Shown: in pieces, positions 1 to 64,000 of the stretch
Position numbering within the stretch: position 1 is the stretch's first letter
Layout of the letters: each line of letters opens with the position of its first letter
From: Promethearchaeota archaeon
GTDB lineage: Archaea > Asgardarchaeota > Lokiarchaeia > Sigyniarchaeales > SOKP01
Reading direction: 5' to 3'
Assembly: GCA_016839705.1 (NCBI GenBank)
Contig: JAEOTR010000006.1
Location: 36,890 to 100,889 of the forward strand
Length of the DNA: 64,000 nucleotides
Program-made: the position numbers and the translations under genes
The notes under the pieces: generated by a model
The model's database searches: none
The model's input: only the letters and a program-made list of their open reading frames with translations
What the model was told of the DNA's origin: nothing

Positions 1-439
1 GTAAATTCCATGCTAAAACACCAAAAATAACAAAGAAAAGAAACATTATTCGATAAATTTTGATTTTGATTGCAAAAATTAGAATAAGAAAAAAGAAACT
101 TGAGGAAATTAGGATGTTAGCTTTACTCAATATTAATTCCAAAGAATTAGGAAAATAAATCTGTTTTGAAAGAAAATAATCTAAAAAAGAGAAAAAAATT
201 AGAGTTAAGAAACTCAAAAGAACCACTAACTTTACAGCTATTTTTATGCTTCTTCTCATTAAAATGTATAAAATTAAATACTATTTATAGTGAATTAATT
301 TCAATTAAATCTCAAAGAAGCAAGTCAAATTATTGAAGTCTAGGATATACCTATTCTTGGAGCCTTTATAAAAGAAAACACAATTATTTAACATAATAAG
401 AAATTAGGAAATAAAAAAAATAAATTGGTAATCCATTAA

Positions 440-1255
440 TTAACTTTTCCTTTTTTTAATTATATAAATCAAGGTTATAATGATTCCCATAGAAGCATTC
501 AACAAAATTGGAAGTTCAAAGCCAGGAATCGCTGCAGTTGTAGGCAATTCTATAGAAAATTCATAAATTATATTTGTCTCATTGTCTTTAATTTGATACC
601 CTATCCAGGCACCATAAGTTTCATCATAAGTCCATGTTTCTGTACAATTTTCTAAATATTGATCCATAACTAGAGGATTAAAAATAGCGTCTCCCTCTTC
701 AGCATTATGAACAACTGTATTACCTAAATTTTGCCATTTCGGAGCCCAAGTAATTTCTTCTAAATATTGATCCACAGGAGTGGGTAATTGAGCAAAATAA
801 AGTGCTCCATTATAGATAGTAGTATTCTGAATCCAAATTAAATTTGTCCTCCATGTAATATTCGTTGGACCATAAAAACTATGAACATCATAACCAGTAA
901 TATCTGGAGTTTCTCCAAATTCTCCTAAAGTCCAGTCCCAGTTATCTGTTGTGTAGTTTACCGCATCTTCCCCAAGCCAAGATATACTAAAATTAACAGC
1001 CGTTACAAGAGATTTTTTTCTGGCACCTTCCTGTAGAGCTCCGGAGCCAAATAATCCTTCAAAAAGCCCAACATAACCTGTTCCAAATAAATCTTCCATA
1101 CTTTGGTTGTTTGCAGTTTTTACTATCAATATCTTCTGATCTCCGGGTGCCCCATGAAATGTATAAGTTCCAACTTGGGAATTAGCTGGTGGGGTAATTA
1201 ATATCGTCATACTTACCATTAAAAGGAATGATATCATTAATTTTGGTTTATTCAT
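440..1255 (-). CDS. secreted or surface glycoprotein candidate with PGF-CTERM-like C-terminal anchor
   Basis: 271-aa ORF. N-terminal signal-like hydrophobic segment (KLMISFLLMVSMTILITPPANS). Many N-x-S/T sequons. C-terminus is PTTAAIPGFE, then a hydrophobic helix, then KKRKS. Confidence 0.7.
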   Translation of the reverse strand: MNKPKLMISFLLMVSMTILITPPANSQVGTYTFHGAPGDQKILIVKTANNQSMEDLFGTGYVGLFEGLFGSGALQEGARKKSLVTAVNFSISWLGEDAVNYTTDNWDWTLGEFGETPDITGYDVHSFYGPTNITWRTNLIWIQNTTIYNGALYFAQLPTPVDQYLEEITWAPKWQNLGNTVVHNAEEGDAIFNPLVMDQYLENCTETWTYDETYGAWIGYQIKDNETNIIYEFSIELPTTAAIPGFELPILLNASMGIIITLIYIIKKRKS

Positions 1256-1419
1256 TTTAAATCATTTTTTATTTTTATGTAGAAAGGCTTGTAATTAATC
1301 TATATTTTAACTGGTTTCTATATAAATATTCCTATAGATCTAATATTGATGTATCTAATTGGATTTAGTGCATAAAATGAATATTTATATTAAATTACTG
1401 TGTTTGAGAGCCTTATCAA

Positions 1420-2235
1420 TTGAAAAAATTAATTAATAAACAACGGGTAACTAAAATTATGAAATATATTTCACCAGAGAATAATCTTGAAATTTATTAT
1501 AAAATTAGTGGAAATGAAAATAACCCCAAAATGGTATTAATTCACGGTCTTTTTTTAAATAGCGATTGCTGGAGGGAACAGCTGAAAACTTTTGAAGACA
1601 AATTTTTTATTCTCCGTTTTGATCTTCGTGGTCATGGAAGGACAACAAAACCAAAAAAACGCTTTACTATTCGAAATTATGTAGATGATATGTACAGTTT
1701 ATTAACACACCTAAATTGGACAGAAAACCTTTACCTTGTTGGGCATTCTCTTGGGGGAATGGTTGCCCTTGTATACGGGCTTGAAAATCCTTCTAATATT
1801 AAAAAAATGGTTGTAGCAGATAGTTTTTGTTTTATTAGCCAAGAAGCAATTACCGACGTTTTAGGTCGAGTAAATAACTCCAAGCTTGAAAACTTCGCAT
1901 TAGGTATAAGCATAAGAGGTTTATCTCCTTATGATAAAGACACCGCAAAATTTGTAGCAAAAATAGTGACCGATCATATGACAAAAAAGGACTGTCTTAG
2001 TGCTACCGCGGCTTCTGCGGGATTTAATGTTTGCGAAAACTTAAAATCATTAAATATTCCGGTATTGGTTTTAGTCGGCAAAAAAGATATTACCACTCCT
2101 GTGTGGGCAAGTGAAATGATTCATGAATGGCTACCCCATTCAGAATTAGTAATTCTTCCGGATGCAGGGCATCTGACAATTTTAGATCACCCGGTAGAGT
2201 TTAATAACCAAGTAATTTCATTTTGGGAAAAGTAA
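1420..2235 (+). CDS. alpha/beta-fold hydrolase
   Basis: 271-aa ORF. HGLFLNS oxyanion region, nucleophile elbow GHSLGG, C-terminal DAGHL histidine motif. The track start is TTG; an ATG (MKYISPEN) at 1459 is an alternative start. Confidence 0.8.
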   Translation: MKKLINKQRVTKIMKYISPENNLEIYYKISGNENNPKMVLIHGLFLNSDCWREQLKTFEDKFFILRFDLRGHGRTTKPKKRFTIRNYVDDMYSLLTHLNWTENLYLVGHSLGGMVALVYGLENPSNIKKMVVADSFCFISQEAITDVLGRVNNSKLENFALGISIRGLSPYDKDTAKFVAKIVTDHMTKKDCLSATAASAGFNVCENLKSLNIPVLVLVGKKDITTPVWASEMIHEWLPHSELVILPDAGHLTILDHPVEFNNQVISFWEK

Positions 2236-2260
2236 GAAGTTGTTTGTTAGAAATAATTAA

Positions 2261-3286
2261 TTATGGTGTACCCCACTTAATTACACCAGCATTCCATGCC
2301 CATCCTATTCCAGCTGAAACAATAACAACTACATCTCCTTCTTTAATTTTTCCATCTCTAATTCCATATTCTATTGATATTATCCCGTCATTCTGGCCGT
2401 TATGTCCAATATCTTCGAAATATGTAGATTGAGTGTATGGATCAACGCCAATTGTCTTTGCAACATATTCAAATGCACTTCTTTTCATATGGAGAAGAGC
2501 TAAATAACCAATATCTTTACGTGAGTAACCCGATTGTTTTAAGGCATTATCAATTACCTTCACAAATGAGCTCATCGAGTACTTGTCTAATCGTTCTTTT
2601 AAACCCTCAGGATCAGGTACATCCAAAAAATTTCTTCCTTCTTCTAAAGATCTTGGAGTAATAGGTTGAATTGTACCACCCGCGGGTATATAAACATCAT
2701 CAACAAAACGGCCATCAGTAATGGCGGTAATACTTAAAATTTCATTTATTTGATAATCCCCCCGGATTATTGCAGCAACCCCACTAGCCGCTAAACTAAT
2801 CATAAATCTTGATCTCTGATTTTTATAATTGATTAAATCAGAATTCCTATAACCGCTTGCTACTAGTATCCTGTTAATATCTGGATTTATTTGAATTAAA
2901 CTTTTTGCTATCAGCATGCCTATTAAAAAACTTCCACATCGTTGATTTACATCAAATGCCCAAGGCTTCAATGGATTTCCCAATAATTGTTGCAGTTTTA
3001 TGCCATTCACAACTAATGGTCGTTCAGCGTGAACCTCCCCAGCCCAAATAATCACATCTAGATTGTCAGGGGTTAAATTTGCTCTTTTTAAAGCTTTGAA
3101 ACTTGCATTAGCACCCATTTGGACCGTATGATCTTCTGTTCCTGGTACGGATTTGCTAAACAATCCAAATTTTTCTTCTATTACTTTTTTTGGGATCCCT
3201 GTTTCTTTAGAAATATGTTCACTAGTATGTCTTTCTTTTGGAAGATAAACACCCCATGCTTCTAATCCAACTGGACGATAATTCAA
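2261..3286 (-). CDS. KAS-III (FabH)-like thiolase-fold condensing enzyme
   Basis: 341-aa ORF. Candidate active-site Cys in NQRCGSF, His/Asn region IGHNGQNDG, FabH-like C-terminus SAGIGWAW. Lies 10 nt downstream of the acyl-CoA synthetase gene. Confidence 0.65.
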   Translation of the reverse strand: MNYRPVGLEAWGVYLPKERHTSEHISKETGIPKKVIEEKFGLFSKSVPGTEDHTVQMGANASFKALKRANLTPDNLDVIIWAGEVHAERPLVVNGIKLQQLLGNPLKPWAFDVNQRCGSFLIGMLIAKSLIQINPDINRILVASGYRNSDLINYKNQRSRFMISLAASGVAAIIRGDYQINEILSITAITDGRFVDDVYIPAGGTIQPITPRSLEEGRNFLDVPDPEGLKERLDKYSMSSFVKVIDNALKQSGYSRKDIGYLALLHMKRSAFEYVAKTIGVDPYTQSTYFEDIGHNGQNDGIISIEYGIRDGKIKEGDVVVIVSAGIGWAWNAGVIKWGTP

Positions 3287-3296
3287 TTTTTTTTAC

Positions 3297-4841
3297 CTAC
3301 TTAAGTTCACGTTTTAAAATTTTCCCAGCAGCGCTGGTTGGCAAATCTTCTTTTATTTCAAAATACTTTGGGACTTTATATCTTGCTAATTTTTGTAGAA
3401 GGTAATCTCGAATGTCATCTGTAGAAATTTCTTTTCCAGGTTTTAACGTAATGAATGCTTTGCCAACTTCACCCCATTTTTCATCAGATACACCAATAAC
3501 TGCAGCTAAATCGATTGATGGATGTTTAAATAATATTTCTTCAATTTCAACAGGATATACATTCTCCCCCCCACTGATATACATTTCTTTCTTACGTCCT
3601 ACAATATAATAATAAAAATCCTCATCTTGCTTGGCTAAATCACCTGTATGTACCCATCCATCTGGTTCAATTGTTTTTTTAGTTTCATCAGGTTCGTCCC
3701 AATAGCCTGAGAAAATGTGAGGTCCCTTTAAAAGAAGTTCTCCCACATCTCCTTGTTTCACAATCAAATTAGTCTTCGTGTCAATAATTTTCATATCACA
3801 ATGAAAAACTGGTATCCCTACAGATGTAGGTTTTTGTTTGATTTTACTTTCTGGTAAATAGAAATTATTAGGACCAACTTCAGTTAAACCATATCCCATT
3901 TTAAAAAGTTTATCTCTAGCCCAATATTTCTCCATAATTGCCACTGGGCACGGAGCTCCACCAGATATGAAAATTTTCACCGATGCAAGATTGGTAGAAT
4001 TAAAATTTGGACTATTTGCCATCAGATGATACATCGTAGGAACACCAACTACAATAGTACAATTCTGATCAGTAATTATTCTTAAAGATTCTTCGGGGTT
4101 AAAATCTCCCATTAGTATTGTTTTAGCTCCCAAATGATAAAAAGGCACTAGTAAAACATTCCAACCTCCTGTATGAAATAGTGGAAAGAAAAGTGGCTGT
4201 ACATCATCTGAGTTTAAACTCCATGAAAGTATTGTATTAACAGAATTCCAAAAAATAAGCCTATGAGAAAGAATAGCACCCTTTGGTAAACCTGTTGTTC
4301 CACCTGTGAATAAAATAAGATGGGGATCCTCAAAATTAATGGATAGTTTTTCAATTTCAGATTTTAAGGCTTTATTCATTAAACGTTGAGACGTCGGATC
4401 TCCATGTATTGATTTTTTACCCATTACTACGTTCTTTTCAACAAGATTTTTTTTTTTAATCTCTAATGCTTGAGATTCTAATTTTGGTTCGTAAAAAAAT
4501 ATTGAGGGGGTTGTCTTTTTAATAAGATACTCTAATTCTTGAATAGATAATCTCACATTAAAAGGAACAAGAATAGCTCCGATTTTTCCTGAAGCTAAAA
4601 ACAAATCTATACACTCAATCCTATTAGTTGAAAACATAGCAACACGATCTCCCTTAGATATGCCGTGATCTAATAGAACATGAGCTAATTGTTTTGCTCG
4701 AATATTAAGATCGTTGTATGTGTAAATTTTTTTTTCAATATTATCAAAAATTGCATGACGATTCGGTGTTAGGCTTGCACGACGTTCCCCCCAATCCCCA
4801 ATCCATGAAAACTCTCCAGTTTTAACCATTATGAAAATCAC
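3297..4841 (-). CDS. AMP-dependent acyl-CoA synthetase/ligase
   Basis: 514-aa ORF. AMP-binding motif LFTGGTTGLPKGA, GYGLTE, HTGD, C-terminal PTSAAGKILKREL. The likely true start is the ATG (MVKTGEF) at 4829. Confidence 0.85.
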   Translation of the reverse strand: MIFIMVKTGEFSWIGDWGERRASLTPNRHAIFDNIEKKIYTYNDLNIRAKQLAHVLLDHGISKGDRVAMFSTNRIECIDLFLASGKIGAILVPFNVRLSIQELEYLIKKTTPSIFFYEPKLESQALEIKKKNLVEKNVVMGKKSIHGDPTSQRLMNKALKSEIEKLSINFEDPHLILFTGGTTGLPKGAILSHRLIFWNSVNTILSWSLNSDDVQPLFFPLFHTGGWNVLLVPFYHLGAKTILMGDFNPEESLRIITDQNCTIVVGVPTMYHLMANSPNFNSTNLASVKIFISGGAPCPVAIMEKYWARDKLFKMGYGLTEVGPNNFYLPESKIKQKPTSVGIPVFHCDMKIIDTKTNLIVKQGDVGELLLKGPHIFSGYWDEPDETKKTIEPDGWVHTGDLAKQDEDFYYYIVGRKKEMYISGGENVYPVEIEEILFKHPSIDLAAVIGVSDEKWGEVGKAFITLKPGKEISTDDIRDYLLQKLARYKVPKYFEIKEDLPTSAAGKILKRELK

Positions 4842-6065
4842 CTAAACAGCTCTGTAGATAGGCCATTTTCTCCACACATATGCAAACAAGATTTCAATCC
4901 AGAGAAACCATAAAATAAATGGTGTAGGATTCATCCTCCAGTAATTTATATTATCTCCAAAAATAAATGGGGATAAAAGATAATAGCCAATAAAACTAAA
5001 TGTTCCAATAAACATAACTAGCAAAAATCTAAAAAGAAAATTCTTCCATTGAGGAAATTTTTTTGGCCAATTGTCAAAGAATAAAGATACTAACACAACA
5101 GCACAAATGAGAAATATCGCATAAGTAATACTCATCATGTACCAACCTTTAAATCTAGTTACAGCATCAGGAGGTGTTCCCCCAATCGCAATAAAGAAAG
5201 GATCGAATAAATTTTTAGCAATAATATCAGGAAAAAAATAAGAAATTAGTAAACCTAACAATGTACAAGATGCAAATGCGATAAGTCCTATATATGGTTG
5301 TTTCTTCCCCAATTTACTCCACGGCCAATACTCAAAAGCCATAAGCGTGAGAAGTGAAAAAAAGATCAACCATTGAGTCCATCCAAGTGAAAAGGCGTAA
5401 CTGGGAAAAAAAGTAATGGGTCTAACTGCCGAAGCCTCAGAGGACGCCATAGGGTTTCCTGCGGGGATAAACAATAAAAACCAAACAATTAGTGTTATTG
5501 TGTTACCAATGATCCAAACAATTACCCCTCGTTTAGGTTGTTTTATTTTAAAAAATGGCCAATACATTGTTCCAGCAACCCAAAGAACCGCAAAAGAAAA
5601 ACAAGAACCACTTAAAGCACCGAAAATTGATGCACCAACGAACCATGCTATATAAGAGTTAGGATTTTGACCACTGTATACTGAATTAAATAAAGGTAAA
5701 AACACAAGAACGAAAAGACATATAATTACACCATTAATAGCGGTTCCTACAAGCCCTACCTTCCAAGGCGTTTTAAACCAGTTGTAATAAGGCCAATTCT
5801 CAAACCAAATAGCCCACATTACACCAATTAACCCAAACCCACCAATCACAGTTGCCCATGCTGTAATTTCCATTTCATACAAAGGGAGAGGATTGTGCCA
5901 ACGAGGATCAAAAAAAATCCACCAGGTGACTAAACTTATTATAAACACTATTAAAATTGAAAGAATACCCGCGATAGGTTGCTTATATCGAGCCATCACT
6001 ATCATTGGTGCGTCCTCAGCAGAGGGAATGCCGACTTTTTCGCCTGCGAGAGCCATATTGATCAC
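4842..6065 (-). CDS. polytopic Trp-rich membrane protein, unknown function (first gene of the acyl-CoA synthetase operon)
   Basis: 407-aa ORF with about 10 or more hydrophobic segments. Its stop codon abuts the next ORF. No family recognised. Confidence 0.6.
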   Translation of the reverse strand: MINMALAGEKVGIPSAEDAPMIVMARYKQPIAGILSILIVFIISLVTWWIFFDPRWHNPLPLYEMEITAWATVIGGFGLIGVMWAIWFENWPYYNWFKTPWKVGLVGTAINGVIICLFVLVFLPLFNSVYSGQNPNSYIAWFVGASIFGALSGSCFSFAVLWVAGTMYWPFFKIKQPKRGVIVWIIGNTITLIVWFLLFIPAGNPMASSEASAVRPITFFPSYAFSLGWTQWLIFFSLLTLMAFEYWPWSKLGKKQPYIGLIAFASCTLLGLLISYFFPDIIAKNLFDPFFIAIGGTPPDAVTRFKGWYMMSITYAIFLICAVVLVSLFFDNWPKKFPQWKNFLFRFLLVMFIGTFSFIGYYLLSPFIFGDNINYWRMNPTPFILWFLWIEILFAYVWRKWPIYRAV

Positions 6066-6469
6066 TCATTTATTATTAATTATATATCTAATTTAAAAGT
6101 AAATAATTAAGATATTATCTTGTATTAACCTTAAATCCATTTTAACTTCTTTAAATTTAGCTAATTAAAAAAAAGAAAGAGAATTAATAAAGATCTTTTA
6201 TATCAAATTCAAAGTTGAAATCCTTCAATATTTCTTCTATTGGGTACGCGTTTTCTGGATTCCAATCCACTAAATATGCAGACCCTAACAAAGAATTCAC
6301 CAGAAACTACTCTAAATAGAATCCCTATAAAAAAATATCTACAGCTTTTTGAATTGGCTATTTCTTAATGAGGTAATAATGGTCCTAAATAAACTGTGGA
6401 TTCTTTGTTAAATTTAAATACAAATTTAAATTACTAAATACTGGTAAATAAAACTAAAATCTACAAAAA

Positions 6470-7957
6470 GTGAAAAAAAAAATGAAAAAAACTAAAATAA
6501 TTACAATTTCAATCTTAGGATTGCTATTATTAGTTCCATTTATGACACCTACAGTAGCTGCACCTGCCTCCTATGTTCCTGTGGCAGAAGAAGAAACTTA
6601 TCTATGGGAGTTAAGTCAATATAACACTAATTTTGCTCAATTCTTCGCAGACAATATGAGCGATGTGATAGCTACAATCTTTAGCCAACCGATAATTTGG
6701 CAAATAATTACAGTTTATACTGGTTGGAGCTGGGACAGTATTACACCCCAATCATCTTGGCCTCTTACTGTTAAAGCCATTTTACCTGAAAATACTAGTA
6801 CATTTCTTCTTCCTGACTATTTTATCCCAGATAATATAACTCATACACCAGTCTATTTGGGTAGTGGATATAATGTTCTCCATTACCCAGCAGCTAGTAC
6901 CTTCTACGACGATACCTGGTATATAGTAAATGATACAGCTAGTTTTGCGAAACAAAGTTTATTTGGGGGGACGGCAACTTCTCCCTATATGATAATGGGC
7001 GTTCCATTTGGACCTAAGAATATAAACTGGACCGAATTTGTTGCGGTGGCTAATGGGGGAATGGGTGGTGGCTACTGGACAGGGGATGCTGTAAATACTA
7101 CAGTAACTGCTTTATCTGATGGATATTCATTGTCTGTACCTATCTCTGGTTATGGAAGTAATACCCTACCTATAACTATAAATGTTTCCTATAATGCAAA
7201 TAGCATTCTTGATAACTACACATTTCAATATGGAGCCCTTACGCTTTTCTACTATGAACTAGTTTCATATGAAGCTGATGGTGTAAATCCAGTAACAACT
7301 TCTCCAAGTGATTTTGCCGTTGCTCATGACTACACTGGGGAAAGTATTTCATGGACCGCAACAGATGCAAATCCTGGTAATTACACAATAAAGCGCGATG
7401 CTATCACCGTTGTAACACCAACTCCATGGGCAAGTGGTACGCCAGTTACTTACAATATTACGGATGGGTTAGCAGAAGGTGCTTCTTATACATTTGAAAT
7501 CACTTTTTCAGATGCATATGGGAATTCTGTATCTGATTCAGTAGTGATGACTGTAACCGTTCCTGATACAACGGACCCTGTTATAACAAGCGCTCCGAGC
7601 GATTTAGTTGTTGCACACGGTTATACAGGACAAAGTCTTTCGTGGACGGCAACAGATGCGAATCCTGGTACTTATGTTATAAAATGTAATGGAACACTTG
7701 TCGTTGTACCAGCAACTGCGTGGATAAGTGGTACACCAGTTACTTACAATATTCCGGATGGATATGAACCAAGTGTTACTACATATGAAATTACTTTTTC
7801 AGATGTTATTGGGAATAATGTATCTGATTCAGCTACACTAACTGTAAATCCCGCAACAACACCCCCTGGCATTCCAGGATATGAGCCTTTAATAGTCATA
7901 GGTATCACCGGTATTGCGTCTATTTGTTTAATAATCTTTAAAAAGAAAAAGAGATAA
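6470..7957 (+). CDS. secreted surface glycoprotein with two tandem ~96-aa repeats and PGF-CTERM-like anchor
   Basis: 495-aa ORF. Signal-like N-terminus (ITISILGLLLLVPFMTPTVAAPA). Many N-x-S/T sequons. Internal duplication. C-terminus is PATTPPGIPGYE, then a hydrophobic helix, then KKKKR. Confidence 0.75.
   Translation: MKKKMKKTKIITISILGLLLLVPFMTPTVAAPASYVPVAEEETYLWELSQYNTNFAQFFADNMSDVIATIFSQPIIWQIITVYTGWSWDSITPQSSWPLTVKAILPENTSTFLLPDYFIPDNITHTPVYLGSGYNVLHYPAASTFYDDTWYIVNDTASFAKQSLFGGTATSPYMIMGVPFGPKNINWTEFVAVANGGMGGGYWTGDAVNTTVTALSDGYSLSVPISGYGSNTLPITINVSYNANSILDNYTFQYGALTLFYYELVSYEADGVNPVTTSPSDFAVAHDYTGESISWTATDANPGNYTIKRDAITVVTPTPWASGTPVTYNITDGLAEGASYTFEITFSDAYGNSVSDSVVMTVTVPDTTDPVITSAPSDLVVAHGYTGQSLSWTATDANPGTYVIKCNGTLVVVPATAWISGTPVTYNIPDGYEPSVTTYEITFSDVIGNNVSDSATLTVNPATTPPGIPGYEPLIVIGITGIASICLIIFKKKKR
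7277..7849 (+). repeat. intragenic tandem duplication (2 x ~288 nt / ~96 aa)
   Basis: Repeat 1 is DGVNPVTTSPSDFAVAHDYTGESISWTATDANPGNYTIK...TFEITFSDAYGNSVSDSVVMTVTV. Repeat 2 is TTDPVITSAPSDLVVAHGYTGQSLSWTATDANPGTYVIK...TYEITFSDVIGNNVSDSATLTVN. The similarity is also visible at the nucleotide level. Confidence 0.85.
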
Positions 7958-7985
7958 GTAGTAAACTTAAAATCTAAATTTATTA

Positions 7986-8003
7986 TTTTTTTTGATTTTT
8001 TTT
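7986..8003 (+). terminator. oligo-T archaeal-type terminator candidate
   Basis: Two T8 runs (7986-7993 and 7996-8003) lie about 30 nt after the stop of the 6470..7957 gene, in a convergent intergenic region. Confidence 0.4.
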
Positions 8004-8136
8004 ATCTTAACTTGAAAATTGGTTTAGTTTAAATTTTTAATATTTTAGTATTTTATTATTGAATTCTTATTTCTTTTCATCTATTTAAGAGATTTTTTTT
8101 AGCTGATTTCAATTGAACATATATAATATAGTAAAA

Positions 8137-9468
8137 TTATAAAAAACGATCTAGGGTTCTTTGAGTTTTAATATAGTTAATTAACTTGCTACCCTTTTTC
8201 CAATGTTTAAACTCTACAATAAACCCTTCAGTCATTTTGCTGATTGCATCCTTGAAATTGTCTAATTTGGTAGGTTCGCTTGTCCACATCGCATTATTTA
8301 CAGTCTCTCTTATAACCCAAACGCCTAATGGAACAACATACCCTCCAGAAACTTCTCTAAATATGAGAATTCTTGCTTGCTTTTTTATTTTATACAGATA
8401 CTCACACACTGACTTTCTTGCAGCATAATAGGCTCCAGTTATATTACTTGCATAATTTTTTCTCCCTCCGTAAAATTCAAAGTCAGTCATTATCTGTGGT
8501 TTTAAACTACGAGTATTTCCATCAAGAGAAACATTCCATAAAGTATTAGGTGCCCACACTTCATTCATTTCATACATAAACTTCCCAGGGAATAAAAGTA
8601 TCTTGAAATGGTTGTCAAGATAAGTAGCTTCAAAAATCTGATAATCATCAATTTCAGGAAACTTCTTAATTTCTTTAATCAAGCCTTTTGATATGATATC
8701 ATCAACAGCGGTTATTGTCCAACGAGTAGGTACAATTCTACGCCTTTTTTCTTCACCAAGCAATCCTGCTGAGAAGATTCTTTTTATCGTAGATTCAGGC
8801 ACATTCCCTTTGAAATAAAGGTGTTCTGAGACAGCTTCAGTTGCTTTTAGATCTATATCTGATACGCAGTAGTCGACTTGGGGATGCACCTTAGTATTTT
8901 CTGTTATGGTTATTTTCTCTGTCATGCCAGAAGGTCCCATTGGTAAAGAATGATTATCCATCATCAGGTGTAAATTCATTTTTGATAATTTTGTTTCCGT
9001 ATCTACGGGTTGTGCTGCCATTGATAACTCTTGAGATGTTTCTAGAAGTTTTTGAATTTTTAATGAAGGTGTAGTTTTTGGATTCTTGCGACCAATGAAC
9101 ACATTTGTTTTAAAGTTGCTTCTAACTAGACTGCTTCTATAGCGTATTATATCAACCATCTTTTTCCCAAACCATAGTTCTGGAGCATCAAGGATGTGAT
9201 AATCTGAGATATCAAGCCCCGTTTCAAATTCCTGGTAAGGTACTAATGGTCCTAAATATACATTTGGATAACTAAAGTGTCCTACAAAGAATCCCGGAGG
9301 ACTTGCCCCAAAAATCTCGACATTTCTCTGAGTTTTGTCAATCTCGAAAGGAACCATCGATTTTAATACTGATTTCTTTAATAAAATAGGGCACGTTTTT
9401 TTCCCGCATAACAATCTCCCTCCTTTACAACGAAGGCAAATGTTCTTTTCTGTTTGAGGTCTGACCAA
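8137..9468 (-). CDS. nreA: archaeal Nre-family (DNA repair-associated) protein
   Basis: 443-aa ORF. N-terminal Cys cluster CLRCKGGRLLCGKKTCP, typical of Nre/COG1602 proteins. Canonical PIP box at the extreme C-terminus. Confidence 0.6.
   Translation of the reverse strand: MVRPQTEKNICLRCKGGRLLCGKKTCPILLKKSVLKSMVPFEIDKTQRNVEIFGASPPGFFVGHFSYPNVYLGPLVPYQEFETGLDISDYHILDAPELWFGKKMVDIIRYRSSLVRSNFKTNVFIGRKNPKTTPSLKIQKLLETSQELSMAAQPVDTETKLSKMNLHLMMDNHSLPMGPSGMTEKITITENTKVHPQVDYCVSDIDLKATEAVSEHLYFKGNVPESTIKRIFSAGLLGEEKRRRIVPTRWTITAVDDIISKGLIKEIKKFPEIDDYQIFEATYLDNHFKILLFPGKFMYEMNEVWAPNTLWNVSLDGNTRSLKPQIMTDFEFYGGRKNYASNITGAYYAARKSVCEYLYKIKKQARILIFREVSGGYVVPLGVWVIRETVNNAMWTSEPTKLDNFKDAISKMTEGFIVEFKHWKKGSKLINYIKTQRTLDRFL
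8140..8163 (-). other. C-terminal PCNA-interacting peptide (PIP box) QRTLDRFL
   Basis: The last 8 codons match Q-x-x-[LIM]-x-x-[FY]-[FYL]. Confidence 0.6.
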
Positions 9469-9649
9469 CTGATTTTCTCTTGAATCTTTTTATACTACTC
9501 AAAAATAATTAATATCTCTTATTATAAAAAGAAAAGAAGAGTATAAATTTTTAATATTTATAATAAAGAACCAATAAAGCAAGAGAAAAATGTGCTATAT
9601 TTTAAATTCTAAAATTAATAACGAAATTATTGAGTAGAGAAAATATTGT

Positions 9650-10225
9650 TTAAGGTATACTGTCATAATCTAAACTATGATAATCCATTATTTTTTTTGC
9701 TATTTGTTTAAAACTATAGAGGATATTGCTATTCTCTTTTGAAGAGGTTTTTATATAATCTTTTTCATTGTGATTTTGAAGGAATTGTTGAATAATATAT
9801 GAAGCAACTTTATAATTTTTGTCAACACCCCGCGCTAAGTCATACTTAGTTCCAACAAGCACCTTGGGACGATCTTGAAGGTTATATTGCACTAAATTAT
9901 CATACCACCAATCTAATTTAAAAAGAGTTTCTATTTTGAGTAGGTCAAAAACCAAAAAGATTCCACTTGCACCTGAAATATAATATCCAAATAATGATTT
10001 AAATTGCTCTTGACCTCCAAAATCCCATATTGAAAGACGAGCAAAAGAATCATCACCTTTAACTACAATAGGAATATCATATGTATAAAAATCTATACCA
10101 ACAGTAAGTTTGGTGTCAGCATTAAATGTGTTGAAGCACAACCTCCTAGCCATGCAAGTTTTTCCTACACCACCACTACCAACTAAGCAGATTTTAAATA
10201 CATATTTTAATTGTTTGTCTTCCAT
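9650..10225 (-). CDS. Rab/Ras-like small GTPase
   Basis: 191-aa ORF. G1 GSGGVGKT, switch-I TVGIDF, G3 WDFGGQE, G4 GTKYD, G5-like TSSKE. No C-terminal prenylation Cys. Confidence 0.85.
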   Translation of the reverse strand: MEDKQLKYVFKICLVGSGGVGKTCMARRLCFNTFNADTKLTVGIDFYTYDIPIVVKGDDSFARLSIWDFGGQEQFKSLFGYYISGASGIFLVFDLLKIETLFKLDWWYDNLVQYNLQDRPKVLVGTKYDLARGVDKNYKVASYIIQQFLQNHNEKDYIKTSSKENSNILYSFKQIAKKIMDYHSLDYDSIP

Positions 10226-10402
10226 AATTGTCCCCTACGCTAACCGTTTTAATATAAATTTTCAAATGAAAATAGAATTTTTAATATAATTCAATAGAAA
10301 AAACGCTTTTATTTATATCTTTGATATTTAAAATTGACTGTATTATTCTGTTTTTGAATGAAAATATTTGGTGTTTATTAAATTTTGTAATAATAGGAAG
10401 CA

Positions 10403-10993
10403 TTATAATTTTCTACATAATAATTCTCCTTTCCCTATAGGAACTATAAGTGCATCTACTCGATCATCACTTAAAGCTTTTTCCAACATAGGCTTTAAAG
10501 TTTCGTAATGATTAATTGCATTATCGGCTATAAGAATTCCTCCTTTAACCAAGTTAGGAATTACCATGTCATAACACTCACCATAGACCTCTTTTTCAGC
10601 GTCTAAAAAACAGAAAGAAATATCAGTATAATTTTTTAAATAATTCCTAGCGTCACCTGAGATTAATTCAATGTAATCCTCCATATCAGTTTCCTTAAAT
10701 GTCTCTTTTGCTAATTTCACTTTATCTTCCAATAATTCAAAAGTAGTAATTGTAGTTCCTTTTAATTTGCACGCAAAAGCTATCCATAACGTCGAGTAAC
10801 CTGCACTCGTTCCAATTTCAATAAACTTCCCCTCAGGCGCGGATGCTGCTAAGATTGAAATGAATTTTCCTGTTTCAGGTGGAATTTGGCGTAACCTCTT
10901 TAAACGTGGAGTTCCATCATTCCTATCCTTTGAATCAAGATCCTCAAGAAATTTCATTCTTTTTGTGATACTTTCTGGTACATTATGAAACAT
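10403..10993 (-). CDS. class I SAM-dependent O-methyltransferase (family 3 / caffeoyl-CoA OMT-like)
   Basis: 196-aa ORF. SAM-binding [19 protein letters not shown] and IADNA motifs typical of OMT family 3. Confidence 0.75.
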
Positions 10994-11022
10994 TAATAAT
11001 CCTCTTTTAATTATTATACATC

Positions 11023-11913
11023 CTATCTTAAATCAGGTATTACATTCTCAGCTATTTTTGTTAGATTTTGGACGTTTTTGGATTCAAAGAAGGGAAAATA
11101 AATAATAAATTCATCAATTCCAATTTCAATATATTTATTTATTTCACATCTAAAATTCTCTTCTGAATCTAGAATTGTACGACCATGGCGGGTATAAAAC
11201 ATTAAAGAACGACGTAGTGTATCTGGATTTCTATTAAGTTCTTTGCAATATTTATCTATCAACTCAACCCGTTTTTTAGTGTTTTCAAAAATCTTTTCTG
11301 CAGGAGCTCGCCAGTCTTCTGATCCAAACGAATTCCATGTATCCGCATACTTAGCTGCAACTTTCAGCATGGTGTTTCCCATCGCAGCAATGACCATTGG
11401 TGGTCGAGGTTTTTGAATTGTTGGCGGATTCATTGCAGCATTATCTAATTTATAATATTTTCCCTCATAACTGGAAACACTCTGACGCAGGAGCCTATCT
11501 ATTATTTCTACTTGATCTTTAAATCGATCAACTCGTTCTGAACCTTGCCAATCTTCAATCTTGAGCATGTTATGAACAGGATCTCTTCTACCACCTGTAC
11601 CTAAGCCTATTTCTAATCTTCCATTAGATATATGGTCAACAGTAAGGGCTTGTCGTGCTAACACAGCCGGTCTGCGTAATGGCATTGAAGTCACCAATGT
11701 TCCAAGTCTTACTCGTTCAGTAACAACAGCGAGAGAAGCTAAAAGTGTCCAAGATTCAAACCAGTTCCCGGTATGATTTACGGGATCTGTAAAGTGATCT
11801 CCTAACCATATACTATCAAACCCCAAACTCTCAATTAATCTCCATCGTTTGACTTCCTTTTCCCAAGGAAGGATCTGACTCGTAAATACTCCAAATCGAA
11901 TTTTATTCCCCAT
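11023..11913 (-). CDS. LLM-class (luciferase-like) flavin/F420-dependent oxidoreductase
   Basis: 296-aa ORF. FGVF...[11 protein letters not shown] and [11 protein letters not shown], patterns typical of the luciferase-like monooxygenase family. Confidence 0.75.
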
Positions 11914-12084
11914 TTTAAATTCCTTTAATGTTTTAATTTGATTTATATAACATCATTTCAATGAAAAGTTTTTACTTTTAGTGACCCCTCCCTTCCTTTT
12001 TAAAAGACGTAAAACAATAATTACTACTTCGATTTAAATAATAAGATAAAATTTTAGTAAAAAATGCAAGATAGGTGTTAATTA

Positions 12085-12339
12085 GTGGGGTATATCAAAG
12101 AAACTGCTGATGTAGTAAAGGACTCGTTAAAAGGGTTTACTAGCAAGAAAAAATTTAAAAAGTTAATAGATAATATGATCTTCGCGATAGAAACTAATAC
12201 CGTGAGTAAATACTTTTTTTATAAATATAGGATTTTAGAAGAATTAGCATCATTTATTACTTTAAAAAAAGATAGAGATAAAGATTATTTAAGAAAATAT
12301 GAAAGAGTGAAACATTACTATAAAGAACACTTTTATTAA
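12085..12339 (+). CDS. hypothetical small basic protein
   Basis: 84-aa ORF with a GTG start, in a gap between minus-strand genes. No recognisable motif. Confidence 0.3.
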   Translation: MGYIKETADVVKDSLKGFTSKKKFKKLIDNMIFAIETNTVSKYFFYKYRILEELASFITLKKDRDKDYLRKYERVKHYYKEHFY

Positions 12340-12370
12340 CTTGCCAATTAGACGTAAAACTTATTATCTC

Positions 12371-13273
12371 TTAACTATGAGTTAATATCTCCATTAAAGC
12401 TCTAGGAATTTCTTTATAATCGGTTACAGCATAAAATTTTCCTCTCCCTGCATCTGCTATCTCTCGACATGTTTTAATCCCTTGAGCAGCATCATTTTCA
12501 GCCGGCATACCAATGACATGCAACTTTGGAAAGAGCTTTGCGATTTCAATTGGATTCTTTCCTCTATTAAATACACCATCCGAGATTAAAATGCCGAACC
12601 GACTTTTCCTCTCTTCTCTTGTTTTATTCAATTCGCTTAATCCTTTTTCAAGACCTAATTGAATATTAGTAAAACCAACTGCTTCTGAATCTAAGATATC
12701 ATCTATGATTTTAAGAGTTGTTTTTTTTTGGTTGATTTTTTTTAATGTCATCGCTGTTGAATTGAATAAAACGATAGCATAATCTTCTTTTTCCATATTA
12801 TATGCTAAAACCGAGGTCGTAAGGGCTGCATTCAATAAAAGACGACCATACATACTCCCACTTGTATCCAATATTAGCACTATTTTTCTTTTCTGTCGTT
12901 TCCTTACAATCCCAAAGATATCTTTATAGCTTAAATTTTTATCATGAATCTTTAGGGGATTATGTTGGATTGTCTCATCCAAACTAAATTCAGGCATTCC
13001 AATTTGATAATAGGGTACTGATCTTTTAAATTGGCCTCTTATCCCTTTACTAGTTATCTTTAGTGATAACTTTAATATGCTCTGACGAGCGAGACGTCTA
13101 AAAATTGCCTTATACTTTGGAGATATTGGACGCCTGATAAAAAAATAAACTTCTGGCATAAAATCTCCTTGATTTTTAACCTTTTCAGAGAGAAATCTTA
13201 CTCCGTCTTCAGTATCCAAAATGTCAGTTGCTGCGTAAACATTTGCTTTTAGAAGTCCCATTACTGCATCCAA
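12371..13273 (-). CDS. von Willebrand factor type A (VWA) domain protein, partner of the MoxR ATPase
   Basis: MIDAS motif LILDTSGSM. VWA-type beta-alpha pattern. The frame remains open a further 74 codons upstream (to 13495) with no ATG/GTG/TTG, so the true 5' end is uncertain. Confidence 0.75.
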   Translation of the reverse strand: MDAVMGLLKANVYAATDILDTEDGVRFLSEKVKNQGDFMPEVYFFIRRPISPKYKAIFRRLARQSILKLSLKITSKGIRGQFKRSVPYYQIGMPEFSLDETIQHNPLKIHDKNLSYKDIFGIVRKRQKRKIVLILDTSGSMYGRLLLNAALTTSVLAYNMEKEDYAIVLFNSTAMTLKKINQKKTTLKIIDDILDSEAVGFTNIQLGLEKGLSELNKTREERKSRFGILISDGVFNRGKNPIEIAKLFPKLHVIGMPAENDAAQGIKTCREIADAGRGKFYAVTDYKEIPRALMEILTHS

Positions 13274-13479
13274 GTTGTCGGAGGCTATCGCTAACTGAGT
13301 TAACCTTTTAATTGTTTTATAATCAAGAGTATCGGCAAGGTGTTTGTAATATTCAGGTTTTTTCCTTTTTTTTCTCGCTATCTCATATTCTAATACATCT
13401 TCATTTTGCCTACTTTCCGTAAGTCTAACATGCAGTTTTTTCTCAATCTCCTCGGATCCCTCCGCAGAGAAATCATCGA

Positions 13480-14352
13480 TTATTGAAAATCTGATTTATT
13501 CAACACAGCTAAAACAATACTAGTAATAACTTCTTTTTTTGATTGAGTTAATCCATCTTCCAATTCGATTTTATTATGTAGTGACATCACTGCAGCTTCG
13601 ATCCAATTGCTTGAGCTATCAGAATTATTATATTGGTTTATTAATGTGGCTAAATCAATAGCACCTCTAATTGAACTCCCTCTTCGGATTGAAATTGTCT
13701 CTCTAGTGGCTTGTATAATATTCTGAGATATTTTCGTTATTTTTTCCGAATTTACATTCGCTTCCTGTTTGATTATTTGAATTTCTTCTTCTGGACTTTG
13801 ATAATCTAAATTAATCCAGATGAAGCGATCAATTAAAGCCTCACCTAAAACAGTAACTCCAACATGAGCAGCAGGATTTTGAGTGGCAACTACAAAAAAA
13901 TCTTTATGAGCTTTAATTGTATCTAATTTAGGGATTTCGAGTATACCCTCGTCTAGAGCAGTTAACAAGGAATTTTGTGTATTTTCTGGCATTCTATTAA
14001 TTTCATTTATAAATAAGCATCCACCATTAAGCATTGCTAAAGCTAAAGGGCCATATTTGTAAGAATCTTCGTTATATCCTTTCGCAATTACGAGAGGAGG
14101 TTCATAATAACCAACAAGATTATGCGGGAGTAACTCTTCACTACAATCGACTCTATAAAAACTAGAATCATCAGAACCATAAAATTTGGTTATAGCCCTA
14201 GCCAGCGTAGTTTTTCCGACACCTACATTCCCTTCTAATAAGATATTCTTACCTACTGAATGAGCTAACACAATTTGTTTTAGTTCTTCTGTTCGACCTA
14301 TGATTTTAAATTTCTTTTGTATTTCTGACACTAAGCTGGTCGTATCAACCAT
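13480..14352 (-). CDS. MoxR-like AAA+ ATPase
   Basis: 290-aa ORF. Walker A GNVGVGKTT, Walker B LFINEINR, ATQNP sensor region. Lies immediately upstream of the VWA gene. Confidence 0.85.
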   Translation of the reverse strand: MVDTTSLVSEIQKKFKIIGRTEELKQIVLAHSVGKNILLEGNVGVGKTTLARAITKFYGSDDSSFYRVDCSEELLPHNLVGYYEPPLVIAKGYNEDSYKYGPLALAMLNGGCLFINEINRMPENTQNSLLTALDEGILEIPKLDTIKAHKDFFVVATQNPAAHVGVTVLGEALIDRFIWINLDYQSPEEEIQIIKQEANVNSEKITKISQNIIQATRETISIRRGSSIRGAIDLATLINQYNNSDSSSNWIEAAVMSLHNKIELEDGLTQSKKEVITSIVLAVLNKSDFQ

Positions 14353-14470
14353 ATTTTTTAGAATTAATCCTTTCTAAAATAATTTTAGTTTATGAGATAA
14401 TAGACTAAGACATAAATTCAGAATTAACTTATACTTACATAGGGTAAAAATTAAGAAAGATAAAAAAAAT

Positions 14471-15397
14471 TTAATCTAAAGAAAGTTTAGTTTGATTTTC
14501 TCCTTCTAGCTCCATTAGTAAAATAGAACTTGTACGTTTCCATAATTTCAATGAAATAACACCAATTGAAATTAGTATACTTGGATAAATTATTATTTCT
14601 AGCAAAGTAGGATTTGCGTTATAACCAAATAATGCTTTTAACAGCGATCCAATAATTTCAAGCCATTCTGGGGTTAATGGATTACCATCAGGAAATTTTT
14701 CAGGTAAAATATGTTTAATATTCCATACTTCTTGGATGATTGGATTTACTACTCCCGCCTCTATTAATTCATGGATTCCGTATGTGATTAAGCCAGCTAC
14801 AAACAATATAAAAATAATATTTGTTACTTTGAAAAACTTGGCTAAATTAATATTTTTCACCCCATAATAAATTAATAATCCTAAACCAACCGAAAAACTA
14901 AGACCTGTTAAAGAACTTAATATGACATCTACCTGATTCAGAGAGCCAACAGAGGTTGCTCCTGTGAGCAGAAGGACTAATTCTATTCCTTCACGAATAA
15001 TAATTATGTAGGTAAGTATTGCTATTGATATAACTCTTCCAGACTCAATTGAAAACTCAACTTTTTCTTCAAGATGTTTCTTCATTTTAGGTCCCTCCTT
15101 GCTCATCCATAACACTAAAGTCACCACAAAAATTCCAGATATAATGAAAGCAATGCCTTCAAAGATTTGCTCTGCTGGACCAGAAAATCCTCCAAATACA
15201 GTTGTAAATACAATCGCAAAGAAAATACTTGAAATGATAGCTAACGTACTTCCAATAAAGACATACTTATAATAAAATCGTTGATCAGTATTTTTTAAAT
15301 ATAAGAGTATTATAACTATTACTAATACTGCTTCTATTCCTTCTCGAAACGCCAGAAAAATTGGAACCATTAGATCTACAATTGACATAAAAATCAT
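14471..15397 (-). CDS. FTR1/EfeU-family iron permease
   Basis: 308-aa polytopic protein with two RExxE motifs in hydrophobic helices (FREGIEAV and IREGIELV). Confidence 0.65.
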   Translation of the reverse strand: MIFMSIVDLMVPIFLAFREGIEAVLVIVIILLYLKNTDQRFYYKYVFIGSTLAIISSIFFAIVFTTVFGGFSGPAEQIFEGIAFIISGIFVVTLVLWMSKEGPKMKKHLEEKVEFSIESGRVISIAILTYIIIIREGIELVLLLTGATSVGSLNQVDVILSSLTGLSFSVGLGLLIYYGVKNINLAKFFKVTNIIFILFVAGLITYGIHELIEAGVVNPIIQEVWNIKHILPEKFPDGNPLTPEWLEIIGSLLKALFGYNANPTLLEIIIYPSILISIGVISLKLWKRTSSILLMELEGENQTKLSLD

Positions 15398-15701
15398 CTT
15401 TTAACTATATTTTTTATAATTTTTCATGTTGAACCTATTATTTTTCTTATTTAAACGTTAGGGTTATCTAATATTAACAAGATTTTCTCCTAAAATGTGA
15501 TGGATCTAAATTAATTCTCAGAATATTAAGATTATAAGATCAAATTTAAATAATTTTCTATAAGATTTACCTGAAAAAGCCTAGTAAATAAACATAAAGA
15601 GAGGAATGATTAAAAATTCCTCTTTCTAGCTCCTTTTTTGAATTTATTTTGCTGTTCGACCAGATTAAAGGTTTTTAAACCTTGAAACAGAAATATTAAT
15701 T

Positions 15702-17198
15702 ATGGAAAAATCAAATATTATTGAAACTAAAACCGGAAAAATCCAAGGATATAAAGAAGAAGGATTAGAAATCTTCAAGGGAATTCCATTTGCAGAACCC
15801 CCTATTGGGAAATTACGCTTTTCTCCACCCGTTAAAAAGCAATCATGGGATGGAGTACTTAAAGCCACAGAATATGGTCCTTGTTCATTTCAAGGACATT
15901 CTGAACTTGAACAGTATCTCGGTAAGCTTGAACCAGAAAGTGAGGATTGCTTGACTCTCAACATCTGGACTCCCGCAACAGACAGCGGAAAACGTCCAGT
16001 AATGTTTTGGATTCATGGAGGGGCTTTTATGATAGGAGGTGGGACTGATCCAATGTATGATGGCTCAGCTTTGGCTCTAAGAGGTGATATAATAGTCGTT
16101 ACCATTAATTATAGACTTGGATCTTTTGGGTTCTTATATAGTAAGAGCATACCACCGAATCTAGGTTCTCAAGATCAATTGATGGCTCTAAAATGGGTAC
16201 ATGAGAATATTATGTCATTTGGTGGTGATCCTTCGAATATTACTATTTTTGGTGAATCTGCAGGGGGATATTCCGTCCTAACTTTGTGTACAATGCCTAA
16301 AGCAAAGGATCTTTTTCACAGAGTTATTGCCCAGAGTGCCCCTTTTATTGATACTAAAGTTAGTGATGAGACTTCCAATAAGATTTTGAGTAAACTTCAC
16401 ATTATTGAAGGTGATATTGATTCATTACGAGAAGTTCCACCAGAAAAAATCATTGAAGCACAAAATCAAGTTACTGCCTCTCTACCTACAGATGTCATGG
16501 CTTTAAGGCCTTTAATCATTGGAGATACGTTCCCAAAACATCCATTAAAAGCCTTTCTAAACGGAGAGTGTGCAGATATCGATTTCATGATTGGTACCAA
16601 CCTTGATGAATTTAAATTATATACAGCTATGGAACCTTTTAAATCGATGGTCGAAGGTAATTCTGAGAATTTATTAGTTGGATTTTTAGGATCGTTGGGG
16701 ATCAAAACAAAAGAAGGGACGGAAATAATAAAAACATATATAGAAGCAAGAGAAGGAAAATATTCCACAAAACCACTAGATGTCTTCACAGCTATTATCA
16801 CAGACTTTGCATTCCGTATCCGTACGATACGTTTACTTGAAGCTCAGAAGAAATTTCAACCTAACACCTACAACTATATGTTTACTTGGCCTTCGCCAGG
16901 ATTGAATGGTATTTTAGGAGCATGTCATTCACTCGAGATACCTTTTGTTTTTGGGACATTGGATTCCCCGACCCTAAAAGAATTCGTTAAAGGTGCACCG
17001 AAAGAATTATCCGATAAGATGATGGATGCTTGGATTAGTTTTGCGAAAACAGGAAATCCAAATCATGGAAATATCCCTATTTGGCCTGCTTATGATACTA
17101 AGATGCGTGCAACCATGATTTTTGGAGAAGAATGTAAAGTAGAGGAAGCCCTTTTTGACAAAGAAAGAACAGCTTGGGAGGGTTTGCTAGAAATTTAA
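15702..17198 (+). CDS. type-B carboxylesterase (COesterase family, para-nitrobenzyl esterase-like)
   Basis: 498-aa ORF. FKGIPFAEPPIG N-terminal motif, WIHGGAF, nucleophile elbow GESAGG, C-terminal GACHSLEIPFVFG. Confidence 0.9.
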   Translation: MEKSNIIETKTGKIQGYKEEGLEIFKGIPFAEPPIGKLRFSPPVKKQSWDGVLKATEYGPCSFQGHSELEQYLGKLEPESEDCLTLNIWTPATDSGKRPVMFWIHGGAFMIGGGTDPMYDGSALALRGDIIVVTINYRLGSFGFLYSKSIPPNLGSQDQLMALKWVHENIMSFGGDPSNITIFGESAGGYSVLTLCTMPKAKDLFHRVIAQSAPFIDTKVSDETSNKILSKLHIIEGDIDSLREVPPEKIIEAQNQVTASLPTDVMALRPLIIGDTFPKHPLKAFLNGECADIDFMIGTNLDEFKLYTAMEPFKSMVEGNSENLLVGFLGSLGIKTKEGTEIIKTYIEAREGKYSTKPLDVFTAIITDFAFRIRTIRLLEAQKKFQPNTYNYMFTWPSPGLNGILGACHSLEIPFVFGTLDSPTLKEFVKGAPKELSDKMMDAWISFAKTGNPNHGNIPIWPAYDTKMRATMIFGEECKVEEALFDKERTAWEGLLEI

Positions 17199-17206
17199 AT
17201 TTCTTT

Positions 17207-18463
17207 TTACCTAGGGAAAAGTTTCACGATTACCTTTTCCCCTTTTTTTAATCCTTCTTGATGTGGGGGGATTTCAACAATACCATCAGACTTTGTTAGC
17301 GAACTAATAACCCCCGATCCTTTAAGTTTTACAGGGATAGCAACTAATTTATCTTCAGATTTTTTAATATCTACCCTTAAATGATGAAGATAACCAAGAC
17401 CGGAAACAGGAACATCTCTACTGATCTCTACTATTATTTCAGATCTTGGATCAAGGAGAGAACAACCCATTATACCTCTTATTGCTACACCTGCCATTTT
17501 TAAAAAGGAAACATAGGCTGCAACCGGAGTTCCTGGTAAACAAAATACCAAACTCTCATTTAATAAACCAGTTAACACGGGTGCTCCCGGTCTTTGGGCA
17601 ATTCCGTGAGTTAAAATTACACCTGATTCTTTAATAACTTCAGGAAGATAATCTTTAGTCCCTACAGAAGTACCTCCTGTGAAAATTATAATCTGAGAGT
17701 CTTCTGCGGCTTCAATTAGTTTCTTTTTAATATAGTTTAAATCATCTTTAACAGTTTCACCTCGAATAACTTCGCCACCGTATAGATGCACTAACGCGGA
17801 AATCATTGGAGTGTTTGAATTGTAAATTTTCCCAGGAATTAAAATATCACCGGGCTCAAGTAATTCATCTCCAGATGAAAAAACACTAACTTTGGGTTTA
17901 GTAACCACTTTAATACTCTTAAATCCTAATGAAGTTAAAAGTGCAATATGTTCAGCTTTTAATTCTGTACCCTTATTTAAAACTTGAGTCCCTTTATTGA
18001 TATCCTCTCCTTTCTTGGAAACATTTTTTCCCGGAGGAAGAGAAATATATAGACTTATTAGGTTATTTTCAATTTCTGTATCTTCAATTTTAACAACAGA
18101 ATCAGCACCTACTGGAATAGGAGCCCCAGTGGAAATTCTGATGCCCTCACCCTTTTTAAGTTTTAGAAAGGAAGACTCACCAATTTCTATTGTCCCAACA
18201 AGTTTAATTTCTTTTGGGTTTTTAGTAGAAGCCCCGAATGAATCTTCCGCTTGAATCGCATAACCATCCATTGCGGATCGATCAAAAGGAGGAATATCCA
18301 TTCCGCTCATAATATCAACAGCTAGTACACGGTTTAGTGAGGAATTTATTTCAACTTCTTCGATTGGATTTATTTTGATGTGAGAAAAAAGTATTTCGAG
18401 GGCTTCTGAGACCGATGTTAATTTTGAAAATCCTATTTTTCTGAGTTTTTCCATTTCCATCAC
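17207..18463 (-). CDS. moeA: molybdopterin molybdenum/tungsten transferase MoeA (paralogue 2)
   Basis: 418-aa ORF. RSAMDGYA motif, FTGGTSVGTKD, PGTPVAA. Its start overlaps the moaB stop by 4 nt (ATGA). Confidence 0.9.
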   Translation of the reverse strand: MMEMEKLRKIGFSKLTSVSEALEILFSHIKINPIEEVEINSSLNRVLAVDIMSGMDIPPFDRSAMDGYAIQAEDSFGASTKNPKEIKLVGTIEIGESSFLKLKKGEGIRISTGAPIPVGADSVVKIEDTEIENNLISLYISLPPGKNVSKKGEDINKGTQVLNKGTELKAEHIALLTSLGFKSIKVVTKPKVSVFSSGDELLEPGDILIPGKIYNSNTPMISALVHLYGGEVIRGETVKDDLNYIKKKLIEAAEDSQIIIFTGGTSVGTKDYLPEVIKESGVILTHGIAQRPGAPVLTGLLNESLVFCLPGTPVAAYVSFLKMAGVAIRGIMGCSLLDPRSEIIVEISRDVPVSGLGYLHHLRVDIKKSEDKLVAIPVKLKGSGVISSLTKSDGIVEIPPHQEGLKKGEKVIVKLFPR

Positions 18464-19020
18464 TCCTCTTTATTAATAATATAAAGTATATGTCCAATTT
18501 CGGGTATAATTAATGCTTCTAATGCTAATTTTACAGCTCTCGGTGATCCTGGAAGCAAAAAGATAGCCTTATTTTTCTTCTTGCTTTCTAATATTCCGGC
18601 GACAGCTCTTGATAACATAGCAGAAGATCCAATTTCATTATATGAAATATTCCGAAAGAGCTCTCCAAATCCATTAATTTTTTTTTTAAGTCGAGGTTCT
18701 ATAGTTTCATATGTAATATCTTTTGGAGATAAACCCGTACCTCCACTGAAAATTATAGCATCAATGGCATCTTCTTTCATTATTCTAACCAAAATATCAT
18801 TTAACTGCTCCTCTGAATCTGGTATTATCTCTGCAAAGTCTAATGAAATCGATGATTCCTTATCGAATATCTTTTTCACAATAGGTATTGTTTTATCTGA
18901 AGTTACCCGGTTAAGCTTGAGCTCTTCATATCGACTTGTACTCACCACCACTAAAGCAAAAATAACCTTCTCTGGAGCTTTTTTTTTATGTTCCTCGTGC
19001 ACTTTTAGTTTTTTCTTCAT
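18460..19020 (-). CDS. moaB: MoaB/MogA-type molybdopterin adenylyltransferase
   Basis: 186-aa ORF. FSGGTGLSPKD and LPGSPRA motifs. Ends in TGA. Confidence 0.85.
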   Translation of the reverse strand: MKKKLKVHEEHKKKAPEKVIFALVVVSTSRYEELKLNRVTSDKTIPIVKKIFDKESSISLDFAEIIPDSEEQLNDILVRIMKEDAIDAIIFSGGTGLSPKDITYETIEPRLKKKINGFGELFRNISYNEIGSSAMLSRAVAGILESKKKNKAIFLLPGSPRAVKLALEALIIPEIGHILYIINKEE

Positions 19021-19055
19021 ACAACTCAGCCGACCACTTAATTTTAATTTAAATA

Positions 19056-20282
19056 TTAGAAGAAATACACCCTCCTTGTATCTCCTCTTTCTAAAACGGA
19101 TTCTAGCTCTTCTATTTCAATATAGCCATCAGCAAGGAAAATTGTACTCATAGCTTCCGATCCAGTTTTTATCGGAAAAATTTTCTTATTCCCATTTTCT
19201 TCTTTAATCTTGACCGCTTTGAATTCATGTCGTCCAACAGTGCTATATATTCTTTCTCCTAGTTCAAATTTTTTCGAAAATCTGTCTTTCAATGGATAAC
19301 CTGAAAGCCTTCTCAGAAAATTATCAATAAAGACATAAAAACAGCTTAAAGCGGAAGTTGGATAACCTGGTAAAATAAATATTATTTTTTTCTTTAATTT
19401 TGTGAAGATAATTGGCTTTCCTGGTTTTATTTTTACACCGTGAACCATTATTTCTATGTCATCATATTTTCCTAAGACTTGGGGGCCTAAATCTCCTTCA
19501 CCTTTAGATGTTCCCCCGGATAAAATTACTATATCACTTATTTCTAAGGCTTTATCTAAAGCACTTTTTAATTCTTCATAATCATCATTAATGATCCCTA
19601 AATAGTTGACTAAAACTCCTGTATTTTCAATAGCCCTTTTTAATACCACAGAATTTACATCGTATATCTTGCCAATTTCTAAATTTTTAACATCTTGACT
19701 TACAATTTCATTACCTGTGCTTAGAAGGGAAACTTTGGGTTGTTTAAATACCCACACTTCTTTACTTCCTGCTGAAGCTAGTATTCCCATTGTTGCTAAA
19801 TCAACTAAAGACTCTTTTTTGACTATTATGCTTTTCTCCTTTATATCATGACCGATTTCTATAATGTAAGTTCCGGGAGTCACCGCCTTAGAAATCAAAA
19901 TGCTGTTTCCCTCTTTTTCTGTAAATTCAACCATCACAACACTGTTAGCATTTTCGGGTATAGCAGCCCCAGTTGCGACATATGAACACTGACCTTTAAT
20001 CAAGCTTTTTTGAGGTATATCCCCTGCTTGAATTACTTCTATTAGTTCCAACTCAATAAAATTATCTTCTTCTGCCCCGAAAGTATTTTCTGCGATGCAA
20101 GCATACCCATCCATGCGAGATTTTCGAAAGTGAGGGACATTAATTTCACTAATTACATCTCTTGAAATTATTCGATTAAAGCTTTCTTCAATATCGACTT
20201 TTTCTTCTTCATTTCTTAAAATCGGGACCGATTCGAGGATTTCTTTAAATTCTTTTACTTTAATAGTTTTTAGAAATTTCAT
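19056..20282 (-). CDS. moeA: molybdopterin molybdenum/tungsten transferase MoeA (paralogue 1)
   Basis: 408-aa ORF. SRMDGYA, LSGGTSKGEGD, LPGYPTSA. Confidence 0.9.
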   Translation of the reverse strand: MKFLKTIKVKEFKEILESVPILRNEEEKVDIEESFNRIISRDVISEINVPHFRKSRMDGYACIAENTFGAEEDNFIELELIEVIQAGDIPQKSLIKGQCSYVATGAAIPENANSVVMVEFTEKEGNSILISKAVTPGTYIIEIGHDIKEKSIIVKKESLVDLATMGILASAGSKEVWVFKQPKVSLLSTGNEIVSQDVKNLEIGKIYDVNSVVLKRAIENTGVLVNYLGIINDDYEELKSALDKALEISDIVILSGGTSKGEGDLGPQVLGKYDDIEIMVHGVKIKPGKPIIFTKLKKKIIFILPGYPTSALSCFYVFIDNFLRRLSGYPLKDRFSKKFELGERIYSTVGRHEFKAVKIKEENGNKKIFPIKTGSEAMSTIFLADGYIEIEELESVLERGDTRRVYFF

Positions 20283-20308
20283 TTAATTACCTTTGTATTG
20301 ATACAATT

Positions 20309-20758
20309 TTAATGAATCCAATCAGAAGAACCATCTTTATAATTTTCTTTTTTCCACACAGCGATCTCTTTTTTATACATGTCAACAGCCCTACTAATTA
20401 CTTCAAATCCTTCCTTCCTATGTGCTGAAGTCACAACGACATAAACTAAATCCTCAGAAAGCTCAAATTCTCCTTTTAAATGAATGATTTTAATATCAAT
20501 AATTCCCTTTACTTGTTTCAATTTAGAACAAATTTTACTGATGCTTTCATTTGCTAGATCATCATAAGCATCGATTTTCATACTAATAACAGGTTTTCCC
20601 GTTTGAGAACTACGCCTTACAATCCCCGTAAAAGTATGAATTGATCCTGCTTCCTCGATTTTGGGATCTTTTTTTATTGATTGAATAATACTCGTAAGAT
20701 CAATCTCTCCCTTACTATAGATACCTGATTTAATTTCGGTTTTATTTTGAGTATTCAC
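20309..20758 (-). CDS. moaE: molybdopterin synthase catalytic subunit MoaE
   Basis: 149-aa ORF directly after moaD. MoaE-like FTGIVR and C-terminal WKKE motifs. Confidence 0.8.
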   Translation of the reverse strand: MNTQNKTEIKSGIYSKGEIDLTSIIQSIKKDPKIEEAGSIHTFTGIVRRSSQTGKPVISMKIDAYDDLANESISKICSKLKQVKGIIDIKIIHLKGEFELSEDLVYVVVTSAHRKEGFEVISRAVDMYKKEIAVWKKENYKDGSSDWIH

Positions 20759-20764
20759 TTTGCC

Positions 20765-21049
20765 CTACCCTCCTGATACAGGTGTTAAAAAAGCAATTAC
20801 GTCTCTATCATGTATTTGAGCTAGTAATGGATCTTCATGAAGGAGTGCTTGATTATTTATTATTATTGAGATTAAACTGCTTACGTTTTGAGTATTTTCA
20901 TCCCATAGTAAATTTCGAAGGGGCATCTTATATTTAGTTAATAATAATTCGATCAAATTCTTTAATTGATTATTTGATAATTCAAATTCTTCTTTCTCTT
21001 TTCCGGTTATATCTTTAAACTCAGCAAAATAGAGAACTTCTACAATCAT
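20765..21049 (-). CDS. moaD: MoaD/ThiS-family sulfur carrier (beta-grasp, C-terminal GG)
   Basis: 94-aa ORF ending TPVSGG, between moaA and moaE. Confidence 0.8.
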   Translation of the reverse strand: MIVEVLYFAEFKDITGKEKEEFELSNNQLKNLIELLLTKYKMPLRNLLWDENTQNVSSLISIIINNQALLHEDPLLAQIHDRDVIAFLTPVSGG

Positions 21050-21074
21050 TTATTCAACCCAAATTCAATAATCT

Positions 21075-21992
21075 TTAATAATAGGGTTCTCGTGAATCTA
21101 CAACTTGTTTAACAATTTGTTCGTATTTAGATAGTGAATGATGATTTCGAAGAGCTTCTTTAATATTCTTTCCAAGATCAGATCTATATAAACATCCAAA
21201 AAGATTCCCGTCACATCCAACACGTAATTTAGTACACCCCATACAAAATTCATGACTAGGTGTGATTGTTTCGACTACCGCTGAATTAGGCAACCTGATA
21301 ACTTTACGATTTTGCATTGATCCTCTTACTTTCACTTCTTCTGCTCTTGCTTCAAGCATTTCTATAATAGGTTTCACATCTAAGTGATACTTCTCATAAA
21401 AATTCCCATTTCCTCCAATTGCATCAGAAACTTTGTGTAGTTCGATTAATTGCATAATAAAGTCATTTTTTGCACAATATTCAATCATATCTTCCAATTC
21501 ATTATCATTTAAACCTTTCATCAATACAAAGTTTAATTTTATGGGATTAAATCCAACTTCTTTTGCCTTCTGTAGACCTCTCAATACTTCTTCTAGGGTG
21601 TCTGAACCATATATTTTCTTATACACATTTGGTTTAAGACTAGCTAAAGAAACATTAATTCGATTTAAACCAGCATTAAACAATTCTTCTGCCTTTTTAA
21701 ATAGAAGAAGTCCATTTGTAGTAATGGAGATATCTTTGTAGAGTTGTAGATCAGAGACATTTTTAATTATTTGAATTATTTCTTCCCGACATAATGGTTC
21801 GCCACCAGTAAATTTGATTCTTGTGACATCTAAAATTTCCGCTAGAATTTTACATAATCTTGTTATTTCCTCTACAGAAAGCTCATTCGTCCGACTATAT
21901 CCCTCCCTATCGCAATATAGGCATGAATATTGACACTTTGAAGTAATTGAAAACCTAATATGCTTAATTTTTCTGTTGTAATTATCTATCAT
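21075..21992 (-). CDS. moaA: GTP 3',8-cyclase MoaA (radical SAM)
   Basis: 305-aa ORF. CQYSCLYC (CxxxCxxC) cluster, FTGGEPL, C-terminal Cys cluster CMGCTKLRVGCDG. Confidence 0.9.
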   Translation of the reverse strand: MIDNYNRKIKHIRFSITSKCQYSCLYCDREGYSRTNELSVEEITRLCKILAEILDVTRIKFTGGEPLCREEIIQIIKNVSDLQLYKDISITTNGLLLFKKAEELFNAGLNRINVSLASLKPNVYKKIYGSDTLEEVLRGLQKAKEVGFNPIKLNFVLMKGLNDNELEDMIEYCAKNDFIMQLIELHKVSDAIGGNGNFYEKYHLDVKPIIEMLEARAEEVKVRGSMQNRKVIRLPNSAVVETITPSHEFCMGCTKLRVGCDGNLFGCLYRSDLGKNIKEALRNHHSLSKYEQIVKQVVDSREPYY

Positions 21993-22003
21993 TTAACTTT
22001 GCA

Positions 22004-22432
22004 TTATTTCTTTATTTTTTCTTCAACTTTAATATCGTAGATTATTGTAGAAGGATATTGACCGTTTTCATCTTTCTCATACATCTTTAAAACGTCCCAA
22101 ATATTTAAGAGTGCAATGCTAACACCTGTAAGAGCCTCCATCTCGACTCCTGTTTGCGCAACACTTTTAACCGTGCATGATACGTTTATAATAGTGTTTT
22201 TTTCAATATTAAAATCTACATTAATACTGCTTATAGGGATTGAGTGGCAAAAAGGAATCAAATCAGGTACTTTTTTAACTGCATTAATAGCCGCTATTTT
22301 AGCGATAGTTAAAACATCCCCTTTCTCTAGGGTTTTATTTTTAATTTTCTCGATTGTAGCCTTCGTTAGCTTTATTTTTCCAGATGCCTTTGCAATCCTT
22401 GTAACTGAATCTTTATTTGAAATATCAATCAT
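22004..22432 (-). CDS. moaC: cyclic pyranopterin monophosphate synthase MoaC
   Basis: 142-aa ORF. KGDVLTIAKIAAI, IPFCHSIP, TGVEMEALTGVS. Confidence 0.9.
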   Translation of the reverse strand: MIDISNKDSVTRIAKASGKIKLTKATIEKIKNKTLEKGDVLTIAKIAAINAVKKVPDLIPFCHSIPISSINVDFNIEKNTIINVSCTVKSVAQTGVEMEALTGVSIALLNIWDVLKMYEKDENGQYPSTIIYDIKVEEKIKK

Positions 22433-22489
22433 TTATCGAAATATCCATTTATACATAACGAAAAACTTTGTGTTTTAAAAGGTTTTTTT

Positions 22490-23581
22490 TTATAAAATCT
22501 TGACATCTGTTGCTTTAAAATTGATAAAGACTTCAGATCCTATTTCTAAACCCAATTTTTCTTTTGAGAGTTCTGTAATTGTAATTAAAAACTTCTCGGA
22601 GCCACTAATAATAATTAAATGACAAATATTCCCAAGATCACGAATATTTTCGATTTTACCTTTAAAGGTGTTCCGATAACTTGTATTTTTTGGAGGTTCT
22701 TTAACGATTCCAATACTTTCTGGTCGTATACATACTTTTACTTCCCCTTCTTGTTGATCAGAGGCTGTTATGATTATATCACCCACCTGAATCTGAGATA
22801 AACCAGTGTTATTATCTAATTCTGCAATACCATATAAAATATTTTCATATCCAACAAAAAGAGCTGTAAATTCATCCTTTGGAGCAATAAATATTTCATT
22901 CGGGCTTCCGATTTGGGTTATTTGTCCATTGTTGAGTACTGCGATGCGATCTGCATATTTTATTGCTTCAAGTGGATCGTGAGTACTCATGATAATAGTT
23001 TTTTCTTTATCTTGCTTTATCTTCATTATAAAATCGTCTAATAATTTAACATTCATCGAATCAAGATTAGCTGATACTTCATCTAATAAATAAATTTCAG
23101 GATTAATAATAAAATTCATTGCTATCGCAACGCGTTGCATTTCACCCCCAGATAAAGATCGTGCATTTTTATTCTCCATACCGTTGAATCCTATAAAAGT
23201 AATAAGTTCTTGTACCGATTTTTTATACTCATCAAGCTTAATACCACGCACCTTTAAACCATACGCGATATTATTAAATAAAGTTGTATTCCGTACTACA
23301 GGTTTTTGTCTGACAAATGAGAATTTTCTCCGATAATTGGTCAGTTCTTTTCCTGAAATTTTTGTTATATCTTTTCCATCATAAAATATTTGTCCTTGTG
23401 TAGCTGAATCTAGTAAACCTATTATTCTTAATAACGTAGTTTTACCGCTTCCATTTGGGCCAATAATAACAAAGCACTCCCCTTTTTCAACTGTAAAATT
23501 GATATTGGAGAGGATACTAATTACTGATTTATCTCCTTTATAAAAATTTTTACTAAGATCTTTTACATCAAGTAGTTTCAT
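22490..23581 (-). CDS. tupC: tungstate/molybdate ABC transporter ATP-binding protein with C-terminal TOBE-like domain
   Basis: 363-aa ORF. Walker A GPNGSGKTT, signature LSGGEMQR, Walker B IYLLDEVS. Its start lies 1 nt after the permease stop. Confidence 0.8.
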   Translation of the reverse strand: MKLLDVKDLSKNFYKGDKSVISILSNINFTVEKGECFVIIGPNGSGKTTLLRIIGLLDSATQGQIFYDGKDITKISGKELTNYRRKFSFVRQKPVVRNTTLFNNIAYGLKVRGIKLDEYKKSVQELITFIGFNGMENKNARSLSGGEMQRVAIAMNFIINPEIYLLDEVSANLDSMNVKLLDDFIMKIKQDKEKTIIMSTHDPLEAIKYADRIAVLNNGQITQIGSPNEIFIAPKDEFTALFVGYENILYGIAELDNNTGLSQIQVGDIIITASDQQEGEVKVCIRPESIGIVKEPPKNTSYRNTFKGKIENIRDLGNICHLIIISGSEKFLITITELSKEKLGLEIGSEVFINFKATDVKIL

Positions 23582-23582
23582 A

Positions 23583-24278
23583 CTAATCAGCTCGAGTTTG
23601 TAGACGAGTCATTCCATAATTCACAATAAAAGCAGTTAAGATAAGGATTACACCCAAAGCGATTGCCATTCCAAATTCTCCCATACGCGTTTGAAGTACA
23701 ATGGAAGTAGTAAAGGTCCTTGTTTCCCAACGTATATTACCTCCTACAATCATTACAGCACCCACCTCTGAAATTGCTTGACCAAAAGCGACAAGAAATC
23801 CAGCAATTATGGATTTTTTTGAATGTTTTATTAGTTCCCACCATAGTTGTCGTTCATTAGCGCCTAAGGAAAGAACAGTTTCCTTTAAAGAAGGATCGAT
23901 ACTTTCAATAGCTGCCTTTGCGGTCCCCATTATAATAGGAACAGCTAAAAGAAATTGAGCTACTATCATGGCTGTTGTTGAATAAAGTAGTCCTAAAACA
24001 CCAAATGGACCATTACGAGAAAGTAGTAGATAAACAATCAATCCCATTACCACAGGGGGAAATCCCATAAACGTATTAATCAAATTTGATAATTCTTTCT
24101 TTCCCTTGAATTTTCTCAAGCCTATATATGATCCAATTGGCAATGCAACTAAAGCAGCCAGAAACGTTGATGTTAATGAGACTCGAAATGAGACTTCAAT
24201 AATACCCCAAACTTCTGGATCAAACATGAAGATTAAACGAATAGCTTCTAATATTCCCTCTATAATTTCATTTGCCAT
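23583..24278 (-). CDS. tupB: tungstate ABC transporter permease
   Basis: 231-aa polytopic protein with an ABC-permease EAA-like region (ESIDPSLKETVLSLGA), between the binding-protein and ATPase genes. Confidence 0.75.
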   Translation of the reverse strand: MANEIIEGILEAIRLIFMFDPEVWGIIEVSFRVSLTSTFLAALVALPIGSYIGLRKFKGKKELSNLINTFMGFPPVVMGLIVYLLLSRNGPFGVLGLLYSTTAMIVAQFLLAVPIIMGTAKAAIESIDPSLKETVLSLGANERQLWWELIKHSKKSIIAGFLVAFGQAISEVGAVMIVGGNIRWETRTFTTSIVLQTRMGEFGMAIALGVILILTAFIVNYGMTRLQTRAD

Positions 24279-24322
24279 AATTCCGACTTATATTAAAAAA
24301 ATTGATATTTGTTATATTTTTT

Positions 24323-25357
24323 TTAGATTGTTAAACTTACAAATTCGGCTTGAAATGGAGTCCATATCGCAGTCTCATTATTAGTTGTAGTACAACTTGT
24401 TGTACTATTGCACAGTCCAAAACTTGAATGGAATAAAACAGCATTATTTTTTGTGTATGCATTAATTAAGGTCTGACCGTAAGGAGATGTAAGAAAGCCA
24501 ACAAATCTACATGCAGAAAGGAATTTCACATGTGGATGCAAAACAGGATTAACAGGAATAGCGCCATATGGATTTAGCAGGAAATCTTCACCAACTACAG
24601 ACGCTGCAAGAATATTCAAAGATGTATAAGTATCATTAAATGACAACCATGTACCTCGATCTACAATCGTATATCCCTCATGAGTTGCATCATCATCTTC
24701 CCAAGTCATTAATAATGTTGAAGCCATACCTTGCCCCGTTTCCGTATATTTATCTGGTTGTCCCGCCCATTTTGTTGCAGCAATAACACCAATCTCTCCC
24801 CACAACTCTTTTTCTTTTGAATGAGTGCCCGAATTGTCACCTCTTGAATAAAAAGTCATATTCCCTGTGTCAATTGCATCTCGTAATTTCGTCATTACAG
24901 TTGTTATATTATCATCTGGTAGCAAATTAGCTGGATTAGACGAATGTCCAACGATTATAAAGTCATTGTACATTACACAAGCGCGATGTATTCCATAGGA
25001 AATACCATCAACACCAAGACTAGAATTAACAAAATCATCTTCTCTCGATCTTGAATGAACTAGAATTACGTCAGCATTTCCATCTTTCCCATACTGTATT
25101 GCAGTCCCAGTTCCAACTGATAACACTTTTATTTGAATTCCCGTCTGTTCAGTAAATTTTGGAAGTAAATAGTCTAATAATCCTGAATCATATGTGGAAG
25201 TAGTAGTGGCTAATGTTATTTTTTCTGGATTTTGGGCATTCAAATAATCTATTGCAAAATATGCTCCAATAGAACCACCTGCAATAATCACTATAGCTAA
25301 TATTACAGCTGTTTTATGTTCAAGTATTCTTCCTTTTAAAGTTTTTCTTGAAGACAT
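24323..25357 (-). CDS. tupA: TupA-like tungstate-binding protein
   Basis: 344-aa ORF. N-terminal membrane anchor. LATTTSTYDSGLLDYLLP...VGTGTAI...GNADVILVHSR, the pattern characteristic of COG2998/TupA binding proteins. Confidence 0.7.
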   Translation of the reverse strand: MSSRKTLKGRILEHKTAVILAIVIIAGGSIGAYFAIDYLNAQNPEKITLATTTSTYDSGLLDYLLPKFTEQTGIQIKVLSVGTGTAIQYGKDGNADVILVHSRSREDDFVNSSLGVDGISYGIHRACVMYNDFIIVGHSSNPANLLPDDNITTVMTKLRDAIDTGNMTFYSRGDNSGTHSKEKELWGEIGVIAATKWAGQPDKYTETGQGMASTLLMTWEDDDATHEGYTIVDRGTWLSFNDTYTSLNILAASVVGEDFLLNPYGAIPVNPVLHPHVKFLSACRFVGFLTSPYGQTLINAYTKNNAVLFHSSFGLCNSTTSCTTTNNETAIWTPFQAEFVSLTI

Positions 25358-25560
25358 CTTATTTTTTCAGATTTTTTTTGTTTGATAAAACGATAGGTAT
25401 CACCGTCTTTGTAGCTATGACCATTATGTACAATCATACATATCGTCTGTTAAATGCTTAAATCACAAATTATTTATAAATTTACCTAGAAAAAATAATA
25501 AAAAAGAGGAGTTAGAAATGAATAATTCTTTACATATTCAAAATTCCATTTTACTTACAG

Positions 25561-26364
25561 CTAATCAGTTTTTTCTTTAAGTGGTGTGAGGTCAGACGCA
25601 TCCTTTAAAAAAAGTATAGCATGAGACATCAATAGAATATTGAGTACATATGTAATATCAATCAAGAAATATATATCAATCTGAAATCGTCCATACCTTG
25701 CATTCCCAATTAACAAATCGGAGAACACAAAGATCGCTGAGGCCAAAACAATCATTACGCGAAATATTATTGATCTTTGGGTATAACCCAATCCAAACCA
25801 AGAGATACATGCCATAGATCCAATAGCAGCTACATACGGGATTACTATTAGAGACTCTGTGTCACTCCAAACAAATACAATAAAGGCCACTGGAATAAAT
25901 ATAGCCCAAAATATTACAGATGTTATGAAAACACGACGAAGTTTTGGATGACTTAGTGGAACTCGTGGACCAATCGAAAAAATTCCTGAGAAAGCAATAA
26001 TTAAGGAAAACTGCATTAACAAATACACAATAACTCCGATGATAAAATCATAATGAATGGTAATAGTAGCGATAAGTCCAACGATCATTGAGATTACAAT
26101 CCAATTTAGAAAGCGTTGTGGTTTTAGTTGATAAGTATCTACGGGATTAGTGCTGTTTATAATATCCTCAAACTTTTTAGTATCAATCGAGTAAAATCTA
26201 ATAATTAAAGTAGATAATGTTATAATGATGCTAGCAAGCCATGCAATGAAAACAATCTTTGATCCTTGAATTTGATTAATAAGTTCTGATATTATTATTG
26301 TTATAAAACCTGCTATCCCCAGTATAGAAGGTAAAATAGTATATTTTGATAGTTTTAGATTCAT
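25561..26364 (-). CDS. polytopic membrane protein (possibly YhhN/lysoplasmalogenase-like)
   Basis: 267-aa ORF with about 8 hydrophobic segments. The C-terminal FVFSDLLIGNARYGRF resembles the YhhN SD..L...RF motif. The other family motifs are not clear. Confidence 0.35.
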   Translation of the reverse strand: MNLKLSKYTILPSILGIAGFITIIISELINQIQGSKIVFIAWLASIIITLSTLIIRFYSIDTKKFEDIINSTNPVDTYQLKPQRFLNWIVISMIVGLIATITIHYDFIIGVIVYLLMQFSLIIAFSGIFSIGPRVPLSHPKLRRVFITSVIFWAIFIPVAFIVFVWSDTESLIVIPYVAAIGSMACISWFGLGYTQRSIIFRVMIVLASAIFVFSDLLIGNARYGRFQIDIYFLIDITYVLNILLMSHAILFLKDASDLTPLKEKTD

Positions 26365-26489
26365 TTTTCCATCATCTTTGACTTATAAATTTAACATATT
26401 CTAAATGCTAATTAAATAAAAAGGTTATGAAAAGATTTTCATTCCCTTGATGGGATAAAGAATGCTAATAAAATAATATAATTATGGTT

Positions 26490-27305
26490 CTATTTTGTAG
26501 CTTTTAAAGTGAATAAAAGAGGAATTTCTGCTTTTTGGTTTTTTAAATGACAATAACCATCGGGTCCTTTTTCTGCAAACGGGAATTGCTTCCAGACAGT
26601 GAACGGATATTCATTTAGAAATTCAATTCTCAAACCCGCTTCAATAAGTGAATTAATGATATCTGACATGCTATGAGCCCATTCATATTCTTTTTTTGGT
26701 TCAATTTTAACATCTGAACCATATGATCCATCAGCAGTAAATTCCATCGGTTCTGGATGATAGAAGTAATTGTAATAAACCTGAAGGTCTTTGATATCTT
26801 CAGTTTCATTGTCAAAAACCATTGAAAATGGATGAATTTCAGCAATGTAAAAGAATCCACCTGGTTTTAGGAAATGAGTAATGATTTTTCCCCATTCTTT
26901 TAGATCGTATAGCCAACAGAGTACTCCGATTGAAGTATATACAATATCAAATTTTTCAGTTAGAACCTTAGGCAAATCATAGAGATTTGATTCAATGAAA
27001 TTAGCTTTAAGTTTCGCTTGCTTAGCAAGTAGTTTTGCTAATCGAACTCCCTCACTGGATATGTCAGTTCCTGTAACTGTTGCTCCTTCTCTTGCCCAAG
27101 AAAGTGTATCAAGACCAAAATGACATTGGAGATGTAATAATGATTTACCTCTCACATTTCCCATTTCTTTTAATTCATAGGATTTCAGGGTATTTTGCCC
27201 TTCTAAAAATGCTTTAACGCTATATTCTTCACTTTCTGCTTCATAATGTAACCTAGCAAACGCATCCCAGAGTTCTTTGTTTGCATCAAAATATTTTTTA
27301 TTCAA
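26490..27305 (-). CDS. class I SAM-dependent methyltransferase
   Basis: 271-aa ORF. SAM-binding LLHLQCHFGLDTLSWAREGATVTGTDIS and LKPGGFFYI. Confidence 0.8.
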   Translation of the reverse strand: MNKKYFDANKELWDAFARLHYEAESEEYSVKAFLEGQNTLKSYELKEMGNVRGKSLLHLQCHFGLDTLSWAREGATVTGTDISSEGVRLAKLLAKQAKLKANFIESNLYDLPKVLTEKFDIVYTSIGVLCWLYDLKEWGKIITHFLKPGGFFYIAEIHPFSMVFDNETEDIKDLQVYYNYFYHPEPMEFTADGSYGSDVKIEPKKEYEWAHSMSDIINSLIEAGLRIEFLNEYPFTVWKQFPFAEKGPDGYCHLKNQKAEIPLLFTLKATK

Positions 27306-27339
27306 ATAATATCACTCTCTCCTCTTCATTAAAAATAAT

Positions 27340-28149
27340 TCAAAACACTAAGTATTTAAATTTTTCATCAGATATTAACCATGCTTCTATGAAATCATCT
27401 CTAGCCCTTGTGTTCCAAATATTTTCAATATTCTGGATACCGTAACTTAGATCGATTAGTAATTCTCTATCAACAACATATTCCTCATGTGACGGATAAA
27501 TTTCAATGTTCCCTCTTTCTTGAAAAAGGTTTAACAATTTTAAGAGACTCGTTAGATGAGTAGTGAAATCTTCTTTTGAAACATATATAGCACCATAATG
27601 AGCAGTATCACCAGTAAAAAGCTCATTTCTATTTGTTAATAAAGAAATTGAGCCTGAAGAATGTCCTGGTGTATGAATAACTTTAACCGATAGTTCACCT
27701 AACTCTATAATTTCATTATCATCTATAGATTTAATATTTTTAACAGGTGGAATAGTAAAGTTATTGCTTTCAAATAGTTTAGCGATTTCTTTAGGAGAAT
27801 CTTTTAAGAAAGAAATATCCATTGGTTTGGAAATTGAATTTATTTCTTCATTGTGAATAAGAATTTCATCAAATTCATAATTTCCACCTACATGATCAAA
27901 ATGAGAGTGGGTATTAATTACCAATAGCGTTTTGTCTTGAATTAAATCATCTACGACTGGTTTAAGAGGGAATAATCCACATCCTGTATCAATCAATAGA
28001 GCAGAATGAGATCCAATAATTAAAAACAAATTATCGTAAGTAGTATAAAATCGAGGATCAATTTCATCAAGTCTTTCTCGTATCACATACAAGTACTCTT
28101 TATGTTTTATGATTTCAAACCAATTTCTATTCTCGCTATAATCCCCCAT
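27340..28149 (-). CDS. MBL-fold metallo-hydrolase
   Basis: 269-aa ORF. THSHFDHVGG (HxHxDH), HTPGHSSGS, TGD. Confidence 0.85.
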   Translation of the reverse strand: MGDYSENRNWFEIIKHKEYLYVIRERLDEIDPRFYTTYDNLFLIIGSHSALLIDTGCGLFPLKPVVDDLIQDKTLLVINTHSHFDHVGGNYEFDEILIHNEEINSISKPMDISFLKDSPKEIAKLFESNNFTIPPVKNIKSIDDNEIIELGELSVKVIHTPGHSSGSISLLTNRNELFTGDTAHYGAIYVSKEDFTTHLTSLLKLLNLFQERGNIEIYPSHEEYVVDRELLIDLSYGIQNIENIWNTRARDDFIEAWLISDEKFKYLVF

Positions 28150-28268
28150 AAATTAATTCATCTATCTGCGAGGTATATTTTGAATTTAGAAACAATATGT
28201 AAAAAGATTGATATAGAATTATTCTGTTATATTTATAAATATAAGCTTATTTCCTATAGTAGATTAGT

Positions 28269-29021
28269 ATGGCGACATGGGGTGCTCATTTTCGTATTGC
28301 AGAGAATATTCTGAAAGAATATCCTAATTTAAAAAGAAAGTATTTTGCCATAGGTAATATAGCCCCTGATGGCGGAGTTCCTAACGAAAATTGGACCTCC
28401 TTTACACCATCTAAGGATATAACTCACTTCATCATTGCAAAGGATGATTTTATGGTAATTAAACTAGATAAATTCATTCTAAATGATATTGAATTTTTTT
28501 CAAGATATTTGAAGGATATAAATTTAAGTTCTCTGGAAAGCTCTCAATCTTTTCTTCTTGGGTATTTTACTCATCTCATAACAGATAATTTATGGAATTA
28601 TTATATTATGAAACCATTAAAAGAAAAGCATTTGGAAGAGCTTCGAAGTGATCTAAATTTTATATGGAAGGTTAAATCAGATTGGTATGATTTGGACAAG
28701 ATATACTTGACAGAGAAAAAGGATTCTTTATTTTGGACAGACTTTCTAAAGACGGAATATGATGAACATTTCCTTGATTTTCTACCCAAAGAAGGGATTC
28801 TACATCAGATTAAACTCATTAAAAATTTTTACCAGATCTCTGAGGAGGAATATTCAAGAATTTCAAAGAGAGAGTATGTTTATCTAAAAAAGGAAGAAAT
28901 GGATAAATTCATTCAAGATTCTACTCAGGTGATATTACTTATACTTGAACAAGTTTTTAACAAGAATTTTAACCTTACAGGAAAAATATCATTTTTAGAT
29001 GATATTATCAACTGGAATTGA
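28269..29021 (+). CDS. zinc-dependent phospholipase C-like family protein (tentative)
   Basis: 250-aa ORF. N-terminal WGAHFRIAE, GNIAPD and THLITDNLWN, which resemble the His/Asp metal ligands of that family. Confidence 0.4.
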   Translation: MATWGAHFRIAENILKEYPNLKRKYFAIGNIAPDGGVPNENWTSFTPSKDITHFIIAKDDFMVIKLDKFILNDIEFFSRYLKDINLSSLESSQSFLLGYFTHLITDNLWNYYIMKPLKEKHLEELRSDLNFIWKVKSDWYDLDKIYLTEKKDSLFWTDFLKTEYDEHFLDFLPKEGILHQIKLIKNFYQISEEEYSRISKREYVYLKKEEMDKFIQDSTQVILLILEQVFNKNFNLTGKISFLDDIINWN

Positions 29022-30159
29022 GAATGTTACTAACGAGTTTTTTATTTGATCTTTCCTCTAGTTTCATAATAACATGATAACTTAATCTCCCAATCTGTAC
29101 TTTCACTGAAACATGTCCTTGCCATAATTTATATATTGCTCTTAATACAAGAGTCATTAAAATAAAAACACCAGCGGCAAAGAACCAAATATCAATCACA
29201 TTTAATTGGTTGAGAAAAAGGAAATGTAGTATATTATGAGTAAGGAAAATTGTTAAGGAGTAATATGAGAAATAAAAGAATAACTTATAACTCTTTTTTG
29301 TCTTAATAATTTCAAAAATTTCAACTGACAAAAGTAATGAAATCAAAACAATATTTATTCCTAAAGAGTAAATTACCCAAGATAAGCTTTCCCTTAATAA
29401 ATATCTTGGAAATTCATAAAAAACTCCAAAGAGAATGAGGAACGCTCCAACTACCACCGATGGAAGTAGATAACTATATCCGAAAGATTTCCTTTTATTA
29501 TTTTTAGATGAATCCGAATAGAATGCCTCAAAAAGAGAATCCCCGATTACTGTTCCAAATAAAAAAAAGGGGAAGAATACTAATAGTGGAACTAAATGAA
29601 TCCCACTATAAAACACATGAAACAAGACTCCATATAAACTCAAGGTGCCTTCATGTGGTAATAATATATTAATTATGAATGGATTTACTATCCATAAAGC
29701 ACATCCGAGGGTAATTCTAAACAGTTTTGAAGTTTTTAAAAGTGGCCATGCTATAATCAGTGAAATAGCTGCTGTTAGCAAAACAAACCAAGTCCAAATC
29801 CATTTAGGGGCCATTAAAGAAATAGCAATAAAAATATTATAGAGTAAAGCAAGTATAAAAATAAAAAATGCACGCATGAGGTAAGAATTTCTTATAGCTC
29901 GATGAGAATAACCTTTTGTATTGTTAACTTTTTTTAGTTTGTTTCTATAGGATAATGCTATGCTAATACCTGAAATGAATAGCAACCCTGAGGCCCCAAA
30001 AGAGTCAAAAATCATTACAGTAATTCGATGCAACCAAATAAATTCACTTTTTAGCCACCAATCAATTAAGTGTGTTAAAACTATCCAGAACATGCATAAT
30101 CCACGGAAAACATCAATACTTTTTAGTCTATGAGATTGCATTTGAAGAAGTATAGCCAA
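29008..30159 (-). CDS. DUF1624 / heparan-alpha-glucosaminide N-acetyltransferase-like membrane acyltransferase
   Basis: 383-aa polytopic ORF. The N-terminal RLKSIDVFRGLCMFWIVLTH is typical of the family. Its 3' end overlaps the convergent gene by 14 nt. Confidence 0.5.
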   Translation of the reverse strand: MAILLQMQSHRLKSIDVFRGLCMFWIVLTHLIDWWLKSEFIWLHRITVMIFDSFGASGLLFISGISIALSYRNKLKKVNNTKGYSHRAIRNSYLMRAFFIFILALLYNIFIAISLMAPKWIWTWFVLLTAAISLIIAWPLLKTSKLFRITLGCALWIVNPFIINILLPHEGTLSLYGVLFHVFYSGIHLVPLLVFFPFFLFGTVIGDSLFEAFYSDSSKNNKRKSFGYSYLLPSVVVGAFLILFGVFYEFPRYLLRESLSWVIYSLGINIVLISLLLSVEIFEIIKTKKSYKLFFYFSYYSLTIFLTHNILHFLFLNQLNVIDIWFFAAGVFILMTLVLRAIYKLWQGHVSVKVQIGRLSYHVIMKLEERSNKKLVSNILNSS

Positions 30160-30295
30160 TTACGAAATTTCGCAAAAAACAATTTTTTTTATAAAAAATA
30201 GGGATTGTGTCAATATAAAGCTATGATCGAGAGATATATTTTCAAAAATATTCTATGAGATTGCCTAAAAATATATAAACTAAAAAAAAAATAAA

Positions 30296-31024
30296 TTAGG
30301 GTAATGTTACTTTCCCACTATTTTCGTCAAGATTAAGAATTCCTTTAACTGCAAGCTGTTTTATAGTGCGAACTGCCATTATTGGTGGAACATCTAAGAG
30401 TTTTTTTAAATCATCTAATTTTGCTTCTCCCTGGTCCATGATTGTGGCTAATATATCAACTTCATGAATTTCTTCGTCAGAATTTTCAATCAAAAATGAA
30501 GTAAAAAAATTTTCTTGTCTCAATTGATTAATTTTAGCTTCTAGATCATCCATCTTTTTCTGGTAAGTATTATTTAATTCTGCTTCACGGTTTTCATTTT
30601 CAACAGTTTTTTGATCTAGTGCTGTTTTGTCTTCTTCTTTAATAGTTATTTTTTCATTTACAGAACCAAGTTTTTCCTCAAGTTGGGTAAGTTCAAATGC
30701 CGGTTTTTTCAAATCATTAACGCTTGTTTCTAAAGTATTTGTTAGTTCAGAAATTTTTGAATTGAACTCATCCTTTTTTGCTTTAAGCCCTTCTATTGTT
30801 CTGTCTAATTCTTCGGATTTTGTTCTTAATTCTGTTAACTCTGAATTCTGAGCAGATAATTTTTCCTTGATTGTTTCTTCTTCTTTTTGTTCAGCTTGCA
30901 TAAATTTCCATGCTTCTCTTAACTGAGAAAGAACTTCTTCATTATGTTTTTGTAGAACTTGCCAATAAGTGTCGTAAGCGGTCTCAAATTGTTCAATCAA
31001 TGCTAATATTTCTGGTGAACTCAT
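30296..31024 (-). CDS. coiled-coil protein with C-terminal winged-helix-like domain (paralogue B)
   Basis: 242-aa ORF. Long heptad-rich E/K/L/Q region. C-terminal LKKLLDVPPIMAVRTIKQLAVKGILNLDENSGKVTLP. Its start shares 1 nt with the upstream stop (TAATG). Confidence 0.6.
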   Translation of the reverse strand: MSSPEILALIEQFETAYDTYWQVLQKHNEEVLSQLREAWKFMQAEQKEEETIKEKLSAQNSELTELRTKSEELDRTIEGLKAKKDEFNSKISELTNTLETSVNDLKKPAFELTQLEEKLGSVNEKITIKEEDKTALDQKTVENENREAELNNTYQKKMDDLEAKINQLRQENFFTSFLIENSDEEIHEVDILATIMDQGEAKLDDLKKLLDVPPIMAVRTIKQLAVKGILNLDENSGKVTLP

Positions 31025-31770
31025 TAGAAATCAACCTCCCCTTTTAATGTTACTGTTCCACCTGCTTCATCATACTCAATGGGTCCATTTTTTTGAACCA
31101 TTTTCACAAGTATATTTCTGAATACATCTTCCCTTAAACCACTAGCTGAGACCAAGGCTTTTATTTCTAAGGTAGACTGTGGCAGTAAAGCATTAATTAC
31201 TTTTAGTTGTGGGGATTGTATATAACCAGCTTTAATTAAAGATTTCATTGCGGCCGCTCGTATTGCATATGAATTACTAAACTTCTCTTTTTTATTAAAA
31301 TCTCCTTGAAGTTGAGTTTCAAGTTCTTTCATTTTATTATCAAATTTCTCTTGAATATCTTTTAATTCTACAAGCCTATTTTCCAATTCTTCTAGACGGC
31401 TAGTTCGAGTTGATAATTCTTCTTTTTGTGTTGTTATTTTAGTTTGAGTTTCATTTAATTCATTTTGGGCATCTTGAATTTTATCAAGAAGAGCTTGACG
31501 TTGAGTTGTTAGCTCTCCAATATTTTCTTCTAATGAAGTAATATCACGTTGATTCTGTGAGATTTTATTTTTTAAAGAATTAATCTCATCGTCGTTAGAT
31601 TCGATGTTCCTTAGATGAGTAGTTTTTTCTTCTTCGAGATTTTCAATATTTCCGAGGATATTAGTTGGCTGAGATTGCAATTTCGGTACTGAATCTGAAT
31701 TTAATCTATTTAACTCCTCAATAATTGAGAGTATTTTTTTTAAAGATGATTTCGTATCAGTAAGACTCAT
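31024..31770 (-). CDS. coiled-coil protein with C-terminal winged-helix-like domain (paralogue A)
   Basis: 248-aa ORF. Heptad-rich centre. C-terminal LEIKALVSASGLREDVFRNILVKMVQKNGPIEYDEAGGTVTLKGE. Confidence 0.6.
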   Translation of the reverse strand: MSLTDTKSSLKKILSIIEELNRLNSDSVPKLQSQPTNILGNIENLEEEKTTHLRNIESNDDEINSLKNKISQNQRDITSLEENIGELTTQRQALLDKIQDAQNELNETQTKITTQKEELSTRTSRLEELENRLVELKDIQEKFDNKMKELETQLQGDFNKKEKFSNSYAIRAAAMKSLIKAGYIQSPQLKVINALLPQSTLEIKALVSASGLREDVFRNILVKMVQKNGPIEYDEAGGTVTLKGEVDF

Positions 31771-31865
31771 TTTAATTTCTCCTATTTAAAAAGTTATATC
31801 AAATCTTTATAAAATAATAGTGTAGATTTTTATAAATTTTGATTTTTAGGTAAGGCAAAAGAATA

Positions 31866-32705
31866 TTATATTTCTTTAGAAATTTCTTTAATAAAGGAAG
31901 TTGATCGAATCGGACCATAGGGAAGGTTCCTTCTTTCTATAATTATGTTTAACTGCTCAATGATTTTCTTTGTAAAATAATTAAAATCAAATTGAAAGGA
32001 TGAGTTTGTTTGATAATATTTTCTTAGAAATATATTAATAAGATCAATTTTATGCCTAGGTTCATCCATATCAAATAATCCAGGGCTTGTATCGAGTAAT
32101 GAACAACAAATCCATGCTAAATCATCTATATGATTTCCCTCATACGAATCTTCAAAATCTACTCCATACATGATTTCTCTTGAAGGATCTAAGATAAAGT
32201 CTCGTAATCTTGTATCTCCTTTATTCAAAACAAAAAGTTCCTCAGATCGACGCTTTCTTACAATGTTTTTTTTATGTAATTCAGCAAGCCATTCAGCAAG
32301 TTTTTCAATACTTAAAATTATCTCCGTTTTCAAGTCAGGCTCTAAATCCTCTAATTTTTCATTATTTTTTAAATTATCATTGATGAAATCACAAAGATTA
32401 AAACCTTCAACTTTTTCTAAAATTAAGTAAGGTTTTTTTAAGGACAATATTTTAGGAACATGAAAATTTTGATTTTTTAATCTCGTTAAGATATTATTTT
32501 CACTTACTATATTTTTTGTTCTAAAGATTTTGATAATAAACTCTTGTGGAAAATCTTGTAGTTTTTTATCAAAAACCAAGTGGACTACCGTGTTTTTTCT
32601 GCTATCTAATTCATAGATATTAAAATTATAATTATCTTTGCGAAATTCAGGGATTATGCCTTTTAGATCCTTAACAATTTTGTTCTTAATGGCTTGTACG
32701 CTCAT
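31866..32705 (-). CDS. atypical protein-kinase-like (APH/RIO/Bud32-like) phosphotransferase
   Basis: 279-aa ORF. Candidate beta3 Lys (FIIKIF), hinge LILEKVEG, catalytic-loop-like NKGDTRLRDF, DFG-like VDFE. Confidence 0.45.
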   Translation of the reverse strand: MSVQAIKNKIVKDLKGIIPEFRKDNYNFNIYELDSRKNTVVHLVFDKKLQDFPQEFIIKIFRTKNIVSENNILTRLKNQNFHVPKILSLKKPYLILEKVEGFNLCDFINDNLKNNEKLEDLEPDLKTEIILSIEKLAEWLAELHKKNIVRKRRSEELFVLNKGDTRLRDFILDPSREIMYGVDFEDSYEGNHIDDLAWICCSLLDTSPGLFDMDEPRHKIDLINIFLRKYYQTNSSFQFDFNYFTKKIIEQLNIIIERRNLPYGPIRSTSFIKEISKEI

Positions 32706-32834
32706 CTCGGATATTGTTTTTGTTTTAAACTAAATTAGTATTCTTATAAAGCTCAAGATAATATACATCTATAAAATTATGTGTTATCAAGTATCTAATT
32801 AATCCACTAATTAATGAATTCTGAGAAAAATATG

Positions 32835-33407
32835 TTATTTTCCTTCTTTAATTTTGTGTAGAATAGTCTCTCTTACTTCAGAAAATTCAGGAATTACAAC
32901 AATTCCTTCCATTTTTTTTAGCTTTTCAATATTTTCCAATTCAATGTCTCTTATTTTAAGTACAAGGGGAGATCCATCAGGTCTTGTTGTGGTTATGGGT
33001 TCTAGATCTTGATCTGAAGGAAATATATGTACATCCATTCCCCCTTTAATGGCTTGTGCAACACAATTAGTAATTAATGTATCGGCTATTCCTTGGACAA
33101 TTTTAGCTACTGAATTTGCCGAAACAGGACACACTAAAAACATATCATATTTTCCTACTTGTAATGGACCCGCATAAAAAGGGATATTAGGTGTTTTTTC
33201 CACCTTAATTTTTTGAACCGTCTTTGTTAGAGCTAACCACTTTTTATACCATTTTACAACAGCGGCACCCTCTTTTGTTAGGATAACCGTCAAATCTATA
33301 TTAGGATCCTCTTCCAATTCTTTCATTATATCAATACATTCATCTAAAACATAACCAGTTCCCGTGATTCCCCAAATAATATGTTTACGATGTTTTTTTT
33401 CTTCCAT
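32835..33407 (-). CDS. afpA: archaeoflavoprotein AfpA-like flavoprotein (PF02441 family)
   Basis: 190-aa ORF. IIWGITGTGY N-terminus and VCPVSANSVAKIVQGIADTLITN. Confidence 0.55.
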   Translation of the reverse strand: MEEKKHRKHIIWGITGTGYVLDECIDIMKELEEDPNIDLTVILTKEGAAVVKWYKKWLALTKTVQKIKVEKTPNIPFYAGPLQVGKYDMFLVCPVSANSVAKIVQGIADTLITNCVAQAIKGGMDVHIFPSDQDLEPITTTRPDGSPLVLKIRDIELENIEKLKKMEGIVVIPEFSEVRETILHKIKEGK

Positions 33408-33555
33408 TTTATAGGAGCACCTTATTTTTTAATATATATTATCTTAATCATAGATATTTTAAATTTTTTTTATAAAATCTAAAGAAAAGTATTATTAACG
33501 CTTTCATTATAATTCATTAACTGGGAAGCTTTAAAATAAATAAGAGTGATATAAC

Positions 33556-34788
33556 ATGAATAACTCTAAGTATATCTACTTGGATAATGCTGCTACAACC
33601 CCAATGGATCCTCGGGTTATTGAAGAAGTAAATAAACATTTTAAAGAGACCTATGGAAACTCTATGAGCCTACATTCAGTAGGACAAAAAGCTGCTCAAC
33701 TTTTAATAAAATGTAGAGAACCTATAGCATCACTTATCAATGCTCATAGGGATGATATCTTTTTTACTTCTTCTGGTACTGAGGCCGATAATATTGCTAT
33801 TTTTGGGGTTGCTTCAAGGTGTGAAAAACGTGGTAGCCATATTATTACCTCTAATATTGAACACCATGCTGTTGAAAATCCATATAAACAATTGGAGAAA
33901 AGAGGTTTTGATGTTACTTTTTTACATGTTGATAAATTTGGTCTTATTAATATAGATGATCTAGACAAAGCAATTACAGATAAAACAATTCTAATTAGCA
34001 TAATGTTTGCTAATAATGAAATAGGTACAATTCAACCTATGAAAGAGATCGGAGCTATAGCAAAAAAACATAACGTTATCTTCCATACTGATGCAGTACA
34101 AGCCTTTGGAAAAGTTTTTATTGATGTGAACGAGATGAACATAGATTTATTATCTGCTTCAGCTCATAAATTATACGGACCAAAAGGAGTAGGAATGCTC
34201 TACATTAGGAATAAAGGAGTTAAGGAAGGCTGGGGAAAATTTATTGAACCAATTATGCATGGTGGCGGTCATGAAAGAGGTATGAGACCTAGTACTGTAA
34301 ATATTCCGGGCATAGCTGGATTTGCTAAAGCCGCAGAGATAGCAGAAGAAGAATTAAATGATGAAATGGAAAGACAGATAAAATTACGTGATAAAATCAT
34401 TAAATGGGTAACTGATAATATCGAAGATTCATTTCTCAATGGGCATCCAACCAAAAGACTTCCTAATAATGTTAATTTAGGATTCAAATATATAGAAGGT
34501 GAATCAATTGTATTAGATTTGGATATAGAAGGTATAGCAACATCCACGGGTTCAGCTTGCTCCTCTGAATCCTTAGATCCATCTCATGTATTATTAGCAA
34601 TTGGTCTAAAACCTCAAGAAGCCCATGGTTCTTTAAGAGTCTCTTTAGGGAGATTTACTACAGAAAAAGATGTAGAATATTTCTTAGAAAAACTACCAGC
34701 TGTTATTGAACGATTGAGAAAAATGTCTCCACTTAAAAAGGGAGTAGAATATATGTTTTCAGATTCCCCGAATAAAGATCATCAATAG
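33556..34788 (+). CDS. nifS: cysteine desulfurase (NifS/IscS class)
   Basis: 410-aa ORF. PLP-lysine motif SASAHKLYGPKG, catalytic loop STGSACSS, YLDNAATTP N-terminus. Confidence 0.9.
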   Translation: MNNSKYIYLDNAATTPMDPRVIEEVNKHFKETYGNSMSLHSVGQKAAQLLIKCREPIASLINAHRDDIFFTSSGTEADNIAIFGVASRCEKRGSHIITSNIEHHAVENPYKQLEKRGFDVTFLHVDKFGLINIDDLDKAITDKTILISIMFANNEIGTIQPMKEIGAIAKKHNVIFHTDAVQAFGKVFIDVNEMNIDLLSASAHKLYGPKGVGMLYIRNKGVKEGWGKFIEPIMHGGGHERGMRPSTVNIPGIAGFAKAAEIAEEELNDEMERQIKLRDKIIKWVTDNIEDSFLNGHPTKRLPNNVNLGFKYIEGESIVLDLDIEGIATSTGSACSSESLDPSHVLLAIGLKPQEAHGSLRVSLGRFTTEKDVEYFLEKLPAVIERLRKMSPLKKGVEYMFSDSPNKDHQ

Positions 34789-34871
34789 TTAATTATAACA
34801 ATAATCAATTTCTCTACTCATACAAGGAAAAATTCGAAAGGATTATTGTAAAAGAAATTTTCTTCTATGTA

Positions 34872-37262
34872 ATGAGCATAGAGGAATTTAAATTTTCAAC
34901 TAAAACAATCTTAATCGAAAAAAAAGAGGATATAAGCTCTTCTTACAAAATTAAAGCATATAATACTAAATTAAAATTTATGGAAGAGAGGAAAATTCCT
35001 CAAAAGCCCATAAATGACGTGTTAAATGAATTATTTCTCAAGAATAACTATATATCAAATAACACTAAAAACTCTATTTCTAAAATTATTTATTCCCAGA
35101 AAACACGGATATTAATCTTAATCACTAATTCAGGCAAAGATATTATAATCAATCGCGATAGATTAGTTAGAGATTTTGGATGGTTTTTTTTTATTCAGAA
35201 ATCTGAAAAAAAAGAGAAAGTATCAAAAGAGAAAAAATCCAAAAGGAGAGAAGAGAAAAAAAAAGAAATAACTATTCAAAAAGAGAATTACCAATTTAAA
35301 GATCTAGTAATCTCTGTGAAAGAAAAAGAGAATATGCGTTCACTTTATCATACCAAGGAATATCGACATTATTTGAAAATAATTAAATCACAGAATATAA
35401 CTCAAGTTCCAGCAAAAGAGGTACTTGATGATTTTTTTAATAAGGATAAGCTTGTTCCAATTGAAGAAAAAAAAGGGATAAGAAAGATCATCTATTATCA
35501 AAAAGAAAAAGTAATTGTTATTAAATCTCTTATAGGGGATGAGATGTATGAGAATTTAGAAAACTTGGTTAAGAAATATGGATGGTATTTTTATATAACT
35601 GGAGTACCTGTTGGAGATAGTGAATTATGCATCGCAATTGATAAAATTGAAAAAAGATTTAATGAAAATTACTTTACAAATATATCTCTAATAAGTGAAG
35701 AGGGAAATTCTAAAGATATTAGGGTAACAATTTATCCTATTGTTTTAAAGCCTAATCATAATAGCCATATCTTGGGTTTGGGAAAACTCAATATTTTATT
35801 AGATTGTGGATTATCACCTGAAAAAACCGAAAAAGAAACAGAAGAGATAAAAGAAGAACAGGAAGTTCAAGAAGAAAAAGATGTAGAAGAGAGAGAAGAA
35901 AAAGAAATCATTGATGAAGAAGTTACAGAAGGAGATCTGAGGTATATCGAAGAATATCTTCAAACCCTACCTCAACTTATTATAGAAGAAGAAAAGACGA
36001 GGAACGATGAAGTAATTGAGAAGACGGAAGTAATAAGCTCAGGTACTATACCTCAAAATCCTAAAATAGATGCTATTTTTGTCTCGCATAGTCATTGGGA
36101 TCACATCGGTGGGTTGAAAGAAATAATTAAACTCTATCCTGATATCCCCATTCTAAGTTCCCATATAACTATGGATCTCTTTCTACTCCGGGATTCAAAA
36201 TTCCTAAAACAGGAAAATCATGAAGAAATTGAAGAAGAAGAATACCAAAATATTATAAAAAACGTAATTTATGTAGAAAATGGCACTAAAATAGAATTCA
36301 AAGAAAAAGATTGCTTCTTATCCTTCTTCCATGCAGGACATATGCCTGGTGCATTGATGATGCTCGCAAAAGTAAATAATTTCAGATTACTCTACACAGG
36401 AGATTATACATATAATGATATAACACCATTCGCTGGGACGAAAAGGTACCTAGAACAAATATCTCGTCCTATTGATTATTTATTAATTGATGGTACAAGC
36501 GCTCGAGAAGATTTTGGTAATATTTCTGATCAATTTCACAGTTTGATTTTATTTTTAGAACAAAAAGCAGAATATGGTGATAATTCATTAATCGGAGCAG
36601 ATCCTTCAAGTTTAGCAATCTCTTTTATGTTAACCTTCTGGAGATATTTTAGAAAGCTCCAATTAAGGCGTGATTACAAGAATCGCCCAAACATTTATGT
36701 AGATATGATGGTGCGAAAAAACATTCAAGTAATTAACCATCGATATGAATATATCCATGGACCAATTTCTCGATTGATTAGAGATAAAGCGAACCCATTT
36801 AATAGCATAAAGTTTAGATGGTTTGATCATGATAGTCTAGATTTTCTACGTAAGAAAAATAACATAATTATCTCTCATCCTCCCGATCTTTCTTATGGAT
36901 TAATAAGAAAGATAATAAATAGTGTAGGGCGCAACCCACACAATTTTATATTTCTTGCTGGTTCAATTCATGAATCTCCTGGTTTAGAACTTGTTGAGGG
37001 GGCTGAAGAAATTGAATTTTCTGAGACATGGAAAATGCCCTTTCGCGCCTTGCTACTCAACACTTTTGCTCCTAATATTAAAATAAAACTTCATGCTGAT
37101 AAAAACCAATTACGTGAGATGATAAAAGCTTTAGATCCTAAAGAAGTATGTTTTTTCCATCAATCTGCCAAAAAGTTAATAGATGTCGTTGAATATATAA
37201 AAGAATTAGGCGTTGAGAAAGTTTCTTTACCAAAAAAGAGACAACTCTCAATACTGAATTAA
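34872..37262 (+). CDS. beta-CASP metallo-beta-lactamase-fold nuclease with duplicated novel N-terminal module and acidic insert
   Basis: 796-aa ORF. LLDCGL, VSHSHWDHIGG (HxHxDH), HAGHMPGA, YTGDY, LLIDGTSARE, KLHADKNQLREMI and VCFFHQS match MBL motifs 1-4 and beta-CASP motifs A-C. The N-terminal ~90-aa module is duplicated (34944-35195 and 35337-35594). Confidence 0.75.
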   Translation: MSIEEFKFSTKTILIEKKEDISSSYKIKAYNTKLKFMEERKIPQKPINDVLNELFLKNNYISNNTKNSISKIIYSQKTRILILITNSGKDIIINRDRLVRDFGWFFFIQKSEKKEKVSKEKKSKRREEKKKEITIQKENYQFKDLVISVKEKENMRSLYHTKEYRHYLKIIKSQNITQVPAKEVLDDFFNKDKLVPIEEKKGIRKIIYYQKEKVIVIKSLIGDEMYENLENLVKKYGWYFYITGVPVGDSELCIAIDKIEKRFNENYFTNISLISEEGNSKDIRVTIYPIVLKPNHNSHILGLGKLNILLDCGLSPEKTEKETEEIKEEQEVQEEKDVEEREEKEIIDEEVTEGDLRYIEEYLQTLPQLIIEEEKTRNDEVIEKTEVISSGTIPQNPKIDAIFVSHSHWDHIGGLKEIIKLYPDIPILSSHITMDLFLLRDSKFLKQENHEEIEEEEYQNIIKNVIYVENGTKIEFKEKDCFLSFFHAGHMPGALMMLAKVNNFRLLYTGDYTYNDITPFAGTKRYLEQISRPIDYLLIDGTSAREDFGNISDQFHSLILFLEQKAEYGDNSLIGADPSSLAISFMLTFWRYFRKLQLRRDYKNRPNIYVDMMVRKNIQVINHRYEYIHGPISRLIRDKANPFNSIKFRWFDHDSLDFLRKKNNIIISHPPDLSYGLIRKIINSVGRNPHNFIFLAGSIHESPGLELVEGAEEIEFSETWKMPFRALLLNTFAPNIKIKLHADKNQLREMIKALDPKEVCFFHQSAKKLIDVVEYIKELGVEKVSLPKKRQLSILN

Positions 37263-37337
37263 AAGTTTTATACGAAATAAACAATAAAACTTTAAGTCAA
37301 TAATTTCTTCTTCTTTAATGAACTACATAAGCAATAA

Positions 37338-37342
37338 GGTGA
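37338..37342 (+). promoter_or_regulatory. Shine-Dalgarno-like GGTGA, 7 nt (counted from the GGTG core) upstream of the in-frame ATA of iscU-1
   Basis: AAGGTGA-gctata-ATA TAC TCT. The same spacing from the GGTG core to the start codon is seen before the copA ATG (GGTGA at 45435-45439, ATG at 45447). Confidence 0.45.
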
Positions 37343-37348
37343 GCTATA

Positions 37349-37768
37349 ATATACTCTGAAAAAGTAATGGAGCACTTTAAAAATCCCAGAAATATGGGAG
37401 AAATGAAAGATGCCAACTCCGTAGGTGAGGTGGGAAATGAGATTTGAAAAAATCTCACCCAATATCCCACGTGCGGAGATTTAATGTACATATATATCAA
37501 AGTGAAAGAGGAAGACGGTCAAGAGATAATTGAAGATATATCTTTTCAAACCTTTGGTTGTGCTGCCGCAATTGCTACATCTTCCATGGTAACAGAAATG
37601 GCCAAAGGAAAAACCTTAGATGAGGGATTAGAAATTACTAGAGGAGATGTTGCAGAAAATCTAGATGGATTACCCCCTATTAAAATGCATTGTAGCAATT
37701 TAGCTGCTGATGGATTGCACGAAGCTATAAAGAAATATCGTGAAGAGAAAAAATCTAGCATACATTAA
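37349..37768 (+). CDS. iscU: IscU/NifU-like Fe-S scaffold paralogue 1, interrupted by an in-frame TGA (pseudogene or recoded)
   Basis: Conserved [18 protein letters not shown]...VGEVGN, then TGA at 37445-37447, then ...[12 protein letters not shown]...[11 protein letters not shown]...HCSNLA, all in one frame. No ATG/GTG/TTG lies upstream of the YSEKV motif. The ORF track reports only the 94-aa tail (37484..37768), which lacks the first Cys ligand. Confidence 0.55.
37430..37470 (+). other. stem-loop enclosing the in-frame TGA of iscU-1
   Basis: Perfect 8-bp stem TGAGATTT/AAATCTCA (37438-37445 and 37450-37457) with a GAAA loop. Outer 6-bp pairing GTGGGA/TCCCAC (37430-37435 and 37465-37470). 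Confidence 0.7.
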
Positions 37769-37861
37769 AATTGGGAAGTTTTTAAGCATCTCTTCATTCA
37801 AACATTAAGTATAAATTCTTTGCACTAATTTTAAAAATTATAGGTTTAATCTGAAATAAAA

Positions 37862-37865
37862 GGTG
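37862..37865 (+). promoter_or_regulatory. Shine-Dalgarno-like GGTG 7 nt upstream of the in-frame ATT of iscU-2
   Basis: AAAGGTG-tataaag-ATT TAT TCA. Confidence 0.45.
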
Positions 37866-37872
37866 TATAAAG

Positions 37873-38256
37873 ATTTATTCAGATATTGTACTTGATCATT
37901 TCAAAAATCCTAGAAATCAAGGAGAAATGAAAGATCCTGATGCCGTCGGAAATGCAGGAAGCGCTGTATGTGGGGATTATATGCACGTTTTTATTAAAGT
38001 TAAAGAGGAAGATGGAAAAGAGATAATAGATGAAATTTCATTCCAAACTTTTGGTTGTGCAGCAGCTATTGCGTCATCCAGTATGCTCACGGAGATGGCT
38101 AGGGGAAAACCTTTAGAAGAGGCAGAAAAGCTAACTAAAATGGAAATTGTTGATGCCTTAGGCGGATTACCTGAACCTAAAATTCATTGCAGTGTAATGG
38201 CTGCAGACGGATTAAAAGAAGCAATTAGAGTGTATCGCGAGAAAAAGCTTAAGTAA
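37873..38256 (+). CDS. iscU: IscU/NifU-like Fe-S scaffold paralogue 2 (probable ATT start)
   Basis: (I)YSDIVLDHFKNPRNQGEMKDPDAVGNAGSAVCGDYM...[11 protein letters not shown]...HCSVMA. All three Cys ligands are present. The frame is closed by TGA at 37852. The first ATG (37927) would remove the conserved N-terminus. Confidence 0.8.
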   Translation: MYSDIVLDHFKNPRNQGEMKDPDAVGNAGSAVCGDYMHVFIKVKEEDGKEIIDEISFQTFGCAAAIASSSMLTEMARGKPLEEAEKLTKMEIVDALGGLPEPKIHCSVMAADGLKEAIRVYREKKLK

Positions 38257-38299
38257 CTCGATTTTCCTTAAATAATGAAATCTATTTAATATAAATTTC

Positions 38300-39061
38300 T
38301 TAAATTTCGACTGAATTGCTGCCATCAATAACTTTTACATTAGAGATATAAGAGATTTTCTGAATATCTGATAATAATCCTACTTTTGAATCGAGCTTCT
38401 TCGAGATTTCTTCTCCTTTCTTAAAAGATAATAATTTCGATTTTTTCTTGAAAGTGACAATGAAACTAATACGGTTTGTATTCTCATCTATTGAATCTAT
38501 TCCTAACATTGTATAATATTTCAAATGGCGCACGAATATCGGGCTTAAAATCAGAGAATAATCTTCAGAAACGGGAAAATCAAGCTCAATAATATCTTGA
38601 GCTAAGCCTTTAGCTCCAAATTTTCCATAAGTCATGAAGTACATTAAACTACAACCAACTGTGGTAAGCATTATTCCTACCAAATAAAACCGAGTGCCAC
38701 AAGCCATTCCTACAGCCATTACAAAAAAGATAAAACCAACATCCCTAGTTTCTTTAAGGGCATTTCTAAATCTCACAATGGAGAGTGCTCCCACTAATGT
38801 AAATGCTCGGGCAATATCTGTGCCAATGATTATCATAATCATTCCTACAATAACTCCTAACAAAACTAAAGTTTGAGTAAAATTTTGAGAGTATGAAATA
38901 CTTCGATGAGTACCTCGATAGGTTATTCCAATAAGGATTGATAAAATGATACTCCAGAAGAATACAATTATTACGTCAGTAATTTCTATAGGTGATATAA
39001 TTGAACCTAAGCTAAGAAATGAATCTTCAATAAACTTTCTTAGAAAGTCATCTAACCACAT
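38300..39061 (-). CDS. DUF4956-family membrane protein
   Basis: 253-aa ORF. N-terminal hydrophobic segments. The signature LSIVRFRNALKETRDVGFIFFVMAVGMACG is typical of DUF4956. Downstream of the VTC gene. Confidence 0.7.
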   Translation of the reverse strand: MWLDDFLRKFIEDSFLSLGSIISPIEITDVIIVFFWSIILSILIGITYRGTHRSISYSQNFTQTLVLLGVIVGMIMIIIGTDIARAFTLVGALSIVRFRNALKETRDVGFIFFVMAVGMACGTRFYLVGIMLTTVGCSLMYFMTYGKFGAKGLAQDIIELDFPVSEDYSLILSPIFVRHLKYYTMLGIDSIDENTNRISFIVTFKKKSKLLSFKKGEEISKKLDSKVGLLSDIQKISYISNVKVIDGSNSVEI

Positions 39062-39102
39062 AATATGAGAAAAATTTTGTTCTAAATTAAATTTATGAAA
39101 TA

Positions 39103-39858
39103 TTAAATCAAAGCAAAAATCTTTGTTTTTTCTAATCCTGCAGCGAATTTTGAAATCTTATACTGCACACAATCATTTTTTTGAATTATTTTAATAGCCC
39201 ATTTAGGAATAATATTGTTAAATTTTACCTCCATTATACAAATATTTGGAGGAATTATATATCTCGATCCAACCCCGAATCGAAGGTCAAGGTTATGCTT
39301 TCTCACCTTTAAATTCGTATCGAATGTTAAACGAAAGGTTTTTTCAACTCTTGACATATAAGGTTGCCTGTGATAAGATACAACACATACAGGTTTTACA
39401 TTATATTTCTTATAAAGAAACCAAATTTCATCTAAAGTGGACTTATCCTGTGCAGATGCATTTTCATAAAAATTTTTAGCTTCATTGTTATAACTGTCTA
39501 AAATACTTACCGCCTTGTTAAGAGGTACAAATATCCTGCTTTTTGCAACGTTTTCATTTATTTTTTTCTTAATCTCGATAAAAGCGTATTGTTGACTGTC
39601 TCTAGAGTAATTAGGATAATGTCGTATTCTAAGTTTTTTCCTAATTGCTATTCCATTTCTTTTCTCAAGAAAAGAATGTTGGAAATGTGAATCAAAATAC
39701 AAGCTTCTAACCTCATAATTGTAATTATTACGAACATGAGGATCCAATTTCATGAAAGGAGGAATATAAGAAAGTATTCTATCTCGTTCCTCTAATGAAA
39801 TTTGATATTTAATTTCAAATCTATTGAAATATTTTTGAAAGCTCTGGATTTTTTTCAC
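39103..39858 (-). CDS. VTC-domain (polyphosphate polymerase / triphosphate-tunnel) protein
   Basis: 251-aa ORF. RFEIKYQI, VRSLYFDS, KLRIRHY, FIEIKKK, MEVKF: alternating charged beta-strands typical of CYTH/VTC tunnel folds. Confidence 0.7.
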   Translation of the reverse strand: MKKIQSFQKYFNRFEIKYQISLEERDRILSYIPPFMKLDPHVRNNYNYEVRSLYFDSHFQHSFLEKRNGIAIRKKLRIRHYPNYSRDSQQYAFIEIKKKINENVAKSRIFVPLNKAVSILDSYNNEAKNFYENASAQDKSTLDEIWFLYKKYNVKPVCVVSYHRQPYMSRVEKTFRLTFDTNLKVRKHNLDLRFGVGSRYIIPPNICIMEVKFNNIIPKWAIKIIQKNDCVQYKISKFAAGLEKTKIFALI

Positions 39859-39882
39859 CTATTCGATTGTTTGTTTTTTGAT

Positions 39883-42531
39883 TTAAGGTAATTGAGTATA
39901 AACAAATTGAGTACGACCTATTAAATAAGTCAACACTCGGGATTTATCATAGTTAAAATAACTTTCATGAATTATAATGGGGTAACCTACAACAGGATAC
40001 GGATCAGTATAATCGAATGGAATAATTACTGTTGGTTTAATAAAATCAAACCATTGTTCTACTTGTAATATTAATGATGCAGCATTATTTACAATTTCTT
40101 CATGAGAGTCGTAGTATGCATCAACAAAATCTGAATCGGTTATTGCATTATCCCATAACGGTCGTGGACTTGGTGAAATCTGTGCCCAAATGCTGATAGC
40201 ATCATACCAATGTTCATACCCAGAAAGTAATGGTGCATTTCGAAAATCAGGAGCTCCGAAAGCGATCATAGAATTATGCCCCATGTTTAGGGTCTGTTCA
40301 GCATCCCAAGGTAAAAAAATAAAACCATAATGAGGATCAGAATATAAGAAGTAATTATGAGGAAGAAATATATAATCATCCCAATTGCCAATGAAATTGC
40401 TTGCTGCAAAATACCTGGCTAAAAGATCTATATTAGCAACATCTTGAATATTACTCCAATTATAATTAATGTATTGGACGAATTTCTCCAAATCAGAATA
40501 ATCATCTTGTTCTTCATTTGTTCTCAATTCGTAAACTCGACGACCATCCCAGGAAAAATAATTTTTTATACTTGGAAGATTAGCAAGATTAGCGTTAAGA
40601 TCTGTAGTTTTATAAAGATTTCCATTAGGGTTTTTAAAGTTATAGTTTAGGAAGGTCTTATCAATATCCTCTGTAAGTAAATACAACCCTTTGTATTCTC
40701 TAGGTTTAACTATATCTCCATTTTCATCCGTTTCAGTAAGAAAAAGTTTCGCCCAACTAGTTCTTGGGCATGGATATCCGAGATTTTTATAGATTTCATA
40801 ACTCGCCATTTCATTCATAAAGGAATAATCTGTTGGAGCTGCTCGTATATTTAGCCTTCGTAATCCTAAGAATCGTCGATTTTCATTTTCTGGTAGATAA
40901 GAATATTGTAAATCTCCGATATATAATTCCGTTTCGCTAAACTTTAATTTAAAAGAATCTTTGGGATATAAAACATTATAATTAGCACGAACCCTAAACC
41001 CAACATTTTCTATCGAATATTCATCAATTGAAACATCAGCCGGCATAAAGAGACGGTTTGTCCAACGATTACTGTCATGTTTACGAATCATCATATCATC
41101 TAAGTAATCTATTTGAATAACAACATTGACCTCATGGATTTTTTGAGTTGAAAATAATAAAGATGATTTGAAATAATATCTTCTGGCGGTGGGAGTTGAA
41201 AATCCTAATATATTATCATCAGCACGGTAAGGTGATTTAAAATTATCAAAAAATACATTAGGTTGCTCAGTTAAGATGTTATCCAATAAATTACATCTGT
41301 TTATTATCCAGTTTTCAACTGTATCAGTGATATTTTCAACTGAATTATCGTCATTTAAAGATCGAGTAAGTGAATTTTGGATTGGTATGTAAAGTTCTTG
41401 GAAACGATTTATTAGATCATCTAATTTCCAAATATTAGTTCTTAAATAACTCCAACGGTTAATAATATCTGATATAAACCCATCGTTTATCGAAGAATTA
41501 TCAGGAAATAAGAGTCGATGGTATAATTTACTCCAGACTACAGAGTCAATTTGATTTTCACCACTATTTAACCAAAGATCAATAGGGATAGAACCGTGTT
41601 CGGAAAAACCCCAGCATTGTGCAAAATCCCAAGGTAGAAAAAAGAAAACCCCCGAAGTTTTATGGTTATACACCATATAATATGAAGATCCTTCTATAAT
41701 TTCATGACCAACTAATAACCCAAATAATAGGTTATCAATTAAAGTAATATTATCAAATATCGTAAAAATACCATATTCATGGTTGAACAGTTCTTCCTCT
41801 GATGCATTATTAACAAACTCAGTAAGATTAATAGGAATTTGAGAAAAATCAATTGTATTTGGATATAATTGCTCCATTGGAGGATTAGTAGCTGTAGGAT
41901 CTAGATAGAAGTCACCGTTCCAATTATTCGCCTTAAATATCATATCATTTTCCTCGGGATTACTAATATCTTCTTGCTCTAAATTCATAAATTTTCGATC
42001 TATTCTCTCAGAGAGTAAATAGAGACCTTGGTAATTCTCATTTATATAAACTTCTACAAACTTAGATTGCGGAAGTTTACAATAAGAATTGTTATCTTCT
42101 AGCATATTAAAAACATCAAAAGCTAGTTTTGTCCTTAAAGCGTCTAAATTTTTACCAGAAGGTAAAAGAATCCAATCGTCATCATCACGAATTCGAAATA
42201 AATTTTCACTTTGATATAACTCAAAAGAAAAACCCCCATCAGAATCCCTTCTTCTAATTTCGGCAGCTAAATAGTGATTGGCCCATTGAGATTTTACAAA
42301 TTCATTAGAAATCGGAGAAATCTTTATAAAGCATTGTTGAGCAGAATTTGTTACTTCATTTGATACTTTAATATTAATTATTGGTACTTCTGGAGTATAT
42401 GAGATCGAATTTGTAGTATCCTGATAAGAAAAATAGACAAAAGTCGAAATGGTGATAACCGAAATGATGAGGAAAGGAACTAATTCTCTCTTAAGTCGAG
42501 ATGGCTTTAGTTTTTCGAGTTGAACAGACAT
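39883..42531 (-). CDS. CotH-family kinase-like protein with two tandem CotH modules and an N-terminal membrane anchor
   Basis: 882-aa ORF. N-terminal helix LVPFLIISVITISTFVYF. Two copies of the CotH core: VEVYINENYQGLYLLSERIDRKF...FLPWDFAQCWG and EYKGLYLLTEDIDKTF...NWDDY...FLPWDAEQTLN. Confidence 0.75.
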   Translation of the reverse strand: MSVQLEKLKPSRLKRELVPFLIISVITISTFVYFSYQDTTNSISYTPEVPIINIKVSNEVTNSAQQCFIKISPISNEFVKSQWANHYLAAEIRRRDSDGGFSFELYQSENLFRIRDDDDWILLPSGKNLDALRTKLAFDVFNMLEDNNSYCKLPQSKFVEVYINENYQGLYLLSERIDRKFMNLEQEDISNPEENDMIFKANNWNGDFYLDPTATNPPMEQLYPNTIDFSQIPINLTEFVNNASEEELFNHEYGIFTIFDNITLIDNLLFGLLVGHEIIEGSSYYMVYNHKTSGVFFFLPWDFAQCWGFSEHGSIPIDLWLNSGENQIDSVVWSKLYHRLLFPDNSSINDGFISDIINRWSYLRTNIWKLDDLINRFQELYIPIQNSLTRSLNDDNSVENITDTVENWIINRCNLLDNILTEQPNVFFDNFKSPYRADDNILGFSTPTARRYYFKSSLLFSTQKIHEVNVVIQIDYLDDMMIRKHDSNRWTNRLFMPADVSIDEYSIENVGFRVRANYNVLYPKDSFKLKFSETELYIGDLQYSYLPENENRRFLGLRRLNIRAAPTDYSFMNEMASYEIYKNLGYPCPRTSWAKLFLTETDENGDIVKPREYKGLYLLTEDIDKTFLNYNFKNPNGNLYKTTDLNANLANLPSIKNYFSWDGRRVYELRTNEEQDDYSDLEKFVQYINYNWSNIQDVANIDLLARYFAASNFIGNWDDYIFLPHNYFLYSDPHYGFIFLPWDAEQTLNMGHNSMIAFGAPDFRNAPLLSGYEHWYDAISIWAQISPSPRPLWDNAITDSDFVDAYYDSHEEIVNNAASLILQVEQWFDFIKPTVIIPFDYTDPYPVVGYPIIIHESYFNYDKSRVLTYLIGRTQFVYTQLP

Positions 42532-42623
42532 TTTGATACCTTATTTATTTTCAAAATTTTAAAGCTTTCTAATAATAAATAGATATCGAATTGTTGAGTA
42601 GGTTGTGGTGTAAGAAAAATTTT

Positions 42624-43586
42624 TCAGAAGTGGTTTATTAAAATTGTTGATAGCTTTTCCCAATAATTCTCTATATTCCAGTCTTTTTGATCTTTGATTT
42701 TCGAAGATATATCTTTAAAAATTTCTTTTATTTTTAAAGAAGCGAAATAATTTATCTTAGGTGCGACCAATCCAATCATATAACGTCTTTCTCCTCCCCT
42801 CACAGAACTATCTTGAAAAGAATCAAAGAAGATATAACCATCTCGATTGAAGTTTTTAATATTAAGTAATATACCCTCTGCTTTACTGATGTTTTCATAC
42901 CCATAGAGGGAAACTATTGCATGGAATAATTGTTGTCCCAGCCTTTCAATTGAAAAAGAAGAATTTCCATTTTTTGGAAAATTAGATATTAATTTTGGAC
43001 CTGTTTTATCATCCCAAAATACAACTAATAGGATAACATGACTTTTCTCTTCTTCTGTAATTGACGGAATTGTTTTCATCTTAACAGAGGAAAGTAAAAC
43101 TTCAAGTTTTGCATTGATTTCTTTTATATTTTTATTCCGAGAGATTTTTCCAGCTATAATCGCAAGTAGATCTTCAGTGTGAAATGGTTTTGTGAGATAA
43201 TCGTCAACACCTAACATTTTCCCCAACCGAACATCTTCAGGAGTATTATGCCCTGATAAAAAAATGAAAGGAATATGATTGAGCATGTTTTTATTCGAGA
43301 TAGCTTCAAATAAATTATAACCATCCATTTCCGGCATAACAATATCACTTATGATAATTTCAGGAATCTTTTTAGAAGTATAACGTAGTTCCAAAGCAAC
43401 TTGTCCATTATTTGCAGTGATTACGTCGTAATCTTTCACTTCTAATAAATGTCGTATATTTCGTAACAATCCTAAATCATCATCTACAACAAATATTAAA
43501 GGTTTCACAGTTAAGAACTCGCTTTTCTTGTTTTCATAGCAGAATTTTTTTAAATTTAAAGGGAGAAAATTTTTCAATAATAACAA
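42624..43586 (-). CDS. response-regulator receiver (REC) protein with C-terminal alpha/beta domain of unknown type (roadblock/longin-like pattern)
   Basis: REC motifs FVVDDD, SDIVMPEMDG, FLSG, LTKPF. No HTH is evident in the C-terminal ~140 aa. The likely true start is the GTG (MKPLIFVVDDD) at 43508. Confidence 0.75.
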   Translation of the reverse strand: MLLLKNFLPLNLKKFCYENKKSEFLTVKPLIFVVDDDLGLLRNIRHLLEVKDYDVITANNGQVALELRYTSKKIPEIIISDIVMPEMDGYNLFEAISNKNMLNHIPFIFLSGHNTPEDVRLGKMLGVDDYLTKPFHTEDLLAIIAGKISRNKNIKEINAKLEVLLSSVKMKTIPSITEEEKSHVILLVVFWDDKTGPKLISNFPKNGNSSFSIERLGQQLFHAIVSLYGYENISKAEGILLNIKNFNRDGYIFFDSFQDSSVRGGERRYMIGLVAPKINYFASLKIKEIFKDISSKIKDQKDWNIENYWEKLSTILINHF

Positions 43587-43797
43587 AAATATCCCCTTTT
43601 TTATGATTTCTGGAAAGGAAAATCTTATAAAGATGAAATTTTATATCGCGATAATAAAGCTGGTATTATAAATTGTAGTGATAAAATTAATTAAGAATAT
43701 CTTTATCTAAAGCCTATAATCAAAAAACAGCAAAAATAAAGAGTTGATTTAAATTTTATTACACACATACACACTAAGCCCTTACCATTGGATTTTT

Positions 43798-43980
43798 ATG
43801 CTAGTAGGGGGAATTGCTTTAGTTGTAGTAAACCTATTTATTGCTAAATATATGCATAAAGATGCGCTTAAAAGAGACATTAAAAATAGCGAATTCTGGT
43901 TATTAATCGGTTTTATTTTAGGTGTACTTGGTTTACTTCTTTATGTTTTCGTTCGGAAAAATTATGAAGTGAGAACATAG
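43798..43980 (+). CDS. small two-helix membrane protein, hypothetical
   Basis: 60-aa ORF with an ATG start and two hydrophobic helices separated by a basic loop. Confidence 0.35.
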   Translation: MLVGGIALVVVNLFIAKYMHKDALKRDIKNSEFWLLIGFILGVLGLLLYVFVRKNYEVRT

Positions 43981-44024
43981 AATTTAAAATTTAAAAAAAA
44001 AGATTTTTTTTCTATTTCTTTTAA

Positions 44025-44213
44025 TTATCGTTTATCTATGATTAATTCTCCACCAACACCTACATTTTCAGGTAAATTCTCTTTTATTACAATCACATAA
44101 GCGCTTCTTGGGATCTTATATGCTTTTTCCAGTGATTCAGTAATTTCTTTAACGAGGACTCTCTTAACTTCTAATTCTTTAATTGGTGGACCATCTATTA
44201 CTACATTTGGCAT
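44025..44213 (-). CDS. 4-oxalocrotonate tautomerase family enzyme
   Basis: 62-aa ORF. Pro immediately after Met (MPNVVI), beta-alpha-beta size, VVIKENLPENVGVGGELI. Confidence 0.75.
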   Translation of the reverse strand: MPNVVIDGPPIKELEVKRVLVKEITESLEKAYKIPRSAYVIVIKENLPENVGVGGELIIDKR

Positions 44214-44362
44214 TATTTAACCCTCTTTATTCTGATTTTTTATATTTTTATTTAATATATTGAAATATTTATTAGATATAATTGAATTTTTAATGTTAAT
44301 TCATTGAATAAGTTACTAAAAAAGGTATTTAATTCATTAAGAATTCATATTTATAAATTTTA

Positions 44363-45235
44363 ATGATTACGATTATGATGTTTACAAAACCAATAACGGA
44401 TGTTATCAAAAAGCGAACATCTTGGAGGACCTATACAAATGAGCCCCTCGCACAGGATGTCAGAGAAAAAATGATTAATATGATGAGAGATAATGATTTT
44501 GGTAGTCCTTTCAGTGAAAAAGCGGGAAATTCTCGGTTTGAACTCTTGAGCATACCCGAATTCGATCCTTCAGAAAGAGAAAACTTAGGAACCTATGGAA
44601 CAATTGAAGGAGTGCAGGATTTTATTGTTGGGGCGATAGAGAAATCTAAATATGATCGTGAACATTTTGGGTATATATTGGAATCACTTATATTAGGTGC
44701 AACTGATCTTGGTCTTGGAACAGTCTGGTTGGGCGGTACTTTCAATCGTAGCTTATTTTCAGCAAAAATAAAAAAGAAAGAAAATGAAATAGTTCCAGCA
44801 ATTACTCCTATAGGGTATCCAGCAGCCAGAACATCTAAAGAAATAACGATTCGATCATATGCAAAAGCTGATAAGCGATTTCCCTGGGAGAAGCTCTTTT
44901 TTAAAGGTGATTTTTCAACCCCTCTCAAACTTGAAAATGAATATTTCACATTAATTGAAAATGTACGCCTTGGACCTTCTGCTGGCAATTTTCAACCCTG
45001 GAGAATTGTTAAGGAGCCTACTGAAGATAATTTTCACTTCTACCTTTTATACACTGATGATAAAATGGGAAAGGTTTATAATGTATTTAAGCGACTTGAT
45101 ATTGGAATAGCTGTGAGCCACTTTAACCTCAGTGCGAAAGAATTGGGAATTAACGGAAAATGGGGCTTTGAAAAACCTAACATTTCTACAACTGAGGATT
45201 TTCAGTACATTATTTCTTGGTACGGGGATAATTAA
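44363..45235 (+). CDS. nitroreductase-family protein (TM1586-like)
   Basis: 290-aa ORF. VIKKRTSWRTY N-terminal motif, GLGTVWLGG, SAGNFQPWR. Confidence 0.7.
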   Translation: MITIMMFTKPITDVIKKRTSWRTYTNEPLAQDVREKMINMMRDNDFGSPFSEKAGNSRFELLSIPEFDPSERENLGTYGTIEGVQDFIVGAIEKSKYDREHFGYILESLILGATDLGLGTVWLGGTFNRSLFSAKIKKKENEIVPAITPIGYPAARTSKEITIRSYAKADKRFPWEKLFFKGDFSTPLKLENEYFTLIENVRLGPSAGNFQPWRIVKEPTEDNFHFYLLYTDDKMGKVYNVFKRLDIGIAVSHFNLSAKELGINGKWGFEKPNISTTEDFQYIISWYGDN

Positions 45236-45446
45236 TTTTATTAGGATTTTGAGAGGATTCTTCTGGATACATAAAATTATTTCAAATTATTATTTGGGTT
45301 ACTTTTTAAAATTATTTTAAATAATAAAAATCCTTGAGGTTTTATTAAATAGCTCATGAAATTTACCAAGATTTCTTTCAAATTATAAACAAAAGGTATA
45401 ATTAATACATTATGTAATAAAAAACATGAAGCTAGGTGATATTTGA

Positions 45447-48344
45447 ATGGTAGAAACAAGAGAAGATATCAATTTAAAATTATCGGGCATGACGTGCGCT
45501 AATTGTGCATTGAAAATTGAGAATAAATTAAATAGTCTCGAGGGTGTAAGAAGTGCTGTTGTCAATTTTGCAAATGAAGAAGCCACAGTTGAATATGATC
45601 CAAATACAACGAATTTCAAAACTTTTAAGGAAGCAGTTAAGGATCTTGGATATAAAGCATCACTCGCACGAATCGATTTAAAAGTGACTGATAAATTATC
45701 AGAGGATGATTTTAACAATCTTACTAAAAATGTCATAGAAATTGAAGGAATCCATGATGTTAGAGGAAATTTCAAAGCTTCCAAGTTATTTATAGAATTC
45801 AATGAATTAGCTCTAGATGAAGCTGGGGTATATACTAAGGTCAAGAAATTGGGCTATACCATTGAGAAATCCGCAGGATCAATGGATATAGAAATTGTGA
45901 AACATAAAAAAGAGATGAGATATCGGCTGCGTATCATGTTAATTTCCTTGGCATTTTCCCTAGTGATTACTCCTACAAGTTGGTTTGTTGTTGATTCATT
46001 TAATAGAAACGTAATTCTTTTCTTTTTTGCGTTAGCAAATTATGGGATTTCGGGTTCATTTTTCTTAATTGGAGCATATAAATCATTAAAGAATAAATCT
46101 ACAAATATGGATGTATTAGTTGCTTTAGGAACTACTACAGCGCTAATTTACTCTATATTAACGACATTCGTTATATCTGGTAAAACATTTTATGAAGCCA
46201 TGAGCATGATAATAACTTTCTTATTAATTGGGAAATATTTAGAGCACAAAACTAAAGGACAAGCTTCAGAAGCTATAAAAAAACTTATTGGTCTACAACC
46301 TAAAACAGCAATGATTATAAAAGATGGAGAAGAAACAGAGATTCCCATTGAAGAGATTGAAGTTGGAGATGTTTTAGTAGTAAGACCTGGAGAGAAAATA
46401 CCGGTTGATGGGAGAGTGGTTAAAGGAAAATCTAAAGTTGATGAATCAATGATTACAGGAGAGAGTAAATACGTTAAAAAAGAAATAGATAGTGAAGTAA
46501 TTGGAGCTACTGTGAATCAAAACGGTTTAATTCATATTATAACTGAGAAAGTAGGAAAAGAAACTCTGTTATTTCAAATAATTGATTTTGTAAAACAAGC
46601 TCAAAGTCGGAAGGCAGCTAAACAGCAATTAGCTGATAAAATTAGTAATTATTTCGTTCCTACTGTAATTATAATCGCTATGAGTGCCTTTCTATTTTGG
46701 TATTTCATTGGAACTCAAATTTACCCTTCCCTACAAGTTACACAGCTAGAAACATCATTACAAGTATTCACATCAATCGTAGTTATTGCTTGTCCTTGTG
46801 CATTAGGATTAGCTATCCCAACAGCAGTTATGGTTGGTACAGGCAAAGGCGCTGAGAATGGCTTGTTAATTAAAGGTGGTGATTCATTAGAGGCGATCAA
46901 TACCATTAATACAATAGTGTTTGATAAGACAGGTACCTTAACAGTTGGTAAACCAAAAGTAACGATAATCTATACAGAAAAAGAACTAACGGGAAAGGGT
47001 TATGATGAGGATGACCTATTATTCTATGCAGGTAGTGCGGAAATGGGTTCTGAACACCCCATTGGAAGGGCAATAATTGAAGAGGCAAACCAAAGAGCTC
47101 TAAATCTTGAATTTCCAACGGAATTCGACGCTATTCCTGGAAAAGGTATCAAAACTACAATTAATCAAAAGATAGTTTTGATTGGAAACGAAAAATTAAT
47201 CGATGATTATCAGGTCTCAAGTGAAGTTTATAAAACTAAATTTGAGGAATTTCAACAACAGGGAATAACGACAATCCTTATTAGTATTGATAACTCTGTT
47301 AGAGGAGTAATTGGAATTTCCGATAAGATTAAAGATCAAGCACCCTATGCTTTAGAAAAACTGCGAGAAATGGGACTAGAGATTTATATGTTAACCGGGG
47401 ACAATATGCAAACTGCTTTGAGCATAGGAAGTCAATTAAAAATTGATGAGGAACATATATTTGCAGAAGTACTACCCAATGAAAAAGCACTCACCATCCA
47501 ACAACTCCAAAATTCTGGTGATGATATAATTGTTGGAATGGTCGGAGATGGCATAAACGATGCCCCAGCATTAGCTCAAGCAGATGTAGGGATTGCTATT
47601 GGCTCTGGGACGGACGTGGCGATTGAAACTGCGGATATTGTGCTCATGAGAGGAGATTTAAGAAACGTTGTCTCAGCAATTAATCTATCTAAGAAAACGT
47701 ATAAAAAAATGATTACAAATCTATTCTGGGCATTTATTTATAACATCATTGGCATTCCTCTCGCAGCTGGAGTTTTATTTGCAGCAACAGGATTCTTCTT
47801 ACCGCCATATCTAGCAGCAGTTTTTATGGCATCAAGTTCAGTTTCTGTAGTTACGAATGCTTTGTTTTTGAAGAGATATGAACCGAAAACACCTCAACAA
47901 ATTGAAGAAGAAAAATTATTGATCTCTCAAGAGAAGGTAACAGACCCTGTATGCGGGATGGAGATTGACCCTAGACGTGCGATTGAATATGAATATAAAA
48001 ATAAAATATATCACTTCTGCAACCCAAATTGCGAAGCCCACTTTAAACGTGATCCTGAAAGATTTAAAAATTATGATTCGATGGATCCGAAATTAATGCA
48101 AATGAAAGAATCTGATAAAAGTAAAGAAAAAGTAAGTATAGATGGTAATAATCAAGAAAAAGAGGAGGAAATAAAAATGGGACAATTAAAATGTTCTGAA
48201 TGTGGAGCAACTCAAGAACTTCCAATGCATTGTGGACAAGCTATGCACAAGGAAGGTGACCAGTTAGTATGTTGGATGGGTGCTAGCTGTGGAGCTCAAG
48301 ATATTCCAGAACATCATGGGAAAAAAATGCAAGTTATTGAATAA
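45447..48344 (+). CDS. copA: copper-translocating P1B-type ATPase with N-terminal HMA and C-terminal YHS/TRASH plus Cys/His/Met-rich tail
   Basis: 965-aa [37 protein letters not shown]-terminal DPVCGMEID...[12 protein letters not shown]. Terminal tandem motif [15 protein letters not shown] / [19 protein letters not shown] lies upstream of the ATG, with 7 nt between its GGTG core and the ATG. Confidence 0.9.
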
Positions 48345-48362
48345 TGGAAAAGTGGTGTAAAA

Positions 48363-48548
48363 ATGGGAAAATTAAAACTAGTATGTTGTAAATGTGGTAA
48401 TATTATGGAAACGTTGCCACAAGGTGCCCAAGATATAATTATTGACGAAGAAACTGGAGAAGTTTTGTACTATAATGGACCAGAATACGGGTACTTAACT
48501 GCTGACTGCGTTTTATGTGAAAAATGTCAAAAAAAAAAGGTTAAATAA
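48363..48548 (+). CDS. small Cys-rich (zinc-ribbon-like) protein downstream of copA
   Basis: 61-aa ORF, 18 nt after the copA stop. GGTG lies before the ATG. CCKCG...CVLCEKC (two CxxC pairs). Confidence 0.5.
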   Translation: MGKLKLVCCKCGNIMETLPQGAQDIIIDEETGEVLYYNGPEYGYLTADCVLCEKCQKKKVK

Positions 48549-48648
48549 AGTTTTTTATGATCCCATTTTTATATTTCATAAAAATTAATCTTTAAAGCGT
48601 TTTTTCTTTCTTACACTTTAGGATTATGAAATAAGCCTTGGTGGCAAT

Positions 48649-49644
48649 ATGAAATATTACTCAAATATATTAAAATTAATTGGTAAAACACCATTAGTTC
48701 GAATTAACAAGAGCAATCCGAATCCAAATGTTTTAATGTTAGCCAAATTAGAAAAATATAATCCAGCGGGTTCAGTAAAAGATAGAATCGCTATTTCTAT
48801 GATTGAAGAGGCTGAGAAAGAAGGTCTTTTAACTCGTGATAAAATAGTGATTGAACCAAGTAGTGGAAATACAGGTATTGGGTTGGCTCTTATTTGCGCG
48901 GTTAAAGGATATCCTTTAGAAATTGTTATGCCCGAAACAATGTCAATAGAACGTCGTAAAATTATGACTACTTATGGGGCAAAAATCACATTAACTGATG
49001 GGAGTAAGGGAATGAATGGTGCAGAAGATTTTGTGAAAGAAATTGTCGAAAAGAATCCAGATAAATACTTTTATCCTAACCAGTTTGCTAACCCAAACAA
49101 TCCTTTAGCACATTATAGATATACCTCTGAAGAAATAATAGAGGATACTGATGGTGAAATAGATGTGTTTATCGGAGGTTTAGGCACATCGGGGACCCTA
49201 ATGGGAGTTTCAAAACGCTTAAAAGAATACAATCCAAGAATTAGAATAATTGGTGTAGAACCTGAGCCTAAACAAGGAATTCAAGGATTAAAAAACTTAG
49301 AAACTTCATATATTCCACCAATATTTGATGAGACAAGATTGGATGAAAGAGTATATGTAACTTTAGAAGATGCTGAACATGCTTCGAGAATGCTTTGCTT
49401 ACAAGAAGGAATTTTCTCGGGGATAAGTTCGGGGGCAGCCATGCATGTTGCGATTGAGACTGTAAGAAAGATGAAATCTGGTACAATGGTTGTATTATTG
49501 CCGGATGGGGGTGAAAAATACATATCCCATGATATTTACCGTCCAGAGAAATGTTTAGAATGCACAAAAATCTGTAGAATTAAGACCTTATGGACAGATG
49601 AATATATTAAATCAATTTCAGAATGGTGGGAACCACAAGAATAA
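48649..49644 (+). CDS. PLP-dependent cysteine synthase family enzyme (CysK/CysM/O-phosphoserine sulfhydrylase-like)
   Basis: 331-aa ORF. PLP Lys in GSVKDR, SSGNTG, GTSGT. About 30-aa C-terminal extension with CLECTKIC. Confidence 0.85.
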   Translation: MKYYSNILKLIGKTPLVRINKSNPNPNVLMLAKLEKYNPAGSVKDRIAISMIEEAEKEGLLTRDKIVIEPSSGNTGIGLALICAVKGYPLEIVMPETMSIERRKIMTTYGAKITLTDGSKGMNGAEDFVKEIVEKNPDKYFYPNQFANPNNPLAHYRYTSEEIIEDTDGEIDVFIGGLGTSGTLMGVSKRLKEYNPRIRIIGVEPEPKQGIQGLKNLETSYIPPIFDETRLDERVYVTLEDAEHASRMLCLQEGIFSGISSGAAMHVAIETVRKMKSGTMVVLLPDGGEKYISHDIYRPEKCLECTKICRIKTLWTDEYIKSISEWWEPQE

Positions 49645-49669
49645 ATCTTTTTTAAGAAACTTCTCCTTC

Positions 49670-52174
49670 TTAACCTTGTCTTCTTTCGTATTCACTTATT
49701 ATGGCGTCAACCTCTTTTAATATCTTACTTGTATCTGGAATCGAATTCAACTGTTCGGTGTAAAGTGGATAGAATTTGTGTAAAATAGTCAATAATTCTG
49801 TCCATGATTTCTGAGCATCTGTTTGTTGAGGAATCCCTTTTTTTAATTGGGACAAAACTCTCTTCTCCTTTTTAGTCTTTAAATTTCTCAAGAAGTTTTT
49901 AGCGACTAAAGCTCGAAATTTTGAATATTCATCAAACCTGAAATTCGCTAATGAATAATTCATATTATCATCAGAGTATGGCAAAAATTTGATTTTTTTA
50001 TCCTCTGGCTCATCAGGGTTATCTACTAAAGTTAATTCAATATCAACCTTACTGATCTGTTCTATCATGGGGTATAATTCCCCAGGATTAATTTTAGTTG
50101 CTGATTCAACCTCACTAGAAATTTCTGAGATAGGAATATAGAGTTCAGGGGTTTTCTCGGGATTTTCAATTCTATAAAGATATTCTTTTTTAAGAAGAGT
50201 AATTATTTGATTTTCTAAACTTGTCGTGAGTTGCTCAGGAGTAAATAATATTGAGGAATCCTTTAATTTTTGATCATATAATTCTTTATCTCTTTGTTTT
50301 TTACTGTAGTCTGTTGTAAGCGAGGAGATAAAGCTATTTTCGGTCACGTCAGATTCCCCGCTCTTCAATAACCTGCTTGTTTTACTTTTTTTTTCTAGAG
50401 TCGTTTCAAAAAGTCTTTCGCTGAGGAATTTTCTGGCCTTTTGTTTCGCTACGCCTTTTTTCTCAAAGCGTTCAGTCACAGAAGTAAAATGAATCATCTT
50501 TATAAGATTTCCAAGATCTTGCTTTTCTTCCGTTATCAAAATATCCATATCTTTGCTTGCTAGTTCTTCGAGAAATTTATAGACATCTCCTTTTGATAGT
50601 CGAGTCGCTTTAATTAATTCTCTCTCAATTACTGCAAGTGGATATGCTTCTCCTCTTCTGATATATTCACTTCTGATAATTTTATAAATTCTCTCCAGAC
50701 TTTTTTCTTCTTCGCTAACTGTTTCTTTTTGTAACCTCATAAACATGGAGGTTTCATGAGGTTTTAAATAGTAGATCAATATTGTACATCCTAAGAAAAA
50801 TATCATGAGAACCGAAATTATATATTTATCAGCCATCAAAAATTCACCTACATCAGTTATAATCTGATTCGGTATTTGACGTGCTAGAGAGAAACGTGTT
50901 AACGTTTGAGCTAATATACATGCCAAACAAAGCAATATTAATCCGTCTTGCTTAAAAATTAATATACGCCAACCTAATGTTTTTCCCGTTTTCCTCACAA
51001 TTCGATATAAGAAATACATAGATATAACAAATTCAAGAATAAAGATATACGTGGCTGCTGAACCTGTTGCCCCTATTGTTGCTTTGAATGCAGTAACAGT
51101 TTCAGGCTGTAAGAGTAAATATATACTTATTTGCATAATCTGAAAGAAAAAGATAAATAATATAATTAGAGAAAAAGTAAAATTATCAAACGTGCCAGCT
51201 CTTCGTGTTTCAGCTCTCCTTCTAGTAGATACAAATTCAAAAATAATAAAGACAAGAGTCATAACTAAACTAAGATAAATCAGAGGCATAATCCTGCGCA
51301 TTTCTGTATTGTATACAGCTACGGCGCTACTTGGATCGAATGCTGCAAAAAAATCTAATGAGAGAAACACCAAAAAACTTCTGTAAAATAATGAAATAAT
51401 AACAAGCACACCTAAAATGAAAAAGGGTATAATAATTGCTAAAAAATATCTTGGAATTGAATACTTTTTAATAAATCTAGCTTCTATTTTTGTTGAGAAT
51501 TTTCGTGAATAAATGTAAAATCTACTACTTAATAGAACTAACCAAATCATTGATAGACTTAATAAATATGTCATAAAATTAAGATCTGTTGAAATATATA
51601 AAAATAGTAAATATAATGCTGTAATTATACCACAATATAATATTAATTGTTTAATCGTAGTTTTTTTTTCAAAGATATAAATTCTTAATTTATCAATACT
51701 AAATAGAAAAGATAATACCAGAAAAAAAGCTACAATCGTGTTAGAAAAAACAAAAGGATTTCCTAACATCAGTACACTAATCCAAGAACTTCCTGGAATA
51801 TTAATTTCTATGATTAACAGTAAAGAATATATAATAAATATTGCATATAATCCAAAAAATTTTCTTTTAAAAGAATATGATTTTGGTTCTTGACCTTTGA
51901 TATAAACTTCTTGATGGGCTATCCTACTGGAATAAAAATCTGATAATTTGTTTTTTGTTTTAGAAGAGAATCTAGCTAATCTGTGCTGTTGTTTTGAAGT
52001 ATAACCCTTAACTTTTCGTTTTAATCCTATTTTACCGGGTTTTGACGTTTTTGGCAATTTTATTTTTGTAGATTTCTTCTTTTCTCCTTTAATTTCAGAC
52101 TTATTTGCGGTATCAGAATTATTTGAGTTTTTTGAAGAATTAGGTTGCTTGCCAGACATATATAAATAAAACAT
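49670..52174 (-). CDS. large polytopic membrane protein with basic N-terminus and ~350-aa cytoplasmic C-terminal region, unknown function
   Basis: 834-aa ORF. Lys/Ser-rich first ~100 aa, about 10 or more hydrophobic helices, then a soluble region with two winged-helix-like segments (LIKATRLSKGDVYKFLEELASKD; ATKINPGELYPMIEQISKVD). Confidence 0.6.
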   Translation of the reverse strand: MFYLYMSGKQPNSSKNSNNSDTANKSEIKGEKKKSTKIKLPKTSKPGKIGLKRKVKGYTSKQQHRLARFSSKTKNKLSDFYSSRIAHQEVYIKGQEPKSYSFKRKFFGLYAIFIIYSLLLIIEINIPGSSWISVLMLGNPFVFSNTIVAFFLVLSFLFSIDKLRIYIFEKKTTIKQLILYCGIITALYLLFLYISTDLNFMTYLLSLSMIWLVLLSSRFYIYSRKFSTKIEARFIKKYSIPRYFLAIIIPFFILGVLVIISLFYRSFLVFLSLDFFAAFDPSSAVAVYNTEMRRIMPLIYLSLVMTLVFIIFEFVSTRRRAETRRAGTFDNFTFSLIILFIFFFQIMQISIYLLLQPETVTAFKATIGATGSAATYIFILEFVISMYFLYRIVRKTGKTLGWRILIFKQDGLILLCLACILAQTLTRFSLARQIPNQIITDVGEFLMADKYIISVLMIFFLGCTILIYYLKPHETSMFMRLQKETVSEEEKSLERIYKIIRSEYIRRGEAYPLAVIERELIKATRLSKGDVYKFLEELASKDMDILITEEKQDLGNLIKMIHFTSVTERFEKKGVAKQKARKFLSERLFETTLEKKSKTSRLLKSGESDVTENSFISSLTTDYSKKQRDKELYDQKLKDSSILFTPEQLTTSLENQIITLLKKEYLYRIENPEKTPELYIPISEISSEVESATKINPGELYPMIEQISKVDIELTLVDNPDEPEDKKIKFLPYSDDNMNYSLANFRFDEYSKFRALVAKNFLRNLKTKKEKRVLSQLKKGIPQQTDAQKSWTELLTILHKFYPLYTEQLNSIPDTSKILKEVDAIISEYERRQG

Positions 52175-52336
52175 TTTTTTTTTAATATAAACCTAATTAT
52201 AATATAAAAATAGAACTCAAGAGTATTCAAATGATAAGAATATGAATATTTGTTCAATTGATAAATTTCATATGAAAGTTTTAAAAACACTCAAATATAT
52301 CATATAATTACAACAAATTCATTTTAATTTCTATAA

Positions 52337-52615
52337 ATGAAAACTTCTCAAGTAGATAATAAAGAGAATTTAATTGGTTTAGTTAAAAAAGCAATTGAAT
52401 TACTCTGTGAAAAGAATATATCGCGTGTTGTAGTGTTGTCCTCTTATAAAATTAATTCAATTTTAAAAGAAAACTACGGTGTAGATATTAAAGTGGACCG
52501 AATCGGTCGTGTGCTCAGTCGAGTCGCAAAATTAAACCAACTTAAACGTCTAAGCACAAACATCCCTAAATATCGGCTTAATGTTTCAAAAGTTTCCAGC
52601 TTACAATTCTTTTAA
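52337..52615 (+). CDS. hypothetical small protein
   Basis: 92-aa ORF with an ATG start, convergent with the MPN- gene. No motif recognised. Confidence 0.4.
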   Translation: MKTSQVDNKENLIGLVKKAIELLCEKNISRVVVLSSYKINSILKENYGVDIKVDRIGRVLSRVAKLNQLKRLSTNIPKYRLNVSKVSSLQFF

Positions 52616-52620
52616 AAAAA

Positions 52621-53982
52621 TTAGGTTAAATTCCGAAAATCAGTTATTATTTTTTGGAGTTTTTCAAGCAAGATTTTGATTTCTGAATATTTTTCTAGGG
52701 TTTGTTTTAGTTCTGAATCTATTTCTTCAGATTTTTCATGAATTTGTGTTTTAAAAGGAGTCATAACATTTTCTATGTGAACATCAATATTACGGGTTAG
52801 ATTATTAACATTATTGTCGGTCTCTGAGACTAATGAGTTTAATTCTATCGTGATTTCTGCAAGTCTAGAATTTAAATCTGAATTTTTATTTGATATATCC
52901 TGTAGTGTACTAATTTGTTCTTGTAAAGGATTTATGGAAGTTCTAATTTGTTCCAAAACTTTTTCTTTTAGCTCAATTATGAGATCATCTAACTTTTTAG
53001 CAATTTCATTTTTCATTTCTCGTTGTCCATCTACACGTTCATCAATATATTCAGTAATATGTTTTTTAAAAAGGCTTGAAATCTCAATGAATGTACTGTC
53101 GAAATAGTTTTGCACATTTTTTAGTCCATCTGAAACTGTATTCTTTAATTGATTCAATGATCTGCTAATAAATTCCAAACCTTTAAGAGTTCCTTGAGTC
53201 ATATCACCCACCCAAGTATTTAACTGAGATTTATATGCCCCACTGATTGATTCATTCAATTTTTCTATCCCATTATTAAAACCTTCAAAAACATAATTTA
53301 CTTGTGAGGAATAATCCTTAATGCTCTCTTCAACTAAATCTTCCGTCGGCATCGGTATTTCTTGTAATTCTTTTAAAGGTGTTTCCTTCAATTCCTTGAT
53401 TATAACTGGAGATAACCTTTGTGAGTCTTCTACAAATTTTTGTACCCATTTGAAAAAATTTAAATTTGCTGGGATATCGATATCATATGGAACTTCATTA
53501 TAATCATTTGATTTTTTATAATCTTTAAGAGTATAAATTTTAAATCCAAAATCTTTTTCTTTCCCCATGATTGTGTGATCAAATACAATTGCGAAGCCGT
53601 GAGGGTTTTTCTCTGTTTGGAAGAATTTATGGTTTTGAATTGTGATATCGGTAAAATCTAAACCCCAACCTGGCCGAGAAATATACCATCCTATAATTTT
53701 TAACCCCTTTTCTTGATATTGCATATTTAAATCTGCAAAAATTTCAATATCTTCTTTTGTGAATCCCGTAGATACCTGAATTCCATGTTGAAAAGGAATA
53801 ACATTAGTTAAATTAAATTCACCTGTATTTTCATCTTCCTTTCCAATACAAATCCCCATAACCTCAATACTTTCGTCTAAAGCCTCATTGCCAAATCTTA
53901 ACACATGGGCAAACATCCGAATGAATGGGTTTGATTCGATTTTGATTTTTGACATTTTTACCTTATTCTCCTCCTTTTTCAA
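52621..53982 (-). CDS. MPN-minus (degenerate JAMM) domain protein with long C-terminal coiled coil
   Basis: 453-aa ORF, paralogous to the next gene. Conserved Glu (IEVMG) is retained, but the JAMM positions read ISRPGWGLDFTDIT instead of HxHx7SxxD. C-terminal ~270 aa are heptad-rich. An ATG at 53955 (7 nt after the upstream stop, preceded by GGAGGAG) is the likely start. Confidence 0.75.
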   Translation of the reverse strand: MKKEENKVKMSKIKIESNPFIRMFAHVLRFGNEALDESIEVMGICIGKEDENTGEFNLTNVIPFQHGIQVSTGFTKEDIEIFADLNMQYQEKGLKIIGWYISRPGWGLDFTDITIQNHKFFQTEKNPHGFAIVFDHTIMGKEKDFGFKIYTLKDYKKSNDYNEVPYDIDIPANLNFFKWVQKFVEDSQRLSPVIIKELKETPLKELQEIPMPTEDLVEESIKDYSSQVNYVFEGFNNGIEKLNESISGAYKSQLNTWVGDMTQGTLKGLEFISRSLNQLKNTVSDGLKNVQNYFDSTFIEISSLFKKHITEYIDERVDGQREMKNEIAKKLDDLIIELKEKVLEQIRTSINPLQEQISTLQDISNKNSDLNSRLAEITIELNSLVSETDNNVNNLTRNIDVHIENVMTPFKTQIHEKSEEIDSELKQTLEKYSEIKILLEKLQKIITDFRNLT

Positions 53983-55468
53983 GCTTTTCTATTTTTTTTA
54001 ACAAAATCTTCTTCTCAGATCTAAGATCTCCTATAGTTTTTTGAAGTTCTTTATTCTCAGATTGGGTAGAATTTAATTTCTCTTTAATGGGAGTCTTTAA
54101 GCTTTCTAATAAAATTATTGCAGCTTTTAAGTTTGACACATAACCTTTTGTTTCTTTATTTAAATTATTAAGATTGCTTTTCATTCTATTAGTGGATTTA
54201 GAATAGTTTGTCATTACATCTTCCTGTGCTGTATTCAAATTTGTCTGGATGAATTTATCAAGTGATTTATGCTTTTCTGTTAAACCAATCAAAGCATCAC
54301 GACCTTGTTCCAGAGTTTTTATATGATTTGTTAACTTTTGATTAAAATCTAATATTTTTGAGGACAGAGGATTAATGTTTTTGATTATTTGGTCAAATAA
54401 TATCTGCCCTTTTTCTGTAAATAAAGTTGTTATTTGATCTTTGTACTCCTCAATTGATTTACTTACCAAATTTGTAATATTCTCTTTCTCCTTATCAAAT
54501 TCTTCAAGTTTGTCAAATACATTGTCTTCAATTTTTCTTAAATCATTATTTAAATTGTAATTAAAAGATTGTTGTAAATTGATAACCTCATTACTTAATT
54601 TGTCTTTAAGTTCTTTTAAATCATATCGTAATTTGGAATTATTAACCTGAATCCTACTTATAGTATCTTGACCCCATGAATTCATAAAATAAATTAATGG
54701 CTTTATCGAAAGATCTAAGAAACTTTCCATCCCATTTTTCAATATAGAATAAATTTCATTAAAATTAATTTCTCGTAGTTTTACTGTTAGCTGATCTTCT
54801 TCAGGGATGAAAACATCGCTAAATAAATCTACCGTTTCATTTAATTCAAGAATTTGGGGTTCTCCTGTATGAATTTTGTTAATTAATTCCATGAGTTTTA
54901 GATAAAACTCAAGATTATCAGGGGGTTCAACAACAGCATTTACTTCATGATAATCTGATTTCAATGCTAATGTTGGATCGTCTAAATTTTTCTCATCTAA
55001 CCTAAATACTCTAAATCCTAAATCTCCTGGTTTTTCTAAATATGTATGATCAAAGACTATACCTATACCACTTGGGCTTTTTTGCCAAAAAATCTGATTA
55101 AATTTATCAGTTTCGGAAAAAAATATTGAGAGCCCAGGGTGACTATGAAACCATCCTACAGAAAACCAACCAAGATGACCGTACTGCTCATAGATTTTTC
55201 CATCTAGCTCTGCAAATGCTCCTAATTGATCAGGTGTATATTTAACTTCTATTATCCCTCCATGAGAAACAGGCGCTACATCTTCCACAATCACATTTTT
55301 AATCTCACCTTCACCTTCCAGATGCCCAATAAGCGCCCCCATAACTTCACTTAGTTTTTTCTTTTCTTTTTCTAGAATTTTTGAGCCAAACCGTAATACA
55401 TGAAGTAACATCTTATAGTAAGCTAATGGTTTAATTGTTACTATACTATCATCATCCTTTTTCCCCAT
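53963..55468 (-). CDS. MPN-plus (intact JAMM metalloprotease motif) domain protein with long C-terminal coiled coil
   Basis: 501-aa ORF. Glu in SEVMG. HSHPGLSIFFSETD = HxHx7SxxD (55106-55147). C-terminal ~300 aa are heptad-rich. Confidence 0.8.
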   Translation of the reverse strand: MGKKDDDSIVTIKPLAYYKMLLHVLRFGSKILEKEKKKLSEVMGALIGHLEGEGEIKNVIVEDVAPVSHGGIIEVKYTPDQLGAFAELDGKIYEQYGHLGWFSVGWFHSHPGLSIFFSETDKFNQIFWQKSPSGIGIVFDHTYLEKPGDLGFRVFRLDEKNLDDPTLALKSDYHEVNAVVEPPDNLEFYLKLMELINKIHTGEPQILELNETVDLFSDVFIPEEDQLTVKLREINFNEIYSILKNGMESFLDLSIKPLIYFMNSWGQDTISRIQVNNSKLRYDLKELKDKLSNEVINLQQSFNYNLNNDLRKIEDNVFDKLEEFDKEKENITNLVSKSIEEYKDQITTLFTEKGQILFDQIIKNINPLSSKILDFNQKLTNHIKTLEQGRDALIGLTEKHKSLDKFIQTNLNTAQEDVMTNYSKSTNRMKSNLNNLNKETKGYVSNLKAAIILLESLKTPIKEKLNSTQSENKELQKTIGDLRSEKKILLKKIEKLEKGGE

Positions 55469-55498
55469 TTAACATTCACTTGTTTTTTCAAATTTATG

Positions 55499-55509
55499 AT
55501 ATATATATA
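55499..55509 (-). promoter_or_regulatory. TATA-box candidate for the MPN+/MPN- operon
   Basis: ATATATATATA is centred about 36 nt upstream of the ATG at 55468. AT-rich background, so support is weak. Confidence 0.3.
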
Positions 55510-55848
55510 GTTTGTATGGTTTTAAATATTTGAACAAAAAGTATTTAATTTAAAAACCCCATTTTCCAAATTTTCTTTTTTAACTTATAAAGAAAATATT
55601 ATAGAGATTTAAGAACTCTTATTTTTTGGATTAAACACCCTAACTCTGCTCGAAGGTTGAGTAAGTCTTCCACAACATTGTTTCCTTTCCTTAATTTGAC
55701 AATTTAACATTAAAGGAATCTTCAATATAAAATTAACTTGGATTTCTCGAATTTTAAAGATGCATTTCTAAATTGCACTGAGATGGGATCCTAAAAATAG
55801 CATTATGTAAAAAAACAGTTGATTAAAATAAAATCTCTAAAAAAATTA

Positions 55849-56508
55849 TTATTCATGAGGAAGTGGTTTCCCACAATATGGACAGAATTTCCAATTTAAA
55901 TCTTTACCACAATGTGGACAAAATGCTGACCCTATTGAATTTGGAGGCTCTTCTGCAGCAACACCTTCCTTTGGAATTGATGGTAATTGTCTGGTTGTCT
56001 TTAAGGGAGCAATATTTGATGAAGGGGATTGGATTTCCTCCTTTCTGGCAGCTACTCTTTGTTTAAAAGCTTGTCTTCTCTCGTCTTCAAGATCTTGTTG
56101 ATTTTTCACGTCATCACTTTTCACCCATCCTTGAACTTTGGGTCTTTTTAAAGCATCTTCAGATACTTTATCTAATTGTACATCCTTTATGTCCGAGATA
56201 GGAACCATAGCTTTTCTTTCTTCTTTCCTTTTAATTGCCTGTTTGACTAGGGCTTGGGTTGTCTTCATAACCTGATGTGGGTTGATATTTGGTATTGCTA
56301 CAGTACGGAGAACCCATCCAACGATTAAGTTTTGGTTTGGAAAGCCACCCTCAGTGTCTTCATCCTTATAAACATATGAATCAATTACATCTCTACCTTT
56401 CAGTAATCGTGAAGCCCACTTGTCATTAATCAGACCTAATTGGATCCTGTAGCTAGTACCAGGTACCCCAAGTTCTGATGTTAGAGGAATAAAGCCTTTT
56501 TCCGTCAA
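55849..56508 (-). CDS. protein with unknown N-terminal domain, charged linker and C-terminal zinc ribbon
   Basis: 219-aa ORF. C-terminal CPHCGKDLNWKFCPYCG (two CxxC). K/E/R/Q-rich middle region. Confidence 0.6.
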   Translation of the reverse strand: MTEKGFIPLTSELGVPGTSYRIQLGLINDKWASRLLKGRDVIDSYVYKDEDTEGGFPNQNLIVGWVLRTVAIPNINPHQVMKTTQALVKQAIKRKEERKAMVPISDIKDVQLDKVSEDALKRPKVQGWVKSDDVKNQQDLEDERRQAFKQRVAARKEEIQSPSSNIAPLKTTRQLPSIPKEGVAAEEPPNSIGSAFCPHCGKDLNWKFCPYCGKPLPHE

Positions 56509-56696
56509 AATTCATCACTTTTTTGTTAACATAATTTAAACTTAGTAATATTAATATGGTAAATTTTGAATTTAAATTATTATTTATTTCAAAATAGATT
56601 TTTCTAAAAAATCTATGAAAATGATGAATTCTAAAAAAAAAGACATAAATAGAAAAATTTGTATTAATTTGTAGAAAGCTATTTTAATATCAAAAA

Positions 56697-57665
56697 TTGG
56701 TTGAAAAAATGACGGTTATAATCCCCAAGAAAGTTTATTTAACTATTGTAGCTGCAGCTGTGAGATTTGCTAATGCTCGTATACCAAAAAACGATTGGCT
56801 TGAAGTGAGTGGTATTTTTACAGGAAGAAATGAAGGTGATAATGTTATAGTTTCAGCTGCTTACCCAATTATGCATCAAGAATTAGATAAAGATGCTGTA
56901 ATCGATCAATATAAATGGAGTGATGAAGATTATGAGTCTCTTTATATTATTGATGAAGAAGCATTCTCACGAGATCCTCCTGAATTTGTACTTGGTTGGT
57001 GGCACAGTCATCCTGGATTTAAAGTCATGATGTCACATATTGATATTCGCACTACACTATCTTATCAACAAAGCAATCCTTTAGCACTTTCACTTGTATT
57101 TAATCCAATAAGGTTAATTCGTCAAATTGAAGTTGCAGATAAAAAAGGAGATCCAGATACACAATTAAAAAGCGATCCAGGTTTTAAGATATTCAGACTA
57201 GATAATGTATCTAGTGGTATAGAAGCATCCTATCATCCTGTGGAGTATTCAATTGAAGGGTACGATAGCATGGAACAACTCATAAGTTTAACACAAAAAT
57301 TCATTATAGATGTCACCAACTTGTTTCCAAAGGAGAATGTACCTCAGACTTATGAAAAGATAATTGAGGAACGAATTGAACAACTGAATTCATTATTGTT
57401 GGGAACTGAAGAGTATTTGACAACATTAACTCGACATGGAGAAACTCAACGTATTCCGAGAGTATTAGAAAATCAATCTCAAGAAATCTATAAATTTGTT
57501 GAAGAAACTAATGGACGCATTAATTTCATTAAACAATTCATGGAATACATAGAATATAAAGAAAAAGAAGCAATTATTCCTCAAGTAGAGAAAACTTTAT
57601 CAAAGTGGAGTGGAGTTTTAGCGGACTTGGACAAAAAACTTAAAGAATTATTTAAGAAATTCTAA
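56697..57665 (+). CDS. MPN-plus (intact JAMM) domain protein with shorter helical C-terminus
   Basis: 322-aa ORF. Glu in LEVSG. HSHPGFKVMMSHID = HxHx7SxxD (57003-57044). The track start is TTG; the likely start is the ATG at 56709. Confidence 0.8.
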   Translation: MVEKMTVIIPKKVYLTIVAAAVRFANARIPKNDWLEVSGIFTGRNEGDNVIVSAAYPIMHQELDKDAVIDQYKWSDEDYESLYIIDEEAFSRDPPEFVLGWWHSHPGFKVMMSHIDIRTTLSYQQSNPLALSLVFNPIRLIRQIEVADKKGDPDTQLKSDPGFKIFRLDNVSSGIEASYHPVEYSIEGYDSMEQLISLTQKFIIDVTNLFPKENVPQTYEKIIEERIEQLNSLLLGTEEYLTTLTRHGETQRIPRVLENQSQEIYKFVEETNGRINFIKQFMEYIEYKEKEAIIPQVEKTLSKWSGVLADLDKKLKELFKKF

Positions 57666-57802
57666 ATTTTATTGCTGTAAAAAATATTTTTCATCTTATT
57701 TTTAATTTTGATATCTTTTTATTTGATTAAGCGTTATTTTGATTAAGAAAACTACGATTTTCTATATTTAAACCGTAGGAAATAAATGAAACTTCTTATA
57801 TT

Positions 57803-60007
57803 ATGAAAAAACTTAATTTTCCATTCACAGCTATTCTTGGGCAAGATAAAATGAGGATGGGTTTGATTCTTAACGTGATTGACCCCCAAATAGGGGGGAT
57901 CCTTTTAACTGGCCATCAAGGTACAGGAAAGAGCACTGCTGTTCGAAGTCTTGTAGAATTGATGCCCCAAATAGAAGTCATTAAACAATGTGAATTTTCG
58001 TGTGACCCTCATTCTGATATTGATGATTTGTGTACAAATTGTATAGAAAAAAAAGAAAAAGGTCAAATTGATACCGAACTCCGGGATATGTGGTTAGTTA
58101 ATCTTCCTCTTGGAGTTACTGAAGATATGGTGTGTGGATCATTATCTATTGATAAAGTTCTTACAGAAGGAATAAGAGCTTTACATCCTGGTTTATTAGC
58201 AAAAGCAAATCGAGGAATTTTATATGTAGATGAAATAAATTTACTTCAAGATCATATTGTTGATGTACTTTTAGATTCTGCGGCTTCTGGAGTAAACATA
58301 ATTGAACGAGAGGGAATATCTGTTTCTCACCCTTCAAGATTTGTTTTGGTGGGTAGTATGAATCCAGAAGAAGGTGATTTAAGACCTCAAATTGCAGATC
58401 GTCTCGGTCTAGAAGTTAGAATCAAAGCTCCAAGAGATTCTAAATTAAGAGCAGAGATCACTGAAAGAGTTATTAAATTTGATGATAATCCGAAAGAATT
58501 TATTAAAGAGTTTGATGATGAACAAGAAAAATTAAGACAAAAAATTATAAATGCTCGAAAAGTGTTAAAAGATGTTCAAATCCCTAGTACTGTTTATGAG
58601 TTTGTATCTCAAATTGTAAGTGAATTAGAAATCTTTTCTCAAAGAGCAGATATTACTTTTATAAGATGTGCTCGAGCTCATGCTGCTTTAAACTCTCGAA
58701 AAAATATTATTGAGGAAGATTTAAATGCTGCTATGGATCTTGTATTTGAACATAGAATTCAATCACTCCATTATGAAATGACTCCTGTGGAGATAAAATC
58801 AAAAATTGCTGAAGTTTACGGAAAAATAAAAGAAGCGTATGAGAATACAAATGTACTTCAACCTAACAGAGAAACAGAAGGGCCTTTAAAACATGATAAC
58901 TCTTCGCAAACGGAGTTCAAACGTCAATCTGTTGATCCTGACAAAGTAGATATTCCCGAAACAGAAGAACAAAAGCTTCCACCCCCAAAATATCCTGATA
59001 ATAAGAAACGTAATCCAAAACCCGCTGGTGGCTGGAAGGTGAAGAATATTCCTACTGATGGAGATTTGAAATTTTTTGAGGCCAAGAGCGATTCAATGCC
59101 GTTTATATATCAAATGGAAAAAAAAATGACTTCAATTCTTGACAATATCCGAAAAGACAGAAAAATATCAGATTATGGGGGAAGAGGAATCGGGAGGAGA
59201 ATAAAAATATCTTCCTCCCAGAAAGGAAGGTATGTATCATATAGAACACCTATAAGTGAGCAACCTAAAAGCATTGCATTAGACGCAACAATTAGAAATT
59301 ATTTAAAAAATATGGCATATAACGAGACTGATATAGATTTTCCTATTCACTTTAATAAATATGATTTGAGGGATAAAATATATGAATACCGTGCGCCATT
59401 AGCCTTATTCTTTGTACTCGATAGTTCGGCCTCAATGTATTACGTAATAAAACAAATGACTGACGTAATATTGTCATTACATCGGGAAGGTTATAGGAAA
59501 AGGGATAAAATAGCATTAATTATTTTCCGAGGTAAGGAAGCTGTTGTTCTTCAGAAGCCTACAGTAAATTTTAACTTGGCTGTGAATAAATTAAAGAAAA
59601 TAGAGGGAAAATCATATACTCCCATGGCAGCTGCATTAAAAAAAGCTTCAGATCTCATTAAAGTTGAGCTTTTGAAAGATAGAAATGTCATTCCTATCGT
59701 ATTTGTCTGCAGTGATTGTGGGGCAAATATATCTGTTAAATATCCTGATTTAATCGCTCAAATTGAAACTGACTATGGGTTAATTGCTCACGAATTAAAA
59801 GAATTGACAAAAAAACTATCAAAACAAAAAATCCATATGGTCGTTCTTGAACCAAAGAAATCATATGCTACTCAAGCACTAGGTGTACACACTTATTCTG
59901 CCGAAAAAATAAAAAAGAACTTCAAAAAATATGCCAATGCCCAAATATACAAATTCAATAAATATAATCCTACCTCATTGATTCTTGAATTAAAGAAGAT
60001 TCTATAA
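57803..60007 (+). CDS. ChlI/BchI-type AAA+ ATPase fused to a ChlD-like linker and VWA domain
   Basis: 734-aa ORF. FPFTAILGQD, Walker A GHQGTGKST, Walker B ILYVDEINLL, Cys insert CEFSCDP...LCTNC, Pro/charged linker, MIDAS LDSSASM. Confidence 0.85.
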   Translation: MKKLNFPFTAILGQDKMRMGLILNVIDPQIGGILLTGHQGTGKSTAVRSLVELMPQIEVIKQCEFSCDPHSDIDDLCTNCIEKKEKGQIDTELRDMWLVNLPLGVTEDMVCGSLSIDKVLTEGIRALHPGLLAKANRGILYVDEINLLQDHIVDVLLDSAASGVNIIEREGISVSHPSRFVLVGSMNPEEGDLRPQIADRLGLEVRIKAPRDSKLRAEITERVIKFDDNPKEFIKEFDDEQEKLRQKIINARKVLKDVQIPSTVYEFVSQIVSELEIFSQRADITFIRCARAHAALNSRKNIIEEDLNAAMDLVFEHRIQSLHYEMTPVEIKSKIAEVYGKIKEAYENTNVLQPNRETEGPLKHDNSSQTEFKRQSVDPDKVDIPETEEQKLPPPKYPDNKKRNPKPAGGWKVKNIPTDGDLKFFEAKSDSMPFIYQMEKKMTSILDNIRKDRKISDYGGRGIGRRIKISSSQKGRYVSYRTPISEQPKSIALDATIRNYLKNMAYNETDIDFPIHFNKYDLRDKIYEYRAPLALFFVLDSSASMYYVIKQMTDVILSLHREGYRKRDKIALIIFRGKEAVVLQKPTVNFNLAVNKLKKIEGKSYTPMAAALKKASDLIKVELLKDRNVIPIVFVCSDCGANISVKYPDLIAQIETDYGLIAHELKELTKKLSKQKIHMVVLEPKKSYATQALGVHTYSAEKIKKNFKKYANAQIYKFNKYNPTSLILELKKIL

Positions 60008-60055
60008 TTTTGTTTCCTAAAAACTTCTTAAATTTTATATTCCAATCTTTAACTA

Positions 60056-61303
60056 ATGGAAGATTTAATAAAATCCATTCTTGTTGTAGGATTTAATACA
60101 CGACCATTAACTTACTCCTTGAAGAAGGCTGGATATGAAGTATATGCTGTAGACTTTTTTGGAGATTTAGATCTATATCCAAATGTTAAAGACAGTTTTG
60201 TTCTAACAACGGAGTCAGGAACCAATTATAGTACAATAAAAGACAATTACAGCAAGTTACTGGCAAAATTTGCCATAAAAATGCTGAGAAAATATCCAGA
60301 AATAGATTACTTATTAATTGGTAGTGGTATGGATGACGCATTTGAAGAACGCTTATCCATTTTAAATGAAATAAAAGAAAAGAATTATAGAATAAAAAAT
60401 TTGAATAATGGTTTAAAAACGATCGAAAATGCTCGTAATATTGAAAATATCTATAATTATTTAAAATTCCATAAATTCAAGGTTCCTTTTTCAATACCAT
60501 ACCAAAAAATTAAATTTTTTAAGAACAAACTTCAATTTCCCCTTATTTTTAAGAAATCTAGAAGTGCTGGTGGGATTAATGTATCAAAAGTAGAAAATCT
60601 TGAAGACCTATCAACTTTAAATGAAGTAAAATCATTTAATCCTTCAGATTGGTTGATTCAAGAATACATTGAAGGGATACCTGTTAGTTGTACAACCATT
60701 TCAAATGGGAAAAAATGTGAGGTTATTTCAATAAATCGTCAAATTATTGGTGAAAAACTCCTAAATCCTCCTAAAGAATTTATGTATTGTGGTAACATCG
60801 TACCTGCAGCAGGTTTGACTAAAAAAGATGAGAAGGCAATATCAATGATGTCAAAACTATTAACTCTCGAATTAGGGTTAAAAGGAATTAATGGATTTGA
60901 TTATGTTTTGAGAGATCATTACCCCTATTTAATGGAGATTAATCCAAGAATTCCTGGATCAATCAGTGCATCTGAAGAAAGTCTTAATTTAAACCTTTTA
61001 GATCTCCATATAAAAAGTTTTGATTTGAATCAATGGGATATAGTGAAAAAGTCAATAAGATCTAAAAGGACAACGGATTATACGACCAAACTTATATTTT
61101 TTGCCCCAAAAGAAATAGATAAAATCTTAATCAGAAGAATTAATAACCTAAAATATATTCATGATAAAAGTGAACCAACTAAAACAATATTAAAGGGAGA
61201 ACCTTTATGCACTATTCTATACAAGGCAAATAGTTATGTAGAATCTTATAATGGGGCAAAAAGAATCGTATCTGAAATTAATAAAATTATTGATTTTCAA
61301 TGA
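60056..61303 (+). CDS. ATP-grasp family ligase (COG2232-like)
   Basis: 415-aa ORF. N-terminal ILVVGFNTRPLTYSLKKAGYEVYAVDFFGD, IFKKSRSAGG, LIQEYIEG, LMEINPRIPGS. Ends in TGA followed by TAG. Confidence 0.7.
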   Translation: MEDLIKSILVVGFNTRPLTYSLKKAGYEVYAVDFFGDLDLYPNVKDSFVLTTESGTNYSTIKDNYSKLLAKFAIKMLRKYPEIDYLLIGSGMDDAFEERLSILNEIKEKNYRIKNLNNGLKTIENARNIENIYNYLKFHKFKVPFSIPYQKIKFFKNKLQFPLIFKKSRSAGGINVSKVENLEDLSTLNEVKSFNPSDWLIQEYIEGIPVSCTTISNGKKCEVISINRQIIGEKLLNPPKEFMYCGNIVPAAGLTKKDEKAISMMSKLLTLELGLKGINGFDYVLRDHYPYLMEINPRIPGSISASEESLNLNLLDLHIKSFDLNQWDIVKKSIRSKRTTDYTTKLIFFAPKEIDKILIRRINNLKYIHDKSEPTKTILKGEPLCTILYKANSYVESYNGAKRIVSEINKIIDFQ

Positions 61304-61799
61304 TAGCATTTACTAACAGCTGAAATGCTAAATTTACATTTTCATCTGTTTTAGATGACACTTTTATATAATCCAGAAACCCATATTTCTCCTTAAGAAA
61401 TAACACATCTTCCTCCTCAGCAACGATCAAATCAGTTAAGTCTAATTTAGTTCCTAGAAATATAATTGGTAAATTTGGATCTTGTTTTCTAAAAATATCA
61501 ACCCATTCATCTATATTTCCTAAACTTGATTTATTAGTAAGATCAAAAAGTAATAAAGCCCCATTTGCTCCTGTAGCATAATTTTTTAATATATGGCGAA
61601 AATCATACTGACCAGCAAAATCCCAGAATTGAAGGTCAATTTTTTTTCCTTTGGTATTAAGCGCTTTCCAAAAAAATTCAACTCCTATAGTAGATTTAGT
61701 CTCTGCCATAAATCTTCCCTCAACAAAGCGAATAAGGAGTGTAGTTTTACCAACACCCTCATCTCCTCCAGTAATAATTTTAAAAATTATTGACGACAT
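61287..61799 (-). CDS. Rab-like small GTPase
   Basis: 170-aa ORF. G1 GGDEGVGKTT, switch-I TIGVEF, G3 WDFAGQ, G4 GTKLD, G5 SSKT. Lies 71 nt downstream of the roadblock gene. Confidence 0.85.
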   Translation of the reverse strand: MSSIIFKIITGGDEGVGKTTLLIRFVEGRFMAETKSTIGVEFFWKALNTKGKKIDLQFWDFAGQYDFRHILKNYATGANGALLLFDLTNKSSLGNIDEWVDIFRKQDPNLPIIFLGTKLDLTDLIVAEEEDVLFLKEKYGFLDYIKVSSKTDENVNLAFQLLVNAIIENQ

Positions 61800-61870
61800 T
61801 TTTTCAACTCCCTTTTTAATATAATAATCGCTTATAATAATTGCTTAACTAACCAGAAACATTCTGTTTA

Positions 61871-62617
61871 TTATATAACCTTCTGAATTATTGCTTTTAT
61901 TTTCGCAATATAAAATCCTAATTTTCTCTCATCTGATTCTGGAACGGCAAGTGCTAGGATTCTATTCTCATCTAAATCATGTAAGATAACTGATCCGTTT
62001 TCTCCTCCAATAATAGAATATTCCATTCCACTTTCTAACAAAACTCCAGATAAGTTATATAACGCAGCCACCATAGCTGAAAGAATTGATTCAGGCATTG
62101 TAGATTGAATTTTTATTGGTAATCCATCTTTGGTTATTATTGCTAAGACAAGTGTGTTTGGAATTGCTCTTTTCAAACCCTTAAATATTTCCTCTTTTAA
62201 AATATCAGATGTTTCAATTATAGCATTTATTTGAAGACTTAATTTTTGTAATCTACTAATATGAGAATCTAATCCTTCAAGCTCTGCTAATTCACGATTT
62301 AAATAGATTATCATAGTGATAGATTCTGCTAAAATTGAAAGGACAATTTTCTTCTTTCCTATTATCAAATTATAAGAAACATCCTGATTTAAGCTATCTT
62401 TAAGCATTTTAGAAGAAAGGAATACAAGACTACTATTGGCGGCTGTTACTTCGCCCATTGTCATATTTAAATCCTTTTTAAATACACTTGCGATTTTTGT
62501 GCCTTCAGGAGTTCCAATATTAATACCTATTACAGCAGACGTGGATTCGAGTTCTTTTTCAACTAGCCTGGACACATCTTTTTGTAATTCTTCTAGTATT
62601 TCATCTTGTTTTTCCAT
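61871..62617 (-). CDS. tandem Roadblock/LC7 (MglB-like) domain protein
   Basis: 248-aa ORF with two successive alpha-beta-beta-alpha-beta-beta-beta units (AVIGINIGTPEGTKIASVF...; LVLAIITKDGLPIKIQS...). Confidence 0.65.
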   Translation of the reverse strand: MEKQDEILEELQKDVSRLVEKELESTSAVIGINIGTPEGTKIASVFKKDLNMTMGEVTAANSSLVFLSSKMLKDSLNQDVSYNLIIGKKKIVLSILAESITMIIYLNRELAELEGLDSHISRLQKLSLQINAIIETSDILKEEIFKGLKRAIPNTLVLAIITKDGLPIKIQSTMPESILSAMVAALYNLSGVLLESGMEYSIIGGENGSVILHDLDENRILALAVPESDERKLGFYIAKIKAIIQKVI

Positions 62618-62716
62618 AATTGCTTATTGTATATTTTTTTGGAAATAAAAAATTATTCTAATAATTTAATAATAATTTCTTGATTACTAATACAAAACTA
62701 GATGTATTATTAGAAA

Positions 62717-63865
62717 ATGGAAATAAAATCAGATACATATGTAATTATTTTAGCGGCAGGCTATGCTACAAGATTAAAACCACTATCAAACAGAATTCCA
62801 AAACCATTAATCGATATTAATGGCAAAACTCTTATTTCCCGGATAATATCAAATTTCAGAGATGCGGGATTTACCAAATTTTGTGTTATTGTTGGGTATA
62901 AGAAAGAATTTATTAAAAACGAAGTGTTAAGGTATAAGGATCTAGAAATCCTAACGATAGATCAAGATAAACCAACAGGAATGGCAGATGCTATTGCTTT
63001 AGCACTGAATTATGTTCTTTATAAAGAAGAAAATATCACTAGTTTTTTTATATCCGCCGCGGATATTATTTTCCCTAAGGAAGAAATCTTAAAAATGTAT
63101 AGCCTATACAATCACGCCGATATAGTTTTAGGCCTTATGAGATCGAGTGACCATGAAATTGCAAAGGGACACGGAAACGTTAAAATTTCAGAAGATTCTG
63201 ATTTGTCTAAAGATTTAGATGCTACAAAAGGATTGAAGATAGTTGATATTATTGAAAAGCCAAAAGTTCACCAGATATTAAGTGAATATTATTCATTACC
63301 TCTGTATTTAGTTAATCATGAAATTTTGAGCTCAATGAATCAATTAGAAGTTTCTGAACGTGGTGAAAAAGAATTTCAAGACGTTCTAAAAAAATCCCTA
63401 TCAATTGGGATGAAAATTAGAGGGATCCGGATTGTATCTCCTGAGGTTACCATTGAGAATGTAGGAGCTTTTCACTTAACCAATTTAAGGGATATCATAA
63501 ATATGAATAAAAGGTTCTTAACGGATGTAAGAAAAGGCCAAAACAAAGGCAAATTGCATAATATTGTTGAACCTGTGAGAATAAAAACTAATGCCATAAT
63601 TGGAAATGATGCCTTGATTGGTCCTTTTGCTATTATTGGTAAGAATTCCGAAATCAGAGATTTTTGTGAACTCTCTAACGTGATTGTTTATGATGATGTA
63701 ATTATTGGTAAATCAAGTAGATTGAATTGGTGTATAGTTGATGAAAATGTTAAATTACCCAAGAATTTTCATGCAGAAGAATGTTTTATTACTATAAATA
63801 ATAAAAAAAAATTAGATCTTCATAAATTTTTAAATCTTAATCGATATAGTAAAAATTATAAATAA
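62717..63865 (+). CDS. sugar-phosphate nucleotidyltransferase with C-terminal left-handed beta-helix domain
   Basis: 382-aa ORF. LAAGYATRLKPLSNRIPKPL N-terminal motif. Hexapeptide-like repeats IGNDALIGPFAIIGKNSEIRDFCELSNVIVYDDVIIGKSSRL. Confidence 0.8.
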   Translation: MEIKSDTYVIILAAGYATRLKPLSNRIPKPLIDINGKTLISRIISNFRDAGFTKFCVIVGYKKEFIKNEVLRYKDLEILTIDQDKPTGMADAIALALNYVLYKEENITSFFISAADIIFPKEEILKMYSLYNHADIVLGLMRSSDHEIAKGHGNVKISEDSDLSKDLDATKGLKIVDIIEKPKVHQILSEYYSLPLYLVNHEILSSMNQLEVSERGEKEFQDVLKKSLSIGMKIRGIRIVSPEVTIENVGAFHLTNLRDIINMNKRFLTDVRKGQNKGKLHNIVEPVRIKTNAIIGNDALIGPFAIIGKNSEIRDFCELSNVIVYDDVIIGKSSRLNWCIVDENVKLPKNFHAEECFITINNKKKLDLHKFLNLNRYSKNYK

Positions 63866-63885
63866 GAAATGTTGTGATTTTGTTA

Positions 63886-64000
63886 ATGGAGCACGAATTA
63901 AAAAAACAGCTTGAGATTAAGGATAACCTTCTTCGCCTAAAAGATGAACAAGTAAAAACCCTTGAAAATTCCTTAAATCTGAAGGATGAACAAATAAAAA
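63886..64000 (+). CDS. 5' end of a coiled-coil protein gene, truncated by the window edge
   Basis: ATG at 63886. MEHELKKQLEIKDNLLRLKDEQVKTLENSLNLKDEQIK, open to the window end, with a repeated LKDEQ(V/I)K. Confidence 0.35.
   Translation, partial: MEHELKKQLEIKDNLLRLKDEQVKTLENSLNLKDEQIK

Follow-up and report, generated by a model that had tools for sequence, protein, structure and literature searches.

A conserved Asgard archaeal pair of MPN paralogues with an intact and a degenerate active site

The paralogue pair and its genomic setting

Within the 64-kb stretch of DNA that was analysed (the window), which comes from an Asgard archaeon of Lokiarchaeia type, two adjacent genes on the minus strand, A and B, encode proteins of the same layout, an MPN head followed by a linker and a helix (AF2 models of both; Table 1), and are full-length paralogues whose similarity extends through the tails (27% identity by BLASTP, E 1e-32). 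An earlier note on this DNA had assigned MPN folds to both, and Pfam, PDB profile searches and AF2/Foldseek bear this out. Against the gathering score of 22.5 bits for Pfam JAB (PF01398), A scored 33.3 and B 36.2 bits. The family profile of A matched CsRpn11 (1.9e-12), BRCC36 (2.4e-10) and Rpn11 (3.4e-10) in the PDB, and that of B matched BRCC36 (2.2e-10), CSN5 (5.3e-10), Rpn11 (8.8e-10) and Rpn8 (3e-3). The AF2 models (pLDDT 76.4 for A and 74.7 for B) gave MPN-fold matches at a Foldseek probability of 1.00 and TM up to 0.74 (Rpn11). The best matches of A were BRCC36 (6h3c_B, 8.6e-11, ~300 aligned columns), Rpn11 and CSN5, and the best structural match of B was Rpn11 of the Rpn8-Rpn11 heterodimer (4o8x_B, E 1e-11, TM 0.74).

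Table 1. Features of the A/B locus, in window coordinates
Feature	Position	Strand	Basis or remark
834-aa multi-pass membrane protein, ~370-aa soluble C-terminal region	49670-52174	-	ORF; conserved downstream of pair
92-aa small gene, convergent with B	52337-52615	+	ORF; in nearly all loci
Gene B, 444-aa MPN- paralogue, from ATG at 53955	52621-53955	-	ORF, Pfam, AF2, Foldseek
B single long amphipathic helix, residues ~228-443	52627-53274	-	AF2, periodicity, conservation
B linker, low confidence	53275-53421	-	pLDDT <50 at residues 190-227
B MPN domain, residues 1-178	53422-53955	-	AF2, Foldseek
B pseudo-active site ISRPGWGLDFTDIT	53641-53682	-	Translation
Gene A, 501-aa MPN+ (JAMM) protein: MPN head, linker, long helix	53963-55468	-	ORF
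GGAGG, Shine-Dalgarno-like, serving B	53970-53974	-	Inside A's last codons (E-K-G-G-E-stop)
A single long amphipathic helix, residues ~242-498	53975-54745	-	AF2, periodicity, tail profile matches
A linker, low confidence	54746-54865	-	pLDDT <50 at residues 206-241
A MPN domain, residues 1-201	54866-55468	-	AF2 secondary structure, pLDDT 70-89; PDB/Foldseek alignments
A intact JAMM motif HSHPGLSIFFSETD (H108, H110, S118, D121)	55106-55147	-	Translation
219-aa protein, C-terminal double zinc ribbon	55849-56508	-	Pfam Zn_Ribbon_1, DZR; directly upstream of A, conserved
Gene C, third MPN+ paralogue, shorter helical tail; likely ATG 56709	56697-57665	+	ORF, Pfam
734-aa ChlI-type AAA+ ATPase fused to VWA	57803-60007	+	Pfam, NCBIfam; downstream of C, conserved
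415-aa ATP-grasp ligase, last gene of C operon	60056-61303	+	Pfam ATP-grasp_3 9e-30; conserved

Judged from its translation, A keeps a complete Zn-isopeptidase site. The full JAMM motif that had been read in A stands at the coordinates given for it, as the ORFs and translation confirm, and together with the catalytic Glu (E41, within SEVMG) it completes E...HxHx7Sx2D. The motif columns are invariant in 115 homologues, and EHHSD is present in 119/119 A orthologues. At the equivalent positions of B, His is replaced by Ile, His by Arg, Ser by Thr and Asp by Thr, and a new Asp appears; B therefore fails E...HxHx7Sx2D and is not an MPN+ enzyme. With a fixed Ile/Leu-Arg-Thr-Thr set and the new Asp standing in for its Zn ligands, B is predicted to be unable to bind the catalytic zinc. 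The MPN fold is nevertheless retained without Zn ligands, as in the MPN- class of Rpn8, CSN6, Abraxas and eIF3f/h (sequence, AF2, Foldseek). The claim that B is substituted at every Zn-ligand and catalytic position thus stands for the ligands but not for the catalytic Glu, which is kept in IEVMG (E31, invariant in 118 homologues).

Loss of the Zn ligands might be taken to mean that B is a decaying, functionless duplicate, or that its motif is an assembly error, a reading that is effectively refuted. The 444-aa ORF is intact, and the motif GWY[ILT]SRPGWGLDFT[DE]ITI hardly varies among 83 B homologues, cluster representatives drawn from many independent assemblies, down to ~37% overall identity. 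Conservation is also high in the last 30 C-terminal residues of the helix, linker positions I186, L197, I200 and P201 are invariant in the homologue alignment, and the rate of the MPN domain is unrelaxed (see below). A sequencing artefact, which would have undone the reading of the earlier note, and a pseudogene are ruled out on the same grounds. In A, the linker residues E208, N210, E211, F216 and P222 are invariant in the corresponding alignment.

The stop codon of A (TAA, 53965-53963) lies 7 nt from the ATG of B, and an alternative TTG start at 53982, which would give a B of 453 aa, overlaps A by 20 nt; both spacings had been noted earlier and are confirmed in the sequence. An identical database protein begins at the ATG and has 444 aa. 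In each of the 59 loci assessed, B comes after A; the first start codon in the frame of B lies -26 to +15 nt from the stop of A (mode +6; 59 loci), and in 57/59 loci a Shine-Dalgarno-like purine run occurs within the last codons of A, at most 20 nt from the start of B. A single locus, L057, has A and B apart, with a 6.1-kb insertion between them. By synteny and by stop-start spacing, the pair is thus conserved and tightly coupled in ~60 Asgard species.

The pair belongs to a near-invariant cluster in these ~60 species, comprising ATP-grasp, ChlI-AAA+/VWA, C, Zn-ribbon, A, B, the 92-aa gene and the membrane protein. Gene C, an MPN+ paralogue with a helical tail that is absent from the earlier note, opens a divergent operon 1.2 kb upstream of A and keeps its position in ~55 loci. 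Its motif HSHPGFKVMMSHID (57003-57044) satisfies E...HxHx7Sx2D, and C matches Pfam JAB at 54.5 bits, above the gathering score, and CSN5 (2e-9) and Rpn11 (1e-8) by PDB profile. The AAA+/VWA protein matches ChlI structures at E 4e-98. The remaining neighbours matched less: no relative of the Zn-ribbon protein was found by PDB sequence search, no equivalog or other diagnostic family assignment was obtained for the ATP-grasp ligase, neither the 92-aa gene nor the 834-aa membrane protein had a match in Pfam or NCBIfam, and the soluble region of the latter had none in the PDB. Synteny alone suggests that the Zn-ribbon protein and the ChlI-AAA+/VWA protein may be functionally linked to the pair, and a link is likewise inferred for the ATP-grasp ligase. 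However, genes for a P-type ATPase and a PALP enzyme, which are unrelated, likewise hold their position in these loci; general synteny is therefore high in this group, and adjacency alone is weak evidence.

A scan of 50 ORFs of 100 aa or more and one 92-aa ORF for Ubl and PCI families found no ubiquitin, E1, E2, RING or PCI gene in the window (ThiF and UQ_con were also without a match), and the sole small ORF ending in GG is MoaD (20765-21049), which belongs to a molybdopterin operon at a distance of 32 kb. On the gene content of the window, a ubiquitin-operon DUB was rejected for lack of ubiquitin, E1, E2 and RING genes, and a PCI-MPN complex for lack of PCI proteins. An anti-phage defence system was also rejected, as PADLOC returned coiled-coil noise (ZorA and LmuB tails) and a generic JAB for C, with no system. 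Rfam gave no match in the window, and literature searches found no description of Asgard mRNA BHB introns.

Rate covariation and the long helical tails

Distance-matrix covariation between A and B reached a partial r of 0.92 (40 loci) and 0.91 (31 loci), which is as tight as that between two domains of one protein (0.89 for the MPN domain and tail of A); the next-best gene pair in the cluster reached 0.61. The values were 0.04 for A and C and 0.02 for B and C, the latter ruling out that B is paired with C instead of A. The ATP-grasp ligase covaried with A and B at ~0.6 and C with the AAA+/VWA protein at 0.48, and the 834-aa membrane protein gave -0.29 with A and -0.34 with B. The covariation of A and B is driven in part by clade-level rate shifts, and it could reflect shared function or the similar composition of the paralogous tails, instead of contact.

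Each tail was modelled by AF2 as one continuous helix (residues 236-498 of A and 220-443 of B), so that helices of 220-260 residues result, with the tail of A ~40 residues longer than that of B; these models are of monomers and silent on any A:B interface. The earlier note had described the C-termini as heptad-rich, a description that does not hold, since the hydrophobic period is 3.62 in A and ~3.63 in B, with little power at 3.5. A canonical heptad coiled coil is accordingly ruled out for the tails, which by their sequence periodicity are hendecad-like. A period of ~3.6 fits hendecad bundles but also amphipathic helices on a lipid surface.

The second of these options underlies a reading in which the tails are apolipoprotein- or perilipin-like membrane-surface helices that place the MPN heads beside the 834-aa protein for membrane-associated deconjugation or processing. 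It would be compatible with a heterodimer, and we regard it as unlikely. It draws on the period itself, on matches of the tails to apolipoprotein A-IV/A-I in the PDB (E 4e-9 to 2e-7), on Pfam Apolipoprotein matches, and on the multi-pass membrane protein as a conserved neighbour. However, apolipoprotein matches commonly arise from compositional or periodic bias, and the tail profile of A also matched designed bundles and B-family tails also matched MCP and designed helical bundles in the PDB. The membrane protein, moreover, lacks covariation with A and B, and a straight single helix is what AF2 returns for coiled-coil monomers as well.

Origin of the degenerate site in B

The B clade comprises 83 MPN-, 11 partly degenerate and 25 intact proteins (n=119); counted by GTDB species (n~56), B is MPN- in ~15, partial in ~8 and intact in ~33, and the inactive state is not fixed across the orthologous group. 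Because A is always intact and the basal and most B orthologues retain E...HxHx7Sx2D, the MPN- state is derived within Lokiarchaeia-type lineages. In neighbour-joining (NJ) trees built for A, for B and for the concatenated neighbour proteins, the pseudo-site falls in two non-sister clades, with partial decay in a third lineage. A single MPN- origin was rejected, as the two clades never formed one split (0/100 bootstraps), and so was the idea that the pseudo-site patch had recently been transferred as DNA, since its third-position identity (0.57) equalled the background (0.57). The MPN domain of B evolves at 1.21-1.23x the rate of neighbour genes in MPN- clades vs. 1.14x in MPN+ clades, indicating that constraint is not relaxed, and the pseudo-site is under purifying selection in both clades.

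Since most species have an MPN+ B, the family needs no inactive partner. Active/inactive pairing, which the earlier note named as the organising principle of the eukaryotic pairs, is not that of this family, as the counts show: A is intact throughout, yet B is MPN+ in most species. The pair was originally MPN+/MPN+ and became MPN- in B by secondary specialisation, and it parallels the eukaryotic MPN+/MPN- pairs by convergence, having arisen independently as neither their forerunner nor their ancestor. What survives of the suggestion of a prokaryotic version of the MPN+/MPN- design is therefore a parallel design, but a derived and lineage-specific one.

A possible complex and its relation to known MPN assemblies

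An MPN+/MPN- heterodimer forms the catalytic core of the proteasome lid, of the COP9 signalosome and of BRISC/BRCA1-A, and eIF3 has a related MPN pair; such heterodimers are usually regarded as eukaryotic inventions. All eukaryotic MPN- proteins of the Rpn8/CSN6/Abraxas type that have been characterised are, to our knowledge, obligately partnered with an MPN+ paralogue. For A and B, the reading that we consider most likely, and to which we give about an even chance, is that an old tandem duplication expressed from one bicistronic message forms one hetero-oligomeric JAMM/MPN complex. This reading has indirect backing from the conserved adjacency and stop-start coupling of the two genes (59/59 loci) and from their rate covariation, whereas the intact B of most species, the unequal tails and the lack of Ubl, E1, E2, RING or PCI genes near the pair weigh against it. 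A would be the catalytic subunit in this lineage and B its non-catalytic partner; the two would pair head to head as well as through their amphipathic helices of 220-260 residues, and B may position or regulate A or supply its substrate binding, as Rpn8, CSN6 and Abraxas do for Rpn11, CSN5 and BRCC36. The helices would form a rigid stalk, ~30-40 nm if straight, that keeps the heads distant from any partner bound at the conserved C-terminal ends, and the acidic conserved linker motifs may serve as docking sites. More speculatively, the substrate might be an isopeptide- or peptide-linked tag, either a ubiquitin/SAMP-like protein or the product of the neighbouring ATP-grasp enzyme, and the pair might cooperate with the divergent C, ChlI-AAA+/VWA and ATP-grasp genes.

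There is a smaller yet appreciable chance that A and B act separately, each as its own homo-oligomeric coiled coil, with A a lone deconjugating enzyme and B in a new role, e.g., as a catalytically dead receptor whose remodelled cleft binds a Ubl tail or peptide. The majority of B orthologues are intact enzymes, which indicates that B once led an independent catalytic life; the pseudo-site, in which the Glu is kept, represents a specific alternative arrangement under strong conservation, and the tails differ in length by ~40 residues. In contrast, covariation of A and B at the within-protein level, with none for A-C or B-C, argues against separate action, as do the strictly conserved stop-start coupling and the finding of the two genes apart in L057 only.

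It is also conceivable, albeit improbable, that A, B and C are no Ubl isopeptidases and instead act on peptide or amino-acid modifications that the ATP-grasp ligase produces, or on a substrate unfolded or handled by ChlI-AAA+/VWA, in a self-contained tagging/de-tagging or maturation system. The invariant order of ATP-grasp, AAA+/VWA, C, Zn-ribbon, A and B in ~55 species, in which A and B fall to 35-45% identity, the covariation of the pair with ATP-grasp and of C with AAA+/VWA, and the absence of Ubl machinery nearby are consistent with such a system. Adjacency is weakened as evidence by the positionally kept P-type ATPase and PALP genes, however, the ATP-grasp protein lacks a diagnostic family, and the AAA+ part is so near to true ChlI that it could be an ordinary chelatase subunit. 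A broader proposal, in our view doubtful, is that both divergent operons constitute one Asgard-specific, ATP-driven tagging/de-tagging or processing machine that evolved independently, with Zn-ribbon, A and B from one operon, C, ChlI-AAA+/VWA and ATP-grasp from the other, and maybe the 834-aa protein. If so, an AAA+ motor with VWA and a ligase would be linked to a stalked MPN+/MPN(-) dimer and C, a logic of MPN pair, VWA and AAA+ that would parallel the proteasome lid/base or BRISC, and B would have been driven repeatedly to an identical pseudo-active-site solution.

Among known systems, BRCC36-Abraxas/ABRO1 (KIAA0157) of BRISC/BRCA1-A likewise joins an MPN+ protein to an MPN- paralogue-like partner with an N-terminal MPN domain and a C-terminal helix. 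BRCC36 chains were the top Foldseek matches of A and among the top matches of B, and DrBRCC36 was the top profile match of the B family. BRISC includes a VWA-domain member, MERIT40, and a VWA protein also occurs near A/B, but here the VWA domain shares one polypeptide with a ChlI AAA+ motor. Unlike in the BRCC36-Abraxas system, the search yielded no UEV/BRE-like protein. The hendecad-like tails are several times the helix visible in the matched BRCC36 chains (238-262 residues), and the MPN- state of B, unlike that of Abraxas, arose inside Lokiarchaeia-type lineages. Sequence scores to BRCC36, CSN5 and Rpn11 are indistinguishable and thus establish no specific orthology for A and B.

Rpn11-Rpn8 and CSN5-CSN6 are also active and inactive MPN paralogues produced by duplication. 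They act within PCI-MPN assemblies and are joined by short C-terminal helical bundles, whereas no PCI gene was found in the window, and their inactive partner (Rpn8, CSN6) is fixed in eukaryotes, whereas it is lineage-specific in the A/B family. The archaeal MPN+ proteins CsRpn11 (Caldiarchaeum subterraneum, 6FJV/6FJU) and HvJAMM1 (haloarchaeal desampylase) have the catalytic motif in common with A, but consist of one short domain (155-228 residues in structures), compared with 501/444 aa for A/B, which carry 270-300 extra residues; the NCBIfam desampylase model gave 13.7 bits vs. a 130-bit cut-off. The CsRpn11 gene lies within a ubiquitin/E1/E2 operon (PMC6043591), unlike A/B, a paralogue pair without Ubl genes in the window.

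The pair had been thought undescribed, and literature searches indeed yielded no description of it; it is a real, convergent and apparently undescribed MPN+/MPN- variant. In it, a conserved archaeal paralogue pair is caught at several stages, with both members active, with one partly decayed, and with one bearing a fixed, selected pseudo-site. The identical pseudo-site in two separate clades is a problem in pseudoenzyme evolution of interest in its own right. Should A and B indeed assemble into one complex, the pair would reveal by what route and for what reason an MPN partner becomes inactive, in an experimentally tractable setting that lacks the intricacy of the eukaryotic assemblies, and it would add a new module to the protein-modification machinery of Asgard archaea.

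Genes A, B and C and their predicted proteins

The earlier note had described, in this AT-rich window (~31% GC), an MPN+ gene carrying the intact JAMM motif (A) and a downstream MPN- paralogue with a pseudo-site (B). Its open reading frames, motifs and stop-start spacing proved correct, since the motifs are as read, the TAA stop of A (53965-53963) precedes the ATG of B (53955) by 7 nt and a GGAGG (53970-53974) lies within the last codons of A. Its statement that B is substituted at every zinc-ligand and catalytic position is too broad: measured against E...HxHx7Sx2D, four substitutions stand (His to Ile, His to Arg, Ser to Thr, Asp to Thr), but the Glu is kept. The conserved C-terminus of A, E-K-G-G-E (53963-53980), is encoded by the purine run that forms the SD-like ribosome-binding site of B; in most species, this stretch is thus constrained twice over. 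Outside the JAMM motif, four His/Asp positions (in HVLRFG, xHG and FDHT) are invariant in both families, MPN- B included: H23, H69, D140 and H141 of A (about 55046-55402) and H17, H57, D126 and H127 of B (about 53573-53907). A third, divergent MPN+ paralogue (C), absent from the earlier note, has none of these four positions, which, judging from the alignments, might constitute a second site particular to the A and B families or a network with a structural role.

Features of the window and of the AF2 models of A and B
Feature	Position	Strand	Description
Ras-family small GTPases (two) and Roadblock/LC7-domain protein	9650-10225, 61287-61799, 61871-62617	-	
Second AAA+ (AAA_5/AAA_3) and VWA gene pair	12371-14352	-	Away from the MPN cluster
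Molybdopterin cofactor operon	17207-22432	-	Two MoeA, MoCF_biosynth-domain gene, MoaE, MoaA, MoaC
MoaD-family ORF	20765-21049	-	94 aa, ends GG; also weak SAMP1 match
CotH-kinase-domain protein with adjoining VTC-domain and DUF4956 proteins	38300-42531	-	CotH protein 882 aa
Gene B	52621-53955 (from ATG)	-	444 aa; 453 aa from TTG at 53982
B motif	53641-53682	-	ISRPGWGLDFTDIT; B also carries IEVMG
Gene A	53963-55468	-	501 aa
A motif	55106-55147	-	HSHPGLSIFFSETD; A also carries SEVMG
Gene C	56697/56709-57665	+	Third paralogue, HSHPGFKVMMSHID; shorter helical tail; divergently transcribed
C, then ChlI-type AAA+/VWA fusion and ATP-grasp ligase	56697-57665, 57803-61303	+	Divergent operon headed by C
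MPN head (AF2)	B 1-178, A 1-201		
Low-confidence linker (AF2)	B 190-227, A 206-241		
Single unbroken helix (AF2)	B 220-443, A 236-498		

The MPN folds proposed for A and B were confirmed by several routes. Pfam JAB scores of 33.3 (A), 36.2 (B) and 54.5 bits (C) all exceed the gathering score of 22.5, and searches of solved structures with single A, B or C sequences matched CsRpn11, CSN5, BRCC36 and Rpn11. The B family profile (118 sequences) matched DrBRCC36 (2.2e-10), CSN5 (5.3e-10), Rpn11 (8.8e-10) and Rpn8 (3e-3), and that of A (115 sequences) matched CsRpn11 (1.9e-12), BRCC36 (2.4e-10) and Rpn11 (3.4e-10). AF2 models, for which the family alignments served as input, reached a mean pLDDT of 74.7 (B) and 76.4 (A) and were compared with the PDB using Foldseek; the best match of the B model was Rpn11 of the Rpn8-Rpn11 heterodimer (4o8x_B, E 1e-11, TM 0.74), and that of the A model was BRCC36 in BRISC/BRCA1-A, in an alignment of ~300 columns that extends into the C-terminal helix. 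The similarity between A and B spans the full proteins, tails included (27% identity, E 1e-32), and C is related to them through the MPN domain only.

Both models share a layout of head, linker and long helix. Despite its low confidence, the linker contains invariant residues (I186, L197, I200 and P201 in B; E208, N210, E211, F216 and P222 in A). The tails had been called heptad-rich, a description that does not hold: the spectrum of column-mean hydrophobicity peaks at 3.63 residues in B and 3.62 in A and is weak at 3.5, and by this measure the tails are hendecad-like or plainly amphipathic. Their matches to apolipoprotein, MCP and designed bundles are due to the hydrophobic period of ~3.6, and one alternative is that the tails bind a membrane surface.

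Conservation of the cluster and its neighbors

Matches to the window proteins come from MAGs named Promethearchaeota or Lokiarchaeota. For A and for B there are hundreds of equally long homologues, all named ones being from Asgard MAGs, and in many assemblies the A and B homologues carry adjacent locus tags. When each GTDB species was scanned through a single genome, 61 Asgard loci were found; mapping the window proteins onto them showed a nearly invariant order of Roadblock, ATP-grasp, ChlI-AAA+-VWA, C, Zn-ribbon protein, A, B, a 92-aa gene, a ~800-aa membrane protein, (PALP enzyme) and P-type ATPase, and identity of A and B to the window copies as low as 35-45% does not alter it. The pair is conserved in about 60 Asgard species. 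At all 59 junctions assessed, the distance from the stop of A to the first start in the B frame is between -26 and +15 nt (mode +6, 27 loci), and a purine-rich SD-like run occupies the last codons of A in 57 of them. Exceptions are L057, in which ~6.1 kb is inserted between A and B, and L047, in which A is split into two ORFs. Since unrelated genes also stay in place, general synteny is high in this group and the position of the outer genes says little about function, unlike the A-B junction. Twelve JBHL... assemblies titled Hodarchaeota, Thorarchaeota, Odinarchaeota or Hermodarchaeota (L008, L012, L017, L029, L030, L041, L042, L045, L054, L057, L061 and L066) share the Lokiarchaeia-type cluster; their B proteins are 37-65% identical to that of the window and their gene order is that of Promethearchaeia-titled records, and the class-level labels of these records may be unreliable.

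The operon arrangement headed by C is kept in about 55 species. The AAA+ part of its 734-aa fusion protein closely matches true ChlI (E 4e-98), and its ATP-grasp protein has no diagnostic family match; PADLOC recognized no defense system. Ubiquitin, E1, E2 and RING genes, for which the earlier note had suggested a search, were not detected among the window ORFs scanned (50 of 100 aa or more, and one of 92 aa), nor was PCI. The MoaD-family protein of the molybdopterin operon, 32 kb away, is the sole small window ORF ending in GG and the only ubiquitin-fold GG protein detected within the window. It is conceivable that the substrate is not ubiquitin-like and is tied instead to the ATP-grasp and AAA+/VWA genes. 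Ras-family GTPases and Roadblock/LC7 proteins are typical eukaryote-like signature proteins of Asgard archaea, and the Roadblock gene lies beside the cluster in most species. Elsewhere in the window, the CotH, VTC and DUF4956 genes may form a polyphosphate-related cluster.

A probable mini-intron in C orthologues

In 12 of 54 species, from different studies, the C orthologue carries a 30-32-nt insert (L004, L009, L010, L019, L028, L037, L042, L045, L059, L062, L063 and L064; an example is L042:6941-7010 on the minus strand). The window C lacks it at the homologous site, 56997-57035. All 12 inserts interrupt the JAMM motif at one identical point, after HSHPGF and before KVMMSHID, and break the frame. 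The region folds into a bulge-helix-bulge (BHB) arrangement in which an outer exon-exon helix is followed by a 4-bp central helix of exon GGCU with insert AGCU; the 5' strand has a 3-nt bulge and then an inner hairpin, and the 3' strand an A-rich bulge. The central helix pairs in 12/12 sequences and shows two compensatory changes from C-G to U-A, and 8 of 10 pairs of the inner hairpin have changed on both sides. The motif is canonical in seven sequences and has an enlarged 5' bulge in five. Cuts two nt 3' of each central-helix strand restore GGC-UUY-AAR-GUN (G-F-K-V) in frame in those sequences that were checked by hand. The archaeal splicing endonuclease acts on BHB motifs, in which a 4-nt helix lies between two 3-nt bulges, and a small number of crenarchaeal pre-mRNAs, e.g., cbf5, are known to carry them (PMC6379350, PMC2738675); Asgard archaea have a broad-specificity (alpha-beta)2 enzyme (PMC5829648). 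The insert is probably an mRNA mini-intron of the splicing-endonuclease type; we found no report in the literature of BHB-type mRNA introns in Asgard archaea.

Joint evolution of A and B, and how the inactive site arose

Covariation was measured from pairwise distance matrices covering 40 loci, or 31 when C was included. Over 40 loci, A and B correlated at r = 0.95, and at 0.92 after the mean of five other cluster proteins was regressed out (next best pair, 0.61), although such values are non-independent and partly driven by clade-level rate shifts. Over 31 loci, the partial r was 0.91 for A-B vs. 0.04 for A-C and 0.02 for B-C, and C reached 0.48 with the AAA+/VWA protein. The two heads correlated at 0.75 and the two tails at 0.80, a value that compositional drift shared by paralogous tails could inflate, and the two halves of A at 0.89. 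Thus, A and B evolve as one unit and C apart from them. A less likely rival reading is that A and B act independently and B has been neofunctionalized; the A-B covariation speaks against it. The best-supported reading, to which we give an even chance, is a co-translated hetero-oligomeric MPN complex in which A would provide catalysis in this lineage and B would be a dedicated non-catalytic partner; the long helices would form a stalk, and conserved residues of the linker and the C-terminus would be docking sites.

In a neighbor-joining tree of 239 homologues rooted on C, the motif is intact (EHHSD) in 119/119 A sequences. The B clade comprises 83 sequences with E[ILT]RTT, 11 partly degenerate ones (first His lost, Asp to Glu or Ala) and 25 intact ones, including the basal sequences; by GTDB species, ~15 have MPN- B, ~8 a partial and ~33 an intact motif. 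With A intact throughout and basal B intact, the starting state of the family was therefore MPN+/MPN+. The active/inactive design, which the earlier note had named as the organizing principle of the eukaryotic pairs, is not that of this family, as the inactive state is not fixed among B orthologues. MPN- clade I (the window and L006-L015) has 99-100% bootstrap support in trees of A, B, TM834 (the conserved 834-aa multi-pass membrane protein downstream) and concatenated neighbors. MPN- clade II (L019, L020, L034, L041 and L055; 100% in the B tree) is nested in a different species group alongside MPN+ genomes. A single split of the two clades was recovered in 0/100 bootstraps. Both have GWY[IL]SRPGWGLDFT[DE][IV]TI, and they are 85-91% identical over residues 86-110 vs. 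25-50% in the flanks; the clade II flanks resemble those of its MPN+ sisters and follow the species tree, the motif of these sisters, GYYHSHPSWGLYLSESD, differing at 9/18 positions. Third-codon-position identity gave no sign of recent transfer of the pseudo-site. The pseudo-site of the two clades may stem from convergence, from an ancient patch conversion or from an old B+/B- pair that was lost differentially, and under each of these origins this pseudo-site is selected. Constraint on B is not relaxed by loss of the metal site; the MPN domain of B evolves at 1.21-1.23x the rate of neighboring genes in MPN- clades and 1.14x in MPN+ clades.

The proposed A-B complex would resemble Rpn11-Rpn8, CSN5-CSN6 and BRCC36-Abraxas in working mode. 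However, sequence scores do not discriminate among these three, no PCI or UEV partners were found in the window and the inactive state of B is not fixed. The eukaryote-like design therefore evolved here in parallel, rather than as the ancestral form. The suggestion of a prokaryotic version of that design thus survives in the form of a parallel active/inactive pair, one that the data do not assign to any of these families. Database labels of the homologues read "Mov34/MPN/PAD-1 family," "proteasome lid subunit RPN8/RPN11" or hypothetical, and full-text literature searches found no description of the pair, the tails or the cluster, in agreement with the view that the pair is undescribed. The main value of the A-B family lies in the natural series it offers of how an MPN pseudoenzyme partner evolves.
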